DNA from: Candidatus Nezhaarchaeales archaeon
Lineage (GTDB): Archaea > Thermoproteota > Methanomethylicia > Nezhaarchaeales > WYZ-LMO8
Direction: 5' to 3'
Length of the DNA: 64,000 nt
NCBI GenBank assembly: GCA_038887515.1
Contig: JAWAKK010000001.1
Coordinates: forward strand, 672,001-736,000
Position numbers and translations under genes: made by a program. How positions within the stretch are numbered: the stretch's first letter is position 1; every line of letters starts with the position of its first letter. Below are positions 1 through 64,000 of the stretch, piece after piece. Under the pieces are notes generated by a model. It did not search any database. It had not been told where the DNA came from and worked only from the letters and a program-made list of their open reading frames with translations.

Positions 1-601
1 CTATAAGTTCTTCAATATTCAGCTTCTTCCCAGATCTCTCAAGGGCTTCGCGAGCTATCCTTGTTATGTCTGAGCAACATGGGACCTCCATTCTCACTGC
101 CTTTATTGAAATAACGTCGTTACGCTTTATTAATCCCATAAGTTTATCCCTATAGAGGCTCTTATCCCCGAATATTGGGCAACCCGATACGACTATCTTA
201 CCCCTCGACATTGAAGCAAAGTCTTTGTAGACGAAAGCTGTACAATCGGCCGCTACAACGAGTTCACGCCCACTTGAATTCAATAGCCGCGGATTAATAA
301 GTTCAAGTTTTATAGGCCAGTTTACTATTCCAAAATCTTCAGATCGAGCCTCTTCATGGCGAAGAGGTTGTTCGACGTTCGGCTCGACCGACTCTATTCC
401 CCGCTCATGGATTGTTATGGCACCCCTAGGACATTCCTTAATACATGCCCCCAAACCATCGCACATAGATTCCTTTACTAGCCTTGCCTTCCCATTAATT
501 ATTTGGAGAGCCCCTTCTGGGCAAGCCGATATACAGGCACCACACCCATCACATTTCGTTTCATCTATCTTAATAATTTTCGTCGTGGAAATTTTTCCCA
601 T
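1..601 (-). CDS. 4Fe-4S dicluster iron-sulfur protein (ferredoxin domain + NWP/ADC/GCP/MEVPCC domain), 3' end runs off window
   Basis: Not in ORF track because it has no stop in the window. Manual translation from ATG at 601: MGKISTTKIIKIDETKCDGCGACISACPEGA...CDGLGACIKECPRGA...NWPIKL...VAADCTAF...GCP...MEVPCC, open to base 1. Confidence 0.8.
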   Translation of the reverse strand, partial: MGKISTTKIIKIDETKCDGCGACISACPEGALQIINGKARLVKESMCDGLGACIKECPRGAITIHERGIESVEPNVEQPLRHEEARSEDFGIVNWPIKLELINPRLLNSSGRELVVAADCTAFVYKDFASMSRGKIVVSGCPIFGDKSLYRDKLMGLIKRNDVISIKAVRMEVPCCSDITRIAREALERSGKKLNIEELI

Positions 602-679
602 ATCGGTACACAGATTGTTGTGTCACGATATTTAATAAACTTTTATGTGTATTGTGAAATCATTTATAATTAGGAGGAG

Positions 680-1072
680 ATGACGACTTTGTATTCTAAA
701 TTTTAATGGAGACTCGACGACAAAGACCTCAAAATAATATCGTTATACTCCGAGAACCCTGAAATTAGCTAAGAGGAAGTAGCAAAGAAAATTGGCGCAT
801 CTCAGCCAGCCGTAGTCGTTAGAATTAGAAAACTTAAGCAGATAGGCATCCTTGAGGAAAGGATTGGACTAAATCTCCTAAAAATGGGCCTCCATGTGGC
901 GAAAGTTAACGTGTCAACTATCAATTCAGGCAAGATCTTGAAAAATATGTTAAAGGAACGATATGATATTAATGTTGTCTCGAGCCCAAAAAGTGATGTA
1001 AATGGGGTGTCGAGGGGTTCACGCTTGCATAACGCTCTACTTTTCATTCATAGTTCTATCATTGGACTTTAA
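680..1072 (+). pseudogene. Degraded Lrp/AsnC-family HTH transcriptional regulator
   Basis: Frame reads RLDDKDLKIISLYSENPEIS*EEVAKKIGASQPAVVVRIRKLKQIGILEERIGLN (Lrp-type HTH) with an in-frame TAA at 770-772 and another TAA just upstream of the domain. It continues into track ORF 884..1072. Confidence 0.7.
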
Positions 1073-1652
1073 CCCTTCTTTCCCTCTCCATTTCCTCTAT
1101 TATTTCGTCTACGGTCATCAACTTTGCGTTGTATACGAACTCTAAATATCGAAGGCCCTGCTCATGATCCTCCTGCGTAAATGATTCTACCCCATCTTTT
1201 GCTATTACTATTTTATAGCCTCTAAAGAAGGCGTCGGCGGCTGTATGTCTTACACATATATGCGTATGTAACCCACACAAAACTACGGTTTTGACTCCTT
1301 CACCGTCGTATAGGCTCCTCAAAAGGGTGTCTAAACCGGTTTCAAAGAAGCCGCTATAGGTCCGCTTTTCAATGATATAATCGTTCTCTTTAGGTTGAAG
1401 TTCCGGAATGACCTCGGCACCCTTGGTGCCTTTGATGGCATGAGGCCCCCAACGATGGACGATCTCGAAATCACTGTAGTAGTGGGCATCATTACAGTAA
1501 ATGACTGGGACTCCGTGACTCCTCGCGGCTTCTACGAGCTTCTTCAATTTTGGAATTATGTGTTGAGCCCTTTCACATCTTAGATTGCCGGACACGAAAT
1601 CGTTAAGCATGTCAATTATTATGATAGCCATCCTCTCCAATGGAACTGGCAC
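1059..1652 (-). CDS. Cysteine hydrolase (isochorismatase/nicotinamidase family)
   Basis: IIIDMLNDF, DAH, KRTYSGFF and ICVRHTA motifs give the Asp-Lys-Cys triad. Confidence 0.9.
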   Translation of the reverse strand: MPVPLERMAIIIIDMLNDFVSGNLRCERAQHIIPKLKKLVEAARSHGVPVIYCNDAHYYSDFEIVHRWGPHAIKGTKGAEVIPELQPKENDYIIEKRTYSGFFETGLDTLLRSLYDGEGVKTVVLCGLHTHICVRHTAADAFFRGYKIVIAKDGVESFTQEDHEQGLRYLEFVYNAKLMTVDEIIEEMERERRVKVQ

Positions 1653-2060
1653 CCCCTCGATTTTATAGCCACGCGATTTATTTGATGATACAGACTTGTC
1701 CTTAAAATAATCTTTAGAGGGGACCGATATATAACTGCGAGTTCCTTAACATTCTTGCTGCTCTAAAAACGAGTTTCTGACTCATGTTTCGAAATGTTAA
1801 ATTTTTAACGTAGCATGCAGGCCCTGTTTAAGCAAAATTGGTATCGAACACCACATTTGTTGGCTTTAAGGATGGAGCCTACCTTTTCGATGTTATGCCT
1901 ACGGATAACAGAAGAATTTGCAATTATTCATATTTCCAAGCGTGGATCGCCGATAATCGTTACAACGGCATAGAGTGTGGATGGTAGCAAGAGCGTGAAA
2001 CATATTTTGCGTCGTCGAAGATAACCGGACAAATAGGTTAAATTGTGTACGGGTTTTATC

Positions 2061-3059
2061 TCAGAGCCAGGCCGTGATCGAGGGAATTATCACTGAAATT
2101 ATGAGGGCTACCGCAGCCATTGGAAGGACGTACTTCCAGAATAATATTAATGCTTGATCTATCCTTAATCTACCGGTCATCGTTCTAATCCACGTCACCA
2201 CCGTCACTACGATTAAGTACTCTACCATCGTTATTATCAGGGATAAATATAATGGAAGGCCTGAGAATGGGATGGGGCCTCCGAAGAACAACATCGTTAT
2301 CAGTAATGAGCCTACTACGACCTCTACATCGTGCAGTCCTAGTATTAGAGCCAGCTTAAAGCCTGAGTACTCGGTAAAGGGTCCTGCAACTATCTCTGTC
2401 TCAGCCTCCGGTATGTCGAAAGGCTTGGTCATAAGCTTGCACTGAAGAGAGAGCAGAGCTGCTATGATAGAGAGTATCATAGGTATGACTGTGTATGGAT
2501 TCATCCAAAGCTTCCATGCTGTGAGGCACGACTTGTAGAGCGAGTATTCAGCTCCGTAAATCGTGCTAGATAAGACTACAGGTGTCAGTACCGATGCAAC
2601 GAAAGTAACTTCGTAGGCAAGAGTCATGCTGAGCACCCTCGATGTCCCAACGGTACTAAAAGGGTTCGGGGTAAGGGCACCTATGAGGGCTAAAGTTATA
2701 GTTGGCCACACGAGGAGGTACATGGCCAGCATTATATCGTGGCTAGCTACTATTGGGCGTAGTGGCGCTATAGGTAGCATGAGTACTAGGGCTACCGTAG
2801 ATCCAAGAGCTATCGACAAAAGTGTAACTGCTAGCCTTGGGCTGGAGCCCTCGGTTGAAACGTCTTCCTTAAAGAAGAGCTTGATGAAATCGGCTATTGG
2901 CTGCAAGATTCCGAAGGGACCTGTGTATAGAGGCCCTATCCTATTCTGCATGTGTGCGCAAAGCTTCCTATAGTACCATTGTGTTAACCAAGCTGCTACG
3001 CTTAAGAATACGAGCCCTGGATACACTATCACCTCAAATAAAAGGTCTAATACTGTCAT
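2061..3059 (-). CDS. mbhM: Membrane-bound hydrogenase subunit, NuoH/MbhM family
   Basis: MQNRIGP, GILQPIADFIKL..KE, PFDIPEAETEIVAGPFTEYSG, RLRIDQ; polytopic membrane protein. Confidence 0.88.
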   Translation of the reverse strand: MTVLDLLFEVIVYPGLVFLSVAAWLTQWYYRKLCAHMQNRIGPLYTGPFGILQPIADFIKLFFKEDVSTEGSSPRLAVTLLSIALGSTVALVLMLPIAPLRPIVASHDIMLAMYLLVWPTITLALIGALTPNPFSTVGTSRVLSMTLAYEVTFVASVLTPVVLSSTIYGAEYSLYKSCLTAWKLWMNPYTVIPMILSIIAALLSLQCKLMTKPFDIPEAETEIVAGPFTEYSGFKLALILGLHDVEVVVGSLLITMLFFGGPIPFSGLPLYLSLIITMVEYLIVVTVVTWIRTMTGRLRIDQALILFWKYVLPMAAVALIISVIIPSITAWL

Positions 3060-3400
3060 TAAGCCATCACCGCCACAAAAGTCGCTATTAATATCACCAT
3101 AAATATAAACATCCAGAACATCCAGTCGCTTAAGATTCCTGTATGGATCCTATCTCGAAGTGTGCTATAGAGAGAATGGAAGACCCTCTTCCATACTATC
3201 GAGTACATTCCTAAGTCGGGAAGACCTGTCTTGGAGGGCTGTAACGACTCACCGCAAGCAAAAGGCTTCCTCTTCTCCTCAGACCCCTTTGCAACTGACT
3301 TCGTAGCCCTTAAGGAGAGGCCGTAGATGGCTATGAGTATTACTGACGTTACAGCAATAGCAAAGGCCGCTTCCAGTACCGTAATTAGGAGAGGTAGCAT
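3059..3400 (-). CDS. MbhI-like subunit (NuoA-type loop + NuoL-type C-terminal helix)
   Basis: TM helix, KPFACGE loop, then IHTGILSDW and a final TM helix; operon position between the MrpD and NuoH homologues. Confidence 0.7.
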   Translation of the reverse strand: MLPLLITVLEAAFAIAVTSVILIAIYGLSLRATKSVAKGSEEKRKPFACGESLQPSKTGLPDLGMYSIVWKRVFHSLYSTLRDRIHTGILSDWMFWMFIFMVILIATFVAVMA

Positions 3401-3406
3401 AATACA

Positions 3407-4999
3407 TCAACCTCCAAGTACCATTCTTATGATGTTCTGGGCTGCATATATGAAGCTCTGGGTATCGAAGAGAGATGAAACGGCTGGCAATATTACTTTA
3501 TCCACAAATATTGGCGCTAGTAAACCCAACATTATGCATGAACCTGCCAAGACCAATAGAGGTACGACCATGGATTTAGGCGCTTCCTTTATCGAAGACA
3601 TATCTCTAGTCGGTTGCCTAGCATAAATGTGATAGAAGGCCTTTAAGTAGCCCATCAACGCAAATACGCTTGTCAATACTATAACGACTACAAGTGGAGC
3701 CAACCAGCCGGTCTCCAAATAAGCTTTAAACAATAGCAACTTGCTCACAAACCCGTTAAGTGGAGGAGCACCTGCAAGAGCTAGAGAACCTATAAGAAGG
3801 GCCACGCTCGTCAGGGGCATTCTCTTGCCAATGCCAGCAAGCTCGTCAAGATTCCTACTACCCGCGGAGTGTATGATGGCTCCGGCTACCATGAATAGGA
3901 GGGCCTTCCCTATCGCGTGGTTTACTAAGTGGAAGAGGGCCGCTGATAATCCATCCGGGTTAGCTAGACCCATGCCCATAGCTATGTAACCTACGTTGAG
4001 GACTGTTCCGTACGCGATTAGCCTCTTCAGATCGCGTTGCGTAAGCATCAGCGTGGACCCTATGATTGCGGATGTAACGCCTAGGATTATCAGTGCGTAG
4101 TTAAGTGCTTGAACTATCGGGACTGTTGGTGACGCTTCTCTGAATATCGTTATTAGATACCTCATCAGCGCGAAGAGAGCAACTTTGACCATTAACCCCG
4201 ATAGTATTGCTGATATAGGTGATGGAGCGGCTGGATGAGCATCGGGAAGCCAGAAGTGGTTGGGAGCTAATGCAGCCTTTAAGCTGAAGGCCCAGAACGT
4301 CAAAGCCAAGAATATAGCAGAGCCTAGGAATACATTGCCAATCGGTGGACCCGTTACCGGTAATGTGGAGCCTCTAAGTTTTAAGGCTAGGTCGGCCATG
4401 TTCAGCGTACCAAAGGTTCCATAGGCAAACGTTAGGGCTATGAAGTATGCAGTTGTAGCGATTGAGCCTATAATCGCATACTTTACTGCTGCTTCGACAG
4501 CTTCGTGGGTTTCTCGGCGGAACGCTATTAAACCGTAAGCTGAAACCGACATTACTTCGAGCATTACGAAAAGGTTAAACATGTCGCCAGTATAGACGCA
4601 GCCAAGCATGCCTGCCTCGAAGCCTAGCATCAACGTGTAATATAGTTGCATTCTCGTCTCATGTTCCATGTAGCGCAGGCTGAAGATTGCCGCCGTTAAT
4701 ACTAGGCTAGTTATCAGGAGGCCCATTAGTGCTCCGCTACGATCAATCTCGTAAACTATACCTATGGGCGGAGGCCATGCACCGAAAATGTAAATAAGCG
4801 GTTCACTCGATTCAACGAAGAGATGATATGCTACTACGAGCGATAACATGAAGTCTATTGAGAAAATCGTTAAAGCAAAGCCCTCCCAAGCAACCCTCTT
4901 CTTTATAATTAAACTTATTAAGGGTAGCAGGAAAGCTGCAGCTATAGCTAAGAACGGCTGTACAGCTGCAAGCTTTACAGCATAATTTAGTTCGATCAA
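3407..4999 (-). CDS. mbhH: Antiporter-like proton-translocating subunit MrpD/MbhH
   Basis: GAWPPPIGI, DMFNLFVMLEVM, HFWLPDAHPAAP, DLKRLIAY, NHAIGKALLF, GAPPLNGFVSK. Confidence 0.9.
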   Translation of the reverse strand: MIELNYAVKLAAVQPFLAIAAAFLLPLISLIIKKRVAWEGFALTIFSIDFMLSLVVAYHLFVESSEPLIYIFGAWPPPIGIVYEIDRSGALMGLLITSLVLTAAIFSLRYMEHETRMQLYYTLMLGFEAGMLGCVYTGDMFNLFVMLEVMSVSAYGLIAFRRETHEAVEAAVKYAIIGSIATTAYFIALTFAYGTFGTLNMADLALKLRGSTLPVTGPPIGNVFLGSAIFLALTFWAFSLKAALAPNHFWLPDAHPAAPSPISAILSGLMVKVALFALMRYLITIFREASPTVPIVQALNYALIILGVTSAIIGSTLMLTQRDLKRLIAYGTVLNVGYIAMGMGLANPDGLSAALFHLVNHAIGKALLFMVAGAIIHSAGSRNLDELAGIGKRMPLTSVALLIGSLALAGAPPLNGFVSKLLLFKAYLETGWLAPLVVVIVLTSVFALMGYLKAFYHIYARQPTRDMSSIKEAPKSMVVPLLVLAGSCIMLGLLAPIFVDKVILPAVSSLFDTQSFIYAAQNIIRMVLGG

Positions 5000-5514
5000 T
5001 CGAAGACCCCCCTAATATATTTCTCGAAGGATTTTGATATTGCATCGTAACACTTCGAATCTTCCACGTCTTTCACATCTATCCAATGAACGTAGTAGCT
5101 TTTCTTAGTCTCATCTATGTCAACGACGACTGTTCCAGGCGTATTGGTTATTGAGCAAGCGACTGCAGCTATAGCGTAGTCGCTCTTGACGTAATAGGGC
5201 ACTCTAACTATGCCGGGCTTGATTGGCATTCTCGGGTTAAGTATCCTCTTAATCACATCCCAATGGCATTTAAGTTCCGCAATTAAGAAGTAGTAGAAGA
5301 AGTAAGCTATTGCCCATGCCCACCTAGCCAAGTTAAACGCTTTACCGGGATGCTCCTTTACCACCAAAGTTGAAGTGAAGAAGGCTACAACCGCAGACGC
5401 TATTATGCCGAGCGTTATCGTCATGAGGGATACGGACGCCGACACGATCAGGAAGACCACGAGCAGTAACAGGAATACTACTATAAAGCTTAGAATTCTC
5501 GTCCGGTTCATCAA
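4996..5514 (-). CDS. Na+/H+ antiporter subunit MrpE/MbhA
   Basis: PIKPGIVRVP...ACSITNTPGTVVVD...YVHWID motif. Confidence 0.88.
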   Translation of the reverse strand: MMNRTRILSFIVVFLLLLVVFLIVSASVSLMTITLGIIASAVVAFFTSTLVVKEHPGKAFNLARWAWAIAYFFYYFLIAELKCHWDVIKRILNPRMPIKPGIVRVPYYVKSDYAIAAVACSITNTPGTVVVDIDETKKSYYVHWIDVKDVEDSKCYDAISKSFEKYIRGVFD

Positions 5515-5517
5515 TTA

Positions 5518-5907
5518 TCACCCTTTAAGTCTAGTTATCTTCTTAACCATGATGGTGCCGTAGAGTCTATATACCTGGATTATTAGGAAGGCAATTAACA
5601 TCGTTATAGCCATGTTTATGACTATGGCTGTTACTACTAAACATTGAGGCACTGGATCTACGGCTACAGAAGCAAACCAAGCTATGTCAGTTGGCGTTGG
5701 TGCTTCTACGTGCAGTATTGGAGGTTGAGGTGTACCAAGTCTAAAGCCTATGTATATTATCAAGACGTTGGCTACGTCACCAAAAATGCTTAATGCGATA
5801 AGCTTCTTGGTAAGTGAGGCACCCCTAACTACTCCGTAAAGCGATATCGCCATTATAGCTATGAGGGCTAGGTAGCAGTACAGTTGAAGGAAGGCTTCAA
5901 TGTTCAC
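5518..5907 (-). CDS. Na+/H+ antiporter subunit MrpC/MbhG
   Basis: KKLIAL...DPVPQCLVVTAIVI motif. Confidence 0.88.
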   Translation of the reverse strand: MNIEAFLQLYCYLALIAIMAISLYGVVRGASLTKKLIALSIFGDVANVLIIYIGFRLGTPQPPILHVEAPTPTDIAWFASVAVDPVPQCLVVTAIVINMAITMLIAFLIIQVYRLYGTIMVKKITRLKG

Positions 5908-6691
5908 GGCTGAACGCCCTCCTAAACTCTTCTTCAGGAATTGAGAGTAAGAGAAACAATAGTGTAAAGCCTGCTCCTACTGCAAGGAACTCTGCAATGT
6001 TGTAAAAGAAAATTGATCCAGAAGTCTCTACGGGGCCTATGGCTTCGGGGAATGAAAATAAGGGGGACCAGGGTTTTGCTTGGTTTTGCATTAACGCTAT
6101 TGCGCCGGCTAGAACAGGTAGACCTGCAACCAACACAATCATCATTAGAAAAGTCGTCTCAATAGTTAAACACCTATTCCTAGTTAATCTTAAGGTCCCC
6201 TCTAGGAAATATCGCGAGAAAGAGGCGATAATTATTAGTTGTGCAACAGCAAAAATGGAGCCTGCTTGGAAGCCGCCGATAATGGTAGCTATGGCTACCG
6301 AAACTATAACTATTAGGGGGTAGGTAAGCCTATTGACTGTCTTAACTATTATTGAAAGGCCCAGCTCCTTCTTCCTGTTGTTGGGGCCAAGCTTTATTCC
6401 AGCTATCTTGAATAAGGCTAGGCTACCCATGACAGCTAAGAAGAATACCGAGCTTTCGTAGTACGTATCTAGTCCTCTGTAATCCCATATCATAGCTGAT
6501 ACCGGCTCACGGCTTGCAGCCCACCATGTCTTATTGAATACGTTGAATGAGTTCTCCAAGTAGAACTTAGCCAATGGCCTTACTTCTTCTGAAGGGGTCC
6601 AACCAGTGCTACCCAACATTACTGTTGCCACCAAGGTAAAGAGGAAGACCGCAGCCATTATTCCTACAATTGCATCTTTAATTCGCATCAA
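5897..6691 (-). CDS. MrpB-type subunit (fused MbhE+MbhF)
   Basis: WDYRGLDTYYE (MbhE-like) followed by SIIVKTVNR...GGFQAG...SGSIFFYNIAE (MbhF/MrpB-like). Confidence 0.8.
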   Translation of the reverse strand: MMRIKDAIVGIMAAVFLFTLVATVMLGSTGWTPSEEVRPLAKFYLENSFNVFNKTWWAASREPVSAMIWDYRGLDTYYESSVFFLAVMGSLALFKIAGIKLGPNNRKKELGLSIIVKTVNRLTYPLIVIVSVAIATIIGGFQAGSIFAVAQLIIIASFSRYFLEGTLRLTRNRCLTIETTFLMMIVLVAGLPVLAGAIALMQNQAKPWSPLFSFPEAIGPVETSGSIFFYNIAEFLAVGAGFTLLFLLLSIPEEEFRRAFSREH

Positions 6692-6945
6692 TCTGACTCC
6701 TCCATTCTTTCGGTCTTGCTTATAACGTAGAGAAGTACTATTGTGTAGATCCCTACGGCTACGGCAACATACGCTAGAACTATGTCAACAGCCATGAGTA
6801 GGAGTAGGGCTATAGCGAACGTTGCTGACTGGCCAGCTGAAAAGATGGCTGCCTTTACCAAGTCTCTGCTTTTGATGGCAAAGTACGTGAATAACGCTCC
6901 TAGCGTGAACGATAATGCTAATAATGATAATGCTACTAGAGACAT
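6688..6945 (-). CDS. MbhD-like small membrane subunit (DUF4040 type)
   Basis: 85 aa, about 3 TMs, RDLVKAAI...AVDIVLAYVAVAVGI. Confidence 0.78.
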   Translation of the reverse strand: MSLVALSLLALSFTLGALFTYFAIKSRDLVKAAIFSAGQSATFAIALLLLMAVDIVLAYVAVAVGIYTIVLLYVISKTERMEESD

Positions 6946-7322
6946 TATCCTCCCCTCCTCTTATCCTCCTCTAGGAGATCGCAGACCTTAGGTTCTACTG
7001 GAACCCCATGCCGGTGAGCCCCTCTAGCTAAGGCATGTGATCCTACCGGGGCCGTAATTACTATTATTAGGGCGGTTATAAACGAGCCTGCAGCTAGGAA
7101 CCATTTCCACTCTCCAAGAAAGTCGCAGGCTATAACCATTAGGGTTAAGCCGAATAATGGATAGACTGCGCCGCCAATTACTCCCACCGTAGCTGCATGA
7201 AGTCGAACAAAGAAGTTTGGAAACCTTACGAGACCTAGAGCGGCTACAAGATCGCAAAACGCCCCAATAATCATTAGTACAATCCCTAAGTATAGGAAAA
7301 TCGGTTCCAATATTGACCACAC
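6945..7322 (-). CDS. Na+/H+ antiporter subunit MrpG/MbhC
   Basis: GLVRFPNFFVRLHAAT...TAPVGSHALARGA. Confidence 0.9.
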   Translation of the reverse strand: MWSILEPIFLYLGIVLMIIGAFCDLVAALGLVRFPNFFVRLHAATVGVIGGAVYPLFGLTLMVIACDFLGEWKWFLAAGSFITALIIVITAPVGSHALARGAHRHGVPVEPKVCDLLEEDKRRGG

Positions 7323-7324
7323 GA

Positions 7325-7609
7325 TTATTCACCCAACTCCTTTCTTTCAAGGTATTTAGCCACGTATAAGTCGAAAATGTAAGTCCAAAGGGCGAGGCAA
7401 ATTGCACATACTATCAGGATGGGGGCTTCGAAGTATATGGCTAATACGGCCATTAGGAAACATACGTCGTAAGACAGGCAGTCGACCGCTAAAGTCATGT
7501 CTGCAACCGTTGGCCCTTTTATCGCTCTCACTACGTAAAGGATTATTGCAACACCAAATATCGGTATAACTGCGATGATGACCGTTTTGACGAGCTCTTC
7601 AATCGTCAA
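7325..7609 (-). CDS. Na+/H+ antiporter subunit MrpF/MbhB
   Basis: RAIKGPTVADMTLAVD...AKYLER. Confidence 0.88.
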   Translation of the reverse strand: MTIEELVKTVIIAVIPIFGVAIILYVVRAIKGPTVADMTLAVDCLSYDVCFLMAVLAIYFEAPILIVCAICLALWTYIFDLYVAKYLERKELGE

Positions 7610-7787
7610 GCTCCGTGCACCGCCCTATAATTTAGGGGCTCTTTCACCATCTCACATAGATATTTATTATAAGTCTTACGCCTTCTTTCACAATTAATGT
7701 TAAGTCGGAGATTCTGATGGATTATCATACTAACGGGCTTTATGCAAGGACGTAGAAGACTACGTAGAGCTTAAAAGTCTAAGCGCT

Positions 7788-8252
7788 GTGAGCTCTAGAG
7801 GCAAAAGGTGTGGAGCTTTGTCTCTACAGAGACTGGCGACGTGGGCGAGGATTAAGTCTCCTTGGATACTACATGTCAATACTGGTGCATGCAATTCGTG
7901 CGACATAGAATTGCTGGCGGCTCTGACCCCTAGGTTTGACGTTGAGCGATTCGGAATACTTTTAAAGCCTTCTCCGAGACACGCTGACGTGCTAATGGTA
8001 ACGGGCGCCGTTACTAGGCAGGCAGCAGAGAGGATTAAAAGGATTTACGAGCAGACCCCCGACCCCAAATTTGTAGTGGCCTTGGGAAACTGCACAATAA
8101 GCGGAGGTGTATTCCAAAACTGTTATGGAGTGCTGGGTGGGGTTGACAAAGTCATCCCCGTCGATACTTATATACCAGGCTGCCCACCAAGACCTGACGC
8201 CATAATCTATGGAGTTCTAAAGTTGATAGAGAAGGTGACAAAAGGTGGCTGA
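7788..8252 (+). CDS. mbhJ: Group 4 [NiFe]-hydrogenase small subunit (NuoB/MbhJ)
   Basis: GACNSCDIE, FDVERFG, SPRHAD, GNCTISGG, YIPGCPPRP. The true start may be the TTG near 7818. Confidence 0.9.
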   Translation: MSSRGKRCGALSLQRLATWARIKSPWILHVNTGACNSCDIELLAALTPRFDVERFGILLKPSPRHADVLMVTGAVTRQAAERIKRIYEQTPDPKFVVALGNCTISGGVFQNCYGVLGGVDKVIPVDTYIPGCPPRPDAIIYGVLKLIEKVTKGG

Positions 8253-8694
8253 AGTACATCCCGATATCTCGACAAGTCTTAAAGAAGAGCTTAAGGAGGC
8301 CCTACTTGATTGCGAGTACATAGCTAAGAGAAGGGTCCTCAAGGTTATAATCGAAAAAGAGGCCCTACTTAGAACTATAGGGCTAATAAGCAAGATTAGT
8401 AATGGAGAATACCACCTTACAACTATAACTGGGGCTGACCTAGATGGCGACCAAGTAGAGCTCACGTACTTTTTGTGGCTTTTACCTCAAAAGCTTCGAG
8501 TATTAATTAAGACAAGAGTTCCAAAGAGAGAATTAAAGATTCGAAGTCTAACCGATTTTATACCGGCAGCGGTGCTTTATGAAAGAGAGACCTATGAGAT
8601 GTTGGGGGTAGTTTTTGAAGGTCATCAAAAGCTTGAGAGGCTGTTCCTACCCGAAGACTGGCCTGAAGGGTCTTACCCATTAAGGAGGGATTGA
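8245..8694 (+). CDS. mbhK: Hydrogenase subunit NuoC/MbhK
   Basis: LYERETYEMLGVVFEGH..L.RLFLPEDWPEG.YPLRRD. Confidence 0.9.
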   Translation: MAEVHPDISTSLKEELKEALLDCEYIAKRRVLKVIIEKEALLRTIGLISKISNGEYHLTTITGADLDGDQVELTYFLWLLPQKLRVLIKTRVPKRELKIRSLTDFIPAAVLYERETYEMLGVVFEGHQKLERLFLPEDWPEGSYPLRRD

Positions 8695-8695
8695 C

Positions 8696-9859
8696 TTGTC
8701 AACCATAGACTTAACTGTTGGACCTATACACCCAGCTTTACATGAACCTGAAAGGTTCATGTTTAAAGTTGACGGTGAGGTCGTAGTCGACGTAGAGCCG
8801 AGACTTGGATATGTGCATAGAGGTATAGAGAAGGCCGCAACCGAAAGGACTTTTATTCAAAGTTTATACTTGATTGAGAGGATATGTGGTATATGTAACG
8901 TCTCTCATACACTAGCCTGCGTCCAAGCCATTGAAGATGCTTTTAACATCGAGCCACCAAAGAGGGCCAAATACTTAAGGAGCGTGGTCCACGAATTGAA
9001 CAGGATTCATAGCCACTTACTAATATTGGGTATAGCATGCGAATTAATAGGCTTCGATACCATGTTCATGTTAATGTGGAGAGACCGTGAAAAGGTTATG
9101 GATTTAATCGAGATGATTACTGGGAATAGAGTTATGTCGGCCTACAACATTATAGGCGGAGTTAGAAGAAATATTAGAGATTTCGAGGTATCAGAGCTCA
9201 AAAAGACATTAGGTGGCCTCGTCGAGAGAGTTAAGCGATATAAAAATGCATTCATGGAGGATCCAACAATAAGAGCTAGGTTAGTTAATGTTGGTTACCT
9301 CAATAGATCTAAGGCTTTAAGTCTTGGGGCAGTAGGCCCGGTAGCTAGGGGGTCAGGCTTAGGTGTGGATGTTAGAGTCGAAGAACCCTATGCCGTCTAC
9401 GACGAACTGACGTTTAATGTAGTCGTGTATGAAGAGGGAGATTCATGGGCTAGGTTCATGGTTAGGCTAGACGAGATAATAGAATCCATAAAGATAATAG
9501 AAAATTGCCTAGATAAGATGCCTACAGGTCCAGTTAAGGTACCAGTTCCTGGAGCTGCACCTCAAAACGCTGAGGGCTTCTCTATAATTGAAGCCCCCCG
9601 CGGAGAACTGATACATCACATCTACGTTAAGAAGGGTAGCGAAAAACCATTGCGCTATAGGGTTAGAACTCCCACTTACGCTAATATACCTGCGGTCTGT
9701 GAGATACTAAGAGGAGGATACATAGCTGACATTCCTGCAACTCTTGTCAGTATAGATCCATGTTTTTCATGTACCGATAGAGTTGCTATTATAGACGTTA
9801 AAACTGAAAAGAAGACGAGCATAGATATCTTCACATTGGCAAGGAGGTATAGGAAGTGA
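8696..9859 (+). CDS. mbhL: Group 4 [NiFe]-hydrogenase large (catalytic) subunit
   Basis: GPIHPALHEP, GYVHRGIEK, L1 motif ERICGIC, EAPRGE, L2 motif DPCFSC followed by a cleavable C-terminal extension. All four Ni ligands are present. Confidence 0.92.
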   Translation: MSTIDLTVGPIHPALHEPERFMFKVDGEVVVDVEPRLGYVHRGIEKAATERTFIQSLYLIERICGICNVSHTLACVQAIEDAFNIEPPKRAKYLRSVVHELNRIHSHLLILGIACELIGFDTMFMLMWRDREKVMDLIEMITGNRVMSAYNIIGGVRRNIRDFEVSELKKTLGGLVERVKRYKNAFMEDPTIRARLVNVGYLNRSKALSLGAVGPVARGSGLGVDVRVEEPYAVYDELTFNVVVYEEGDSWARFMVRLDEIIESIKIIENCLDKMPTGPVKVPVPGAAPQNAEGFSIIEAPRGELIHHIYVKKGSEKPLRYRVRTPTYANIPAVCEILRGGYIADIPATLVSIDPCFSCTDRVAIIDVKTEKKTSIDIFTLARRYRK

Positions 9860-10194
9860 AGATTCCTTCGCTCTTTAAAGAGGTGTGGTCTAACTTAATC
9901 AAGAGACCGGCCACGCTTAAGTATCCGTTTAAGAAATTACCAGTCCCCCAAACATATCGAGGGTTACATATACTGGTAAGGGAGCGATGCACAGGTTGCG
10001 GTCTCTGTTCTAAAGTATGTCCAGCATTCGCCATATTGATGAGACCTGTAGGTGGGAGGGTTTACCCCTTTATTGACTTGGGCAAATGTGTTTTTTGCTT
10101 TCAATGCGAAGACGCGTGTCCTCGAGGAGCTATAAAACGTGGAAAAAGTTATGAGCTCGCAACTTGGAAAAGAAGTGAATTAATATTCGGGTGA
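9856..10194 (+). CDS. mbhN: 2[4Fe-4S] subunit NuoI/MbhN
   Basis: T..YPF...YRG, CTGCGLCSKVCP, CVFCFQCEDACP. Confidence 0.9.
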   Translation: MKIPSLFKEVWSNLIKRPATLKYPFKKLPVPQTYRGLHILVRERCTGCGLCSKVCPAFAILMRPVGGRVYPFIDLGKCVFCFQCEDACPRGAIKRGKSYELATWKRSELIFG

Positions 10195-10200
10195 GTTAAA

Positions 10201-11259
10201 GTGGTTAGTATGGAAAGCTTGTCCCAAAAGTTTCTTGGACCCAAGGGATTCAACGACTTAGTAAACGAAGTCGTAGCTAAAAGAATTTGTTGTAAATGCG
10301 GTCTTTGCGTTTCGTCTTGCCCAGTACACGCAGTTGCGATGACCGAAGAAGGTCCAGAGCTCGTCAGTCCATGTAAACAATGCGAGGCATGCTATTATGG
10401 TTGTCCAAGGGGTCCAGCTTTCTCGCATGAGTTACTTGAAGCTTCTTTAAATTCTAAGAGTAAAGACGAAGTTCTAGGAAGATACATCAAGATAGTTAGC
10501 GCGAAGACCTTGCTTAAGGAGGTAGGGGCGAGGGCGCAAGACGGTGGCGTCGTTACATCCCTCTTGATATACGCCCTTAGAAACAAGCTAGTAGATGGAG
10601 CCGTGGTAGCGTCGAAAAGTCGCCCAGATCCTTGGAGACCAGAGCCTCGATTGGCCTTAACCGTAGACGATATCTTAGAGGCGGCTGGAACGAAGTACTC
10701 CAATTGCCCAAACCTAGTAGCCTTAGAGGAGGCAGTTTACGGCTATGAGCTCGATAAGGTTTGCGTAGTTGGGGTACCTTGTCAAGTTGCCGCGGCTCGA
10801 AACGTTAAGGTTCAGCCAAGAGCTGCGACAAAACTAGGAGACAAGATAGCATTCATTATCGGACTGTTCTGTATGGAATCCTTCAACCATAGAAGGCTTC
10901 TGGAATTCATGGCATCTCGCAATATTGACATACAAAAGGTGTCTAAGTTTGACATAAAGGAAGGTAAATTTAAGGCTTATATAGAAGGTGCTGAAGTCCT
11001 AGGCGTTCCCATAAAAGAAGTTAAGGGGTGCGTAAACGAGTACTGCCATGTATGTAGAGATCTTACTGCGCTCTACTCCGACATATCTGTCGGAGCCATA
11101 GGCTCCCAGCGCGGATGGTCAACGGTTATAATACGAACTAGCCAAGGAGCTGAGCTATTCGAGGGAGCTGTCAGAGAAGGATACTTGGAGGTCAAGGACA
11201 TTGAGAGCGGAATCTCCATATTAAAGAAGATAGCCGAAAGAAAAGCTTCACAAAAATAG
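10201..11259 (+). CDS. Coenzyme F420 hydrogenase/dehydrogenase beta subunit (FrhB/FpoF family) with N-terminal 2[4Fe-4S] domain
   Basis: CCKCGLCVSSCP, CKQCEACYYGCP, AQDGGVVTSLL, AAGTKYS, GVPCQ, IGLFCMESF, CHVCRD...SDISVG..G...GWSTVIIRT. Confidence 0.88.
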   Translation: MVSMESLSQKFLGPKGFNDLVNEVVAKRICCKCGLCVSSCPVHAVAMTEEGPELVSPCKQCEACYYGCPRGPAFSHELLEASLNSKSKDEVLGRYIKIVSAKTLLKEVGARAQDGGVVTSLLIYALRNKLVDGAVVASKSRPDPWRPEPRLALTVDDILEAAGTKYSNCPNLVALEEAVYGYELDKVCVVGVPCQVAAARNVKVQPRAATKLGDKIAFIIGLFCMESFNHRRLLEFMASRNIDIQKVSKFDIKEGKFKAYIEGAEVLGVPIKEVKGCVNEYCHVCRDLTALYSDISVGAIGSQRGWSTVIIRTSQGAELFEGAVREGYLEVKDIESGISILKKIAERKASQK

Positions 11260-14121
11260 CTATTCGAGGTACAATGCCGGCCTATATGGTACTGCATTGA
11301 ATCGACGGTTTTTAGGGTCGTAAGCTTCTTCTTCCCTCCATATTTTAATTTTAAATTTAAATTCTCGTTCTAGAAACTCTTTAGCTGATGTAAGAACTTC
11401 ATATTCATCTAATATCCCGACATTTAACCTCACTTCTCTTTCCTCTCTGCTTACAGACGAAGCTTCCATGACGATTCTATGTATCATTTTAGAATCATTC
11501 ACTTGAAGATCTTTCGCTGCTTGATATGCCACTTTGATCGCTTCTTTAGGTGATGGTGCCCCTAGGGCCTTTAAATAAACTTCCCATTTCCGCTTAGAAG
11601 CTACGTAGATATGTGCTATCGAAGGAGTTATCTTCGTCGCCCTTATTATTTCCCTTAGGTCCTCAATCACCTGTTCTATTAGCAACTCGGAGGCTTCTGC
11701 AAGGTAGTCTATTTTGGACTCGTCGGGGGAGGGCCATGGAGCTCTACTGACGAAGCCTTCTCCGCCTAACATGCTCCAAAGCTCTTCGCACATGAAGGGG
11801 GCGAAGGGGGCTAACAGCCTAACCCAAGTCTTAGCTACTTCCAGCAATACCTCCCTAGAGGGCCTTTGAGTTCTTCTAAGATACCATCGAATGTCGTTCC
11901 AGACTTCGAATAGAGCGATTTCTAAGGCGGTCCTATTCCTCATAGACTCAAGGGCTTCGGTTACCGCTCTTACCCTCCTTTGCAACTTACTTATCAACCA
12001 CCTTTCAAGGACCCCTCTGGAACCAGAACTTTGTGTCGATGCTATGTCAGCAATAAACTTGAAAACCTGATTTAGCTTTTCTCTCATGTCTCTGCAAGTA
12101 TCAAATTTCCAATTTGGATCGTCCATACCTTCAGCAGCTATCATAAGGGAGCATCTAACAGCGTCGGCTCCATAGCTCGCTATCACATCGTTCAAAGTAA
12201 CGAAGTTGCCCTTAGACTTAGACATCTTCTCTCCTTCAACCATCATTATCCCATTAACAGCAATACCTCGAGGCCATAGCTCCTCCTGAAATATTGCCGT
12301 GTGATGAAAGAGGAAGAACGTTAAGTGATTTGGAACTAAGTCTTTACCAGAGCCTCTTAGGTCTACGGGGTACCAGTACAAGAACTCTCTTCTTACCTCC
12401 TCTACGAGTTCTGGCTTTAAGCCGCTAGTACTCGAAGCTAGCTCTAGACTTCCTTCGCCAAGAATGACGTAGTCAAAAAACTCCTCGGTTAAGTTATCGG
12501 CCTTCAAAAGACCTTTGTTTACGTACTTGGCTATTATGTAGAAGGCCATGTATATCGTTGAGTCGCTGAGGGTCTCAACTATCCAAGAATGGTCCCAAGG
12601 AAGAGGGGTTCCAAGACCTGTCCTCCTAGCACAAGCCCAATCCCTAAGCCAATCTACTACTTCAAAGAAGTAGTTCCTAGCCTCTTCGGGGTAAATGTTG
12701 ATCCTTGATATTAGCCTTTTAGTCTTAGCTTTCCACTCGGGATCTGAATATCTAAGGAACCATTGGTCAGTTAAAATCTTGACTATGCACCTAGTCGTAC
12801 ATCTACACACAACCCTTTCAGGTAATTCGTACATTTGATCTGACAGGCTTGCTTTCTTCATGTCTTCAAAAACTTTTTCTTTAGCATCCGAGACCTTGAG
12901 CCCAGCATAGTTCAAGCAGTTCTCCTTCATGATTCCTGAATGATACTCCTTCTTGTATACGATTCTGGTGGCTTCATCAGCTTTAGCATCTAGTTGGTCT
13001 TTGACGTTCAACTTATCTACGATTTCTATCGCTGGATAGTCCCCAAAACCTTCGACCCTTATTATTGATATCGGGGTTATGCCCTCAATCACCTTAGGAT
13101 CTAAACCGTACTTTTTAAGGTTCTCCGGGTCTCTAATTAAATCCCTTAGAGCTAACCAATCATACGGTGCATGGGCTGGCACGCTGAAGACTATGCCTGT
13201 ACCATTTTCGGGGTCCACAAAGTTTGCTGGAAGTACTGGAAGATCCCGGCCGGTTATCGGAGCTCTACAGGATAATCCTATTAATTCCTTTCCTCTAAGT
13301 TCCCTTAGAACCTCTACTTTTCTAAGTTGTTCTTTAAGCTTCATTGCCGCAGGCTTACTTACTATCCATTTCTCGCCATCAATTCTTGCTTCAACGTAGA
13401 TCGCCTCTGGGTTTACCCACAGGTTCGTAGCCCCAAATATCGTCTCAGGCCTAAAGGTGGCTGCAGGTAGGTAAGTATCGCTACACCTGAACTTCACCAA
13501 GACGTAGAGTTCTGGCGAAACCCCTTCACCCTCAAGTCTATCGTGATCTCCCGTCGGGCTTTGGCAGTGTGGGCACCAAACAACTGGGTGAGTGCCCTTG
13601 ACTACGTAGCCCCTCTTCTTAAGTTTATTGAACTGCCAAGTTACGAACTTCGAGAAGGCTGAGTGATAGCTCGAAGTATGGAATTCCCTCCTCCAGTCTA
13701 TTGATAAACCCATGTCTATAACCGTCTTCCTGTTCTCGTTCATGTAATATGAGGCCATGTATACGGGGTCCGTGAACCTCTTAATTTCCTCCTCAGGGAC
13801 CTTGTCTACAGTCTTAAGCGTCCTAATGAGTTTCTCATCTCCTTTACTTATCCTCTCAGCTGCACCTACAATTGGTTCTCCAGTCCAGTGCCAAGCGAAT
13901 GGAAAGAGCACGTTGTAGCCTTGCATCCTCTTAAATCGCGCGTACACATCTAATCTAGTTGCTGAAAAGCCGTGTCCAACGTGGAGCCTTCCATTCACGT
14001 AAGGGAATGGAAATGTGACGAAGATCTTCGGTCTGCCTGGTTGAGGATCAGCCTCGAAGATTCCCTCCTTTAACCATCTCTCCTTCCATCTTTCTTCTAT
14101 GCTTCTCCAGTCCAGCTCCAT
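11260..14121 (-). CDS. leuS: Leucyl-tRNA synthetase (archaeal type)
   Basis: FPYVNGRLHVGH (HIGH), editing domain, GKDLVPNHL, KMSKS; 953 aa. Confidence 0.97.
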   Translation of the reverse strand: MELDWRSIEERWKERWLKEGIFEADPQPGRPKIFVTFPFPYVNGRLHVGHGFSATRLDVYARFKRMQGYNVLFPFAWHWTGEPIVGAAERISKGDEKLIRTLKTVDKVPEEEIKRFTDPVYMASYYMNENRKTVIDMGLSIDWRREFHTSSYHSAFSKFVTWQFNKLKKRGYVVKGTHPVVWCPHCQSPTGDHDRLEGEGVSPELYVLVKFRCSDTYLPAATFRPETIFGATNLWVNPEAIYVEARIDGEKWIVSKPAAMKLKEQLRKVEVLRELRGKELIGLSCRAPITGRDLPVLPANFVDPENGTGIVFSVPAHAPYDWLALRDLIRDPENLKKYGLDPKVIEGITPISIIRVEGFGDYPAIEIVDKLNVKDQLDAKADEATRIVYKKEYHSGIMKENCLNYAGLKVSDAKEKVFEDMKKASLSDQMYELPERVVCRCTTRCIVKILTDQWFLRYSDPEWKAKTKRLISRINIYPEEARNYFFEVVDWLRDWACARRTGLGTPLPWDHSWIVETLSDSTIYMAFYIIAKYVNKGLLKADNLTEEFFDYVILGEGSLELASSTSGLKPELVEEVRREFLYWYPVDLRGSGKDLVPNHLTFFLFHHTAIFQEELWPRGIAVNGIMMVEGEKMSKSKGNFVTLNDVIASYGADAVRCSLMIAAEGMDDPNWKFDTCRDMREKLNQVFKFIADIASTQSSGSRGVLERWLISKLQRRVRAVTEALESMRNRTALEIALFEVWNDIRWYLRRTQRPSREVLLEVAKTWVRLLAPFAPFMCEELWSMLGGEGFVSRAPWPSPDESKIDYLAEASELLIEQVIEDLREIIRATKITPSIAHIYVASKRKWEVYLKALGAPSPKEAIKVAYQAAKDLQVNDSKMIHRIVMEASSVSREEREVRLNVGILDEYEVLTSAKEFLEREFKFKIKIWREEEAYDPKNRRFNAVPYRPALYLE

Positions 14122-14153
14122 GGCTTCACCTCGCCACTATGGCTTCCTTGTAA

Positions 14154-15497
14154 TTAGGCTTTACTTGATACTTGTACTTCCGAGACAAGTATTGGTGGTG
14201 AGTACAAGTTAAAGTGCTTAGCTCTTTCATTACCTATGGCCTTGATGTTCTTGACTAAACCGGCTATATTGGTCGCAAACAGTGTATGTTTTACGGGCGT
14301 CTTTACCTCGCCCTTTTCTATAATATACCCGCAAGTAACCATTGCAGATAGGTCTCCGGTCGCTACGTTGGGAACGTCGTAGGTATCAAGTATTAAAAGC
14401 CCATCCTCAACTTCTCGAATCATCTCTTCTAGGTGCCAGTCACCGGTCTCTACTACTATGTTTGAAGGAGCTATGGTGACCTGCCCCCTAAAGTCTAGGG
14501 GGCCTCCACTCCTTGAGGCGTTACCTGTGCTTCTCGTCCCAGCCTTACCAGCGGTATACGAATTGTGAAGAAGTCCTTTTACGACCCCCTCTTCTATCAA
14601 TATAGTCCTTTGTCTAGGAGAACCCTCAACGTCAAACCTTCTAGTAAAGGGACCTCCTTCAACGAGACCGTCGTCTACTACTGTAAGAGAGCTGACGCCA
14701 ATCTTTTGGTTCATCTTCGTAGACAGGTAACTCCTACCCCTCTGAACTAAGTCTGCATTTAGAGCCGACGCGATGCCTTCACCTATCATCGCTAACAACA
14801 CTTTGCCGGATAATACGGCTGGCGCCTTAGCGGTCTTATAGGGTTTTGCGTTGAGGCCGCGTATGGCTTCTTGAGCAACTTTCACTGCCACGGATTCCAT
14901 GTCTATGTCGTTCATAACCCTAACGACGTCACCGTCATAACTCGACGACATGTCAGTTCCATCCCTCGCAGTTACATATACTAGAAAGCTTAATTGCGTC
15001 CCTTCATCGACTCCTTCTACGCCGTTTGAATTCACCACGAAACACTTGAATTTCGAGCTTTCAAGTGTTATGTTCACGGAATATACTTTATCTATCTCGA
15101 TCTTTCTAGCTATTGAGACTACTATATCAACAAGTTCTTCCGGGGTTAACGAAGCTATCTTGTTGTCGTAAGTTCTCTGTGGAGATGGAAAGCTGGAGGG
15201 TCTTGGAAGTCCCTTAAAGTCTGGGTTCGGATAGCCTACTTTAGCCGCCTTTACAGCCTTACTAGCTACGTCGTTTACGTCGGCTTCTAGGCTTGTAGCG
15301 TAAGAATACCCGCTCGCTCCTTTGACTATAGCTCTAATGCCTACACCGACTTCATGGACGATCTTGGAAGCCTTTATAGCGCCTTTCCTAAGCTCTATTT
15401 TAAGGGTTTCAACATCTACACCGTACGCATCAACAGCTTCGGCACCGGACTTAAGAGCTTCATCGACGGCTCTCTTACAAAAAGTGAAGAGGTCCAT
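14154..15497 (-). CDS. pmbA: PmbA/TldE family protein
   Basis: FDVEG, STGNASR, N..TGDLS; lacks HExxxH; paired with tldD. Confidence 0.88.
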   Translation of the reverse strand: MDLFTFCKRAVDEALKSGAEAVDAYGVDVETLKIELRKGAIKASKIVHEVGVGIRAIVKGASGYSYATSLEADVNDVASKAVKAAKVGYPNPDFKGLPRPSSFPSPQRTYDNKIASLTPEELVDIVVSIARKIEIDKVYSVNITLESSKFKCFVVNSNGVEGVDEGTQLSFLVYVTARDGTDMSSSYDGDVVRVMNDIDMESVAVKVAQEAIRGLNAKPYKTAKAPAVLSGKVLLAMIGEGIASALNADLVQRGRSYLSTKMNQKIGVSSLTVVDDGLVEGGPFTRRFDVEGSPRQRTILIEEGVVKGLLHNSYTAGKAGTRSTGNASRSGGPLDFRGQVTIAPSNIVVETGDWHLEEMIREVEDGLLILDTYDVPNVATGDLSAMVTCGYIIEKGEVKTPVKHTLFATNIAGLVKNIKAIGNERAKHFNLYSPPILVSEVQVSSKA

Positions 15498-16898
15498 TTA
15501 GCCCAAGCCCCCTATAACTACATCCCTAACCCTTATGTGGGGGGCCCCCGTAGTCACTCTCACGTATTGGTCTTCTTTACCACAGAAACCTGGCCTAAAT
15601 GAGAGATCGTTGGCCACGGCCTCAGTATTCATTAATACGTCCAACGTGTACCCGGAAAGGGATGCATCTCTGCAAAGTTGCTTTAACTCGCCTCCTTTAA
15701 CTACGTATAATTTGGAGCACTTGAAGACGAACTCGCCCTTCGCAGTATCTACATAACCATAGCTACTTCCTTGAGCGTAAACGCCCTCTTTAAGGTCTTG
15801 AAAGAGTTCTTCGACCTTCCAGTCCCCCCTCTCTATGAATGTATTAGTCATCCTTACTATGGGAATGGAGCTATAGCCTTGTGCCCTTGCGTTTCCAGTA
15901 GAGCTCACACCCATTCTAGTTGATGTTTCGAGACTGTGTAAATAGGACTTAAGAAAGCCCCTTTCAACCATTAGCGTTCCGCTTCCATTCGTACCCTCGC
16001 AATCTATTGGGATGTAACCAAAGAGACCCTTAATGGTTGGATCGTCTCTGACGGTGACGCCCTCCGAGCCCACCTTCTTCCCGATCATCCTTTCAAGTAT
16101 CGAGCCACCTTGCAAAACTATGTCTGCTTCACAAGCGTGTCCAAATGCTTCGTGGATAAAGACTCCAGCAAGCTCTGGATCGAGAATGCATGTATACTTA
16201 CCAGCAGGCGGGCTTCTAGCGTTTAAGAGTTCTAAGGCTTCTTCTGAAGCTTTCTGGGCAACCTGAACTGGGTCTCGTTGCCTTAATATTTCGAGCCCCC
16301 CGGTTCCACCATGACTTTCGTGCCCCCGTTGAATAACCCCCGCCTCACTTGCGTATGCAGTAGCTGAAATTATTAGTGACGGTATTGCGTAGTCTGCTCG
16401 AAGTCCAAGGCTATTAGCTATGCATGCGCTTTCCTCCATTTCGAAGTAAACTGCGTTCGTACTCTTGATTCTACTGCTTACGCTCTTCATGGCTTTCTCC
16501 ATTTCAGCACACAGCTTAAGCTTCTCTTCTACCGTGACCAACGATGGGTCTTCGCCTGGAACCACTCTTTGAGAGAGCTTGAGCGATCTACATGAAATGT
16601 CGAGATTTTCGGTTTTATCTTTGCTAACGCTCTTAGCCAACTTATACGCCCGTATACACGCTTTCTCAATCTCATGTGGAGTTAAGGCCGAAGTAGAGGT
16701 GAACCCCCACTTACCACCTATAAGACATCTTATGGCCAAGCCCCTTTCATTCATGAACTTTAGCTCTTTTAAGATGCCATCAGCTACCTCTATTCTAAGA
16801 CCCTTAATTTCAACAAACCTGACGTCCGCGAAGTCTACTTTGAAGCTTAACATTACGTCAAGCGCCTTCTGGACAAGGGTTTCATGGTGGCCATACAT
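15498..16898 (-). CDS. tldD: TldD metalloprotease
   Basis: HEAFGHACEAD, DCEG, TGNARAQ...PIVRMTNT, CGKEDQ. Confidence 0.93.
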   Translation of the reverse strand: MYGHHETLVQKALDVMLSFKVDFADVRFVEIKGLRIEVADGILKELKFMNERGLAIRCLIGGKWGFTSTSALTPHEIEKACIRAYKLAKSVSKDKTENLDISCRSLKLSQRVVPGEDPSLVTVEEKLKLCAEMEKAMKSVSSRIKSTNAVYFEMEESACIANSLGLRADYAIPSLIISATAYASEAGVIQRGHESHGGTGGLEILRQRDPVQVAQKASEEALELLNARSPPAGKYTCILDPELAGVFIHEAFGHACEADIVLQGGSILERMIGKKVGSEGVTVRDDPTIKGLFGYIPIDCEGTNGSGTLMVERGFLKSYLHSLETSTRMGVSSTGNARAQGYSSIPIVRMTNTFIERGDWKVEELFQDLKEGVYAQGSSYGYVDTAKGEFVFKCSKLYVVKGGELKQLCRDASLSGYTLDVLMNTEAVANDLSFRPGFCGKEDQYVRVTTGAPHIRVRDVVIGGLG

Positions 16899-17096
16899 TT
16901 AGCGTCCTCCTCTTAACCGAGACTTCAAATTCACCGCCCTAGCTCATAGGTTTAAGCGGCCAGGGCGCTAAGGCTTTCCGCATACATCTCCTCGAAGCGT
17001 TTAATAATTGTTGCTGGAGCTTCAAGTATAGCTAGCACAATTATAAACATCCATTGAATGGTTGATGAGTCTAGTTTGAGAGAATTACTGTTGTTT

Positions 17097-17654
17097 TTAA
17101 ACTTTATCTCTTTGCATTGATCCAGCCAAAACCAACAACTCTTCGAGGAAGCTTACCCTCTTCTCTACTAATTCCTTCAACTTTTCCTTGACGTTACTCC
17201 TAGTAATGGTTGATCTCAACTTGCTAACTTCGCGCGACAGGTACTTGTCGCCTATCGAGTAAAGCCATCTAGACAGGTTGCCAGTCCTCACCTGTTGATA
17301 TAGACTTTCGTTCTCGACTTCATTTACAACATTTTTGAAGTCGCGAAGGTTTCGTACCTCTAATTCACTGTTGCTTGCCTTGAGCTTTAGGGGTTCTCCC
17401 TCTCCATTAAGTATCTTATGTACCTCATGGAGGTCTACAAGCTTTTCCGCCAACAACCTGCCTTGCTCGGTTAACTGGTACTCTCCTGTTAAAACCCTGC
17501 TTACAAGGCCAAGCTTAATTAGCTTGTTTATACAGTTGTAAAACTTGGTCCTTTTGAAGTTTACAGCCGACATAAGCGCTTTCGTACCCACTCTACTCCA
17601 CCTACTCATAACCTTCAATAACACGACATCATCTACGTCTATCTCCTTAAGCAA
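17097..17654 (-). CDS. Winged-helix DNA-binding protein with C-terminal DUF5752-like domain
   Basis: N-terminal wHTH (RTKFYNCINKLIKLGLV...YQLTEQGR); C-terminal VRNLRDF...SLY..VRTGNLSRWL..IGD..L pattern. Confidence 0.6.
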   Translation of the reverse strand: MLKEIDVDDVVLLKVMSRWSRVGTKALMSAVNFKRTKFYNCINKLIKLGLVSRVLTGEYQLTEQGRLLAEKLVDLHEVHKILNGEGEPLKLKASNSELEVRNLRDFKNVVNEVENESLYQQVRTGNLSRWLYSIGDKYLSREVSKLRSTITRSNVKEKLKELVEKRVSFLEELLVLAGSMQRDKV

Positions 17655-17864
17655 GAGGGAGACCCCTTAAGCGGTTTCAATATGATGGTTTACCTGTCTC
17701 TTAATTTAAAAGCTTTCCTTAACCCTGTTTTAGGGACAAATGCCGTATTAAGGATCAGGAAATTGCGGCGACTACTTCTTAACAAGATTGCCTTCCTGTT
17801 TTAATGAAGAAAGTCGACGACTGTTAAAGTTTAAGTTTTGTCGAGTACACGCTCTATATTCAGA

Positions 17865-17940
17865 AGCCCGGTGGTGTAGCGGCCAAGCATGGCGGGCTCT
17901 GGCCCCGTCGACGGGAGTTCGAATCTCCCCCGGGCTACCA
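17865..17940 (+). tRNA. tRNA-Gln(CTG)
   Basis: AGCCCGG/CCGGGCT acceptor stem (A1-U72, typical of archaeal tRNA-Gln), anticodon arm GCGGG-CTCTGGC-CCCGT, T loop GTTCGAATC, encoded CCA. Confidence 0.96.
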
Positions 17941-18013
17941 TCCTTAAATGCATAATCTCCATAAAGCACAAAGCTCTTAGCTCGAACACGAAAAGTCTTT
18001 TTGGTGTTTTAGT

Positions 18014-18538
18014 ATGAGCAAGGAAGTGATCCCAACCTCAGCGTCATGCTACTTCAGCGTTTCAAAGAATGGGGAGTTCAATCAGTTTTTAATTTACGAC
18101 TACTACGATCCTAGAGGGTATTACGCTAAATTACTTAACAAGCCCCGAAGGTGTAGGGAAGAACTTAAAAACCTCTGCATTAACATGCAGAGCTTCTTGG
18201 ACCAAGAAGAAGTTAAAGTCAACGGTTTGAGAGTTTACCCTCAAGTCGTCACAGCTTACCTCAGCCATAGAGGATTCATGGATTCGCCCTATATAACTTG
18301 GATCATAACCTTCAAGGGAGAGTTAAGGAGTGGTCTAAACATCTTCGAGAATACGACTGAGCGCGAAGTAGCAGAATACGATTTCGAAATTGTTTGGCAG
18401 TTTCCAAGGAGGAGTAGAATTGTAAATGTAAAGGTATCTAGTAGTAGCCAAGTGATAGGCGGAAATACATTGTACGTGTGGGCTAGGAGAGGGGAAACCG
18501 TAGGTGGATATGAAAAGATCGAGTTTACCCTGTACTAA
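18014..18538 (+). CDS. Hypothetical protein (beta-rich)
   Basis: 174 aa ORF with normal composition filling the gap; no motif recognised. Confidence 0.7.
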   Translation: MSKEVIPTSASCYFSVSKNGEFNQFLIYDYYDPRGYYAKLLNKPRRCREELKNLCINMQSFLDQEEVKVNGLRVYPQVVTAYLSHRGFMDSPYITWIITFKGELRSGLNIFENTTEREVAEYDFEIVWQFPRRSRIVNVKVSSSSQVIGGNTLYVWARRGETVGGYEKIEFTLY

Positions 18539-18595
18539 GGCGTCGGCCAAACCCTTAAGGAGTATGAAAATATATTTTTTCTAGATACAATATTT

Positions 18596-18655
18596 TACGA
18601 CGATGAATTCTTCTGGCCTTTCTGATAGATGATGAAAACTTACCCGTACGAGTCA
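18596..18655 (+). ncRNA. Candidate C/D-box methylation guide sRNA
   Basis: C-like ACGATGA (18600-06), guide, D' CTGA (18622-25), C' ATGATGA (18629-35), 12-nt guide AAACTTACCCGT, D-like ACGA (18648-51). An AT-rich promoter-like element lies about 25 nt upstream. Confidence 0.55.
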
Positions 18656-18771
18656 CTCGCACAATCCTTTACGTCTTAGTCCTACCGCCTCTATACCAAT
18701 GGAGAAGCAGGATTTCAATGTTGCAGAACTGTTAAGCTCAGCTCAAGGTTTAATTTAAAATTAAGCTTAAA

Positions 18772-19734
18772 GTGGTAACCATGCAATCTATTGACGTCGT
18801 AGGCTTTGGATCTCTCTGCATCGACTTCGTATTTAAGGTTGACAGATGCCCTAGAAAAGGTTTAACAAATCTTTCAACTGCGAGTCTTGTAGGTTTCGGG
18901 GGTATAATAGGAAACTTCTTAGTTTGTTGTTCTAAACTTGGCTTAAGATGCGGTGTCATAGGCGTTATTGGTGGAGACCGGTACGGTAAGACCGTTATCA
19001 GATGCCTTACGAAGGCCGGAATCGACACGTCCATGCTTCTCGTAGATCCTAAAGGTTCAACAGCGAAGGTCGTTTGCATAGTTGACCGTAAGGGTGAAAG
19101 AACGTTTATAGTTGACCCCGGCGTCCAGGCTCAAGTTAAGTTGCCCGATGTGGCATTTAAATACGTAACGAAGTGTAAAGCCTTTCACACAGACTGCCTA
19201 GACCTAAAGCAGGCCTGCATCTTGCTGAGAAAAGCCAAGCAAAACAACGTTACGACGAGCGTAGATGTCGGAGCTTTAGCTGAACACATACTTCAGAGAA
19301 TTGAAAAAGCGTGGGTTTACGAAGTCCTTAATTTATGTGATGTAGCCTTCATTTCTAAAGACCATGCATTGAGGATGTTTCCAGGACTAAGCGATGTAGA
19401 AGTCGTAGGTAAAATGCTCGAGTGCGGAGTTAAGGTTGCAGTAATGACGCTGGGTAGGAAGGGCTGCATCATAGCTAGCGACGACAAAATTGTCAAAGTA
19501 AAGGCCTTCAAAGTAGATGTTGTTGATACAACTGGAGCCGGAGATGCTTTTGAAGCGGGCTTTATCTATTCCATGCTAAAGGGGTTAGAAGTCGAAGAAG
19601 CTGCGATATTTGGAAGCGCTGTAGCTGCAATAAAGTGTACTAGGCTTGGTGCTCAAGCTGGCTTGCCGACGTTAGACCAAGTTAAGACCTTCCTTAACGA
19701 TCGGGGTTATCGTTCCATAACCTCTAAACTCTAG
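18772..19734 (+). CDS. PfkB/ribokinase-family carbohydrate kinase
   Basis: GG...N...CSKLG, GGDRYG, VDTTGAGDAF. Confidence 0.92.
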   Translation: MVTMQSIDVVGFGSLCIDFVFKVDRCPRKGLTNLSTASLVGFGGIIGNFLVCCSKLGLRCGVIGVIGGDRYGKTVIRCLTKAGIDTSMLLVDPKGSTAKVVCIVDRKGERTFIVDPGVQAQVKLPDVAFKYVTKCKAFHTDCLDLKQACILLRKAKQNNVTTSVDVGALAEHILQRIEKAWVYEVLNLCDVAFISKDHALRMFPGLSDVEVVGKMLECGVKVAVMTLGRKGCIIASDDKIVKVKAFKVDVVDTTGAGDAFEAGFIYSMLKGLEVEEAAIFGSAVAAIKCTRLGAQAGLPTLDQVKTFLNDRGYRSITSKL

Positions 19735-19737
19735 ACT

Positions 19738-20298
19738 CTACATGTAAGACCCTAAGAGGTCCGCGAGCTTTCTCTCAAATATCTTATACGTATCGTTATC
19801 GTAGAGGCACACTATGACTTCTTCTAGATTTGTGTTACCTCTAAGGTACTCTATTATCGTTTTAAGCATTATTTCAGCACATCTATCCTTTGGAAAGCCG
19901 AAAGTACCTGCCGAAATTGCTGGAAAGGCTATCGACTTAATGTCCCTCTCATCAGCCCTCCTCAAGCTATTGAGGGTTGCGTTCTTCAATTTATCGTCCT
20001 CGCCTCCTTCACCATATCTAGGTCCTACCGCGTGTATGACGTACTTCGCCTCAAGTTTACCAGCCTTAGTAACCACTGCTTCTCCAACGGGACAGTAGCC
20101 TATCTTATCGCATTCTTCTTGGATTTCACGGCCTCCTTTCCTTAAAATGGCGCCTGCTACTCCTCCTCCAAGCTTTAACCTCTCGTTCGCAGCGTTTACT
20201 ATTGCATCTACCTTCAGCTCAGTTATATCTCCTCTAGCTAATTTTAGCTTCCTACCATTAATTTTGACCTCACGTAAAATCTCGACCATCACCAACAC
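19738..20298 (-). CDS. Macro domain (ADP-ribose binding/hydrolase) protein
   Basis: GDIT...DAIVNAAN..L..GGGVAGAI, VIHAVGP, SIAFPAISAGTFGFP. Confidence 0.93.
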   Translation of the reverse strand: MLVMVEILREVKINGRKLKLARGDITELKVDAIVNAANERLKLGGGVAGAILRKGGREIQEECDKIGYCPVGEAVVTKAGKLEAKYVIHAVGPRYGEGGEDDKLKNATLNSLRRADERDIKSIAFPAISAGTFGFPKDRCAEIMLKTIIEYLRGNTNLEEVIVCLYDNDTYKIFERKLADLLGSYM

Positions 20299-20368
20299 CG
20301 AAGACTATTTGCGTGTAAAAGGAGTAATGTAAAAAGGAGGTTTAAAAATGCGTGGAAGTAATGCTTCT

Positions 20369-21871
20369 CTACCACCATCTCTGCATGATCACTTTTCTGT
20401 CCGTAAAGAAGTCCAGCGCATCCATTTGTCCATGCAATACGCCGTAGAAGCTCTTCTTGCGTCCAGGGAACGGGAAGAACTGTTGCGGCTGGGCTACGGC
20501 CATATTTATGGCAATGTTTCCGGCTTGTATTCTCCTTGCAAATTCTCTAGCCCACTTTCCGCTTGACGTATATATTGTCCCAGTATTGCCATAAATTCCG
20601 CTATTAGCTATCTCGACTGCCTCTTCAAAGCTTGACGCCCTAATTACAGGCATGACTGGTCCGAATATCTCTTCCCTAGCTATCTCCATGTCTGGTGCTA
20701 CATCCACGAGTATTGTGGGACCTAAGTAAAAGCCGTTAGAGTATGGCTCCTCAACCTTGTACTTGCGGCCGTCTATTAGAGGCTTAGCGCCTTCGTTTAT
20801 AGCTCGCTCTATCATTCCACTTATCCTTTCCTTAGCTTTCGCAGAAACTATAGCACCCATGTCGGTTGTCTCAAGAAGTTGATAGCCCACTTTTATCCTC
20901 TTAGTCCTTTCCACTATCATTCCCATGAATTTATCGTAGGCATCTCCAACCGTTATAAGGAGACCTGGCGCTAGACATCTCTGGCCACACATATCAAAGA
21001 AGCCTCCAACTATGTTTTCAACGGAAGGTTCTGGGACAGCGTCGGGCATCAGTAGTACAGGGTTTTTAGCACCGCACTGACAAAGCGCTCTCTTGCCATG
21101 GGAGCATGCTAGCGTGTACACCTTCTCGCCTACCGGGGTAGAGCCTACAAATGCTACACCTGCGACTTCAGGATGTGTGATTAAGGCTTGGCTTGCTGAC
21201 GCATCACCGTGAATTAAGTTAACAACGCCAGGCGGATATCCTGCTTCTCGAAATAGCTTTACGAAGTACGTTGTTGGCGTTGGATCCAGTTCGCTTGGCT
21301 TTATGACAACGGTATTGCCTAACGTTATCGCAAGCGGGACAAACCACATCGGTATCATTATCGGAAAATTAAATGGTGTTACTACAGCAAAAACTCCTAT
21401 AGGTTCTCTAACCACTTCCATGTCTATCTCGGGCTCGGTTCTAGCCACATTCATTATTTTACGAACAAACGCCATGAGGTGGGGCGTGCCTAGCGCAGCA
21501 TCAACTGCTTCCAGCGCTCTACGAACTTCCGCTATACCCTCTTTAACGGTCTTCCCCACATTTTGCGCTAAGAGCTTGGCGAGCTCGTTCACCCTTTGCT
21601 CCATCAAAATCTTAAGTTTAACTAAGAACTGCAACCTATCGAATACCGGCAATTTAGACCACTTTTCGAACGCGTCTGCAGCTGCTCTCACGACCTTGTC
21701 TACGTCTCTCTTAGATGAGGCCGGTACTTCAGATATCACTTTACCCAGCCCTGGGTCGTAGGATGTCATGTACGCGTCTGTGTCTGCCTCCACGTACTCA
21801 TTGTTTACAAAGTTTGGCAACTTCCCATAGTAACTTGAAAAGCCCTTTATCTCTTCAACCATTAAAGACAC
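20369..21871 (-). CDS. Aldehyde dehydrogenase, methylmalonate-semialdehyde dehydrogenase-like (CoA-acylating)
   Basis: TPFNFP, KPSE, FVGSTPVG, GAKNP (no general-base Glu, as in MSDH), GQRCLA, EEIFGPV. Confidence 0.85.
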   Translation of the reverse strand: MSLMVEEIKGFSSYYGKLPNFVNNEYVEADTDAYMTSYDPGLGKVISEVPASSKRDVDKVVRAAADAFEKWSKLPVFDRLQFLVKLKILMEQRVNELAKLLAQNVGKTVKEGIAEVRRALEAVDAALGTPHLMAFVRKIMNVARTEPEIDMEVVREPIGVFAVVTPFNFPIMIPMWFVPLAITLGNTVVIKPSELDPTPTTYFVKLFREAGYPPGVVNLIHGDASASQALITHPEVAGVAFVGSTPVGEKVYTLACSHGKRALCQCGAKNPVLLMPDAVPEPSVENIVGGFFDMCGQRCLAPGLLITVGDAYDKFMGMIVERTKRIKVGYQLLETTDMGAIVSAKAKERISGMIERAINEGAKPLIDGRKYKVEEPYSNGFYLGPTILVDVAPDMEIAREEIFGPVMPVIRASSFEEAVEIANSGIYGNTGTIYTSSGKWAREFARRIQAGNIAINMAVAQPQQFFPFPGRKKSFYGVLHGQMDALDFFTDRKVIMQRWW

Positions 21872-21970
21872 CTCTACACGCTTTTATCTCCCTGCTATAG
21901 CCAATTTAGCTTTTACTGCAGTTATCGTCACATAAGAGGCCGAGCTAGAACATTGCAACCTCTATATGCA

Positions 21971-22501
21971 TCAATACTCTATCCCCTTCCTAGCTTCGAC
22001 TCCGAGCCTATGGGGATGCTTTATTTCTCTCATCTCCGTAACTAAGTCGGCTATCTCTATAAGCTCTTTAGGTGCACTACGTCCCGTCAGCACGACCACC
22101 GTTTCCTCTGGGACTTGCTTTAATAGCCTTAAGACCTCCTCTACCTTTACAAGACCTATAGCTGCCGCTAAGTTTACTTCATCTAGAACGAGAACCCTAG
22201 GCTTCTTTTTAAGGACCTCCTCAGCGAACTCCAAAGCTCTCTTGGCAAGTTCAAAATCGATCGGTTGAGGGTTATTTAAATCCACGAACTCCTCTCTACC
22301 AAACTGATAAATTTCGTATTCAGGTTGCAATCTATCCTTTACCTTGTATTCTCCCACGTCCTTTCTACCCTTCATAAATTGAATTATGACCACCTTGTAT
22401 CCATGACCTACAGCCCTTAAGGCTAAGCCAAAAGCTATCAGCGTCTTGCCCTCACCGTTGCCAGTATACAAGTGAATGAAGCCTCTATTCACCGATTGCA
22501 C
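21971..22501 (-). CDS. cobO: Cob(I)yrinate a,c-diamide adenosyltransferase
   Basis: YTGNGEGKT, QFMKG, LVLDEVN, VLTGR, ADLVTEM..IKHP...G..A.KGIEY. Confidence 0.93.
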   Translation of the reverse strand: MQSVNRGFIHLYTGNGEGKTLIAFGLALRAVGHGYKVVIIQFMKGRKDVGEYKVKDRLQPEYEIYQFGREEFVDLNNPQPIDFELAKRALEFAEEVLKKKPRVLVLDEVNLAAAIGLVKVEEVLRLLKQVPEETVVVLTGRSAPKELIEIADLVTEMREIKHPHRLGVEARKGIEY

Positions 22502-22508
22502 CTCAATT

Positions 22509-24605
22509 TCATAGCAGGCATGTTCCTTTAGGGCACTGTTCTAGGTATTCCATGCTTAATGCTATCGACGCATCCTCCCCCGGCTCTAGACCGACATAAA
22601 GCACTTGCTCGGGTTTACTTCCATACCTATATACTGTAATACCTTTACACCTTAGCTTGTAGGCTAACATAAAGACCTTCCGAACGACGTCTAGGCTTGC
22701 TTCATGTCTAAGGTTTACGGTCTTGGCTACGGCGTTATCGACGTGCCTCTGAAACGTCGCCTGCATCTTGACGTGCCATTCTGGATCTATGTCTAAGGCC
22801 GTAGCTACGAGCCTCTTAACGTCCTCAGGTACCCCAGCTATTTCTCTCAGCGACCCTGTCTTGGCTACCTTAATTATAAGGTCTCGACTATAAATACCTC
22901 TTTCTCTTATAACCCTCTCGAATATCGGATTTATCTCTATGAAGTTTACCCCTCCAAACGCTCTCCTTACGTAAATTGGGGCGAATAGAGGTTCTATACC
23001 GCTAGAGGTACCGGCTATTATGCTTATAGTGCCTGTAGGAGCTATAGACGTAATTGTAGCGTTCCTAAGAGCGTCATAGCCTTCAGCCCTCCATCGACTT
23101 TCATCAAAAGTAGGGAAAACCCCTCTTTCTAGGGCTAGCTCTCTTGATGCTTTCTTTCCTTCAGATGATATGAAGTCCATGACCTTATCCGCTACGTTGA
23201 GGGCTTTATCAGAATCGTAGGGTATTCCTAGCTTGAGTAACATATCGGCAAAACCCATGACTCCTAGACCTATCTTCCTGTTCAACTTGGTCATATGCTC
23301 TATTTGAGGTAGCGGGTACCTATTGACGTCTATGACGTTATCTAAGAAGTGGACCCCTATCCAGACGAGCTCGCGAAGCTTGTCCCAATCTATATCATTA
23401 TTCTTAATTACCTTAGAAAGGTTAATTGACCCTAAGTTGCATGCTTCGAAGGGTAGTAGCGGGACCTCGCCGCAGGGATTTGTTGCTTCTATTTCACCTA
23501 GTTTTGGAGTAGGATTTTTCCTGTTAATTTCATCTATGAAGATTAGCCCTGGATCTCCAACCCTCCACGACATGTCGACTATAAGCTCGAAGAGGTCTTT
23601 AGCGCTAATAGTTTTGACTGGTTCCTTGGTTCTCGGATTTACGAGCTCTATTGAGCCTCCCGTTTCTGCCATTTGCATGAATTTGTCGGTCACCGCGACA
23701 GATATGTTAAAGTTTCTAAAGCTAACTCCATCACTCTTCGCAGTTACGAACTCTCTTATGTCAGGGTGATCTACCCTCAAAACCCCCATGTTCGCTCCCC
23801 TCCTTTTGCCTCCTTGCTTTATGACGTCAGTCGCAACGTCAAAGATTTTCATGAATGAGACCGGGCCGGATGCGACACCCATAGTTGATTTGACTACGTC
23901 CCCCCTAGGCCTTAGCTTAGAGAATGAGAAGCCTGTTCCGCCGCCCGACTTATGGATTATAGCCATGTATTTGAGGGCATCAAATATGCCTTCAATAGAA
24001 TCATCTATTGGTAGCACGAAGCATGCCGCGAGCTGACCTATCTGCGTTCCAGCATTCATTAATGTAGGGCTGTTGGGCAAGAACTCAAGGTTCCTCATGG
24101 CATTAAAGAACTTCTTCTCCGCCACGTCAGGATTTAAATTGTAGAAGGAGTCCGCCCTAGCTACTGCCTTTGCTACTCTCATGAACATTTGGCTTGGAGT
24201 CTCGACGATCCTACCTCCTTCGTCTCTTAACAAGTACCTCCTCGCAAGAACTCTAACTGCGTTTATAGTTAGCTTAAGGTCATCCTCTACGCCCAAGAGC
24301 CTCTTGACTTCCCTTATGCTTGTCCTCCACCTCCTGTAAAGGATGTATGCTTTAGCCGTATTTACCAGCCCATGTTTTATTAGAGTGTCCTCTACTATGT
24401 CCTGTATTTCTTCAACTGATGGCGTTTGTCCAACAAATTTCTGATTTAAAGTTGCCACGACCTCGTCGCTAAGTCTCTTAGCCAGCTCATAACCTCCTTC
24501 ACCTGTAGTACTTAAGGCCTTGTATATCGCATTTGTTATCTTTTGAGGATCGAATTTTTCGAGTCTCCCATCCCTCTTCCTTACGTTCTCGATGGTAAGG
24601 ACCAT
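22509..24605 (-). CDS. nrdJ: Class II (adenosylcobalamin-dependent) ribonucleotide reductase with ATP cone
   Basis: VRKRDG ATP cone, PNSPTLMNAG, LAACF, GGGTG, QGGKRRGANM, TNPCGE, ACNLGSINL, IAPTGTISIIA; adjacent to cobO. Confidence 0.93.
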   Translation of the reverse strand: MVLTIENVRKRDGRLEKFDPQKITNAIYKALSTTGEGGYELAKRLSDEVVATLNQKFVGQTPSVEEIQDIVEDTLIKHGLVNTAKAYILYRRWRTSIREVKRLLGVEDDLKLTINAVRVLARRYLLRDEGGRIVETPSQMFMRVAKAVARADSFYNLNPDVAEKKFFNAMRNLEFLPNSPTLMNAGTQIGQLAACFVLPIDDSIEGIFDALKYMAIIHKSGGGTGFSFSKLRPRGDVVKSTMGVASGPVSFMKIFDVATDVIKQGGKRRGANMGVLRVDHPDIREFVTAKSDGVSFRNFNISVAVTDKFMQMAETGGSIELVNPRTKEPVKTISAKDLFELIVDMSWRVGDPGLIFIDEINRKNPTPKLGEIEATNPCGEVPLLPFEACNLGSINLSKVIKNNDIDWDKLRELVWIGVHFLDNVIDVNRYPLPQIEHMTKLNRKIGLGVMGFADMLLKLGIPYDSDKALNVADKVMDFISSEGKKASRELALERGVFPTFDESRWRAEGYDALRNATITSIAPTGTISIIAGTSSGIEPLFAPIYVRRAFGGVNFIEINPIFERVIRERGIYSRDLIIKVAKTGSLREIAGVPEDVKRLVATALDIDPEWHVKMQATFQRHVDNAVAKTVNLRHEASLDVVRKVFMLAYKLRCKGITVYRYGSKPEQVLYVGLEPGEDASIALSMEYLEQCPKGTCLL

Positions 24606-24677
24606 GGCTTATGCTCCACTAAACTTCTAGTTTTAATTTTAGACTTTGAAGCTGTTAGGCTTATCGGTCTCCACAAG

Positions 24678-24750
24678 TCTTCAGCTCGTTTCAATAAGGT
24701 TCAAAAGTGTTCAACGATTCAAGCACTTTCTTGAAGATGTCTTAATATAG
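24678..24750 (-). promoter_or_regulatory. Putative nrdJ promoter/operator: TATA-like element followed by a palindrome and 10-bp-phased TTGAA repeats
   Basis: TTCA(A) at 24680, 24690, 24700, 24710; TTCAAG-N6-CTTGAA at 24718-24735; minus-strand TATATTAA within 24741-24750. Confidence 0.4.
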
Positions 24751-24846
24751 GTAGCTAAAGGGTTCTCAACCATTAAGCTATCAAAGGGCTACTAAGCCCT
24801 ACTTTGCCAGTTCTAGCTTGCTGAAAAATGTTGATTTAACTCGCTT

Positions 24847-25650
24847 TTAAGAGAACTGTATCCCCGCATTTATGAAGGATTGCCTTATCGCTTTCAATAT
24901 CTGGGACCTTACTTGAGGGATCCTACGCGGATTTAGGACCTTAACTGCCACCTGCATAGTTAGCACGTCGTTACTCATATCTATTAAGTAGACTTCAGGC
25001 TCAGGCGTTGTAGCCACTTCTTTGCATTGCTTAATAGCGTCTTTGATGAGTTCTTCTGCCATATCTACGTTGACGTCACCTTTAACCCTGATGAGGATGG
25101 ATAGCTTCGATAGAACGTCAAGGGGCCTCATAGTGAAGGATTTTTTCATGAGCTCCGCGTTGGGTATATAACATACGCCATCCTCTCTAACCACTTCAGT
25201 GTAAACCGCGGTTATGTCCCTGACGTAACCTGGCTCGCCATCTATTACTACGATGTCGCCTCTCTTAAAGGGCTTATACATCATTAATGCGTAACCTGAG
25301 AGGGCATTGATTAGAACATCTTTAGATCCCAGTATCAACATTAAAATTATTGCGCCTAATATTAGGCCAAGTGCGAGGTATATTGCGCTTGAATATCCTC
25401 CAACAAACGGTACGGCTATTAGCCCTGATATTAGCATAATTATCGCTAATGCAATGTATTTCCAGAAAGAGGCTATGCCCGTCTCGACCCCAGAAACCTT
25501 GACTACCTTATCTATAACCTTCGCTATAATGAGCCTGTACAGCATGTAGGCCACCACGAATATCGCTATCACTATTAGTAAGTTTATGACGTGGCTCGGT
25601 ATGGTCTCAAGCGTCCCTACAGCCTCACCCTGTAAAAATTCTTTTAACAT
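24847..25650 (-). CDS. Small-conductance mechanosensitive channel (MscS family)
   Basis: Three TMs, then N..SG...KPFKRGDIV.I.G..G.V..I, YIPN. Confidence 0.85.
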   Translation of the reverse strand: MLKEFLQGEAVGTLETIPSHVINLLIVIAIFVVAYMLYRLIIAKVIDKVVKVSGVETGIASFWKYIALAIIMLISGLIAVPFVGGYSSAIYLALGLILGAIILMLILGSKDVLINALSGYALMMYKPFKRGDIVVIDGEPGYVRDITAVYTEVVREDGVCYIPNAELMKKSFTMRPLDVLSKLSILIRVKGDVNVDMAEELIKDAIKQCKEVATTPEPEVYLIDMSNDVLTMQVAVKVLNPRRIPQVRSQILKAIRQSFINAGIQFS

Positions 25651-26305
25651 CGTCTACCACCTCTGTCCTTGCAAGTACTAAAACCCTATCCCCTTCCTTA
25701 AGTTCAAGGTCTTGGCCTGGCATCTCTAAAGCGCCATCTCTTATTAGAGCAACTATAAGCCAGTCTCCGCTACTAGGTACTTCACTTATTTTTCTATTAA
25801 CTATCAAAGAGCCCGACGTGACCGTGAGCTCTAGTAACGAGAATGAGCCAGTTGGCGTCGTAACCTTCACGAACTCTGCTAAGAGAGGTTCTTTAACGAT
25901 TAGAGAAGCTATGTGTTCTGCCGTTAGCTCTTCGGGCGCTACGGCTTTTGTTATCCCAAGCCTTTCAGCAATTCTCGCCAACCTCTTATCACTAACCCTT
26001 ATAATTACGTTAGGGATCCCATACTCCTTAGCTATAAGTCCCGTCAATACATTGACTTCGTCTCGATCCGTAACTGCTGCCAAACCATCAGCTCCCTCTA
26101 AGCCTGCACTTTCAAGGACGTCTACGTTAGTTGCCTCCCCTTTAATAACCGTGGCATCAAGTTCCTCGGAAAGTTTCCTACATATATCTTCATTCGCTTC
26201 AACTATAATGACCTCATGGCCGTTTTCTATGAGTTTTCTTGATAATAGACTACCTACCCTACCTCCACCTACAACTATAACTCGCAAAGGAAATAAGCCC
26301 TCCAC
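25625..26305 (-). CDS. trkA: TrkA-family potassium uptake NAD-binding subunit
   Basis: IVVGGGRVG Rossmann motif, GEAT...L..AG, D.VN, C-terminal TrkA-C (GDRVLV). Confidence 0.9.
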   Translation of the reverse strand: MEGLFPLRVIVVGGGRVGSLLSRKLIENGHEVIIVEANEDICRKLSEELDATVIKGEATNVDVLESAGLEGADGLAAVTDRDEVNVLTGLIAKEYGIPNVIIRVSDKRLARIAERLGITKAVAPEELTAEHIASLIVKEPLLAEFVKVTTPTGSFSLLELTVTSGSLIVNRKISEVPSSGDWLIVALIRDGALEMPGQDLELKEGDRVLVLARTEVVDDVKRIFTG

Positions 26306-26353
26306 GAACTAACTGACAGGAAAGTTGTTTTTGTGGTACATATAAACATTTAA

Positions 26354-27880
26354 ATGGACATTAAAGGTGGCCGATCAGAATTGCTGAACCCAAGGAACTT
26401 ATTAAGAGGCTTATCCGCCATAACCATGGCCATAGGCGTGGTACTGGCTCTTCCGACAACAATAGCTGTAATCTACGCGGAGTACGGTGCGGTATTAGGC
26501 TTTGCAGCACCAATGGTAATTTTGACAAGCGTAGGCTTTATAGCTTATAGAATTTTAGGCTTTCCAGTCAAGCTGACACACGTTGAAGCGATAGTTATTT
26601 CAAGTATAGGATGGCTCTTAGCAGCGGCTTATAGCTCTATTCCCTACATCGTAGTCCTGGGCGTAAACTTCGTCGATGCTTACTTCGAGGCTATCTCTAG
26701 TTTAACGACAACCGGGATGACCATCCTACAAACACTTGAAGAGGTCCCCAAGTCAATATTGCTGTGGAGAGCTTTAGGAGAATGGATTGGCGGAGCCGGC
26801 ATAATCCTGCTTACTACTCTTTTAATCCTCAGCCGCGAGGGAATAATAGCGTGGAGGTTGTACGTATCTGAAGCTCGAGACGAGAGACTTGCTCCAACAA
26901 TTAAGGATACCATTAGGAGGATATGGTTAATATACGTATTTTACACGGCTGTGTGCGCTCTTGCCCTTATGTTCCTCGGGTTAAATTCCTTCGACGCGAT
27001 ATGCCACGCACTAGCATGCCTATCAACCGGAGGTTTCTCTACGAAAACTAGTAACGTAGGGGCATTCAATAGTGCAGCTGTCGAAATTGTGCTTGTATTA
27101 TTCATGGTAATGGGGGCCATAAGGTTCTCGCTACATCATAGGCTCTTTACAGGCGGATTAAGAGAATTTGTTAAAGATTTTGAGCTTAGAGCCTTTATTG
27201 CCATACTAGCTATAGCGTCACTAGTGATCTCACTAGACTTAGCCATTAGTTCCGGTTCAAGTTTTATTGAAGCTTTTCGCATAGGCTTTTTCCACGCTAT
27301 CTCTGTAGGAACCACAACTGGCTTTACGACCAAAGACTTAACAGTATTTCCTCCTCTAAGCAAAGTTGTCTTCCTCACGCTCATGATAGTTGGTGGATGC
27401 CTTAATTCTACAGCAGGTGGATTAAAAGTTTGGAGATTTATGGCTCTACTTAGCGTATCAAGGTATGAAGTTGAAAGGCTTTTCTTACCGCCTGGAGCGG
27501 TTAGAAGCTTAAAGGTGGGCGGCAGGATTCTAGGAGAAGACGAGATATTGAGAGTAGCAACAATATTCTTCATATACGTCCTTTTTGCGCTTATAGCTAC
27601 CGCCGCAATGGTATCATTCGAGGGCAATTTCTTAGAAAGCTTATCCGCAGTTTTATCAGCCATGGCTACGGTAGGTCCCTTCTACGGGTCGCCCATTTCC
27701 TTAAGTCTTGAGTCCAAGGTTGTATTGATAATATCAATGTGGGCAGGAAGGCTGGAACTAATTCATGCCTTCCTTCTTTTCACACCTAAACTATGGAGAA
27801 GAGAACATAGACATCTAGCTGAATTAAGTAATTCGCTGTCGCTTAGGGGCAGGTTGTCAAAAATGATATTAGGTTTCTAG
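26354..27880 (+). CDS. trkH: TrkH potassium uptake membrane protein
   Basis: [46 protein letters not shown]. Confidence 0.93.
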
Positions 27881-27902
27881 AAGAGGAGTTTCTCTAGAGA
27901 CT

Positions 27903-28655
27903 ATGCCCATTGAGAGAATAGAGTCAGGAATACCTGGACTTGATGAATTACTTAAGGGGGGGATCCCTAAGAGGAACGTTGTGTTACTATCCGGCGGCCC
28001 TGGAACGGGTAAGTCAATTTTCGGTCAACAATTCTTATATCATGGCCTACTTAAGAGGCAACCAGGCATTCTAGTTGCATTAGAGGAGCACCCGGTTCAG
28101 GTACGGGTCAACATGGCTCAGTTCGGCTGGGAAGTTAAGAGGTATGAATCTGAAGGGCTTTTCGCAGTAGTGGACGCGTTTACTGCTGGCATTGGCGAAG
28201 CGGCTAAGTATGAGAAGTACGTTGTTAGAGCCGTTGACGATACCCAGGCACTAATAGAAGTTCTCAGGAAAGCGATAAAGGACTTAGGAGCCGAGAGAGT
28301 AGTAATAGATTCTGTAACCACCCTCTACATGACTAAACCTGCCGTCGCAAGGAGCGTAGTAATGTTGCTAAAGCGGGTACTATCCGGGCTTGGTTGCACT
28401 TCAATACTTGTTTCTCAAGTCAGCGTCACTGAGCGAGGCTTTGGAGGTCCAGGTGTTGAGCATGCCGCTGACGGTATAATTAGGCTTGACCTCGACGAGG
28501 TCAATGGTAGGCTTTACAGGAGCATCTTAATATATAAGATGAGGGGGACAGCTCATTCCATGAACAGACACCCCTTCGACATAACCGATAAGGGGATCAT
28601 AATATATCCAGATAGAACGTTATCTGTTAGCAGAGGGAGATGGATGGAGGAGTAG
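27903..28655 (+). CDS. Single-domain KaiC-like RecA-superfamily ATPase
   Basis: [47 protein letters not shown]...PFDI. Confidence 0.9.
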
Positions 28656-28658
28656 GAT

Positions 28659-29168
28659 ATGCCTGAGGAAGTCTCATTATCGCCTATAGGTCGGGACGAA
28701 ATACATAAGCTTGAAGTCGCTCTATTAATAGGCACGTTATTAAACCCAGAGTTCATAGAGTTGATGAAGAATCCGGAAGAAAGGCTTACGTGGGTTGACT
28801 CCCTTGCAGTTGCAGCTGCTGCACTTGCACGTGAAAAGGCCCACATGAGCATACCTCAAATAGCTGAAGAACTTGGTAGAAGCGAAGCGACAATTAGGAA
28901 TCACTTATCTAGGAAGACGAAGGCTGGTCAATTAGTTTGGCAAACATATGAAAGATTCGTAAGGGAAGGAGTCAAGTTAGACATAGAAAACTTAGTTGGG
29001 CATAGTTTAACGGAGACTTCTCGGCTAAAAAATGAAAACGAAGAATTGAAAAGGAAACTAGAAGAAGCCCAGAAAAGAGTTATGGAGTTGTCGCAACAGA
29101 TCCAAGAGTTATCGAGAAAGATTAGCCTTGCGAAGTCGGGGCTTCAAAGGCTCCTCGAGGAACTTTAA
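28659..29168 (+). CDS. KaiC-associated HTH regulator with C-terminal coiled coil
   Basis: ERLTWVDSLAVAAAALARE...IAEELGRSEATIRNHL...TKAG, then a heptad-repeat coiled coil. Confidence 0.8.
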   Translation: MPEEVSLSPIGRDEIHKLEVALLIGTLLNPEFIELMKNPEERLTWVDSLAVAAAALAREKAHMSIPQIAEELGRSEATIRNHLSRKTKAGQLVWQTYERFVREGVKLDIENLVGHSLTETSRLKNENEELKRKLEEAQKRVMELSQQIQELSRKISLAKSGLQRLLEEL

Positions 29169-30016
29169 AGTTCTTTCACAATCCTCCTCCTAAACCTAAC
29201 AAGTTCTTTACATTTCCTTCTCTTAGGCGAGACTAATAACGCTAGTAAATAAGCGACTGAAGCTGTAATTCCTATGAGGGCACTCGTGGTTACGTTAAGG
29301 ATCAACGATAGAATGAAACCGGAAATCCCTGATGAAATAGATATTAAGAGCGATAGAAGGAGCAACCTCTCTAAGTTATGTGAGAACTCGTAGGCTGAAG
29401 CAGCCGGAGCAATTAGCAGCACGACGGCCAAGATTATGCCCACAACTTTGATTGCTACAACAGAAAATAAAGCTATCAAAATTATCATGGTGTAGTGGTA
29501 TAAAGAAGTCCTCAAGCCCATGGCCTCGGCCCCTTCAGGGTCGAAAGTTATGAACTTAAATTCATCGTAGAAGAGGGCTACTAAGCAAAGTGTTGATGCG
29601 GCAACAATCATCAGCGTGTAGAGATCTATTAGCGAGACGCCTAGCACATCGCCAACTATGAAGGACCAAGCCGTAGCCGTATGCGTACGAGCTAAAGAAA
29701 GAAAGAGTACAGCTAATGCTGTTGAGAGGCCGAATATCATTCCTATGAAAACGTCGGCCTTCCTCTCATTACCTTGACTGACGTAAGCCGTAATCCCCGA
29801 GAACCCTAAACTCATCGCTAAAGCCCCTAATAACGGGTTCACCCCATAGACGGCTGCTATTGACGCTCCAGCAAACGATGAGTGAGTTATGGCCGCACTA
29901 AGCGTTGAAAAGCCCTTCAAGACGGTAAAAGCTCCTACTACGCTCGAAATTATTGAAGCTATTATCACTGCCACAAATGGGTTCAACATGGAGTGATGCA
30001 GTAAAAGGTCAAGCAT
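29165..30016 (-). CDS. Zn/Mn/Ni ABC transporter permease (ZnuB-like)
   Basis: ITHSSFAG, GDVLGV, TFDPEGA..MG, VVGIIL...LIAPA. Confidence 0.9.
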   Translation of the reverse strand: MLDLLLHHSMLNPFVAVIIASIISSVVGAFTVLKGFSTLSAAITHSSFAGASIAAVYGVNPLLGALAMSLGFSGITAYVSQGNERKADVFIGMIFGLSTALAVLFLSLARTHTATAWSFIVGDVLGVSLIDLYTLMIVAASTLCLVALFYDEFKFITFDPEGAEAMGLRTSLYHYTMIILIALFSVVAIKVVGIILAVVLLIAPAASAYEFSHNLERLLLLSLLISISSGISGFILSLILNVTTSALIGITASVAYLLALLVSPKRRKCKELVRFRRRIVKEL

Positions 30017-30788
30017 GATGATCAGCTCCTGATACCACTATCTTCTCACCGGCTCTAATTACGGATACCCTCCTCATGAAGGTCTTCGACAACAAGTACT
30101 CGTTCAAGACATCATAGCTCCTACCGATGGCTATTATTGTTCTATTGAGCAACATTACGTAGTCCGAGATCTCCATGAGTGGGTTTAGGTCGTGAGTTAC
30201 CATGATCACTGTAACTCCTTTATCGGCCTCCGCCCTCAAAACCTTCAATATTACATCTTGAGTTGTGGCATCGACTCCTGATAATGGTTCATCCAACAAT
30301 AGGAGTCTCGGCTCAACTGCAAGCGCTCTGGCAATCAGTACTCGTTGTTGCTGACCCCCAGACAAGTGGGCATAGGGTTCATCCCAAAACTCTTCCATCT
30401 CAACCACTTTCAAAGCTCTTTTAGCTGCATCGTAGTCCGCCTTAGTCAACCTCCTACACCATCCTCTTTTTGCAATTCTTCCCATTAAGACTACATCCTT
30501 AACTAGGAGGGGCTTTGTAGGGTCTATCCTCTCTCTTTGAGGGACATACCCCGTATACTTCCTTACTTCGTAACGTTCACGCGGTACTTCATGCTCCAAA
30601 ACCCTTATGGTACCATTAACCGGGTTTACCATTCCTAAGAGAGCCTTGAGTAGCGTGGTCTTACCAGAACCGTTGGGACCGACGATAGATAGAAAAGCTG
30701 GCTTCTTGAGCTCGAACGTGACGTCTTCTAAAGCCATCTTATCTCCGTACGCTACAGAAAGATTTTTAACAGATATGACTGTGCTCAT
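30009..30788 (-). CDS. Metal ABC transporter ATPase (ZnuC-like)
   Basis: GPNGSGKTT, GYVPQ, LSGGQQQRVLIARAL, LLDEP, THD. Confidence 0.93.
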   Translation of the reverse strand: MSTVISVKNLSVAYGDKMALEDVTFELKKPAFLSIVGPNGSGKTTLLKALLGMVNPVNGTIRVLEHEVPRERYEVRKYTGYVPQRERIDPTKPLLVKDVVLMGRIAKRGWCRRLTKADYDAAKRALKVVEMEEFWDEPYAHLSGGQQQRVLIARALAVEPRLLLLDEPLSGVDATTQDVILKVLRAEADKGVTVIMVTHDLNPLMEISDYVMLLNRTIIAIGRSYDVLNEYLLSKTFMRRVSVIRAGEKIVVSGADHHA

Positions 30789-31801
30789 TGAGTCCTCAAC
30801 CTCAGTATTAATACTGCTTCGACTATCGCTATTGCGGCCAAAGCTATCGTAGATATAACAAATGCGTCCATAGTTGGCGGTCTCGAAGATGGTGCCGCCG
30901 GTAGAAGCTCCACAAAGTGCGAGGCGATAATAACGATATTGCGCTTTATGAAGCTAACGTAGTCGTCGTCCGTGGACATTGGTATCCCATATAGATAAGC
31001 CATTCGAGCTCCAGACGCCTCTGAGACCTGTTGTGCAATACGACCTTCATCTCCTTCACTTTGAGTAGCAGATACAATTATCAAAGTGGAGGTTTTTGCT
31101 CTTTCTATTGCTTCACTTATATCTCGAGGACCAGGTAGACCCTCGCCCCTGATAATTGTACATGTTACGTCTAGCCCAAGCCACTCTGCGAGAGGCTCAA
31201 AGTGATCTGCAACAAGCACTACCTTTCTGCCTTTGAAGCCTTTACCTTCTAACCTTTTCACTACATCATCGATGTCTTGAAGCCATAACTTGAGGGCTTC
31301 AATCTTAACTTCAAATTCGCGCGCTTGGCTATAGTAGTAGTTTGAGTTTAATGGATCCAATTCCGACATCACTTCGGCTATCCTCTTGGCCAATACCTTA
31401 GCGTTATCGGGATGAAGCCACAGGTAGTGTGGATTATTGTCCCTTATAAAGGCCCCCTTCCCGACCCAGTCACTCCACGATAATACTCTCCCCTTAGGCT
31501 GAGGCAACGTGCCTAAGAACTCCTCCTTCCCTACGCTTATGAAGAGGTTGCAAGATTCTATGAGTAGTAGATCTTCGGGGGTGGGAGAATAGTGATGAGG
31601 GTCAACTCCAGCTTGTGCTAGTACACGGATCTCAGCTTTATCTCCTACGACTTCTTTAGCTATGAGGTAAAGGGGGCTTATGGTCACTACTACGATAGGT
31701 CTATCAGAAACATCAGCAGCATGAGTATAGAATGTTTGAGATAACGTGAATACTAGGAAGCAAAGAAGAAGTAGGCTAGATAACATTTTTCTCCATTCCA
31801 T
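30785..31801 (-). CDS. Metal ABC transporter substrate-binding protein (ZnuA/cluster A-I), C-terminally anchored
   Basis: Signal peptide, DPHHYSPTP, NPHYLWL, C-terminal TM helix. Confidence 0.88.
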   Translation of the reverse strand: MEWRKMLSSLLLLCFLVFTLSQTFYTHAADVSDRPIVVVTISPLYLIAKEVVGDKAEIRVLAQAGVDPHHYSPTPEDLLLIESCNLFISVGKEEFLGTLPQPKGRVLSWSDWVGKGAFIRDNNPHYLWLHPDNAKVLAKRIAEVMSELDPLNSNYYYSQAREFEVKIEALKLWLQDIDDVVKRLEGKGFKGRKVVLVADHFEPLAEWLGLDVTCTIIRGEGLPGPRDISEAIERAKTSTLIIVSATQSEGDEGRIAQQVSEASGARMAYLYGIPMSTDDDYVSFIKRNIVIIASHFVELLPAAPSSRPPTMDAFVISTIALAAIAIVEAVLILRLRTQ

Positions 31802-31901
31802 ACAATAAAAAAGTGTTAAGGTGATATATTAAAATTTTTCTTAAAAATTATTAAAAATATTAAAAGATTCCGGTATATAAATTAATATATGGTGAAGAGC
31901 T

Positions 31902-32303
31902 CTGACTATAATAACTTTTTCGATCACGGAAGAACTTGAAAAGAACTTGGATGAAGCTGTAAAGCGCATGGGCTTTGTGAGTAGATCCGAAGCGATAAGG
32001 CATGCCTTAAGACTACTTTTCTCTGAATTAACTAGTTTAGATGAATTGAGAGGTAAGGTGCTATCAGTCGTAGCAGTCCTTTATGGCAAGGAGGCCGAAA
32101 AAGCTAGGATTTACGAGGTTCAACATAAATATGGTGATGTAATAAACGCTTACTTCCACTCTCACGTAGAAGGAAGTAAATGCCTAGAAATTATGGTAGT
32201 CCAGGGAGATGCGGAGAGAGTTCGCGACTTTATATGTGGGCTAAGGGCTTCTCGACACCTTGAACAAGTGAAGGTTATAACGCTAAGCCAAGTAGAAGAT
32301 TAA
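31902..32303 (+). CDS. NikR-family ribbon-helix-helix metal-responsive regulator (probable CTG start)
   Basis: Extended frame LTIITFSITEELEKNLDEAV..G..SRSEAIR; metal site H...HSH.....C (HKYGD..FHSHVEGSKCLE). The track start at 31947 cuts off the RHH beta-strand. Confidence 0.82.
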   Translation: MTIITFSITEELEKNLDEAVKRMGFVSRSEAIRHALRLLFSELTSLDELRGKVLSVVAVLYGKEAEKARIYEVQHKYGDVINAYFHSHVEGSKCLEIMVVQGDAERVRDFICGLRASRHLEQVKVITLSQVED

Positions 32304-32381
32304 CATTACTTTACTTCGTACCATGGCCTTAGGTAAGCTATTTAATGAGGCTTCTTCTAGTTAACGTAGAGGAAGAAGTAA

Positions 32382-33626
32382 ATGTACGACTATGCCAAGA
32401 TCGTGGAACTTGAAAAGGAGCTAATGCGCAAGGAGAGGCAAATAGAGTATCTACAACTTGAGCTCAAGAGATATCAAGCGGCCATCGAAGAGCTTAGACA
32501 GGGTACTAGACCTGTAGGCGTAGTCCAAGACGTCATAGATGTAAACGCCTATGTAAGGCTTGAAGCTGGACAACTATATGAAGTTACTATTCCTCCACAT
32601 CTAAAAGAGAAGGTTCAGCCAGGCTCTCTCGTAGTCTTATCTCCGAATAAAGGGGTCGTGCTAAACGTTCTCGAGAAGAAATTTAGCGAGAGGAACCTAT
32701 GGAACCTAAAAGTTGAGAAGAACGTAAACGTCTTCTACGAAGATGTCGTCGGGCTAGAAAAAGAGCTCAGAGAACTAAGGAAAGCAGTAGAATGGGTTTT
32801 GAGCCCCGAAGTTAGGCGTAAGAGGGAGAACATAGTTAGGGACTCTAGGCTTCTCGAAGAGGCAGGCACAGTACTGCTTTTCGGTCCTCCAGGGACTGGT
32901 AAGACGTATATGGCTAAGGCTATCGCCGGGTCGCTAAGCAGGTACGGGCAGAATACTTCATTCATTAAGGTCGAGGCTTACGAACTGGTATCTAAATGGC
33001 TAGGCGAATCAGCTAGAAACGTAAGAGAACTCTTTAAGCTTGCCAGAGAAGAAGCACCTTGCATATTATTTATAGACGAGGTGGACGCAATAGGTAGGGC
33101 TAGGACGGAAATAACTTCTGATGCTGGAAGGGACGTTCAAGGAATGCTAAATCAACTCTTAACTGAAATAGGTGAAGGATTTCATATAAATAGGAACTTA
33201 GCGGTAATATTTGCAACAAACCTGCCCTCCGTAATCGACCCTGCTCTTATGGATAGAATAAGGAAAATAATATACGTACCTCCTCCCAGAAGCAAGGAAG
33301 AGGTAAAGAAGCTCTTTGATTTCTACCTATCTAAGGTATCAGTGGACCCAGAAGTATGGGATTTGAACGGCCTCAAGCCTGAGGCTTTTGAGGAACTCTG
33401 GAACGTCATTAAACGTAGAAAGTTAATTTATGAGGCTAGCATACATTCTAGAAACATAAGGGTCTCTGACGAGTACTGGATTACACCTAGAGATGTCAAA
33501 AATATAGTTCAAGAAGCGGCAAGTGATGCTGCTTTTGATGGCATGGACTATGTAACTGTCGATAAGCTCCTAGAATACGTAAAGGGGTTGAGCTTAGAAA
33601 AAACTCATCAAGTAGCTTTCCTATAG
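32382..33626 (+). CDS. AAA+ ATPase with PAN-like coiled-coil/OB N-domain
   Basis: N-terminal coiled coil, P.GVV..V OB-like region, GPPGTGKT, SKWLGES, FIDEVD, ATN.P..IDPAL.DR. Confidence 0.85.
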   Translation: MYDYAKIVELEKELMRKERQIEYLQLELKRYQAAIEELRQGTRPVGVVQDVIDVNAYVRLEAGQLYEVTIPPHLKEKVQPGSLVVLSPNKGVVLNVLEKKFSERNLWNLKVEKNVNVFYEDVVGLEKELRELRKAVEWVLSPEVRRKRENIVRDSRLLEEAGTVLLFGPPGTGKTYMAKAIAGSLSRYGQNTSFIKVEAYELVSKWLGESARNVRELFKLAREEAPCILFIDEVDAIGRARTEITSDAGRDVQGMLNQLLTEIGEGFHINRNLAVIFATNLPSVIDPALMDRIRKIIYVPPPRSKEEVKKLFDFYLSKVSVDPEVWDLNGLKPEAFEELWNVIKRRKLIYEASIHSRNIRVSDEYWITPRDVKNIVQEAASDAAFDGMDYVTVDKLLEYVKGLSLEKTHQVAFL

Positions 33627-34763
33627 CGTAGACCATCTCAATAAGTGCAAGTTCCCCACGTGAACTCTTTTTAGATGTCGTTTAGCTGCAATGAGGCACT
33701 CTTCTACCTGCTTTCTTGGAGTAATTGGCATGTCGCTCATAAAGTGATCCGGGTGAAAAACCAGTAGTGAGTACGGGATTTCAGGGTTTAAGCCAGCTAT
33801 GAACTTCGCTATCTTATCAACCTCTTCAGCAGTAACGTAGCCTGGTACAAGAAGTGTTGTAGCGGTCAAAATGGGAACTTCGGGTCTTTCATCGTAAAAT
33901 TCGTTAGCTATCATTTCAAAGTTCTCATAAGCTGCTTGATTAGAGACCCCACTTAAAGCGTGGCTAAGTTCTATGCTGAAACACTTAAGGTCAAACTTTA
34001 CATTCCCTCCACTAATAAAAGCTAGCTGAGCTGCTTCTTTAACGAGACTTCGATTGCCACACCCATTCCACTCGAAACATATCCTGATAATCCTTTTGCG
34101 GGGCTTTTCTTCTAAAATCTTCTTTGACGCTCTTGTAGCGAATGGAAGCTGGGGCTCTGGTGAACCGCCAAAGAAGCATATACATGTATAGTCTTTGTTT
34201 CCCAATACATGATTCACAAATTTTTCGAGTGAAACTCTAGGTGCCTCTGAGAGAAGTTTATGAGAGGCGTTTTGGCAAAAGAGGCAATCAAAGTTGCATC
34301 CGTAAAAGAAGACCGCGTAGTTCGCATAGCCTATCTCAGGGCCGGGAGTCACGGCGTACGTGGGATAGCCTGCCCCGGTTCCAGCGGGGCAGAACCACGC
34401 TGCACAGCAGTTAGTAATGTGAGGGTCGCTGTACCCGTACATCAAAGCTTCGTCGATGGCAACTTTAGAAACTAGCTTTCCATCTATATTCATCCTAAGA
34501 CCGCAAAAGCCTATTTCTCCCTCACCGATTAAGCATTCGTTACTACATATCGTGCATTTTAGACCTCTAGAGTTTTTGGAAGGCTTTGAAGGTAGGCCGT
34601 ACCGCGACCTCGCGATTTCGTGTGCTCGCCTTATAAGAGGAAGGGCTTCATCGAATTTCGTTTTGATACAGTCAGCACATACGTTAAGGACTTTCGATAT
34701 AAGTATGGATCTTTTACCGCATATCTTACATTCGGGTTCAAAGATGCCTGCGAAAACGCGCAT
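33621..34763 (-). CDS. Radical SAM protein, PFL-activase-like (AmmeMemoRadiSam/PflX-related) with Zn-finger-like N-terminus
   Basis: CKIC/CADC, CTICSNEC...GFCG.R, GCNFDCLFCQN, FGGSPEP. Confidence 0.85.
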   Translation of the reverse strand: MRVFAGIFEPECKICGKRSILISKVLNVCADCIKTKFDEALPLIRRAHEIARSRYGLPSKPSKNSRGLKCTICSNECLIGEGEIGFCGLRMNIDGKLVSKVAIDEALMYGYSDPHITNCCAAWFCPAGTGAGYPTYAVTPGPEIGYANYAVFFYGCNFDCLFCQNASHKLLSEAPRVSLEKFVNHVLGNKDYTCICFFGGSPEPQLPFATRASKKILEEKPRKRIIRICFEWNGCGNRSLVKEAAQLAFISGGNVKFDLKCFSIELSHALSGVSNQAAYENFEMIANEFYDERPEVPILTATTLLVPGYVTAEEVDKIAKFIAGLNPEIPYSLLVFHPDHFMSDMPITPRKQVEECLIAAKRHLKRVHVGNLHLLRWSTL

Positions 34764-34776
34764 TAAGACTACACAC

Positions 34777-35835
34777 CTATATTAGTAGCCTAAACCTAAA
34801 ATTGGTAGTTCGTGCGGTCCCTGTTATCGGTATCGGGTTTTTACAGTACATACATTTATTATCTCTCGTTAGCTTAACTTCATGGATGCCGAGCTGAGAC
34901 CTCTTTATAACGGGTTCTCCGCATGAAGGGCAATACGTGTGGTAGCCGGGATGATTCGGGACGTTGCCTACGTATGGGTAAAGCACCCCCATCTTCTTCG
35001 CAACTTGATAAGCCCTATCTATGACTTCAACTGGTGTCGGAGGATTCCTAAACTTATACGTCGGGAAGTACCTTGTAAAGTGTAGTGGTACTTCGGGACC
35101 CGCGTACTTCAAGTGATTCTCTATTACATCTAGGATGCAAGGTTCGTCGTCGTTTACCCCGTTGACTATCAGAAAGACCACCTCGACGTGTAAGCCCATC
35201 TCTATCGCTTTCTTAACGTTCCTCCATACAAGGCTAGCTCCTTTAACGCCTAGGTACTTTTCATAGACGTCCTCATCTCCCTTGACGTCGATCTTTATGC
35301 CGTCTAAGCCGGCTTTAGCAAGCATATCAAGGGCTTCACATGTCATAAACCCATTCGAGACAAAAGAGCAATACAACCCTCTACTTTTTGCAAGCGAAAA
35401 GGTATCTACGCAGTATTCAAATAGCATAGTAGGTTCATTGAAGCTTGCGCAAAGCCCTTGATCATTGTTCTCAGCAGCCATCTTCACTAGAGACTTTGTG
35501 CTTACGTACGTTGCTGCTTGAGGGATTGGTCTCGACCTTGAAAGGTGGTAGTTTTGGCACCACGGGCAATCGAAGTTGCAGGACCATGTTGAAAAAGTGA
35601 GAGCTGTTGAGCCGGGCCAGTAGTGAAAGAAGGGCTTTATCTCTATTGGCCTGCTTTCGATGGCAGATAGGTTGCCGTAAGTTGCAGTATAAATGTTGTT
35701 AAAGTTAAACCTTGTACCACAATACCCCCAACCACCTTCAGGCACTTTACAACGTCTATTACAGGTACGGCACACGACCCCATACTCATTCTTCTCAAAT
35801 AAGTATGAAGGTCTGATGGTGGGCCTTTTTATCAA
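34777..35835 (-). CDS. AmmeMemoRadiSam-type radical SAM enzyme
   Basis: CRTCNRRC..G.CG.R, PIEIKPFFHYWPG, CNFDCPWCQN, FNEP, PLHFTRYFP, TYCPSC. Probable start is TTG 35835 rather than the track's 35997. Confidence 0.85.
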   Translation of the reverse strand: MIKRPTIRPSYLFEKNEYGVVCRTCNRRCKVPEGGWGYCGTRFNFNNIYTATYGNLSAIESRPIEIKPFFHYWPGSTALTFSTWSCNFDCPWCQNYHLSRSRPIPQAATYVSTKSLVKMAAENNDQGLCASFNEPTMLFEYCVDTFSLAKSRGLYCSFVSNGFMTCEALDMLAKAGLDGIKIDVKGDEDVYEKYLGVKGASLVWRNVKKAIEMGLHVEVVFLIVNGVNDDEPCILDVIENHLKYAGPEVPLHFTRYFPTYKFRNPPTPVEVIDRAYQVAKKMGVLYPYVGNVPNHPGYHTYCPSCGEPVIKRSQLGIHEVKLTRDNKCMYCKNPIPITGTARTTNFRFRLLI

Positions 35836-36268
35836 TTCGCTATAAATCGCCTTCCACCCATTGAGATCTAACGTAGTCCATCGATAATATAGGCGTATTA
35901 GACTAAAAATTCTTCTAATTTTGCGACTACAAATATTATGACTATGTCGCGTCTTGCTTCTATATGCAAAGAACGTACTCGCCCGCATAATCACCATAAG
36001 CGTATAACGTCGAAGTATGCTGACACGGTTATGGCACCTTAATTACTATATTGACTACTATTCTTTGACCGACTAGCCTAATTAGGAAGCAGGAAACCTT
36101 ATGACTACGAGATTCCTTGCAAGACCAAATGCCCCACTCCATCTTTGAAGTTTAATGGACCCTTAACCTTAAGCCAACCACTAAGGACATAGAATGCTTT
36201 CTAGCTAAACGTATATTAGGAGACGAGTTATCCATAACCCCTGAACTCAAAAGAGTGAGGGCTTATTC

Positions 36269-38167
36269 GTGCCCGCTGTTTGGAGAACGTCGGCCAAGGT
36301 TTATTGGTGTGCCAACTGTAATGTACCCCTTGTAGCACCTAAGTGCGGTCTATGTGGTGAAGGAGCCGTTAAAGCTTATGGATCGCCCCCAAAGGATTTT
36401 AGGCCAGCCCTAGACTACGACTTTAAAGTTCTGAGGGAGACTATAGAGAGGGAATTTGGATCTAAGGCGTATAACGCAATTATTTCAAGTGAAGTTGTGT
36501 TGCTAAATAAAGTACCGTATGTCGACCAGGCGAATGAAGTTATAGTTGATGGGTGGGTTATGGGGACTCTCTATTACAGCCCTGATAAGGGCGTTTGGAG
36601 GTTTAGACCTTCATATGAGGGGGCTTCTAGGCTAGTAAGCGAGGGGGCCGCTCCGCAAATCGAAGTCCTTAAGGATAGGATTAAGCTCTGGGAGGTACTT
36701 TCTAGGGAAGACTTTAAAGGGGATGATCTGCCCCCCAGCGGTAAATACGTAATTTTAACGAACTCTAAGTCGATGTCTATAGGAGTAGCAGTATCGCTTG
36801 ACGATAAAAAACTGAAGGTCATTAAGGTTTGGAGCCCTCACAAGCCACACATAAGGGAGAGGAAAGGGAACTGGGCTTTAACTGTTAAGGCCAATGAGCC
36901 CCATATAGAAGTTGAAGAGAAGAGAGCCTTGGCACTAATAATTAAGATGGTAAAGGCCCGTGAAACCTTCGTATCCTACTCCGGCGGAAAAGATAGTTTA
37001 GCGACGCTCCTATTGACGTTGAAGGCCATAGGCGACGTTCCGCTACTCTTCAACGATACTGGTATAGAGGCCCCTGCAACCGTAGAGTACGTTTGGTGTA
37101 CGACAAGCAAATTTGGTTTAGAACTCATATACGCGAATGCTGGAGATGTTTTCTGGAGGTCCCTCTCCACATACGGACCCCCTGCTAGGGATTATAGGTG
37201 GTGCTGTAAGGTCTGTAAGCTGGTACCGATCGCGAGGGCGGTTAAAGAGAGGTTTCAGGGTGATGTGTATACGATACTTGGCCAAAGAAAGTACGAGTCT
37301 TTTGCTCGTCTAAAGGCTCCAGTTGTCGAGAGAAGCAGGTGGATTCCTAATTTGATAAGCGTTAGCCCCATAAGAGACTGGTCCGCGCTTCATGTATGGC
37401 TTTATTTAATGAGGGAGAGGGTCGAGTTTAACCCTCTTTACAGGGAAGGTTTTGATAGGATAGGCTGTTGGCTTTGTCCTGCATGCGAGCTGGCTGAGCT
37501 AAGGAGAGTTAAAGAGATCTACCCTGATTTATGGGGTAAGTGGGAAGAGAGTCTCCTAAGTTGGTGTAACGAGAAAGGGTTGCCACAAGATTGGGTTAAA
37601 CTTGGGCTTTGGCGATGGAGAAGATTGCCGGGAGATGCTAGAAAGTTCGCTTCTAAAATGGGGGTTAATTTAGCAGAGGTGGAAGGCAGGCTAGCCGATA
37701 TTCGAGACGTAGAGGTGGTGCTAACAGTTAGACCTTGCGAAGATATATACGAGGCTCAAGGATCTATAAGGGGGCCTATCGATTTTAAGAGGGCTGTCAT
37801 GATGTTTAAGTGCAGCGGAGGGAGGGTTGTCGTTAGCGAGGACTTGAAGCTTATAACCTTAAGGCTTGATGAAGGAAACGCGTCCTTAAGTGGAAACGGC
37901 TCTTTCTCTGTTAGAGCTGAAGACCTCTACCACCTTAAGAAAATGTTAGAGCTACTCGTCAAGAGCTTACTGAGAGCGAAGTACTGTAATACTTGCGGCT
38001 CCTGTAAGAATTGGTGCCCCACAAACTCGATAGTTGTGGTGGGGAGAGAGATTGAAGTAGCAAATTCTTGTTTGGGTTGTAGGATGTGCATTAGTGCCTG
38101 CCCTATTGCAACGTACATGTATAAATTCTCGACACATATAGTTGGTGACGTTTATGATGAAGACTAG
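36269..38167 (+). CDS. PAPS/APS-reductase-family protein with N-terminal Zn finger/PUA-like region and C-terminal 2[4Fe-4S]
   Basis: WCANCNVPL..CGLC, SYSGGKDS, DTGIE, RWCCKVCK, RIGCWLCP, CNTCGSCKNWCP, CLGCRMCISACP. Confidence 0.85.
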   Translation: MPAVWRTSAKVYWCANCNVPLVAPKCGLCGEGAVKAYGSPPKDFRPALDYDFKVLRETIEREFGSKAYNAIISSEVVLLNKVPYVDQANEVIVDGWVMGTLYYSPDKGVWRFRPSYEGASRLVSEGAAPQIEVLKDRIKLWEVLSREDFKGDDLPPSGKYVILTNSKSMSIGVAVSLDDKKLKVIKVWSPHKPHIRERKGNWALTVKANEPHIEVEEKRALALIIKMVKARETFVSYSGGKDSLATLLLTLKAIGDVPLLFNDTGIEAPATVEYVWCTTSKFGLELIYANAGDVFWRSLSTYGPPARDYRWCCKVCKLVPIARAVKERFQGDVYTILGQRKYESFARLKAPVVERSRWIPNLISVSPIRDWSALHVWLYLMRERVEFNPLYREGFDRIGCWLCPACELAELRRVKEIYPDLWGKWEESLLSWCNEKGLPQDWVKLGLWRWRRLPGDARKFASKMGVNLAEVEGRLADIRDVEVVLTVRPCEDIYEAQGSIRGPIDFKRAVMMFKCSGGRVVVSEDLKLITLRLDEGNASLSGNGSFSVRAEDLYHLKKMLELLVKSLLRAKYCNTCGSCKNWCPTNSIVVVGREIEVANSCLGCRMCISACPIATYMYKFSTHIVGDVYDED

Positions 38168-39734
38168 AACTCTATGTCTGCTGGCCCTAATAATATTGGC
38201 AGTAATATACTGTTCCAACATAGTACGTGCAGAAAAAGGCTTTACATACGTTTTCGAAGTAGACGCTGAAGGGTATACTAGCGTTACGGTCCTTTTTTAC
38301 GACAATAAAAATGGCAGTTCTTGGCTTCTAGTCCCTAAAGCTCAGAGAGAGGACATAAGCCTTATGGTGAACGAAGGTAGGCTAGTTAATGTAACGTACA
38401 GGAGCCTAGTAGAGAAGGGAAAGGAAGATCCATTCTACGTAATCATGGAGTTCGAGTACGAGGCTTCTAGGATAGCCAACATAACCATAAGGTACTTTAT
38501 GGAACATGGAGCGCTTATAATAGAGCCTAAGGCCGTATTTATTTCTCCTAGGGTCACTCATGAAGGACCTACGACTACTAGAGTGCTTGTCCACTTACCA
38601 AGCTACGCTACTGTTTCAAGAAGTAGAGTCTCTTCCTTTTCAGGGTTTATTAGAAATGTTGAAGTAATCGAAGGAAAAGGCTGTACCATCGTTGGCGCTA
38701 TTGTAGGGCCTGACGATAGGATAGTAGTGGAATACACAGTTCCCTTTAAAGGTAACATCACACATTTGACTGCCAACAACTTCACCTTCAGAACGGCTTC
38801 TAGATACCTAAGGTACGCTTACGATGTCCTTGAAACCTTAAACGATTGTTATCCGATTTATGAGAAACTCTTTGAAAACAAGCTATACAACGTAGAGGTA
38901 GAGTTCTTTGTTCCATCGATAGAAGAGCTAATGTTAGGAATTGAAGGGTATGTACCCTTTTTAGGCGACAAATTGGGGGCTATTCACTTGAACCTCCTTT
39001 ACATCCGAGGAGTTAAGGGTTTTATGGATATAATAGCAATGCATGAACTGGCTCACCACTTTCTATGGAGTATAGGAGTACCACCGTCAAAACTGTGGAT
39101 TCATGAAGGGATTGCTGAGTACATAAGCCTAGCTTTAGGGCTACAGAGGGACTACTACGATGCTGTTGAAATTCACGAAAGCTTATTAACGACTGTTTGG
39201 AACAAAATGGACAACTACTTAGGCTTCATTCAGAAGTGGACCCCCTTTTACGTGCCATCGCAAGATCTTAGGTTATGTTATGCTGCCTCTTATTACATTT
39301 TCAAGACACTTTGTGATAGATATGGAGGTTTAGAGTACTTGAAGTCGCTCTTCAAAGCATTTAGGGACATCGATTGGAACAACGATACCCAAGTTATCGA
39401 GGCCTTCGGCATAGCTGCCGGTGATGTAAACGAAGTATTTAAGCTATTTCGCGAATGGGGATTTGAACTTGAAGAATCTTCGCAGCTAGTCCCAAGCCTC
39501 TCCAAAGTTAAGAGAAACGTTTCAGGCATGCCCACCTGGCTTAAACCATATAGGGACATTGCCCAAGCAGTTATTAATGTTGCCGAAGTGTTTCAACAGT
39601 ACGACCTGCCATACCTAAAGATGTTAGCGGTTAAGACTTCGCAAATAATATGCGAGACGAGTTGGGCACTTGCGGCCTTAAGCTTCATAATAGTTATAAC
39701 GACCTTGGTCATATTAGTGAGGAGGTCGGCTTAA
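38142..39734 (+). CDS. Secreted, membrane-anchored gluzincin metallopeptidase
   Basis: Signal peptide, HELAH + WIHEGIAEY third ligand, C-terminal TM helix. Confidence 0.78.
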   Translation: MVTFMMKTRTLCLLALIILAVIYCSNIVRAEKGFTYVFEVDAEGYTSVTVLFYDNKNGSSWLLVPKAQREDISLMVNEGRLVNVTYRSLVEKGKEDPFYVIMEFEYEASRIANITIRYFMEHGALIIEPKAVFISPRVTHEGPTTTRVLVHLPSYATVSRSRVSSFSGFIRNVEVIEGKGCTIVGAIVGPDDRIVVEYTVPFKGNITHLTANNFTFRTASRYLRYAYDVLETLNDCYPIYEKLFENKLYNVEVEFFVPSIEELMLGIEGYVPFLGDKLGAIHLNLLYIRGVKGFMDIIAMHELAHHFLWSIGVPPSKLWIHEGIAEYISLALGLQRDYYDAVEIHESLLTTVWNKMDNYLGFIQKWTPFYVPSQDLRLCYAASYYIFKTLCDRYGGLEYLKSLFKAFRDIDWNNDTQVIEAFGIAAGDVNEVFKLFREWGFELEESSQLVPSLSKVKRNVSGMPTWLKPYRDIAQAVINVAEVFQQYDLPYLKMLAVKTSQIICETSWALAALSFIIVITTLVILVRRSA

Positions 39735-39904
39735 GTCCCAGCCTTGTAGGAGGCTTCATGACAGTTTTCGACGGACTTAAATAGCTTTTCTAAACTTTAG
39801 AGCCCCTATGGGGGTTATAGATACTTACGCAATTATCAAAGACACCTTCGCCTCCACGCAATTAATATATCTTCTAGGCAAGAAGAAAAGTTTAGAGGTT
39901 CATC

Positions 39905-41140
39905 ATGGATCCTAGGAAGTTCAGGTACATAAGACTTGAAGAGGCCTTGAAAAAGATAGACGAGTGCATCAGGGTTACACTACCAGCGGAAGAAGTCAGG
40001 ATCTGTGAGGCATATAACAGGTTCTTAGCAGAAGATGTAGTATCGAAAATCGATCTTCCCCCGCACGACGTAGCTCACTTTGACGGCTACGCCTTGAGGA
40101 GCCGTGATGTTGCCTGTGCCTCACCGGTTAACCCTGTAAAGCTGAAGATAAAGGCCAAGATCTTCCCATCATCGGCTGAGGCGCTGAGCATAGGCGCAGG
40201 AGAGGCAGCTTATGTTGCTACTGGTGCTATCATGCCCCTTGGAGCCGACAGCGTTTTACCAATAGAGGCGGCATTGGTTAAAGAGGGTCATGTAGAGGTA
40301 AAGTATGCAGTTAAGCCAGGAGATCACATTATAAGGGCTGGCAGCGACGTTAAGCAAGGCGACTTGATCCTAAAGAGGGGGCATAGACTTAGGGGGCAGG
40401 ATATAGCTTTCCTAGCACTCGTAGGCTACTCTCAGGTGAAAGTCTCTTCAATGCCTAAGGTATGCATAATGCCTATAGGCGATGAGCTTACCGAAGACTA
40501 CGGTACTTTGAAGCCTGGAAAAGTTCCTTGTAGTCATACTTTAATGATTAGTAGCTTCGTCCTGAGAGATGGCGGAATACCAGTTTATCAAGGCATAGTA
40601 CCAGACGACGCGAATGCTATAAGTGAAGCGATAGCTAAAGCCTCTGCTAGGTTCGACGTTATATTGACTATAAGTGGTGCGTCGAGAGGCGAGAAGGACT
40701 TAGTCTGCGAAGCTATGTCGAGGATTGAAGGGGCGAACATCGTATTTCATGGAGTAATGACAAGGCCTGGCCGACAAACTGGGTTTGCCTTAATAAGAGG
40801 GAAGCCATTAATCATGCTACCAGGTTTATCGCATTCAACCATAGTAGGTTACCAACTAATAGCTAGAAGAGCTATTTCTAGGCTTATGGGCATAGAGGTA
40901 GACGATTTACCGTTAAAAGCGAGAATAGCCTGCAACTTAGAGCTTCCTCCTCCAAAGGGGTTTAAAAGGATAGTTTTCGTTAGGCTTGAGAACTACGGCG
41001 ATTACTATAGAGCCTGGCCGCTAAAGGGAGAGTCGGCCCTTGCAAGCATACCGGTTAAAGGTCATGGCTACGTTATCTTTAACGAAGGGTTGGAGCGTGT
41101 GAATGAAGGTTCTATAGTAGACGTTCACTTGCTATATTGA
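39905..41140 (+). CDS. moeA: Molybdopterin molybdo/tungstotransferase MoeA (paralog 1)
   Basis: R.LAEDV...D.PP...FDGYA, TGAIMP.GADSV, GDEL, SGAS.G..D, RPG. Confidence 0.9.
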   Translation: MDPRKFRYIRLEEALKKIDECIRVTLPAEEVRICEAYNRFLAEDVVSKIDLPPHDVAHFDGYALRSRDVACASPVNPVKLKIKAKIFPSSAEALSIGAGEAAYVATGAIMPLGADSVLPIEAALVKEGHVEVKYAVKPGDHIIRAGSDVKQGDLILKRGHRLRGQDIAFLALVGYSQVKVSSMPKVCIMPIGDELTEDYGTLKPGKVPCSHTLMISSFVLRDGGIPVYQGIVPDDANAISEAIAKASARFDVILTISGASRGEKDLVCEAMSRIEGANIVFHGVMTRPGRQTGFALIRGKPLIMLPGLSHSTIVGYQLIARRAISRLMGIEVDDLPLKARIACNLELPPPKGFKRIVFVRLENYGDYYRAWPLKGESALASIPVKGHGYVIFNEGLERVNEGSIVDVHLLY

Positions 41141-41193
41141 TGATAGACAAGCTTATATGAATCATGAGTATTGCGGAGTATAGGGATTAAACC

Positions 41194-41943
41194 TTGAAGC
41201 TGGCCGTTTCGGGAAAAGGTGGTTGCGGTAAAAGCACTATCGTGGCGCTACTTTCCAAGGTCTTCGTAGAGATGGGCTTTAAGGTCTTGGTCGTAGACGC
41301 GGACGAATCTAACGTAGGTTTGTTGAAGATGCTCGGCCTAGAGAACGTAAAATCATTGGTCGAAGTTTACGGCGGTCGAATAGGATTAAAAGCGGCCTTA
41401 GACAGAGGACTAGAGTTCCTACCGGACGTCAACGCCATAACTGCAGGTGAAGGCAAGCTAAGGGCTGTTAGAGTTGGCAAGATAGAGCGTGGTGGCGAGG
41501 GATGTGCATGTATATTCGGCATTCTAACTAAGGAAGTATTGAGCAAGCTGACGAGTTCAGGAGACGAGATCGTCCTGATAGACATGGAGGCTGGGGTCGA
41601 ACACTTGGGTAGAGGAATTGATCAAGTAGTTGACGCGATCCTCTTCGTAGTGGACCCAACGCTCGACTCTATAGTGCTTGCAGAGAGAGCGAACAAAATG
41701 GCTGCAGAACTAGGAGTGTCCAAGTTCATGGTCGTGCTAAATAAGATAGACTCAGAAACTGCAGAGGTGGTCCAAAGCAGATTACTAGGCTTGGGCGTTA
41801 AGATTATTGGAAAGATTCGTTACGACCCCGAGGTCGTCAGGTCTGCGCTACTAGGCGAGACTATTAGAGCCCGTACAGCAATGGTTGACGCAGTTAATTT
41901 AGCCAAGGCAATTTTAGAGGAGTTAAGATATGGGATTAGTTGA
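41194..41943 (+). CDS. CooC/AcsF-like nickel-insertion ATPase (MinD/ParA family)
   Basis: SGKGGCGKS, VDADE, GCAC (CxC) motif, DMEAGVEHLGRG, VLNK. Confidence 0.85.
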   Translation: MKLAVSGKGGCGKSTIVALLSKVFVEMGFKVLVVDADESNVGLLKMLGLENVKSLVEVYGGRIGLKAALDRGLEFLPDVNAITAGEGKLRAVRVGKIERGGEGCACIFGILTKEVLSKLTSSGDEIVLIDMEAGVEHLGRGIDQVVDAILFVVDPTLDSIVLAERANKMAAELGVSKFMVVLNKIDSETAEVVQSRLLGLGVKIIGKIRYDPEVVRSALLGETIRARTAMVDAVNLAKAILEELRYGIS

Positions 41944-42712
41944 GGAACTAATTAATACCTTACTTACATTGAAGCCAGAAAATGGTGAGATTAGAGCTGA
42001 GAAGGTAATCATAGGCTTAGGATACACGTGCGTTCTAACAGAGAATGGGTACATAGGGTTATGTCAGACTTTACTGGGAGAGTTAAATGTCCGTTGTTGC
42101 AGGATAGGAAACAAAGCCGGCACCCTTGCAGGTTCGAAGATGAGAGACCTAGTAGAGCTATCAAAATCGTGGGATTTAGGTGAAAGGATCGTGGGGGTTG
42201 CATCAATCAATGCTCTCTCAGCGCCCTACATAGCTGAAAGCAAAGGGGTTAAGCTTCTGAAGGGGAACCTAGTAAATTACATTGACCTTAGGAAGGGGGA
42301 TCTAGTGGTCATGGTCGGAAACATGAGACCCTTTAAGGAGCCCATAAAGGAGAAGGGCTGCAACCTCATCGTTCTTGAGAGGAGCCCCCATCTAATGGAC
42401 GATGATACTTTTCCAGACCTAGCTGCTGAGGACGTTGTCCCTAAAGCTGACGTCCTAATAATCTCCGGTACGAGCATAGCTAACGGAACTATAGATAGAC
42501 TGCTGAAATTAGCTAAGAGAGCTAGGGAGATAGCTTTGACAGGGCCTTCAGCGAGCGCTTGTCCTAAAGTACTATTCGACAACGGTATTACAGTGATAGG
42601 TTGTGTAAGGGTACTCGAGCCCTTCATGGTTGTTAAAGTTGTAAGCGAGGGGGGCGGAACATTAGCTTTAAAGCCCTACCTCGAACAAGTGGTTTTGAGG
42701 CCTAGTAGTTAA
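41930..42712 (+). CDS. DUF364-family (enolase-N + Rossmann-like) protein
   Basis: GVASINALS, VMVGNM.P, LER, ISGTSIANGTID.LL, GPSAS. Confidence 0.8.
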   Translation: MGLVEELINTLLTLKPENGEIRAEKVIIGLGYTCVLTENGYIGLCQTLLGELNVRCCRIGNKAGTLAGSKMRDLVELSKSWDLGERIVGVASINALSAPYIAESKGVKLLKGNLVNYIDLRKGDLVVMVGNMRPFKEPIKEKGCNLIVLERSPHLMDDDTFPDLAAEDVVPKADVLIISGTSIANGTIDRLLKLAKRAREIALTGPSASACPKVLFDNGITVIGCVRVLEPFMVVKVVSEGGGTLALKPYLEQVVLRPSS

Positions 42713-42726
42713 CTTTTTAAAGTTAA
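42709..42726. promoter_or_regulatory. Perfect palindrome TTAACTTT-TT-AAAGTTAA overlapping the TATA box of the TrmB-MobA gene
   Basis: 8-bp arms with a 2-nt spacer; contains TTTTTAAA about 23-30 nt upstream of GTG 42744. Confidence 0.5.
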
Positions 42727-42743
42727 AGAGAAAGCTATCGACC

Positions 42744-44120
42744 GTGAATAGAGAAGACGTACTTTTATCACTTAAAAGCCTAGGTCTAACAGAGTACGAA
42801 AGTAGGGTTTACTTAGCCCTTATAGACCTCGGAAGGGCCAAGGCGAGAGATATAAGCGATGTCACATCTATAGCATATCCCAAAGTCTATAGTGTTCTGA
42901 ACGATTTAAAGGAGAAGGGCTTTGTTGAAGAGGAGTTGGGAAGGCCTAAATACTTTAGGCCCGTTAATCCCACTAAGGCCATTAAGAACTACGTCGAAGA
43001 AAAAGTATTCATTCTAAAGGATGTGGCAGAAAAGGTTCTAAGGGTTTTAGCTAATAGGTTTGAAGCTTCAACCAGCGAGAAGAATAGGACCCTTGTATTA
43101 CAGAATAAGCGGAGCGTCTTAGATAAGCTAAAAGATCTAATACTTAATGCTGGTAGAGAGGTTCTCATTTCGGCTCCGAGCTTTGAAGTTCTAGGGATTA
43201 AAGCCTTATTTCTTGATTTGAACGCCGCCAAGAGAAGGGGCGTCGATGTTAGGATATTAACATCTACATCAACGTCGAAAAAGGATGTAGAGAAAGTTAT
43301 GGAAGTAGCTGACGTCAGAATTAAAGAGGGCCTTGAAAGTTACTACGTCATAACAGATGCCGGGTCTCTACTCATATCTGGCAAGCTTGATGATCTTAGG
43401 GCCATACTAATTACAGATGAGCTTGGTGTAAAGCCAACGCGCGAGCATTTCAACTATACTTGGTTTGAAGCTATACCTGCTACAATATACTTGGGATTTA
43501 AGAGCGTTGAACGAGGAGTTATAGTTCTAGCTGGCGGTATGAGTAAACGCATGGGGAGAGATAAGACCTTACTCCCAGTTAAGGGTGTCCCGATGATTAG
43601 GAGGGTTACCGATGTAGCATTAAGTGTTGCAGGCGAAGTCGTAATCGTTACGGGTAGCCGAAGGATGGCGATGAACCTAAGCAGTGCCGTTGGAAAAGAA
43701 GTTACGATAGTTGAGGACGAAGAAAGGGGTTGGGGGCCTATAATGGGCATACTAACTGGTTGTAAGAAAGCACGTGCTGAATACGTGGCTGTCGTTCCCT
43801 GCGATGCACCTTTCTTGAATCCTAAAGTGATATTAGAGTTATTCAAAAGGGCTGAAGGACATGACGCTGCCATTCCTAGATGGCCCAATGGTTACTTAGA
43901 GCCACTTCACTCCGTGTACCGAAGACAATCCGTATTAGAGGTGGCACAGAAACTCGTTGATAAAGGCTCTAGGTCGATACTTCACTTAATAGAGAACTTA
44001 AACGACGTTGTCTACGTTCCAGTAGAGGAACTTAAGCTCATAGACGAAAAGCTGTTGACCTTCTTTAACGTCAACACGCCTAGGGACCTGTTGATGGCCG
44101 AGGCTATGGACATTTCATGA
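42744..44120 (+). CDS. TrmB-family transcriptional regulator fused to molybdenum cofactor guanylyltransferase MobA
   Basis: N-term LGLTEYESRVYLAL...YPKVYSVL..L.EKGFV...GRPKYF (TrmB wHTH) plus effector-like domain; C-term VLAGGMSKRMGRDK.LL, GPIMGI, PCDAPF, EPLHSVY, FFNVNTP.DL (MobA). Confidence 0.88.
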   Translation: MNREDVLLSLKSLGLTEYESRVYLALIDLGRAKARDISDVTSIAYPKVYSVLNDLKEKGFVEEELGRPKYFRPVNPTKAIKNYVEEKVFILKDVAEKVLRVLANRFEASTSEKNRTLVLQNKRSVLDKLKDLILNAGREVLISAPSFEVLGIKALFLDLNAAKRRGVDVRILTSTSTSKKDVEKVMEVADVRIKEGLESYYVITDAGSLLISGKLDDLRAILITDELGVKPTREHFNYTWFEAIPATIYLGFKSVERGVIVLAGGMSKRMGRDKTLLPVKGVPMIRRVTDVALSVAGEVVIVTGSRRMAMNLSSAVGKEVTIVEDEERGWGPIMGILTGCKKARAEYVAVVPCDAPFLNPKVILELFKRAEGHDAAIPRWPNGYLEPLHSVYRRQSVLEVAQKLVDKGSRSILHLIENLNDVVYVPVEELKLIDEKLLTFFNVNTPRDLLMAEAMDIS

Positions 44121-44640
44121 AACTTTCTACTGCTCTAAGTAGTTTTTCTTCATCTCGCGGAAGTACTAAACAGTCGGCCCCCAGATATTGAAATTCGAGT
44201 AATCTTTGATTAAATGTACAGAAAGCTATTATTGGCGGCTCCGTTCCTTCGACCCTACACTTAAGGTCGTCGAGATCCTTAAAGGCTATAATCTTGCCGA
44301 CATCGGTTCTCCTAGCAACAAGCCTATGGAAGCCTTCTATGACCACAACATCTATCTCTGCCATTTCAACAAGCTTTAAGACCTCTTCAAGCTTTTCAGG
44401 TTCTCCTCTAGTTCTTAATATTGTACCCGCCTCTGATGGAGAAAGATAGGCGGTTACCTTAGCCCCTGCAACCCTGTGCCTCCATGTGTCGCTACCCTCT
44501 TTATCGATTGTAAAGCCGATGTGATGTATGTGCTTTATTGCGCCGACAGCAAAACCAAGCTTCGTAAGGTACCTTATTACTATCTCCGCAATGCTGGTTT
44601 TGCCCGATTTCTTGCTCCCAATTATGGCTATTTTTTTCAT
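44104..44640 (-). CDS. mobB: Molybdopterin-guanine dinucleotide biosynthesis protein B
   Basis: GSKKSGKT, IKHIHH..F.ID.EG.DTWR...AGA, VIEGF. Confidence 0.92.
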   Translation of the reverse strand: MKKIAIIGSKKSGKTSIAEIVIRYLTKLGFAVGAIKHIHHIGFTIDKEGSDTWRHRVAGAKVTAYLSPSEAGTILRTRGEPEKLEEVLKLVEMAEIDVVVIEGFHRLVARRTDVGKIIAFKDLDDLKCRVEGTEPPIIAFCTFNQRLLEFQYLGADCLVLPRDEEKLLRAVESFMKCP

Positions 44641-44787
44641 AAACCTCCTTACCCCAAGACTGTAAGCCTGAAAATAAATTCCTTTGGTCTCAGAACCGAG
44701 TTACTAAGCAAGTTGCCCAAATTTACCTCGTTCATTGAGCTCTTAGGATACCTTAAAAAGCTTTGCTGAGAACACTCATAGTTAGTT

Positions 44788-45771
44788 GTGGTTAGTTGTA
44801 AAGGTGATTTTTCGTTGCTACTTGACAAGTACGGTAGACCAATAACCAACCTCAGGATTACGATAACCCATAGGTGCAATTATAGGTGTTTCTATTGTCA
44901 CATGGAGGGGGAAAGGGGGTTTGACGAATTAACAGTCAGTGAAATAGCTAGGCTTGTAAGGATAGGTAAGAGGCTTGGCATGGACAAGGTCAAACTAACT
45001 GGAGGAGAGCCGCTTCTACGTTGCGATGTCGTCGACATCGTTAAGGCTGTAAGCGACGTAAAAGTGGCGGACTTGGCGATGACTACTAATGGGTCGTACT
45101 TAAATAACCTCGCAACTCAGCTCGTTGAAGCCGGCCTAAAGAGAGTAAACGTCAGCTTACCCTCACTAAAGGAGGAAGTCTTCGAGAAAATAACCGGTGT
45201 TAGATTGCTCAGCAACGTCATAAATGGCCTCCTCGTAGCCAAGGATTGCGGCTTAAGCCCTATTAAGCTTAACATGGTTCTGCTTAAGGGGCTTAATGAC
45301 CGTGAAGTTTGGGATTTGATGGAATTCGCAAGGAGGCACGAGTTCATACTCCAGTTAATAGAGCTAGAGCCCGTAGGCATCGTTGATGAATTCTACAAGA
45401 CATACCATGTAAATCTTGACGATGTCGAGAAATGGCTTGAAAGTAGGGCCGTTAAGGTTGATGAGAGGAAAGCAATGCATAACAGGAGACAGTACGACCT
45501 CGGCGACCTCAAAGTTGAGGTCGTTAAGCCCCTTAACAATCCCGACTTCTGTATGCACTGTACGAGACTTAGGATTACTGTTGATGGAAAGTTAAAGCCC
45601 TGCCTCATGAGAAATGATAATCTAATTGACGTGCTCGGGGCTTTAAGGGGTGGAGCGAGCGATGAAGACCTCGTAAAGCTCTTCATCAAGGCTGTTGAAG
45701 TGAGAGAGCCATACTTCAAAGCTAGCTGCAAAGGAGGGCTTGAGGGATCTGTGAGGGCTAGGAGATGCTGA
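44788..45771 (+). CDS. moaA: GTP 3',8-cyclase MoaA
   Basis: D.YGR....LRI.IT.RCNYRCFYC, LTGGEPLLR, TTNG, FCMHCTRLR...G.LKPCL. Confidence 0.95.
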   Translation: MVSCKGDFSLLLDKYGRPITNLRITITHRCNYRCFYCHMEGERGFDELTVSEIARLVRIGKRLGMDKVKLTGGEPLLRCDVVDIVKAVSDVKVADLAMTTNGSYLNNLATQLVEAGLKRVNVSLPSLKEEVFEKITGVRLLSNVINGLLVAKDCGLSPIKLNMVLLKGLNDREVWDLMEFARRHEFILQLIELEPVGIVDEFYKTYHVNLDDVEKWLESRAVKVDERKAMHNRRQYDLGDLKVEVVKPLNNPDFCMHCTRLRITVDGKLKPCLMRNDNLIDVLGALRGGASDEDLVKLFIKAVEVREPYFKASCKGGLEGSVRARRC

Positions 45772-45878
45772 ATACGTAAGTTGCTAATCTAGACGATGTT
45801 TGCGTAGCATAGACCTCACGAATATGTTAGCTCTGAAATGTTGAGGCGAGAAATCTTTATTGCAGATTACACTTAAGG

Positions 45879-47168
45879 ATGAGACAAGAAAGGGGAAGGA
45901 TTGTGAGAATGATAAGGGAAGACTGGAAGAGAGTTTTAAAGCTGACTTCGCCCGAAGAGGCTGCTAAGAAGCTTTTGGAAGTAGTGAAAGTTAAGCCGAG
46001 GACTGAAGAGGTGAGCGTTGTTGATAGTCTCGGTAGGGTTTTGGCTGAAAACATTATAGCCAGCCAAGACGTACCACCTTATGACTGCGCTTGTTTTGAA
46101 GGCTACGCCGTGAGGTCTAAGGATACTTCAAAGGCTTCTAGAGACTGCCCAGTTAAGTTGAAGGTGATAGGTAAAGTTTTGCCTGAAACACGTGAGCTTC
46201 CGAGGATTAAGGAAGGAGAGGCGGCATTCTTAGTTACTGGAGCACCAATCCCCCCGGGGGCAGACGCTCTCGTAAAAGTTGAGGAGACTAGGTTAGAGGA
46301 TGGATACGTATTGGTATTCAGGAAGATAGAAGAGCTTGAAAACGTTGCTGTTAAAGGTGAGGACATTAAAGCCGGGGAACCAGTACTGCGAAGCGGCCAC
46401 ACCATAAGGCCAATAGACGTAGGACTGCTTATGGGGCTAGGGATATCTAAGGTTAAAGTCTACGTAAAGCCGAGGTTCGCTATACTATCTGTTGGAAAAG
46501 AACTTTACCTAAAAAGTTTAGAGACGAAGGACCCTCCACCAAACAACTACGCGTACGTCATTAAAGGTCTGATAGAGGAGCTCGGCGGATTGGCCGATGT
46601 GATTGGCATACTGCCCGATGACGTGGAGGCTGTTAAGGAGGCCATCTTGAAGGCAATTAATGAATACGACGTTTTAATAACCATGGGCAGTTGCAGTATT
46701 GGGATTAACGATACGGTTCCTGACGCTATAAACGAACTAGGAGAACTAGGGGTAATAGTTCATGGTCTCACACTTAGCCCTGGAAAGCCTGCAGGCTTTG
46801 GGGTTTTAAAGGGAAAGCCTATCATAATGTTGCCCGGCCACATAGTCTCGGCTGTAGCGGCATTTTATTCTTTATGTTTGCCCCTAATAGCTTATCTTAC
46901 AGGAAGAACCATGAATAACCTGCTACCCTACGTATACGCTGAGTTTAGGGAGGATGAAGAGCCCTGGGGAGGCTATAGGTTTCTGAGAGCTAGAGTCGAG
47001 GACTTGAACGGCAACTTTGTCGCAAAGCCCATGCACGGAGGGGCGAACGTCATGACTACGTTGCTTAAAGCAAACTATTTCGTATTGTTGCCACCTAAGA
47101 CTGCTATCAAGAAGGGCGATAAGTTAAGGCTAACAGCATTAAGTCTCCTAGATTCATTGCCACAATAG
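45879..47168 (+). CDS. moeA: Molybdopterin molybdo/tungstotransferase MoeA (paralog 2)
   Basis: GRVLAENI...DVPPYD...EGYAV, TGAPIP.GADA, PGKP, LPGH. Confidence 0.9.
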   Translation: MRQERGRIVRMIREDWKRVLKLTSPEEAAKKLLEVVKVKPRTEEVSVVDSLGRVLAENIIASQDVPPYDCACFEGYAVRSKDTSKASRDCPVKLKVIGKVLPETRELPRIKEGEAAFLVTGAPIPPGADALVKVEETRLEDGYVLVFRKIEELENVAVKGEDIKAGEPVLRSGHTIRPIDVGLLMGLGISKVKVYVKPRFAILSVGKELYLKSLETKDPPPNNYAYVIKGLIEELGGLADVIGILPDDVEAVKEAILKAINEYDVLITMGSCSIGINDTVPDAINELGELGVIVHGLTLSPGKPAGFGVLKGKPIIMLPGHIVSAVAAFYSLCLPLIAYLTGRTMNNLLPYVYAEFREDEEPWGGYRFLRARVEDLNGNFVAKPMHGGANVMTTLLKANYFVLLPPKTAIKKGDKLRLTALSLLDSLPQ

Positions 47169-47219
47169 CGTTGCCCTAAATCCTTTGAAGCACCTTATAC
47201 CCTACATTAATTTCAGGGA

Positions 47220-48035
47220 TTAAACCAATAGTCTTAAGGTTTCGACTATACGATCAAGAAATACCAAGTCTCGAACCCTTGGCGTCAAGCTTAGGCTTAT
47301 CGGTGTTACGGATATGTAGCCAGATCTTACAGCCTCAACATCAGTATCTTCATAATCTTTGGGGTACAATGTTATATCCCATCTAGCTATCCTATAGCCT
47401 CCCGGGCAATCTACATGTATATCAGGGTAACCCTTTTTGGATGGGCGAGTCAACTTCACTCCTCTTATGCCGCTTCGATAATCTGGGACATTTATAGAGA
47501 GTACGTCGATGTCTTCGGGCATCCCGACATCGATTACTAACTTTGCCAATAGCCTTGCAATCTTCGCAGCCAACTTTAAACCGGGATCTCGAAGGAGGCA
47601 ATTACTGATATCGTCGTCAAATTCCCTAGCTATGCAATACGAGATGGCGATCGACGGTATACCGTGTATCGCGGCCTCCATTGCGGCTCCTATCGTCCCT
47701 GAGTTTAAGATATCGTCGACTCCTAAATTAGGTCCAAGGTTTATGCCAGCTACAGCAACATCGGGTTTCTCCTTCAGTATTTTGTGTAACGCTATAAGCA
47801 CGGCGTCCGCCGGTGTACCGTCTATTGAATAGGCTTCTCCGCATTGAAGCTTAACCTTCTCGACTTTAACTGCATCGCCAACCGTCAGCGCTTTTCCTAT
47901 CCCGCTCCTTTCTCTCTTAGGGCCAACCATTATGCAATCGAATTCTGCACTAAGCTCTTCTTTCAACATCGCTATGCCTGTAGAATGAACTCCGTCATCG
48001 TTGACCACGAGGGCTAACGGTCTCTTCACGTTCAA
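47220..48035 (-). CDS. surE: 5'/3'-nucleotidase SurE
   Basis: NDDGV.S.G, SGIG, GTPADAV, GINLG.N, SGTIGAA.EA, ISVTP. Confidence 0.95.
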   Translation of the reverse strand: MNVKRPLALVVNDDGVHSTGIAMLKEELSAEFDCIMVGPKRERSGIGKALTVGDAVKVEKVKLQCGEAYSIDGTPADAVLIALHKILKEKPDVAVAGINLGPNLGVDDILNSGTIGAAMEAAIHGIPSIAISYCIAREFDDDISNCLLRDPGLKLAAKIARLLAKLVIDVGMPEDIDVLSINVPDYRSGIRGVKLTRPSKKGYPDIHVDCPGGYRIARWDITLYPKDYEDTDVEAVRSGYISVTPISLSLTPRVRDLVFLDRIVETLRLLV

Positions 48036-48667
48036 TCATCCCTTAACACTTTATGTAGATCTACGGTCTTTATGGCTCCTTCCCTAATGACCCTTACCTC
48101 TCCGTCCACTTCAACGACCATGGAAGGCACTCCGAGTGGGCAACTACCCCCATTGATGGCGACGTCGACTTGACTTAAAAGCCAAGTATCAACCTCTTCT
48201 AACGATTTAGGTTCTCTTTCGCCGGTTTTATTAGCGCTCGTTCCCACTATTAATCCGCCTATGTTTTCAGCTAATATCCTTGCAACCATGCTGTTTGGAA
48301 TTCTTACCCCAACCTTCGGTTTACCCATAGTCACTTGAACGGGTAGATAGGACTTTAGTGGCAATACCATCGTTAAAGGACCAGGCCAGAAGACACGGGC
48401 TAGCTTCTCTGCCTTAGAGGTCATATCGACTATTAACTTTATAGCCTCAATACCTGAAGCTAGTATCGGTAGAGGCTTCCCACGGCGACCCTTTAAGTTT
48501 AAAAGTCTCGTTAAGGCCTCTTCATTTCGAGGGTCGCAACCAATGCCATAGACTGTATCTGTAGGGTATATCACTATTCCGCCATCTCTTAGAGAGCTTA
48601 TGGCTGGCTTTAAAGCTGCCTTTAATTCATGCTCTTCTCTAAGTCCTCTAATATCTATGGTTAGCAT
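48032..48667 (-). CDS. tsaC: Threonylcarbamoyl-AMP synthase (single-domain TsaC/YrdC form)
   Basis: YPTDTVYGIGCD, KGR..KPL, WPGPLT, GVRIP, TSAN, REGAI; no SUA5 C-domain. Confidence 0.9.
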   Translation of the reverse strand: MLTIDIRGLREEHELKAALKPAISSLRDGGIVIYPTDTVYGIGCDPRNEEALTRLLNLKGRRGKPLPILASGIEAIKLIVDMTSKAEKLARVFWPGPLTMVLPLKSYLPVQVTMGKPKVGVRIPNSMVARILAENIGGLIVGTSANKTGEREPKSLEEVDTWLLSQVDVAINGGSCPLGVPSMVVEVDGEVRVIREGAIKTVDLHKVLRDD

Positions 48668-48729
48668 CGATAGGCACTAGTCTTAAAGCTCTATAAATAC
48701 GCTTCGTCTCAAAGGCTCTACGAGCGCGT

Positions 48730-49131
48730 ATGGACAGGGGCGTAGCTTCTTCACTAGCACTCTTAGCTTCAATTATGATATTGATGAGTCAGATAAGCAT
48801 AAATGTAGCTTTCGTAGAGGTCGTAAACGAAGAGGTTGCGAAGACTGTTCAGAAGGTCGTTGAGAGGGCTCGTCTTAGTCAGCTAAACTTAGTCGTCGCT
48901 ACTGAGGGTTCATCGATAATTGTGTTTAATGGTCGAGAGAGTGGGGTATCTATAACTAGCTTATCGCTATGCTACATCAACGGTAGCGTTGTGGACCTTA
49001 AAGTAGATTGGTTCATTCCAGCAAAATCTGCGTGTAAGCACCATGTTCCTTTATCCATCTCTGATTGCGTGGCAGTAATATTGGTGTTAAATGAAGGAGA
49101 AAGAATGCTATTGCCCGTAAGTAAGGTTTAA
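48730..49131 (+). CDS. Putative pilin-like protein (class III signal peptide)
   Basis: MDRG|VASSLALLASIMILM hydrophobic N-terminus, then IVFNG...VSITSL beta-rich domain. Confidence 0.5.
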   Translation: MDRGVASSLALLASIMILMSQISINVAFVEVVNEEVAKTVQKVVERARLSQLNLVVATEGSSIIVFNGRESGVSITSLSLCYINGSVVDLKVDWFIPAKSACKHHVPLSISDCVAVILVLNEGERMLLPVSKV

Positions 49132-50103
49132 CTATGATGCTATGGGGATTTTGAGCTTCCTTATAAGCTCTTTGTACCGGTTCCTCACAGTTACCTCAGT
49201 GACTTGAGCTGCCCTAGCTATCTCCTTTTGAGTTTTTCTTTCACCAGTCAGTAGAGACGCTATGTATATAGAGGCTGCAGCTAGGCCGGCTGGATCCTTA
49301 CCTGCTGTTAAGCCGGCTTTTCTAGCTTGCTGTATTATTTCGATGGCTTTCTTCTGTAGCACGCCGCTTAGACCTAGAGAACTAGTGATTCTCGGTACGA
49401 AATCTATCGGGTCTACTATCGGTATGTTAACTTTGACGTGTCTTAGCAATAATCGATAACACCTGGCAACGTCTTTTCTACCAGCTTTAGTGCAATCAGC
49501 TATTTCGTCGAGGGTTCTAGGAATTTTAAGCGTCCTGCAGGCAGCATGTATAGAGGCTGCCATAACCGATTCTATTGAACGCCCCCTAACTAGACCTGCT
49601 CTTACGGCTTCTCTGTAGATCTTCAACGCCTCCTCCTTAACGTTCTGAGGTAGGTTTAACCTGAAGGCTATTCGTTCAAGGTGATTCGTTGCCTGCTGAA
49701 TATTCCTATCTTGTGAAGTTTGGATCCTACTTCTTATCTGCCAGCGTCTCCACCTAGAGACTTCAAAAACCTTTTGAGGACTTAGCTTGTGGCCCGTCGC
49801 ATCCCTAATGGGCCATTGTATAACCGTAGGAGAAACGCCTTCAGCTAATGTAGTGGAGATCGGGGGTCCAACTCTATCCCTCTTTTCCCTCTCTTCTGGC
49901 GTAAAAGCTCTCCACTCCGGGCCTTGATCAATAAGCCTTTCATCTATGACTAAACCGCAATTCATACATGTGAGTTCTCCACGATCATAACTCCTTACTA
50001 TGTTCGAACTACCACATTCTGGGCACCGATCAATACCCTTAAAATCTACATCAGGCTTCTTATCCTCCATCCCCTTTCCAACATACAACTTATTCTCGGC
50101 CAT
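49132..50103 (-). CDS. tfb: Transcription initiation factor IIB
   Basis: CPECGS Zn ribbon, [37 protein letters not shown]. Confidence 0.97.
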
Positions 50104-50318
50104 TCTCTAAACCTCCAAATTTGGTAATTAAATATCCACTTTACATACCATTACCTTAAAATACCCCGGTAAAGGGAGACCTCTACGATTAGAGATATTT
50201 AAATTTTTCTGGTAAATTGAAGAAAACAGGAGAGACTTATATAACCTTTTCGCAACATTTTCCCCAAACGTCGTTAAGGCATTAAGGTTATAAGGAATCC
50301 ACCCTTCTTCTTTAAAAA

Positions 50319-50415
50319 GGGCCCGTGGCGCAGCCCGGATAGCGCGGCGACAACCGTTAAGGTTGCCGTAAGCCTCCTAAGCCGTTGGTCGTGGGTTCAA
50401 ATCCCACCGGGCCCG
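50319..50415 (+). tRNA. tRNA-Arg(CCT) with 22-nt intron at position 29/30 (intron 50350-50371)
   Basis: GGGCCCG/CGGGCCC acceptor stem. Removing ACAACCGTTAAGGTTGCCGTAA restores the anticodon arm GCGGC-CTCCTAA-GCCGT. A BHB motif forms at the junctions; CCA is not encoded. Confidence 0.92.
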
Positions 50416-50493
50416 TCATCTTCACTGCAAAACTTAAAATACTTCCGTATTAAAGCAAATTGACGTTATAGGAGCGAGGGCTGGTGCTAAGGG

Positions 50494-51384
50494 TTGGATG
50501 AGAAGGAGCCCTTAGTCTATATAGATGGACAACTAGTGCCTAAAAGCTCAGCTAAGATCTCCGTGTTCGATCACGGTTTTCTTTATGGCGACGGCGTTTT
50601 TGAGGGCATCATGGTCTACAACGGCGTTGCCTTCAAGCTCAAAGAGCATGTCGATAGGCTCTACGACTCTGCGAGAGCGCTATGTATAGACATACCCATG
50701 AAGGAGGAGGAAATGATAAAGACCATTGTAAACGTTATTCGCGCGAACGGCTTCAAGAATGCTTACGTAAGGGTAATAGTCACGAGGGGCGTTGGGGACT
50801 TAGGATTGGATCCTAGAAAGTGCTCTAAACCGACGATAGTCATCATAGTGGACAAGATAAAGCTATTTGATGACGAGGTGTGGAAGAGGGGCATTACTGC
50901 TATAATATCGTCCGTTAGGCGCGACAGCGTTGACGCTACAACTCATGAAATAAAATCGATGAACTACTTGAATAGCATATTAGCTAAGATAGAGGCCAAT
51001 GCCGTGGGAGCCGATGAAGCGATAATGCTTGACGAGAGGGGGTTTGTAGCCGAAGGAACTGGCGAGAACGTATTCATCGTTAAAAATGGAGTGATATATA
51101 CGCCTTCAAGGGCGAGCGGTATACTACCGGGTATCACCAGGGCTAGGGTTATAAAGCTCGCTGAAGAGATGGGGTATAAGGTCGTTGAAAGGGATATAAC
51201 GCCGGCTGAATTACTAACTGCAGACGAAGTTTTCTTAACGGGTACAGCTGCTGGCATAGTCCCGGTTACCAAGATAGCTGGAAGAACTATAGGAGATGGC
51301 AAGCCAGGGCCGATTACGAGAAAGCTCATAGAGAAGTTTAGAGAGCTTAGAGAAGACCCTTCAGAAGGAGTCAAAATTTTTTGA
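50494..51384 (+). CDS. ilvE: Branched-chain amino acid aminotransferase
   Basis: DHGFLYGDGVFEG, K.MNYL, EGTGENVF, GILPGITR, ADEVFLTGTAA. Confidence 0.95.
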   Translation: MDEKEPLVYIDGQLVPKSSAKISVFDHGFLYGDGVFEGIMVYNGVAFKLKEHVDRLYDSARALCIDIPMKEEEMIKTIVNVIRANGFKNAYVRVIVTRGVGDLGLDPRKCSKPTIVIIVDKIKLFDDEVWKRGITAIISSVRRDSVDATTHEIKSMNYLNSILAKIEANAVGADEAIMLDERGFVAEGTGENVFIVKNGVIYTPSRASGILPGITRARVIKLAEEMGYKVVERDITPAELLTADEVFLTGTAAGIVPVTKIAGRTIGDGKPGPITRKLIEKFRELREDPSEGVKIF

Positions 51385-51409
51385 GCAATAAAGAGAGTAA
51401 AGAAGTTTG

Positions 51410-52120
51410 TTAAGTAAATACTTCAGTACGCTGGTAGAAGGGCTGAACGGAAGCTACAACCTCTATCGGAAACGGATGCTCCGCTCTCAGGTTCTGGACT
51501 ACCTCCTCGCCAACACTAACTAGAGCAAAAACACCAGCCACGTTAGCCTTCAACTTCTTAACTATATTTATGAGAGCTTGAATGGTACTTCCTGTCCTTA
51601 TGAGGTCGTCAACTATTAGAACGTCATCCCTACTAGTTATCGAAGTCTTAGAAACGTAGAGCGAAGTTACGTAGGGGCCAGTCGGGTACGACTCTTCTAT
51701 ATAGTCCCTGACGCCCATTTCCTTAGTCCTCTTAGCTACTACCAAGGGTACTTCAAGTAAAAGAGATATGGAAGTGGCTATGGGGACTCCATTGACGGCA
51801 GGAGCCAATACCTTTGTTATCCTCTTACCCGCAAACTTCATCATCACGTAATGCGATGCCCTCATGAGGATTAAAGGGTCGTTGACTATGTTAGTTGTGT
51901 CAACATAACCGTACGGATCCACGGATATCTTTTCATATATTACTTGGTCAAACTGCTCAATCTTATCTAAGGAGTCCCAAAGCTTCTTGGCAGTATCATC
52001 CCCTGGAAGAACGTCCCCCTTAACGTACCTACAGAGGACTGTTTCGGGAATTCCGGTTCTTCTGGCAAGTTCACTATAAGAATAAAACTTTTTTAATAAC
52101 CTCAACCTTTCAATGGTCAT
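51410..52120 (-). CDS. HTH-phosphoribosyltransferase (archaeal PurR-like/APRT-family regulator)
   Basis: N-terminal HTH (YSYSELARRTGIPETVLCRYVKG) plus PRPP-binding VLIVDDLIRTGST. Confidence 0.85.
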   Translation of the reverse strand: MTIERLRLLKKFYSYSELARRTGIPETVLCRYVKGDVLPGDDTAKKLWDSLDKIEQFDQVIYEKISVDPYGYVDTTNIVNDPLILMRASHYVMMKFAGKRITKVLAPAVNGVPIATSISLLLEVPLVVAKRTKEMGVRDYIEESYPTGPYVTSLYVSKTSITSRDDVLIVDDLIRTGSTIQALINIVKKLKANVAGVFALVSVGEEVVQNLRAEHPFPIEVVASVQPFYQRTEVFT

Positions 52121-52469
52121 GAACCTAAACCTTAAGCTGGCCTCGCGCCTTCTCGTAAGTACCTGCCCCCAAGTAATGTTCGACTTTATGGTCTTCTACG
52201 TAATACTTGATATTTATAAAATGCTTTTTAATTTTTACCCTTAAAAGCCCTAATTTACATAAAAAGTATCGGTACTGATGTGCTTCCCCACATAAAACTT
52301 TATGTAACATGAAGCGAGGGGGCCCGCTTTTAGGTCGACAATGTAAAGGTTTGAATACCTACGTGCAATCGTTTCAACGCACGATTTTCAAGTAATGTAA
52401 AGAGCTTTGACGTGATGTTCATTTATTTGAAGTAAAGTTTATTGGGATCCTTCTAAAGGAGTTTTCCCT

Positions 52470-52550
52470 ATGGGAGGGAGACAAAGGACGACGCTACTGG
52501 AGATTTTTGAAGAGAAGAAGAGTGGAACCGAGAAAAAAGCTAAAAAGTAG
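52470..52550 (+). CDS. Candidate 26-aa micro-protein MGGRQRTTLLEIFEEKKSGTEKKAKK
   Basis: AAGGAG Shine-Dalgarno 8 nt before ATG; purine-rich, coding-like composition; ends TAG. Confidence 0.35.
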   Translation: MGGRQRTTLLEIFEEKKSGTEKKAKK

Positions 52551-52582
52551 AAAGCCGTGAAAAATAAAAATGCGAAGTGTAA

Positions 52583-52602
52583 GGGGGGGGGGGGGGGGGG
52601 GG
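52583..52602 (+). repeat. G20 homopolymer tract
   Basis: Twenty consecutive G, 30 nt upstream of ATG 52633. Confidence 0.9.
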
Positions 52603-52632
52603 TCAACCGGAATTAATGAAAGGAGTAAGGGA

Positions 52633-53619
52633 ATGTCTCAGAAGCACAACGCCGTGGCAGAGAAGCTCTCAGAATATTGTAGATCTAATAAAGCTATAAC
52701 CTCTTTCCTACAAGAAATGGTCCTAAGAGGTATTAGCGAAATAAGACCTATCATATCGAGTAACGTAGAATACCCCGAACTTTCAGAATTCTTTGGCAAA
52801 GAAGCCAGTAAGATGCTTGAAGTGATGATTAGGGATGGCATACTTAAAGGCGTGGTCGTTGATAGGATATTGATGTGCCCCGAGTGCAACGCAATAACAG
52901 TAAGGACGCGCTACTTATGTCCTAGCTGTAAGAGCTTTAACGTTGAGCGTGTCTCGCTTATAGAGCACATAATTTGCGGCTTTATTGGATCAAACAGGCT
53001 ATTCAAGAAAGGTGAAAGCGAAGTGTGTCCACGCTGTGGCCGTACCTTAAAGAGGGCTCAAGTGGACTGGAGGATCATAGGTATGACCTTTGAATGCTAC
53101 GATTGCGGACTCATGTTTGATGAGCCCAAGATAGCCCACAAGTGTCTACCAAACGGTCACGAATTCGACCCAACGAATTCGAAGTACGAAGCCGTTTACA
53201 AGTACGTGATCAAAGACGAGGTCGTGAAAATGGTACAAGAAGGCTTCCTGGTAACTTCTACCATTCATCAAGTCCTCGCATCGTCAGGATACGAAGTCCA
53301 TGTCGACGGGGCCGTAAGAGGCCTTTCTGGCGTCGACCATAGATTTAACGTCGTAGGATCAAAGGACGGAAAGTTGACAGTAATCGAAACTAGCAACTTG
53401 CAATCGGGCAGAGAGCAGTTAATGCAGATGGTCGCTAAGGTCATAGACACCAAACCTTCGCGAGCACTATTAGTAGTGCTTTCTCAAAGCGAAGAGGGTT
53501 TAAGAGAGCTTGAATCTCTTGCCTCATCGTTAAACATACGACTTATTGCGGTCAAAAACTTAATGGAAATAGGGGAAGCTATCCGGCGGATATTAAGTGA
53601 GGAAAGCGAAAAATCTTAA
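52633..53619 (+). CDS. TackOD1-like multi-Zn-ribbon domain fused to a degenerate restriction-endonuclease-like domain
   Basis: CPEC, CPSC, IEH..CG, CPRC, CYDC, C..GH; C-term V.G.SG..H.F[N]V...VIE. AGGAG SD precedes ATG 52633. Confidence 0.75.
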   Translation: MSQKHNAVAEKLSEYCRSNKAITSFLQEMVLRGISEIRPIISSNVEYPELSEFFGKEASKMLEVMIRDGILKGVVVDRILMCPECNAITVRTRYLCPSCKSFNVERVSLIEHIICGFIGSNRLFKKGESEVCPRCGRTLKRAQVDWRIIGMTFECYDCGLMFDEPKIAHKCLPNGHEFDPTNSKYEAVYKYVIKDEVVKMVQEGFLVTSTIHQVLASSGYEVHVDGAVRGLSGVDHRFNVVGSKDGKLTVIETSNLQSGREQLMQMVAKVIDTKPSRALLVVLSQSEEGLRELESLASSLNIRLIAVKNLMEIGEAIRRILSEESEKS

Positions 53620-53623
53620 GAAC

Positions 53624-54484
53624 CTACAGTAGCTGCGTAAAGACTAAGATCAGTACCGCCAACATCAATGCCGAGTGCCTCAACCCAGTTAACATAGACC
53701 CCTTAGATATCTTTCCTATTGCAAGCCCAGCAGCTATGGCCTCTATTACCCCGCAATAGAAAAATATGGCTTTGTAGAAATCGATGCCCCTAAATCCCTT
53801 AACTATCTCTCCAAAACCCTCCGTAAGCGTTAGGGGGGTTACTAGCTGAGTCATCAGTATGTAGACCGTTAACAGGTACACCACAAAGCTTACGTACATG
53901 ATCCAGGTGTAGGACTTGAGCTCTGTCTCCTTCTCAGTTTCGTACGATTCCAAAGCTGAGTGTAATGTGAGGAAGGATTGAAGAATGTTTAGGGCTTTAG
54001 CTCCACTCCTCATAACCTCTACGAGTAGTATAGATACCTTATCCATGAGCGGGGTCCTAGCCATCTTAGCTATGTCAATTATCGAAATTTCAGGGTCGAA
54101 CCCTAACATCATCTTGGCGACTACTCTATTCAACTCCTTTGAAAGTGGACCGTAACGGTTTTTAGCGCACTCTTTAAGGGCAATCGTCAATGGAACGCCA
54201 GTCCTCACGTAATCTACTAAGTCCCTGATGAATTGGGAGACGCCTTTCTCAATCCCTCTCTTCCATCTATGCTCAAGGTCTTCAACCACTCCAACTATAA
54301 GGCACAAGACCAAGATCCCTACACAGAATATAGAGTTGACCAGTTGGCTAGTAGGTATGAATATTGGAGGGGCGGGAGTGTAAAGCTTCAGGTAGAATGG
54401 CAAGTAGAATATCGCCACGGCAGATGCAATGGCCACAAAGTAAGTAGCCGCCTTCTGGCGGGGAGAGAAGAAGCGCCCGTTCAT
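53624..54484 (-). CDS. Type IV pilus platform protein (TadC/T2SS-F family)
   Basis: FIRDL...RTG.PL..AL, YGPLSKEL, GKISKGSM..GL.H. Confidence 0.85.
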   Translation of the reverse strand: MNGRFFSPRQKAATYFVAIASAVAIFYLPFYLKLYTPAPPIFIPTSQLVNSIFCVGILVLCLIVGVVEDLEHRWKRGIEKGVSQFIRDLVDYVRTGVPLTIALKECAKNRYGPLSKELNRVVAKMMLGFDPEISIIDIAKMARTPLMDKVSILLVEVMRSGAKALNILQSFLTLHSALESYETEKETELKSYTWIMYVSFVVYLLTVYILMTQLVTPLTLTEGFGEIVKGFRGIDFYKAIFFYCGVIEAIAAGLAIGKISKGSMLTGLRHSALMLAVLILVFTQLL

Positions 54485-54487
54485 GGC

Positions 54488-55378
54488 TTACACCGACGAA
54501 AGCGCCTTGTCCATCAATACCAACACTATGGCCGCGAGTACCGGCATCAATACGAATGCTGTAAGCATAGTTACTGAGACCGGGTCAACGCCGAAGAGTT
54601 GTTGGCCGAGCATGGCCACTATGATCAGTATGGTTATGATAATTATTGGACCTACTATAACCAAGGCTACGTACATCTCGGATAGATATCCCATAGCCGT
54701 CAGGACCTTGCGTAGAGTTGATCTCCTGAACTCTACGAGACTTTTCGCGTAGTCCATTAAGTACCCCGATACGTCTCCGCTCGAGCCTATGACGGTTGAG
54801 AGTCCTTCCAATAGTGTCTTCAAATGAATCGAGGGGGACCTATTGGCTGCTTCGTATAGGGCTTTTATGGGATCTACGTTGAATATAGCCATCTGTCTAA
54901 GTATAAAGCAGAACGTGTTTTTAATGGCTTTCTCGCTCTCGATCTCCACGGTCCTCCTGATCAAGGTCTCGATAGTTGTTCCAGCTGAAGCCAGCGCAGC
55001 CATGTACTCCACAGTATATGGGAGGGCTCTGTCTATTCTAAAAGCCAAGTTCTTGGACCTTACATAAGGGTAGTATGCGCCTACCGTAAAAGTGACCGAG
55101 AAGCCTAGGATAGCCCATACAACTACGAGCACCAGCACATAGAGCATGGGTAGGCCCAGCACTAGGGCGTTGACTATAAAGGAAACAATGGCCGAGGCTA
55201 CGCAGACCATTATGCTCATGAAGACGACTGCTGAGGCGTAAGCCGGAAATGGAATGCCCATCTGAGCCTTAAGGTACCTCTCCCTTACGAAGGAGATGAA
55301 TGGAGAATTTGAGCTAGGCTTAAAGAGCCTGTAACTGAATGAGGATATGGCTTCGAGGAGACCGTTTCCCTTCGACAT
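54488..55378 (-). CDS. Type IV pilus platform protein (TadB/TadC, T2SS-F family)
   Basis: IDRALPY...MAALASAG, D...AL..AA..SPS, SEMYV. Confidence 0.85.
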   Translation of the reverse strand: MSKGNGLLEAISSFSYRLFKPSSNSPFISFVRERYLKAQMGIPFPAYASAVVFMSIMVCVASAIVSFIVNALVLGLPMLYVLVLVVVWAILGFSVTFTVGAYYPYVRSKNLAFRIDRALPYTVEYMAALASAGTTIETLIRRTVEIESEKAIKNTFCFILRQMAIFNVDPIKALYEAANRSPSIHLKTLLEGLSTVIGSSGDVSGYLMDYAKSLVEFRRSTLRKVLTAMGYLSEMYVALVIVGPIIIITILIIVAMLGQQLFGVDPVSVTMLTAFVLMPVLAAIVLVLMDKALSSV

Positions 55379-55386
55379 GGCCTCAC

Positions 55387-56907
55387 CTAAGGGGTAGCTA
55401 CCAACTTTAGCAACTCACTCCTAGCCCTCTCGTAGGTTTCTCGAGGCTTTAAGTAGTAGCTTCTAATAACCTTGGCTACGTCGTCGTGCCTCGATAGGTC
55501 CTTCTTCAACATCCATTCAAGCACAACCTTCCTGTTCTCTAGTTCACTCGTAACGTTATCAAAACCTAGCCTCTTGACTATGATGCTGCCATCTGCTATC
55601 AACCTAGTGAAGGAATCGGTAAGCGGATCCCAACGATATATGGGATTTATCATGATTTCCCCGCTTCTAGGGTCTATCCCCGTGACCTCGTTTACCTCTA
55701 TAACCCTTCTAACCGTAACCCCTCTCACTTTTCTTCTAGCAACTAGTATTATGGTTTCAATCATTGGTATAAGTTCTCTAGGAACATTCATAGGCTTAGA
55801 CTCGAGCCTCCTTATGGCCGCCTCTATGTTTTCAGCGTGTATGGTGCATAGACCTCCGTGGCCTGTAGCCACGGCTTGAAAGAGAGCGTAGGCTTCTTCG
55901 CCCCTGACTTCGCCGACGATTATGTAGTCGGGCCTTTGCCTTAAAGCGGACTTTAATAGGTCGAACGCCGATATCTCTGGGGCTCCATCGGTCGTGCTGG
56001 GCCTAGTAACTAAAGGGACCCAGTTCTCATGTGGGAGCATTAGCTCCCTCGTTTCCTCTATAGTTATTACCTTGGCTTCAGGCCTTATCAGGGCGGCTAT
56101 AGCGTTTAGGAGAGTAGTCTTGCCGGACGCAGTTGCACCGCAAATAAGCATAGACCTCATTTGCTCGACCATAATCCATAGGTAAGCTGCTACTTCGCTC
56201 GACAAAGTACCTAACTTTATTAGGTCTATTATAGTAAACTTTTCAGGCCTATACTTCCTAATGGTAAAGGTCGACCCCCTCTTAGAGACCACGTCTAGGG
56301 TTAGGTGGACTCGATGTCCTTCAGGTAGCACGCCATCGATGACCGGCCTTGCAATGGAAACCTGCTGCTTAGCCTTAAACGACAGGGTCATGACGAAGGA
56401 GTTTAGTTCCTCCTCACTTTCAAAGGATACGTTCGTTGGAAGCTCCTCGTACTTTACGTGCCAAACGTATATTGGGATCCCGACGCCAGCGCAGCTTATA
56501 TCTTCGATGTTGGGATCCCTAACTATGCCGTCTATCTTTCCGTAGCCCAGCAGGTCCCTAACTATGTAATAAAGTATCTTATCTAGGGCTTCTGAGGCCA
56601 CCTTGAAGCCGTACTTCTTAATAACTTTCTTAGTTGCTTGGACTATGAAGGACCTCGCCTTTTCCGGGTCTTCTACGTCCTCTACGTCTACGTCAACCGA
56701 CTCCTTGATGAACTCCTTGACCCTACGTACTACCTCCACCTCGTCCTGTAGAAGCGTTGGCTCTACGACTTCGTACCTAAGCTTCCCGACGGGATCCATT
56801 ACTATAGCTATGTGGCAGAAGGGGGGATTCACGGCGTAGAAGTCTCTTAAACGAGCTAGCTCAACTTGTTCTAAGCCCTTAGAGTCTCCAGCCCGCTTAA
56901 TACTCAT
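55387..56907 (-). CDS. Type II/IV secretion ATPase (archaeal pilus assembly ATPase, ArlI/VirB11 family)
   Basis: Y.VVEP, DPNIEDISC, FTIRK, GATASGKTT, IEETREL, ALRQRPDYIIVGEVRG.EA, TGHGG..TIHA. Confidence 0.93.
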   Translation of the reverse strand: MSIKRAGDSKGLEQVELARLRDFYAVNPPFCHIAIVMDPVGKLRYEVVEPTLLQDEVEVVRRVKEFIKESVDVDVEDVEDPEKARSFIVQATKKVIKKYGFKVASEALDKILYYIVRDLLGYGKIDGIVRDPNIEDISCAGVGIPIYVWHVKYEELPTNVSFESEEELNSFVMTLSFKAKQQVSIARPVIDGVLPEGHRVHLTLDVVSKRGSTFTIRKYRPEKFTIIDLIKLGTLSSEVAAYLWIMVEQMRSMLICGATASGKTTLLNAIAALIRPEAKVITIEETRELMLPHENWVPLVTRPSTTDGAPEISAFDLLKSALRQRPDYIIVGEVRGEEAYALFQAVATGHGGLCTIHAENIEAAIRRLESKPMNVPRELIPMIETIILVARRKVRGVTVRRVIEVNEVTGIDPRSGEIMINPIYRWDPLTDSFTRLIADGSIIVKRLGFDNVTSELENRKVVLEWMLKKDLSRHDDVAKVIRSYYLKPRETYERARSELLKLVATP

Positions 56908-56987
56908 CCTAAAGCGCCTAGAAAAATCTAGAAGGCGAAGCTCAAAACTTTTCCGGAGCGAGTAAAGCCTAGCAGACGAGTTCTTTT

Positions 56988-57029
56988 AACGATAGATTTA
57001 TTTAAATGGTATCGCAAATTATTATCGTT
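56988..57029. promoter_or_regulatory. Pilin promoter with inverted repeat AACGATA...TATCGTT flanking the TATA box
   Basis: AACGATA 56988-94, TTTATTTAAA, TATCG 57010-14, TATCGTT 57023-29, then SD GGTGA. Confidence 0.35.
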
Positions 57030-57040
57030 CGGTGAACACC

Positions 57041-57469
57041 ATGAAGAAGGTTAAAGGGGTCTCCCCCATAGTAGCAGTACTATTACTCATAGTCATAGCT
57101 GTAGCGGCAGCTGCAATGACGTATGGCTTCGTAATGGGCTTCATAGGTGGAGCCGCAACAACTACAACAACGACGCAAGCAATGATAAGGGTAGAAGCAG
57201 TAGATGCCACTACTGGTACTGATGCCACAGTATACGTTAGGAACATAGGCTCCATCCCTGTAACTGTCGACTTCATATATGTGTACCACGCTAATGGAAC
57301 CCTCATGAGTACACAACGGCTTTCGACTTCGATCACGATTCCTCCGGGTAATGTAGGTATAGTTTATGTCGATGGCCTAGATTTAAGTGGAGGGGTTACG
57401 TACTACGTCAAGGTAACGACCAAGGAAGGAGCTATCGCGACATCGGAGCCCTTTAAAGTTAAAAGCTAG
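57041..57469 (+). CDS. Archaeal type IV (major) pilin
   Basis: Class III signal MKKVKG|VSPIVAVLLLIVIAVAAA, Thr-rich linker, VYVRNIG...YYVKVTTKEG; GGTGA SD before ATG 57041. Confidence 0.9.
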   Translation: MKKVKGVSPIVAVLLLIVIAVAAAAMTYGFVMGFIGGAATTTTTTQAMIRVEAVDATTGTDATVYVRNIGSIPVTVDFIYVYHANGTLMSTQRLSTSITIPPGNVGIVYVDGLDLSGGVTYYVKVTTKEGAIATSEPFKVKS

Positions 57470-57530
57470 CCCGTAGTAGTGTGAGTAATACTATACGCAG
57501 TTACTATAGTGTTTCGGGTCTAGCTTTTTT
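57461..57530 (+). terminator. Long imperfect hairpin plus U-tract after the major pilin gene
   Basis: AAAAGCTAG-CCCG pairs with CGGG-t-CTAGCTTTT; inner TAGTAG-TGTG pairs with CGCA-g-TTACTA; ends in T6. Confidence 0.55.
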
Positions 57531-57615
57531 AACATACAATCAATTTTTCCTCCTTGTTATGTTTACCACAATAGTTATACCTAAAGCTGTTATAAAGAAG
57601 GATTTAGCGACGCCT

Positions 57616-58911
57616 ATGAGTGGAGGCAAGGGGATCTCTCCGATAGCTTCTACGCTATTGCTAATAATGGTTGTAGTTGCTGCTACGGTAACCACGTACA
57701 ACTTAGTTATTGGACTTGTAGGAGTAACCGCTACATCGCCTCTACGATCTGTAATAAGGGTGGACGAAGTTAGCATCTCTGGTAGCGAGCTTACTGTTTA
57801 CGTCAGGAACCTTGGTCCGGCTCCAATGACGCTAGATTCGGTATACGTGTACTCTGTTGACGGGGTACTAGTCGGGCGCGTTCATATTAACCCCAAAACG
57901 ATAGATGCGGGAGAGGTTGAGGCTATTACGGGCATACCAATTGGTTACTTGAAGGAGGGGGGTGTCTACTACATCAAGGTAGCTACAATGGAGGGAGCTA
58001 TCGCGTCTTCCCAAGCATTTAAAGTCGGATTAGCTAAATCAGCTAAAGCTATAATAGTGATAGAAAGATTGGAGACCGAGCCAGCTACATTGAACACATT
58101 CAATGCTACACTGTACGTCAAGAATGCGGGCGACGTCCCAGTGACGATAGACGAAGTACGCGTATACTACTCGTTATCGAAGAAGACTTTACTGGAAAGC
58201 ATTGACATTGCAAAGAGATTAAATCCTGGAGAGACTGTGAGGATCGTTATTGACAAAATACCATACGACATAGAGCGGCAGAGGCCTAGCTACGAGATTG
58301 AAGTAACAACTATAGAAGGAGTTATAGCAACTACGAAGGCTATGGTACTAGCAAGAGAAATGTTGGTAGAAACAGGATTAAGTGCGGAAGGATTCAACAT
58401 AGACGCCTCCATATACGTTATAAATTATGGCGCTGCCCCAGCAATAATAGATAAAGTACAAGTATACATCGATGGAGAGTTGGACAGTATCGTAAACCTT
58501 GGGAACTTGTCGCTAGGTGTGACGAGTTCAACAACCATTAATTTCAACGTTACTATAGATCCAAGCAAGTCCTACTCCTTCAAGATTGTAGGAAGTGATG
58601 AGGCTTTAACGTCGTGGCGAGCAATAGTGGTAGCTGAAGCGAGTGCAACACCGATAAACGATCGCAGTTACAGCGTTACTGTTTACGTTAGGAACGTCGG
58701 CTCCACCCCCGTAACGATTTACGGCTTGTACATACAATCTGAACGAGGGGACTTAATAGTGCCCCTGATAGATGTAGGGGAGGTGATAAAGCCAAAAGAG
58801 ATTAAAGAGATAATTAATCCAATTACCCTAACGAATGGGACATACTACATATTCGTGTTTACTGATGAGCCTTGGTTTTTAGAAGCGAAGACGAGGCTAG
58901 AATTGGTATGA
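57616..58911 (+). CDS. Large pilin with four tandem pilin-head (Ig-like) repeats
   Basis: MSGGKG|ISPIASTLLLIMVVVAA signal; repeats VYVRNLG/LYVKNAG/IYVINYG/VYVRNVG. Start is ATG 57616, not the track's 57481. Confidence 0.85.
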   Translation: MSGGKGISPIASTLLLIMVVVAATVTTYNLVIGLVGVTATSPLRSVIRVDEVSISGSELTVYVRNLGPAPMTLDSVYVYSVDGVLVGRVHINPKTIDAGEVEAITGIPIGYLKEGGVYYIKVATMEGAIASSQAFKVGLAKSAKAIIVIERLETEPATLNTFNATLYVKNAGDVPVTIDEVRVYYSLSKKTLLESIDIAKRLNPGETVRIVIDKIPYDIERQRPSYEIEVTTIEGVIATTKAMVLAREMLVETGLSAEGFNIDASIYVINYGAAPAIIDKVQVYIDGELDSIVNLGNLSLGVTSSTTINFNVTIDPSKSYSFKIVGSDEALTSWRAIVVAEASATPINDRSYSVTVYVRNVGSTPVTIYGLYIQSERGDLIVPLIDVGEVIKPKEIKEIINPITLTNGTYYIFVFTDEPWFLEAKTRLELV

Positions 58912-59030
58912 TTAAGATAGCGGTCGAGGATAGAACGTTGAAGGGAGAAACTATTATTACCATAAACTCTCGTCTGAAGGCTTAATATGGTATCTGGGGT
59001 CTCGAGCGATATCCACCCGATTCCTTGCCC

Positions 59031-59621
59031 TTATTTAACTCTCTCGCGTTGCTTCTTCTTCCACTTGTAGTTGTGGGTCCCTCTTAGGCCCCTCGACTTC
59101 CTCAGGCCCCTCATCTTCTTTCCGGCTGAAGTTAATCCTCTGAACGCCCTTCCCCTGTTGGCTGGACTGCAAATCCAGTTTATGTCTGGGTCGTTTTGTA
59201 CTGCTGGGTGGTGGGGGTCGACCATTATCACTTCGTACCACTTGTAGCGCCCATCCTCGCCGACGTAGTAGCTGTTGAGGACTTCTAAGTTCGGGAACTT
59301 CCTAGCCGCCCTCTCCTCAGCTATTAGCCTTAAGCTCTTCCAGGTTGCGTAGCCGTAGACCCCCATCCTCTTGGGTCTCCTACCAGAGTCCGGTCTCGGC
59401 TTCCTCTGTCCTCCCTTCCTTACCCTGACCCTTACAACTACGAATCCCTGCTTGGCTTTGTAGCCTAGAGCTCTAGCCCTGTTTAGCCTAGTGGGCTTCT
59501 CGACTCTAACTACTGTTGGCTCTCTCCTCCATTCTATGAGGCGTTGCCTCATTATCTCCTTTATTTCTCCGCGATAAGGCTTCTTCCAGAGCTCTGCTAT
59601 GTAGTGGTACACGGACTTCAA
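59031..59621 (-). CDS. rpl15e: 50S ribosomal protein L15e
   Basis: [53 protein letters not shown]. Confidence 0.97.
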
Positions 59622-59718
59622 CTCCTACACCTCTCGGTGGTAAGGTTATGAGCTCACTTAAATGTTTTCGCTTAAATCTTGGACGGTGAGTTAATTTTCC
59701 TCCGACTAAAATAACTTT

Positions 59719-60840
59719 TTGAGAGGTATAATGTTCGAAGCCTTTCTACTGAGACCGGACGCTCATAGAGTTTGGAATAACCGTGAGGTTAAGAGGAGAC
59801 TTAGCTGGTACTACGGGGTTATAGTTGACGAGAAACCATCAAAGTACAGAATATGTAAGAGGGTCGGTGTAGACGTCGACCTGTCTGCCGACGACGAGGA
59901 GCTTTGGAAGATGCATAGAGAAGGCTCCGCGAGGTTCGTTAATGTTTGGAGGAGAATAGCTTCTAGCGAGCTAAAGCTTGAGGATCTTGAGGAACCGGAT
60001 GTAAGCCTGTTAGACGTTAAGATTGAGCTCGTTAAGAGGATGTTGAGGTCCTGCACATTTTGCGAGAGGAGATGTAAAGTCGACAGAGAGAAGGGCGAAG
60101 TAGGTTTTTGTAGGCTAGACGCTAAAGCTAGGGTTTCAAGCTTCTTCCACCACTACGGTGAAGAGGCACCTCTAGTGCCGAGCGGTACAATATTCTTTAC
60201 AAGCTGTAGCTTCAAGTGCGTCTATTGCCAGAACTGGGACATATCGACAGATCCACACAACGGAGTTGAAGTGACCGCAAGGCAGCTCGCCTCCATAGCT
60301 ACCAAGCTTAGGAGAGAAGGTTGCAGAAACGTAAATTACGTAGGCGGGAACCCAGATCAGTCCATGCACGTAATCGTCGAGTCCCTGAGGTACATGGACG
60401 TTAATGTGCCAATACTTTGGAATAGCAATGCCTATGCCAGCTTAGAGGCCATGGAGATATTGAAGGACCTTGTCGACATATGGCTACCGGACTTCAAGTA
60501 CGGTAACGACAGGTGTGCTGAGAGACTTTCTATGGTTCCCAAGTACTTTGAAGTCGTTACTAGGAACCTGAAGATAATGCACGAGAGTGGAGACATGATA
60601 GTTAGGCACCTAGTCCTTCCAAACCATGTAGAGTGCTGTACCAAGCAGGTGCTAGAGTGGTTAGCTAGAAACTGTCCTAGGTGCCTAGTTAACATAATGG
60701 AGCAGTATAGGCCGGAGCATGAGGTTGCTAGAAGACCGCAGTTGTACCCGGACATTAGTAGGAGGCCCACGGCGGGCGAGATGAATAGGGCTTATAGCAT
60801 AGCTAAGGAGCTTGGGATAGTGTGGGAGCCTGTATCTTAA
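59719..60840 (+). CDS. Radical SAM protein, PflX family
   Basis: CTFCERRC.VDR..G..GFC, HYGEE..LVPSGTIFF.SC.F.CVYCQN, VRHLVLP, NIM.QYRP. Confidence 0.88.
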   Translation: MRGIMFEAFLLRPDAHRVWNNREVKRRLSWYYGVIVDEKPSKYRICKRVGVDVDLSADDEELWKMHREGSARFVNVWRRIASSELKLEDLEEPDVSLLDVKIELVKRMLRSCTFCERRCKVDREKGEVGFCRLDAKARVSSFFHHYGEEAPLVPSGTIFFTSCSFKCVYCQNWDISTDPHNGVEVTARQLASIATKLRREGCRNVNYVGGNPDQSMHVIVESLRYMDVNVPILWNSNAYASLEAMEILKDLVDIWLPDFKYGNDRCAERLSMVPKYFEVVTRNLKIMHESGDMIVRHLVLPNHVECCTKQVLEWLARNCPRCLVNIMEQYRPEHEVARRPQLYPDISRRPTAGEMNRAYSIAKELGIVWEPVS

Positions 60841-60855
60841 CGTGGAGCCTTAACT

Positions 60856-61404
60856 TCAACTCCTTAGGGCTGAGGAGATCCTTTGAACTATCAAGTTCGT
60901 TAACGAATCCCTATTCGATAGCGTAAGCTCTATAACTTCGAAATCCCTTCCGCTCCTTATGTAGTCTAGGAGCGGGTGCCTAAGCTTATAGTGGAGCGTC
61001 GCTAGTAGAGGCTTCTCAGAATCTAAAGCTCTCTCGACCGCTTCAATGAACCTCTGGGACTTGAGCTCCATGGGTCCTATCTCGTCTACGACTAACAAGT
61101 CGCATTTTTCTAAAGCTCTCGATATAGAGTTAACGGCGAAGGAGTCCAAGTTCTCTACGTGTACCAGGTACTTACCAACCCTAGGCCCTGAAGCCGAGCT
61201 TACTGATGCCAGTTGGGCTTCGGCCCCGCTTTCAACGTCAACGATCTTGAAGCCCGTTCTAACCCCCCTACTTCTAACTTCAAGCGTTACTATTCCGCCA
61301 ACCTTAAATTTCATGCTTTTTAGCTTTTCAACCACTTTAAATACCAGTGTGGTCTTACCTACCCCGGGTCTACCAGTCACAAATATCTTGTTCTTCAGGG
61401 CCAT
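60856..61404 (-). CDS. Nucleoside-triphosphatase (THEP1/NTPase_1 family)
   Basis: TGRPGVGKTT, E.R..G.R.GF, VGKY, VDEIGPMEL.S. Confidence 0.92.
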   Translation of the reverse strand: MALKNKIFVTGRPGVGKTTLVFKVVEKLKSMKFKVGGIVTLEVRSRGVRTGFKIVDVESGAEAQLASVSSASGPRVGKYLVHVENLDSFAVNSISRALEKCDLLVVDEIGPMELKSQRFIEAVERALDSEKPLLATLHYKLRHPLLDYIRSGRDFEVIELTLSNRDSLTNLIVQRISSALRS

Positions 61405-61460
61405 CCTAACTACATCTTGAAGGCTTAATAATTAAGTGTTACTTAGGTATTTTTATCTAC

Positions 61461-62222
61461 TTGAAGCTTCTTATGGAACCTGACGTTGATATTGCATGTT
61501 TGGAGTTAAGGGCCAGCCTAACGAACAGCGAAGCGATAATAATGGTTGGAGGCTGCGAAGTCGAATATAGTGGGCGCGCAAGCTCAACGTTGACTAGGGG
61601 TGAAAAATAGTCGTAGTAAAGCAAGATGGCTCTGTTCTAGTCCATGGACCTGAAGGTTACGAGCCCGTTAACTGGCAACCGCCCGGCTGTCTATTTAAGG
61701 TGGCTAGCCTAAGTGGACTACTAAAGATCGTTGCTACGAGGCCTAGCCCTCGCGAGGTTTTGACGATATCGTTCCATAAGATCCATATGATGGCCTGTAG
61801 GAAGCTACATGACGCAGGAGCATTCTCTATGTATGTGAGCGAGGACGAGATGAAGGAGGCTATAAGGCTTAACCCATCGTTAATCGAGGAGGGGGCTTAA
61901 AATCTTGACCTCAGAGAAGGGTCTCGGAGAAGCTGGCTACGCAGGTTTTGTAGGCGAGGATTCTAAAGGAAACTTCGTAGTGATAGAAGTCAAGAGAGGA
62001 ACTACGGGAGAAGAAGTCATACAGCTCGCTAGGTACGTTAACGAAGCTAAACAGAGGGTTAATAGATCCGTTAGGGGAATACTCGTCGCCTCCCCATTGA
62101 AGAAGAAGGGGCAACTACTCTTAGAACGATTTAAGCTCGACTTCAAGGCGTTAACGCCTGAGAATTGTAGGAAGTTCTTAAAGAAAGCTTCAGGTACGAG
62201 CCTACTTGAGTTCATGGAGTGA
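61461..62222 (+). pseudogene. nucS: Frameshifted mismatch endonuclease NucS/EndoMS
   Basis: C.V.Y.GRASS.L..GE*, then K.DGSVLVH...PVNWQPPG...IEEG*, then D..G..VVIEVKR...QL.RYV...VRGILVA. Frame breaks at A5 (61603-07) and G5 (61891-95). Confidence 0.85.
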
Positions 62223-63744
62223 GCGAGATTAGCTTCAAAACTGCGCTGTTCATCTCTTCAGTAAAGATCGTCGGGTACAAGCCCAGGAACAGCGATATGA
62301 TAGCCATGACTATTAGCGGAGCGAGGAAACTTAATGAGGCCTCTTTAACTCCATTAAGTTGCGGTGGGGTTTGTCCGAAAAGTATTCTCCTTATGGGCCA
62401 AAGCGCGTAAGCGAATGTTAAGACTGTTGCCACTATGGCCACTACGACTATAAATATCTTAAACGACTCGGAGGCTAGAGAGGCAGAACCTATAGCGCTC
62501 GTAAATATCATCCATTCACTTATGAAGCCGCTAGTGAAGGGTACTCCCATTAGTGTGAAGAAGCCTATAAACATAGTTACAGCAGTGTAAGGCATTTTAC
62601 CCGCTAGCCCTCCCATCTGGCTTATGCTCCTCGTACCGACTTGGAGCGTAAATACGCCGACTAAGAGGAACAATATCGCTTTGCCCATGGCGTGGGCTAC
62701 GTAATGAAACATGGAGCCCGTGGCGCCTATAATGGCTAAGTTCTCGGCTTTCATGCTTATTGCTAAGGCCGCAGCTCCAAGGCCTAGCAATATGTAGCCC
62801 ATCTGGCTTATGCTCGAGTAGGCTAGCAACCTCTTAAGGTCCTCTTGACTTAAAGCGTTGGCAGCTCCGTATATCATAGTTATAGTGGCTAGGACTATCA
62901 TCGCCGTAGAGACGTATTGCAAGGCAGGCGTGTAGAGGAAAACTATCCTAACTATGGCGTAGGCCGCCAAACCGCTCATAGCTGACGAGAGCAGAGCCGT
63001 TATCGGTGTAGGGGCTTCGACGTAGGTGTCTGGAAGCCAGCTGTGAAGTGGGAAGATCGCCATCTTCACGAAGAAGCCTATGAGCATCGCCGAAACGATT
63101 GCCGTTAGGACCTCAACGCTAGGGTTAAGTTGCGCTATCTTTAATGGAATTTCATATATCTCAAGAGTATGAAGGTAGCCGTTGGTCGCAACTATCCCTG
63201 CTAGGAAGCAAAGCGCTCCAGCTTCGGTGAACAAGAAGTACTTTAAAGCGACCTTCTCCTTCTCGCCGGTGCCCCACTCGTTTATTAGGGCCCAAGAGGC
63301 TACGACCGCGATTTCGAAGAATACGAAGAACTCTACTAGGTTTGTGGAGAGAGCTAGCCCTATCATTCCTAGGAAGAATAGCTGGTAGAGACTGAAGAAG
63401 ATGCCCATGTTTGGCGAGTCCTTCATGAGTTTTATCGTGTATAGAGCAGTTAGAGCCGCGACTATTGCTACCGTCAAAGCTATTGGCGAGCTTAGGCCGT
63501 CAGCCTTGAAACCAAACCTCAACGCTATGCTGTCCGTTATAACCCAATCGTACACCTTCTCATAGGATGAAGCTACGCCCGTAAAGATCTTATACGTCGA
63601 AATTCCGAAAATTCCTATCGAAAATAATGAGAGTAAGAAGGATATAAGGCCATTCCACCTGCCTAAGAGCTTGTTGAGCCCTAAGATTATTAGCGACGCT
63701 ATCGCAGGTAATATTACGGTGTAAGGAAGAAGTTCTTCTATCAT
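62212..63744 (-). CDS. Antiporter-like subunit NuoM/MrpD family of a second complex-I-like enzyme
   Basis: ADGLS, FFVFFE, ALKYFLFT, KMAIFPLHSWLPD.Y.EAP, DLKRLLAYSSISQMGY, GFISEW. Confidence 0.88.
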   Translation of the reverse strand: MIEELLPYTVILPAIASLIILGLNKLLGRWNGLISFLLSLFSIGIFGISTYKIFTGVASSYEKVYDWVITDSIALRFGFKADGLSSPIALTVAIVAALTALYTIKLMKDSPNMGIFFSLYQLFFLGMIGLALSTNLVEFFVFFEIAVVASWALINEWGTGEKEKVALKYFLFTEAGALCFLAGIVATNGYLHTLEIYEIPLKIAQLNPSVEVLTAIVSAMLIGFFVKMAIFPLHSWLPDTYVEAPTPITALLSSAMSGLAAYAIVRIVFLYTPALQYVSTAMIVLATITMIYGAANALSQEDLKRLLAYSSISQMGYILLGLGAAALAISMKAENLAIIGATGSMFHYVAHAMGKAILFLLVGVFTLQVGTRSISQMGGLAGKMPYTAVTMFIGFFTLMGVPFTSGFISEWMIFTSAIGSASLASESFKIFIVVVAIVATVLTFAYALWPIRRILFGQTPPQLNGVKEASLSFLAPLIVMAIISLFLGLYPTIFTEEMNSAVLKLISLTP

Positions 63745-64000
63745 CTACCACAACCCCCCTAGCTTAAGCAACATTAATGCTATTATTATGAGTCCTATCA
63801 ACATGCCTACGATGTTGTAGTTGAGGAAACCTGTCTGCAACCTCCTAAACCTGGAGGCAAAGCCTACAACGCTCGATGCAAAGCCGGTTACTGCTCGATA
63901 GAACCCCTTGACTTCAATCCAGTTGTAGAGGCCCCGAGACGCTGAAATTAGAGGGTACACAAAAGCGTTGTAGTACATTTTATTTATGAACCACCTCTTG
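63745..64000 (-). CDS. C-terminus of NuoL-like subunit (gene begins beyond window)
   Basis: Frame open from the window edge: KRWFINKMYY...RRLQTGFLNY + TM, the NuoL lateral-helix terminus. Confidence 0.8.
   Translation of the reverse strand, partial: KRWFINKMYYNAFVYPLISASRGLYNWIEVKGFYRAVTGFASSVVGFASRFRRLQTGFLNYNIVGMLIGLIIIALMLLKLGGLW

Follow-up and report, generated by a model that had tools for sequence, protein, structure and literature searches.

The window, a stretch of 64,000 nt from the genome of a hot-spring archaeon of the order Nezhaarchaeales (94% complete), holds a locus for an MBH-like, Mrp-coupled group 4 [NiFe]-hydrogenase that is followed directly by a gene of the FrhB family. 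We read it as the Nezhaarchaeales 'Ehi-1' cluster, in which MbhN would exchange electrons with FrhB, replacing or supplementing ferredoxin, and regard this reading as evenly poised between right and wrong. The linkage of FrhB to the hydrogenase is facultative within the order and a recurrent theme across lineages. Both the cluster and the idea of its F420 link are already in print and thus not new.

Layout of the locus

Every open reading frame that a sequence-only reading of the window had placed between 2061 and 11259 was found again, and families were assigned by Pfam and NCBIfam profile searches, with the following result:

2061..3059, minus strand: MbhM/NuoH-like membrane anchor, 332 aa (PF00146, 233 bits; NuoH NF004741, 198 bits, below cut-off)
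3059..3400, minus strand: putative MbhI-like small membrane subunit, 113 aa (NF053600 MbhI, 30 bits against a cut-off of 95)
3407..4999, minus strand: MrpD/MbhH antiporter-like protein, 530 aa (PF00361, 198 bits; NF006240, 388 bits, below cut-off)
4996..5514, minus strand: MrpE/MbhA-like protein, 172 aa (PF01899, 137 bits)
5518..5907, minus strand: MrpC/NuoK/MbhG-like protein, 129 aa (PF00420, 55 bits)
5897..6691, minus strand: MnhB-type protein, 264 aa (PF04039 at residues 115-243)
6688..6945, minus strand: MbhD-like protein, 85 aa (PF13244, 38.6 bits; 6cfw_D, E 2e-8)
6945..7322, minus strand: MrpG/MbhC-like protein, 125 aa (PF03334, 64 bits; TIGR01300, 91 bits, above the cut-off of 63)
7325..7609, minus strand: MrpF/MbhB-like protein, 94 aa, first gene of the minus-strand operon (PF04066, 44 bits)
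7610..7787, no strand: divergent intergenic spacer, 178 nt (sequence and computed spacing)
7788..8252, plus strand: MbhJ/NuoB-like small subunit, 154 aa as listed (PF01058, 115 bits; NF005012, 179 bits, above the cut-off of 116)
8245..8694, plus strand: MbhK/NuoC-like protein, 149 aa (PF00329, 93 bits)
8696..9859, plus strand: [NiFe] large subunit, 387 aa (PF00346, 247 bits; PF00374, 69 bits)
9856..10194, plus strand: MbhN/NuoI-like 2x[4Fe-4S] subunit, 112 aa (Fer4 families; TIGR01971, 98 bits, below cut-off)
10201..11259, plus strand: FrhB/FpoF-family flavo-Fe-S protein, 352 aa (PF04432, 153 bits; PF04422, 84 bits; NF006807, 289 bits, above the cut-off of 269)

The genes form two divergent operons on either side of the spacer, which presumably holds the promoters of both. 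Nine Mrp/Mbh-type membrane genes run along the minus strand from 7609 to 2061, and the plus strand carries the small, NuoC-like, large and NuoI-like subunits together with the FrhB/FpoF-type gene (7788-11259). Gaps within the operons range from -11 to +6 nt (-8 to +6 nt in J-K-L-N-FrhB). The earlier placing of FrhB and hydrogenase in one operon therefore holds for the hydrogenase module J-K-L-N-FrhB, whose genes alone share the plus strand, but not for the membrane genes on the opposite strand.

Equivalents of all MBH subunits had also been claimed. Twelve of the 13 genes could be assigned through Pfam or PDB matches, but the MbhI equivalent is only a weak one: the 113-aa protein has no Pfam and no PDB match, and its gene keeps its position in relatives. 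The N-terminal part of the 264-aa MnhB-type protein matches 6u8y_E (E 2e-5) and 6cfw_E (E 0.008) and its C-terminal part is Pfam MnhB; going by these sequence matches, it is probably a fusion of MbhE and MbhF.

Identity of the hydrogenase

The locus encodes the subunit set of a group 4 enzyme, with NuoB-, NuoC-, NuoI- and NuoH-like proteins and an antiporter-like one (PF01058, PF00329, Fer4, PF00146 and PF00361). The proposed MBH-type [NiFe]-hydrogenase is borne out as an MBH-like group 4 enzyme whose closest solved large subunit is Pyrococcus furiosus MbhL (6cfw_L, 296 bits, followed by 7z0s_E with 262, 2fug_4 with 222 and 6u8y_L with 181). Both Ni-binding motifs are retained in the large subunit, as the sequence-only reading had it: RICGIC at residues 62-67 and DPCFSCTDR at residues 354-362 (window 8879-8896 and 9755-9781), the latter followed by a 25-aa C-terminal tail. 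They are conserved in 17 of the 17 relatives examined. Cysteines 35, 38, 102 and 132, for one [4Fe-4S] cluster, are present in the small subunit, which perhaps begins some 12 codons later than listed; alignments of its relatives begin at residues 12-16. The MbhN/NuoI-like protein matches 6u8y_N (81 bits) and 6cfw_N (66 bits), and its eight cysteines are invariant in 21 sequences.

In a tree of large subunits (33 rows) the window's protein groups with those of Mrp-type clusters from records titled Desulfurococcales, Thermoproteales and Bathyarchaeota (support 87-91). It is 72-77% identical to its counterparts in the genomes of family f1, with which it forms a common clade (support 100/99). In the part of their paper at hand, Loh et al. 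place the Mbh-like enzyme of Thermosphaera in 4g-5 (PMC7886697).

The FrhB-family protein and its cofactor

As the earlier reading described, a 352-aa FrhB/FpoF protein is encoded 6 nt past the end of the MbhN/NuoI-like gene. Its membership of the FrhB family is confirmed by matches of the FrhB domain to 6qgr_B, the FrhB of Methanosarcina barkeri (212 bits), and of the whole protein to 8riu_B, the F420-reductase subunit of 8RIU (208 bits over residues 17-351). The protein is built from an N-terminal 2x[4Fe-4S] ferredoxin domain (residues ~17-71) and an F420-reductase domain (~88-350). The former contains the two extra [4Fe-4S] motifs reported before, CxxCxxCxxxCP at residues 30-41 and 58-69, whose eight cysteines are invariant among 52 homologues. 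The FrhB domain has [4Fe-4S] cysteines of its own at C194, C224 and C285 (invariant in the same 52) and C282 (nearly so), and all four align with the FrhB cysteines of 6qgr_B.

Two named members of the family were considered and rejected. The FrhB of a group 3a Frh hydrogenase does not fit, as the protein scores 268.5 bits on the equivalog TIGR03289 (cut-off 331.5) and no group 3a locus was found in the genome; nor does the FpoF of Fpo/Fqo, for which NF040616 gives 176 bits (cut-off 475) and the partner large subunit retains both Ni motifs. At 43 diagnostic sites the window's FrhB is b-like at 30, a-like at 6 and neither at 7, and by identity and diagnostic sites it resembles the paralogue that stands alone in loci L009 and L010, a likeness that counts against the Ehi-1 reading; the tree does not settle its placement (AU p 0.39 and 0.31).

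The F420 biosynthesis genes for which a check had been proposed are in the genome, with CofH at 501, CofD at 343 and CofE at 287 bits, all above their cut-offs, and so are the F420-dependent enzymes Mer (471 bits) and Mtd (392 bits). Both sets of genes speak against an FrhB-family protein that uses a non-F420 acceptor, such as a small redox protein or another flavin or deazaflavin, in a complex with no F420 link. Such an acceptor would be in keeping with the scores below both equivalog cut-offs, with the presence of 7-hydroxymethyl chlorophyll a reductase (5dqr_A) in the family and, going by the title of PMC13333549, with rubredoxin reduction by Thermococcus FrhAGB. Nevertheless, every one of the best matches is an F420 enzyme: FrhB, the modules of 8RIU/8RJA and Fsr score 150-212 bits, the chlorophyll reductase 51. 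We think this explanation very improbable.

Other redox genes and possible partners

The genome also encodes CdhA, and the maturation genes seen include HypD (430 bits). Its three PF00374 loci include none of group 3a, and the sole group 3 cluster, which has a HycI-type protease beside it, shows a sulfhydrogenase-like gene order. No McrA, FrhA, Fno or second FrhB-family gene was found in the genome at its 94% completeness. Because it is the only FrhB-family gene, the window's FrhB may serve other partners.

One such partner could be an HdrA-MvhD-type protein, encoded in a 794-aa frame at C1:458861 with an MvhD (FlpD) domain (166 bits). FrhB would then act mainly in an F420-linked bifurcating or confurcating complex, and its hydrogenase neighbourhood would be incidental. 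Partnerships of this kind are proposed for Methanoperedens, Culexarchaeia, Korarchaeia and Bathyarchaeia in the portions of PMC9723716, PMC10667645 and PMC7886697 at hand, and a sole FrhB gene would suit the idea. The frame lies 223 kb from frhB, however, so that the two are not co-located in this genome, and the linkage of FrhB to hydrogenases recurs across lineages. We hold this alternative to be improbable, if less so than a non-F420 acceptor.

Linkage of FrhB to the hydrogenase

A synteny comparison speaks against the description of the FrhB module as 'dedicated'. FrhB follows the NuoI-like gene in only five of the 11 genomes of the order with an orthologous hydrogenase, and these five represent two genera. 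In the other six (G013, G006 and G001-G004) it is missing from this position: a DUF362 gene occupies it in G013, which is of the same genus, and in G006 the NuoI gene is followed by 226 nt and then LeuRS. The hydrogenase therefore needs no cis-encoded FrhB.

These genomes bear on a further explanation, in which FrhB is a soluble ferredoxin:F420 oxidoreductase that shares a ferredoxin pool with an ordinary MBH-type hydrogenase, adjacency reflecting co-regulation only. MBH, the closest solved relative, uses ferredoxin, and the six genomes just named show no linkage of FrhB to the orthologous hydrogenase, G006 having a hydrogenase and no close FrhB in its assembled part. Genomes of families f2 and f3 carry FrhB among housekeeping genes (HSP20, SUI1 and arginase), and a soluble role has been proposed for FqoF in Archaeoglobus (cited in the portion of PMC10667645 at hand). 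Against a purely soluble protein stand the 6-nt gap, so short that a separate promoter would have to lie within the upstream gene, and the N-terminal ferredoxin domain, which in 8RIU and 8RJA is a docking and electron-wire domain (PMC11493965, from the part at hand). The same-strand position directly after the NuoI-like gene also recurs across several FrhB clades that are unrelated and across clusters of different architecture. We see the soluble oxidoreductase as unlikely, though it is the rival to be taken most seriously.

A functional link is favoured by the 80 large-subunit genes most closely related to that of the window: 18 have an FrhB-family gene within 9 kb, for the most part in Bathyarchaeia, where the protein is often fused to CBS domains. 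Of 19 FrhB-CBS loci of Bathyarchaeota and Brockarchaeota, 18 come immediately after a group 4 cluster whose Ni motifs are intact, and FrhB-linked clusters are spread over at least five separate clades of the 33-row tree.

Proposed electron path

The F420/F420H2 couple lies at about -340 to -360 mV and H+/H2 at -414 mV, a difference of roughly 11-14 kJ/mol. In an F420-linked Ehi-1 complex, electrons from F420H2 would enter at the FrhB domain, through its FAD and its [4Fe-4S] cluster, and move on to the N-terminal ferredoxin domain with its two [4Fe-4S] clusters; from there they would reach the two MbhN clusters, the MbhJ cluster and the [NiFe] site of MbhL, where H2 would be formed. The path from F420H2 to H2 would be reversible. 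Since the two couples lie so close together, the Mrp-type membrane arm would set the direction, conserving a little energy when the reaction runs downhill and spending ion-motive force when it runs uphill. We infer that FrhB binds MbhN, that F420 is used and that the reaction is coupled to ions, and likewise its direction; for this genome we favour H2-driven reduction of F420, which would feed Mtd and Mer of the Wood-Ljungdahl pathway.

Comparison with known systems

The P. furiosus MBH (6CFW), which we take to be of HydDB group 4d, has the closest large subunit, MbhD, MbhE and MbhN chains matched in the window, and likewise an Mrp-type module and a NuoH-like anchor. It is encoded in one mbhA-N operon, unlike the two divergent operons of the window, where MbhE and MbhF apparently form one protein, the counterpart of MbhI is weak and an FrhB gene is added. 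In Fpo/Fqo, too, electrons enter a complex-I-like peripheral arm through an FrhB-family module (FpoF/FqoF). These complexes reduce methanophenazine or quinone and their FpoD is without a Ni site, whereas the window's large subunit has both Ni motifs intact.

The nearest counterpart comes from the same order. The cultured strain YNP3N (Methanonezhaarchaeia) has a transcribed 'Ehi-1 (with frhB)' cluster for which F420H2 oxidation was proposed (PMC12700198, 2025), its frhB being transcribed (CLR 1.31) similarly to mbhJKL (1.46-1.71; Supplementary Table 4 of the same paper). Compared by gene order, it is the same: frhB, Fe-S subunit, mbhL, mbhK, mbhJ, MnhF, MnhG, hypothetical, MnhB-type, MnhC, MnhE-type, NuoL-like, hypothetical and fpoH-like. 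The two are also alike in the coupling of F420H2 and H2 proposed at the membrane complex. YNP3N differs in having another frhB, gene 00504, on the far side of the fpoH-like gene, where the window has none. The genomes also compare differently in McrA, which was not found in that of the window; the host is therefore probably no methanogen, and the direction may be from H2 to F420. In Syntropharchaeia f__YL-1, a euryarchaeal lineage likened to the window through its printed interpretation, group 4g clusters adjoin FrhB, and H2 oxidation coupled to F420 reduction was inferred (PMC12533140, Nat Commun 2025, in the portion at hand). The sequence-only reading knew of no characterised example; we found no biochemistry in the literature, but the same cluster and interpretation are printed in these two papers.

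The same two-part FrhB-type protein is found, at nearly full length, in the CODH (8RIU zeta, 208 bits) and Fwd (8RJA FwdI, 169 bits) of Candidatus Ethanoperedens thermophilum. In 8RIU these two domains sit on an enzyme of the ferredoxin type, and F420 reduction was measured (PMC11493965, same part); experiment has shown the module to be a plug-in that switches such enzymes to F420. Those hosts are soluble enzymes, whereas the partner in the window is a membrane hydrogenase. Hfo, an Fpo-like 11-subunit group 4g enzyme of Bathyarchaeia (PMC7886697, from the part at hand), shares the intact Ni motifs, and in the loci compared here it often has an FrhB-family gene on its own strand (18 of 19 loci). 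Its membrane arm is Nuo-type where that of the window is Mrp-type, and its linked FrhB, of ~505 aa with a C-terminal CBS pair, contrasts with the 352-aa protein described here. Loh et al. (2021), in that same part, give FpoFO genes as absent from the Hfo cluster.

A possible class of enzymes

To our knowledge, the characterised links between H2, F420 and membrane potential are soluble Frh, the ferredoxin-dependent Ech/Mbh/Eha/Ehb and Ni-free Fpo. An enzyme with H2/F420 exchange coupled directly to ion transport across the membrane would add a new node to bioenergetics: it could run a near-equilibrium reaction either way, paying or earning a fraction of an ATP. More tentatively, a little short of an even chance, archaeal group 4 hydrogenases may have acquired FrhB-type modules time and again as a plug-in, making 'F420-dependent energy-converting hydrogenases' a widespread class that here provides the sole link between H2 and F420 in place of soluble Frh. 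If so, the class spans Mrp-type enzymes (Nezhaarchaeales) and Nuo/Hfo-type enzymes with CBS-regulated FrhB (Bathyarchaeia and Brockarchaeota), and in this genome the ion gradient would be the lever by which the Wood-Ljungdahl pathway is kept supplied with reduced F420 when H2 is low. This bears on F420 balance in non-euryarchaeal methanogens, acetogen-like Bathyarchaeia and archaea without mcr.

The value of the window is confirmatory, adding a genome that has yielded no mcrA, facultative linkage within the order and wide recurrence. With YNP3N there is a cultured relative, and the hypothesis is therefore directly testable. The second cluster of the window's genome (L037) also has a counterpart in that strain, matching its 'Ehi-2 (no frhB)'.

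Gene cluster anatomy

Gene calls, Pfam and NCBIfam confirmed the presence of both the hydrogenase cluster and the FrhB gene that the sequence-only reading had picked out. Positions 2061–11259 hold 14 tightly packed genes, arranged as two divergent operons with a spacer of 178 nt between them and intra-operon gaps of -11 to +6 nt. The gene set proposed in that reading was right, with the correction that only J-K-L-N-FrhB (the small, NuoC-like, large and NuoI-like hydrogenase subunits, then FrhB) share a strand. frhB ends at 11259, tail to tail with an adjoining leucyl-tRNA synthetase (LeuRS) gene that is transcribed towards it.

Group 4 hydrogenase genes beginning in the window (minus-strand operon assigned from Pfam and NCBIfam)
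7609 down to 2061, minus strand: operon of nine genes
Genes 1–4 of this operon, minus strand, in order: MrpF; MrpG; MbhD-like; 264-aa MnhB-type
Genes 5–7, minus strand, in order: MrpC/NuoK; MrpE; 530-aa MrpD/MbhH antiporter-like subunit
Genes 8–9, minus strand, in order: 113-aa small membrane protein; MbhM/NuoH-like anchor
7788–11259, plus strand: operon of five genes
Genes 1–3 of this operon, plus strand, in order: NuoB-like small subunit; NuoC-like; 387-aa large subunit
Genes 4–5, plus strand, in order: NuoI-like 2x[4Fe-4S] subunit; 352-aa FrhB-family protein
62212–63744 and onward (into locus L037, G000:C1:736001–752000), minus strand: second group 4 cluster

Among the smaller membrane proteins, one of 85 aa matches MBH chain D. 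MbhE and MbhF seem to be fused in the 264-aa protein, which is similar to MbsE and MbhE over its N-terminal part and to Pfam MnhB over its C-terminal part. The sole pointers to 'MbhI' for the 113-aa protein are a 30-bit NCBIfam match (cut-off 95) and its conserved position.

Large subunit and FrhB-family protein

The large subunit carries both Ni motifs, RICGIC at residues 62–67 and DPCFSCTDR at 354–362, the latter followed by a 25-residue tail. Because both are intact, we ruled out an Fpo/Fqo identity. The closest solved structure is MbhL of P. furiosus (296 bits), ahead of E. coli HycE (262 bits), Thermus Nqo4 (222 bits) and the Ni-free MbsL (181 bits). In a tree of 33 large subunits, the window's protein falls in a clade of its own family (support 100/99) that is sister to family f2 of the same order (96/92) and lies inside an Mrp-type group; clusters with a linked FrhB gene are spread over five or more separate clades of this tree.

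Residues 88–349 of the FrhB-family protein match M. barkeri FrhB (212 bits), and residues 17–351 match PDB 8RIU chain B (208 bits) and 8RJA chain E (169 bits). [quoted passage not shown] Ethanoperedens, each made up of a ferredoxin domain with two clusters at the N terminus, then an FrhB-like FAD/[4Fe-4S] domain; both complexes have measured F420-reducing activity. An alignment of 52 homologues shows no variation at the eight Cys of the two CxxCxxCxxxCP motifs or at C194, C224 and C285, and almost none at C282. The protein passes the NCBIfam cut-off for the FrhB subfamily (289 vs 269) and fails those for the FrhB (268 vs 331) and FpoF (176 vs 475) equivalogs. Judged by sequence, it is a member of the FrhB family, yet neither a canonical FrhB nor a canonical FpoF.

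F420 and hydrogenase context of the genome

Of the F420 biosynthesis genes, the source genome, G000 (Nezhaarchaeales; 1.29 Mb in nine contigs, 94% complete), has CofD (343 bits), CofE (287 bits) and CofH (501 bits), the last of which adjoins a second radical-SAM gene. It also encodes the F420-dependent enzymes Mtd (392 bits) and Mer (471 bits). CdhA (1158 bits) lies at G000:C1:667463–669739, 2.3 kb before the start of the window, and HypD is also present. CdhA stands near the hydrogenase cluster in the congeners G011 and G009 too. Searches of this 94% complete genome found no McrA and no Fno/NpdG, and no FrhB-family gene besides the window copy. Four of the 15 order genomes have McrA (G006, G008, G009 and G011), so that it is present in congeners G009 and G011 but was not found in G000; a third hydrogenase type of G008, G009 and G011 (47–48% identity) is likewise missing from G000. 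The lineage of the genus to which G000 belongs may have lost methanogenesis.

Two further hydrogenase loci occur in G000. One (L038, G000:C1:169318–173781) is a four-gene cluster of sulfhydrogenase-like order, running from a Fer4_22 subunit through an NAD-binding subunit and a small subunit to a 430-aa large subunit, and then a HycI-type protease. As this is the only hydrogenase cluster found outside group 4, and has that order and an NAD-binding subunit, we rejected the idea that the real partner of FrhB is a group 3a Frh encoded at another site. The other locus is the second group 4 cluster, which begins at window position 62212 and continues past the window end. Its arm is of the Nuo type and its Ni motifs are intact; it lacks FrhB, and it matches the published gene list 'Ehi-2 (no frhB)'. 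At window 29165–32303, a metal transporter operon (ZnuA/ABC-3/ABC_tran) stands opposite the gene for a 118-aa NikR-like regulator with a NikR_C domain; this could be a nickel uptake system for the three hydrogenases.

Proposed function and published counterparts

The likeliest reading, to which we give about an even chance, is that FrhB docks via its ferredoxin domain onto the MbhN-like subunit. The complex would then be an F420H2:H+ oxidoreductase that can run in both directions and is coupled to ion translocation. The F420 and H+/H2 couples are only ~11–14 kJ/mol apart, and the direction of electron flow would be set by the membrane arm. For G000, where the searches turned up neither McrA nor Fno nor a group 3a Frh, and where Mtd, Mer and CdhA are present, we therefore favour H2 to F420. 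This differs from the direction proposed in the available text of PMC12700198 for a methyl-dismutating relative, F420H2 to H2.

The sequence-only reading of an F420-linked ion-translocating hydrogenase is upheld in part; earlier work on genomes and transcriptomes has already described both the cluster and this reading of it. According to the accessible portions of PMC12700198 (Sci Adv, Dec 2025), the cultivated Methanonezhaarchaeia strain YNP3N expresses a group 4 hydrogenase, 'Ehi-1', that is 'flanked by frhB' and that, in the authors' proposal, oxidises F420H2; they add that they found no other gene for F420 recycling. The Ehi-1 gene order in what was available of Supplementary Table 4 is that of the window, and frhB transcripts (CLR 1.31) are at a level like those of mbhJKL (1.46–1.71). 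For the DNA analysed here, two RNA runs of the probable source study yielded 0 reads over 1900–11500, which does not count against transcription. The same portions of PMC12700198 describe the FrhB-associated complex, there labelled Ehi-2, as conserved in nine species clusters of the family. For Syntropharchaeia, group 4g clusters beside FrhB are described in the available part of PMC12533140 (Nat Commun, Oct 2025), whose authors deduce H2-driven F420 reduction. FpoF/FpoO are called absent from the Fpo-like/Hfo clusters of Bathyarchaeia and Nezhaarchaeota in the accessible sections of PMC7886697, PMC8407382 and PMC10306296. Our literature search found no further paper on Hfo or Ehi with FrhB, and no biochemical characterisation of such an enzyme.

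Linkage within the order

Of the 15 genomes of the order, 11 (G000 among them) encode an orthologous large subunit (62–77% identity). The expectation that FrhB would directly follow the NuoI-like gene in related genomes was borne out in five of these 11 (the window, G011, G008, G012 and G009, the last read from coordinates), and in record L015 as well; it failed in the other six (G013, G006 and G001–G004), where that position holds no FrhB. The linkage is thus real yet facultative in the order. G013, which belongs to the same genus, has a DUF362 gene there instead, 95 nt past the NuoI-like gene (locus L031, 6936–7802), and the product of that gene may be an alternative electron-transfer partner. 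The NuoI gene of G006 is followed after 226 nt by LeuRS, with no FrhB copy at the site, and in G001–G004 FrhB (45–48% identity) sits among HSP20, SUI1 and arginase genes. It is these six genomes that keep the main rival explanation alive, which we regard as rather unlikely. On that view the FrhB-family protein would be a soluble ferredoxin:F420 oxidoreductase, tied to a ferredoxin-dependent hydrogenase through shared regulation alone.

Copy number at the NuoI–LeuRS site also varies. The window and G008 each have a single FrhB gene, and G011 (locus L019, 11118–13570) has two tandem paralogues that share 66% and 72% identity with the window's gene; the LeuRS-proximal paralogue (b) stands alone in loci L009 and L010. 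The window's FrhB is 70–74% identical to b vs 63–66% to the other paralogue (a), and at 43 diagnostic sites it is b-like in 30, a-like in six and like neither in seven. A careful tree does not settle it as a or b (AU p 0.39, 0.31). A simple a/b recombinant was ruled out because the a-like sites are not grouped at the 5' end.

Linkage beyond the order

From coordinate lists for a 401-genome sample, we chose 10 loci of other Thermoproteota. In all 10, an FrhB-family gene lies within or next to a group 4 cluster, and the large subunit of that cluster carries both Ni motifs. Many of the FrhB proteins at these loci are ~505 aa long with a C-terminal CBS pair, which suggests control by adenine nucleotides. 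One such protein, used as a query, returned 19 loci with Bathyarchaeota/Bathyarchaeia, Brockarchaeota or Nitrososphaerota titles; in 18 the FrhB-CBS gene lies on the same strand and directly 3' of NuoB-C-D-(H)-I or a full NuoB...N set, and the nineteenth begins at a contig edge.

A FastTree of 96 large subunits took in rows picked for having FrhB, which biases its change count, and so linkage was judged on the 80 closest large-subunit relatives, sampled regardless of FrhB. An FrhB-family gene lies within 9 kb in 18 of these 80 (by title, 17 archaeal and one Pirellulales). MrpE/F/G matches occur at four of the 80 loci, and FrhB in only the Nezhaarchaeota one of those four. The contig with the bacterial title Pirellulales (L092) carries an archaeal-type cluster with FrhB nearby and a large subunit 57% identical to the window's; it may be mis-binned, since that subunit groups with Bathyarchaeota rows.
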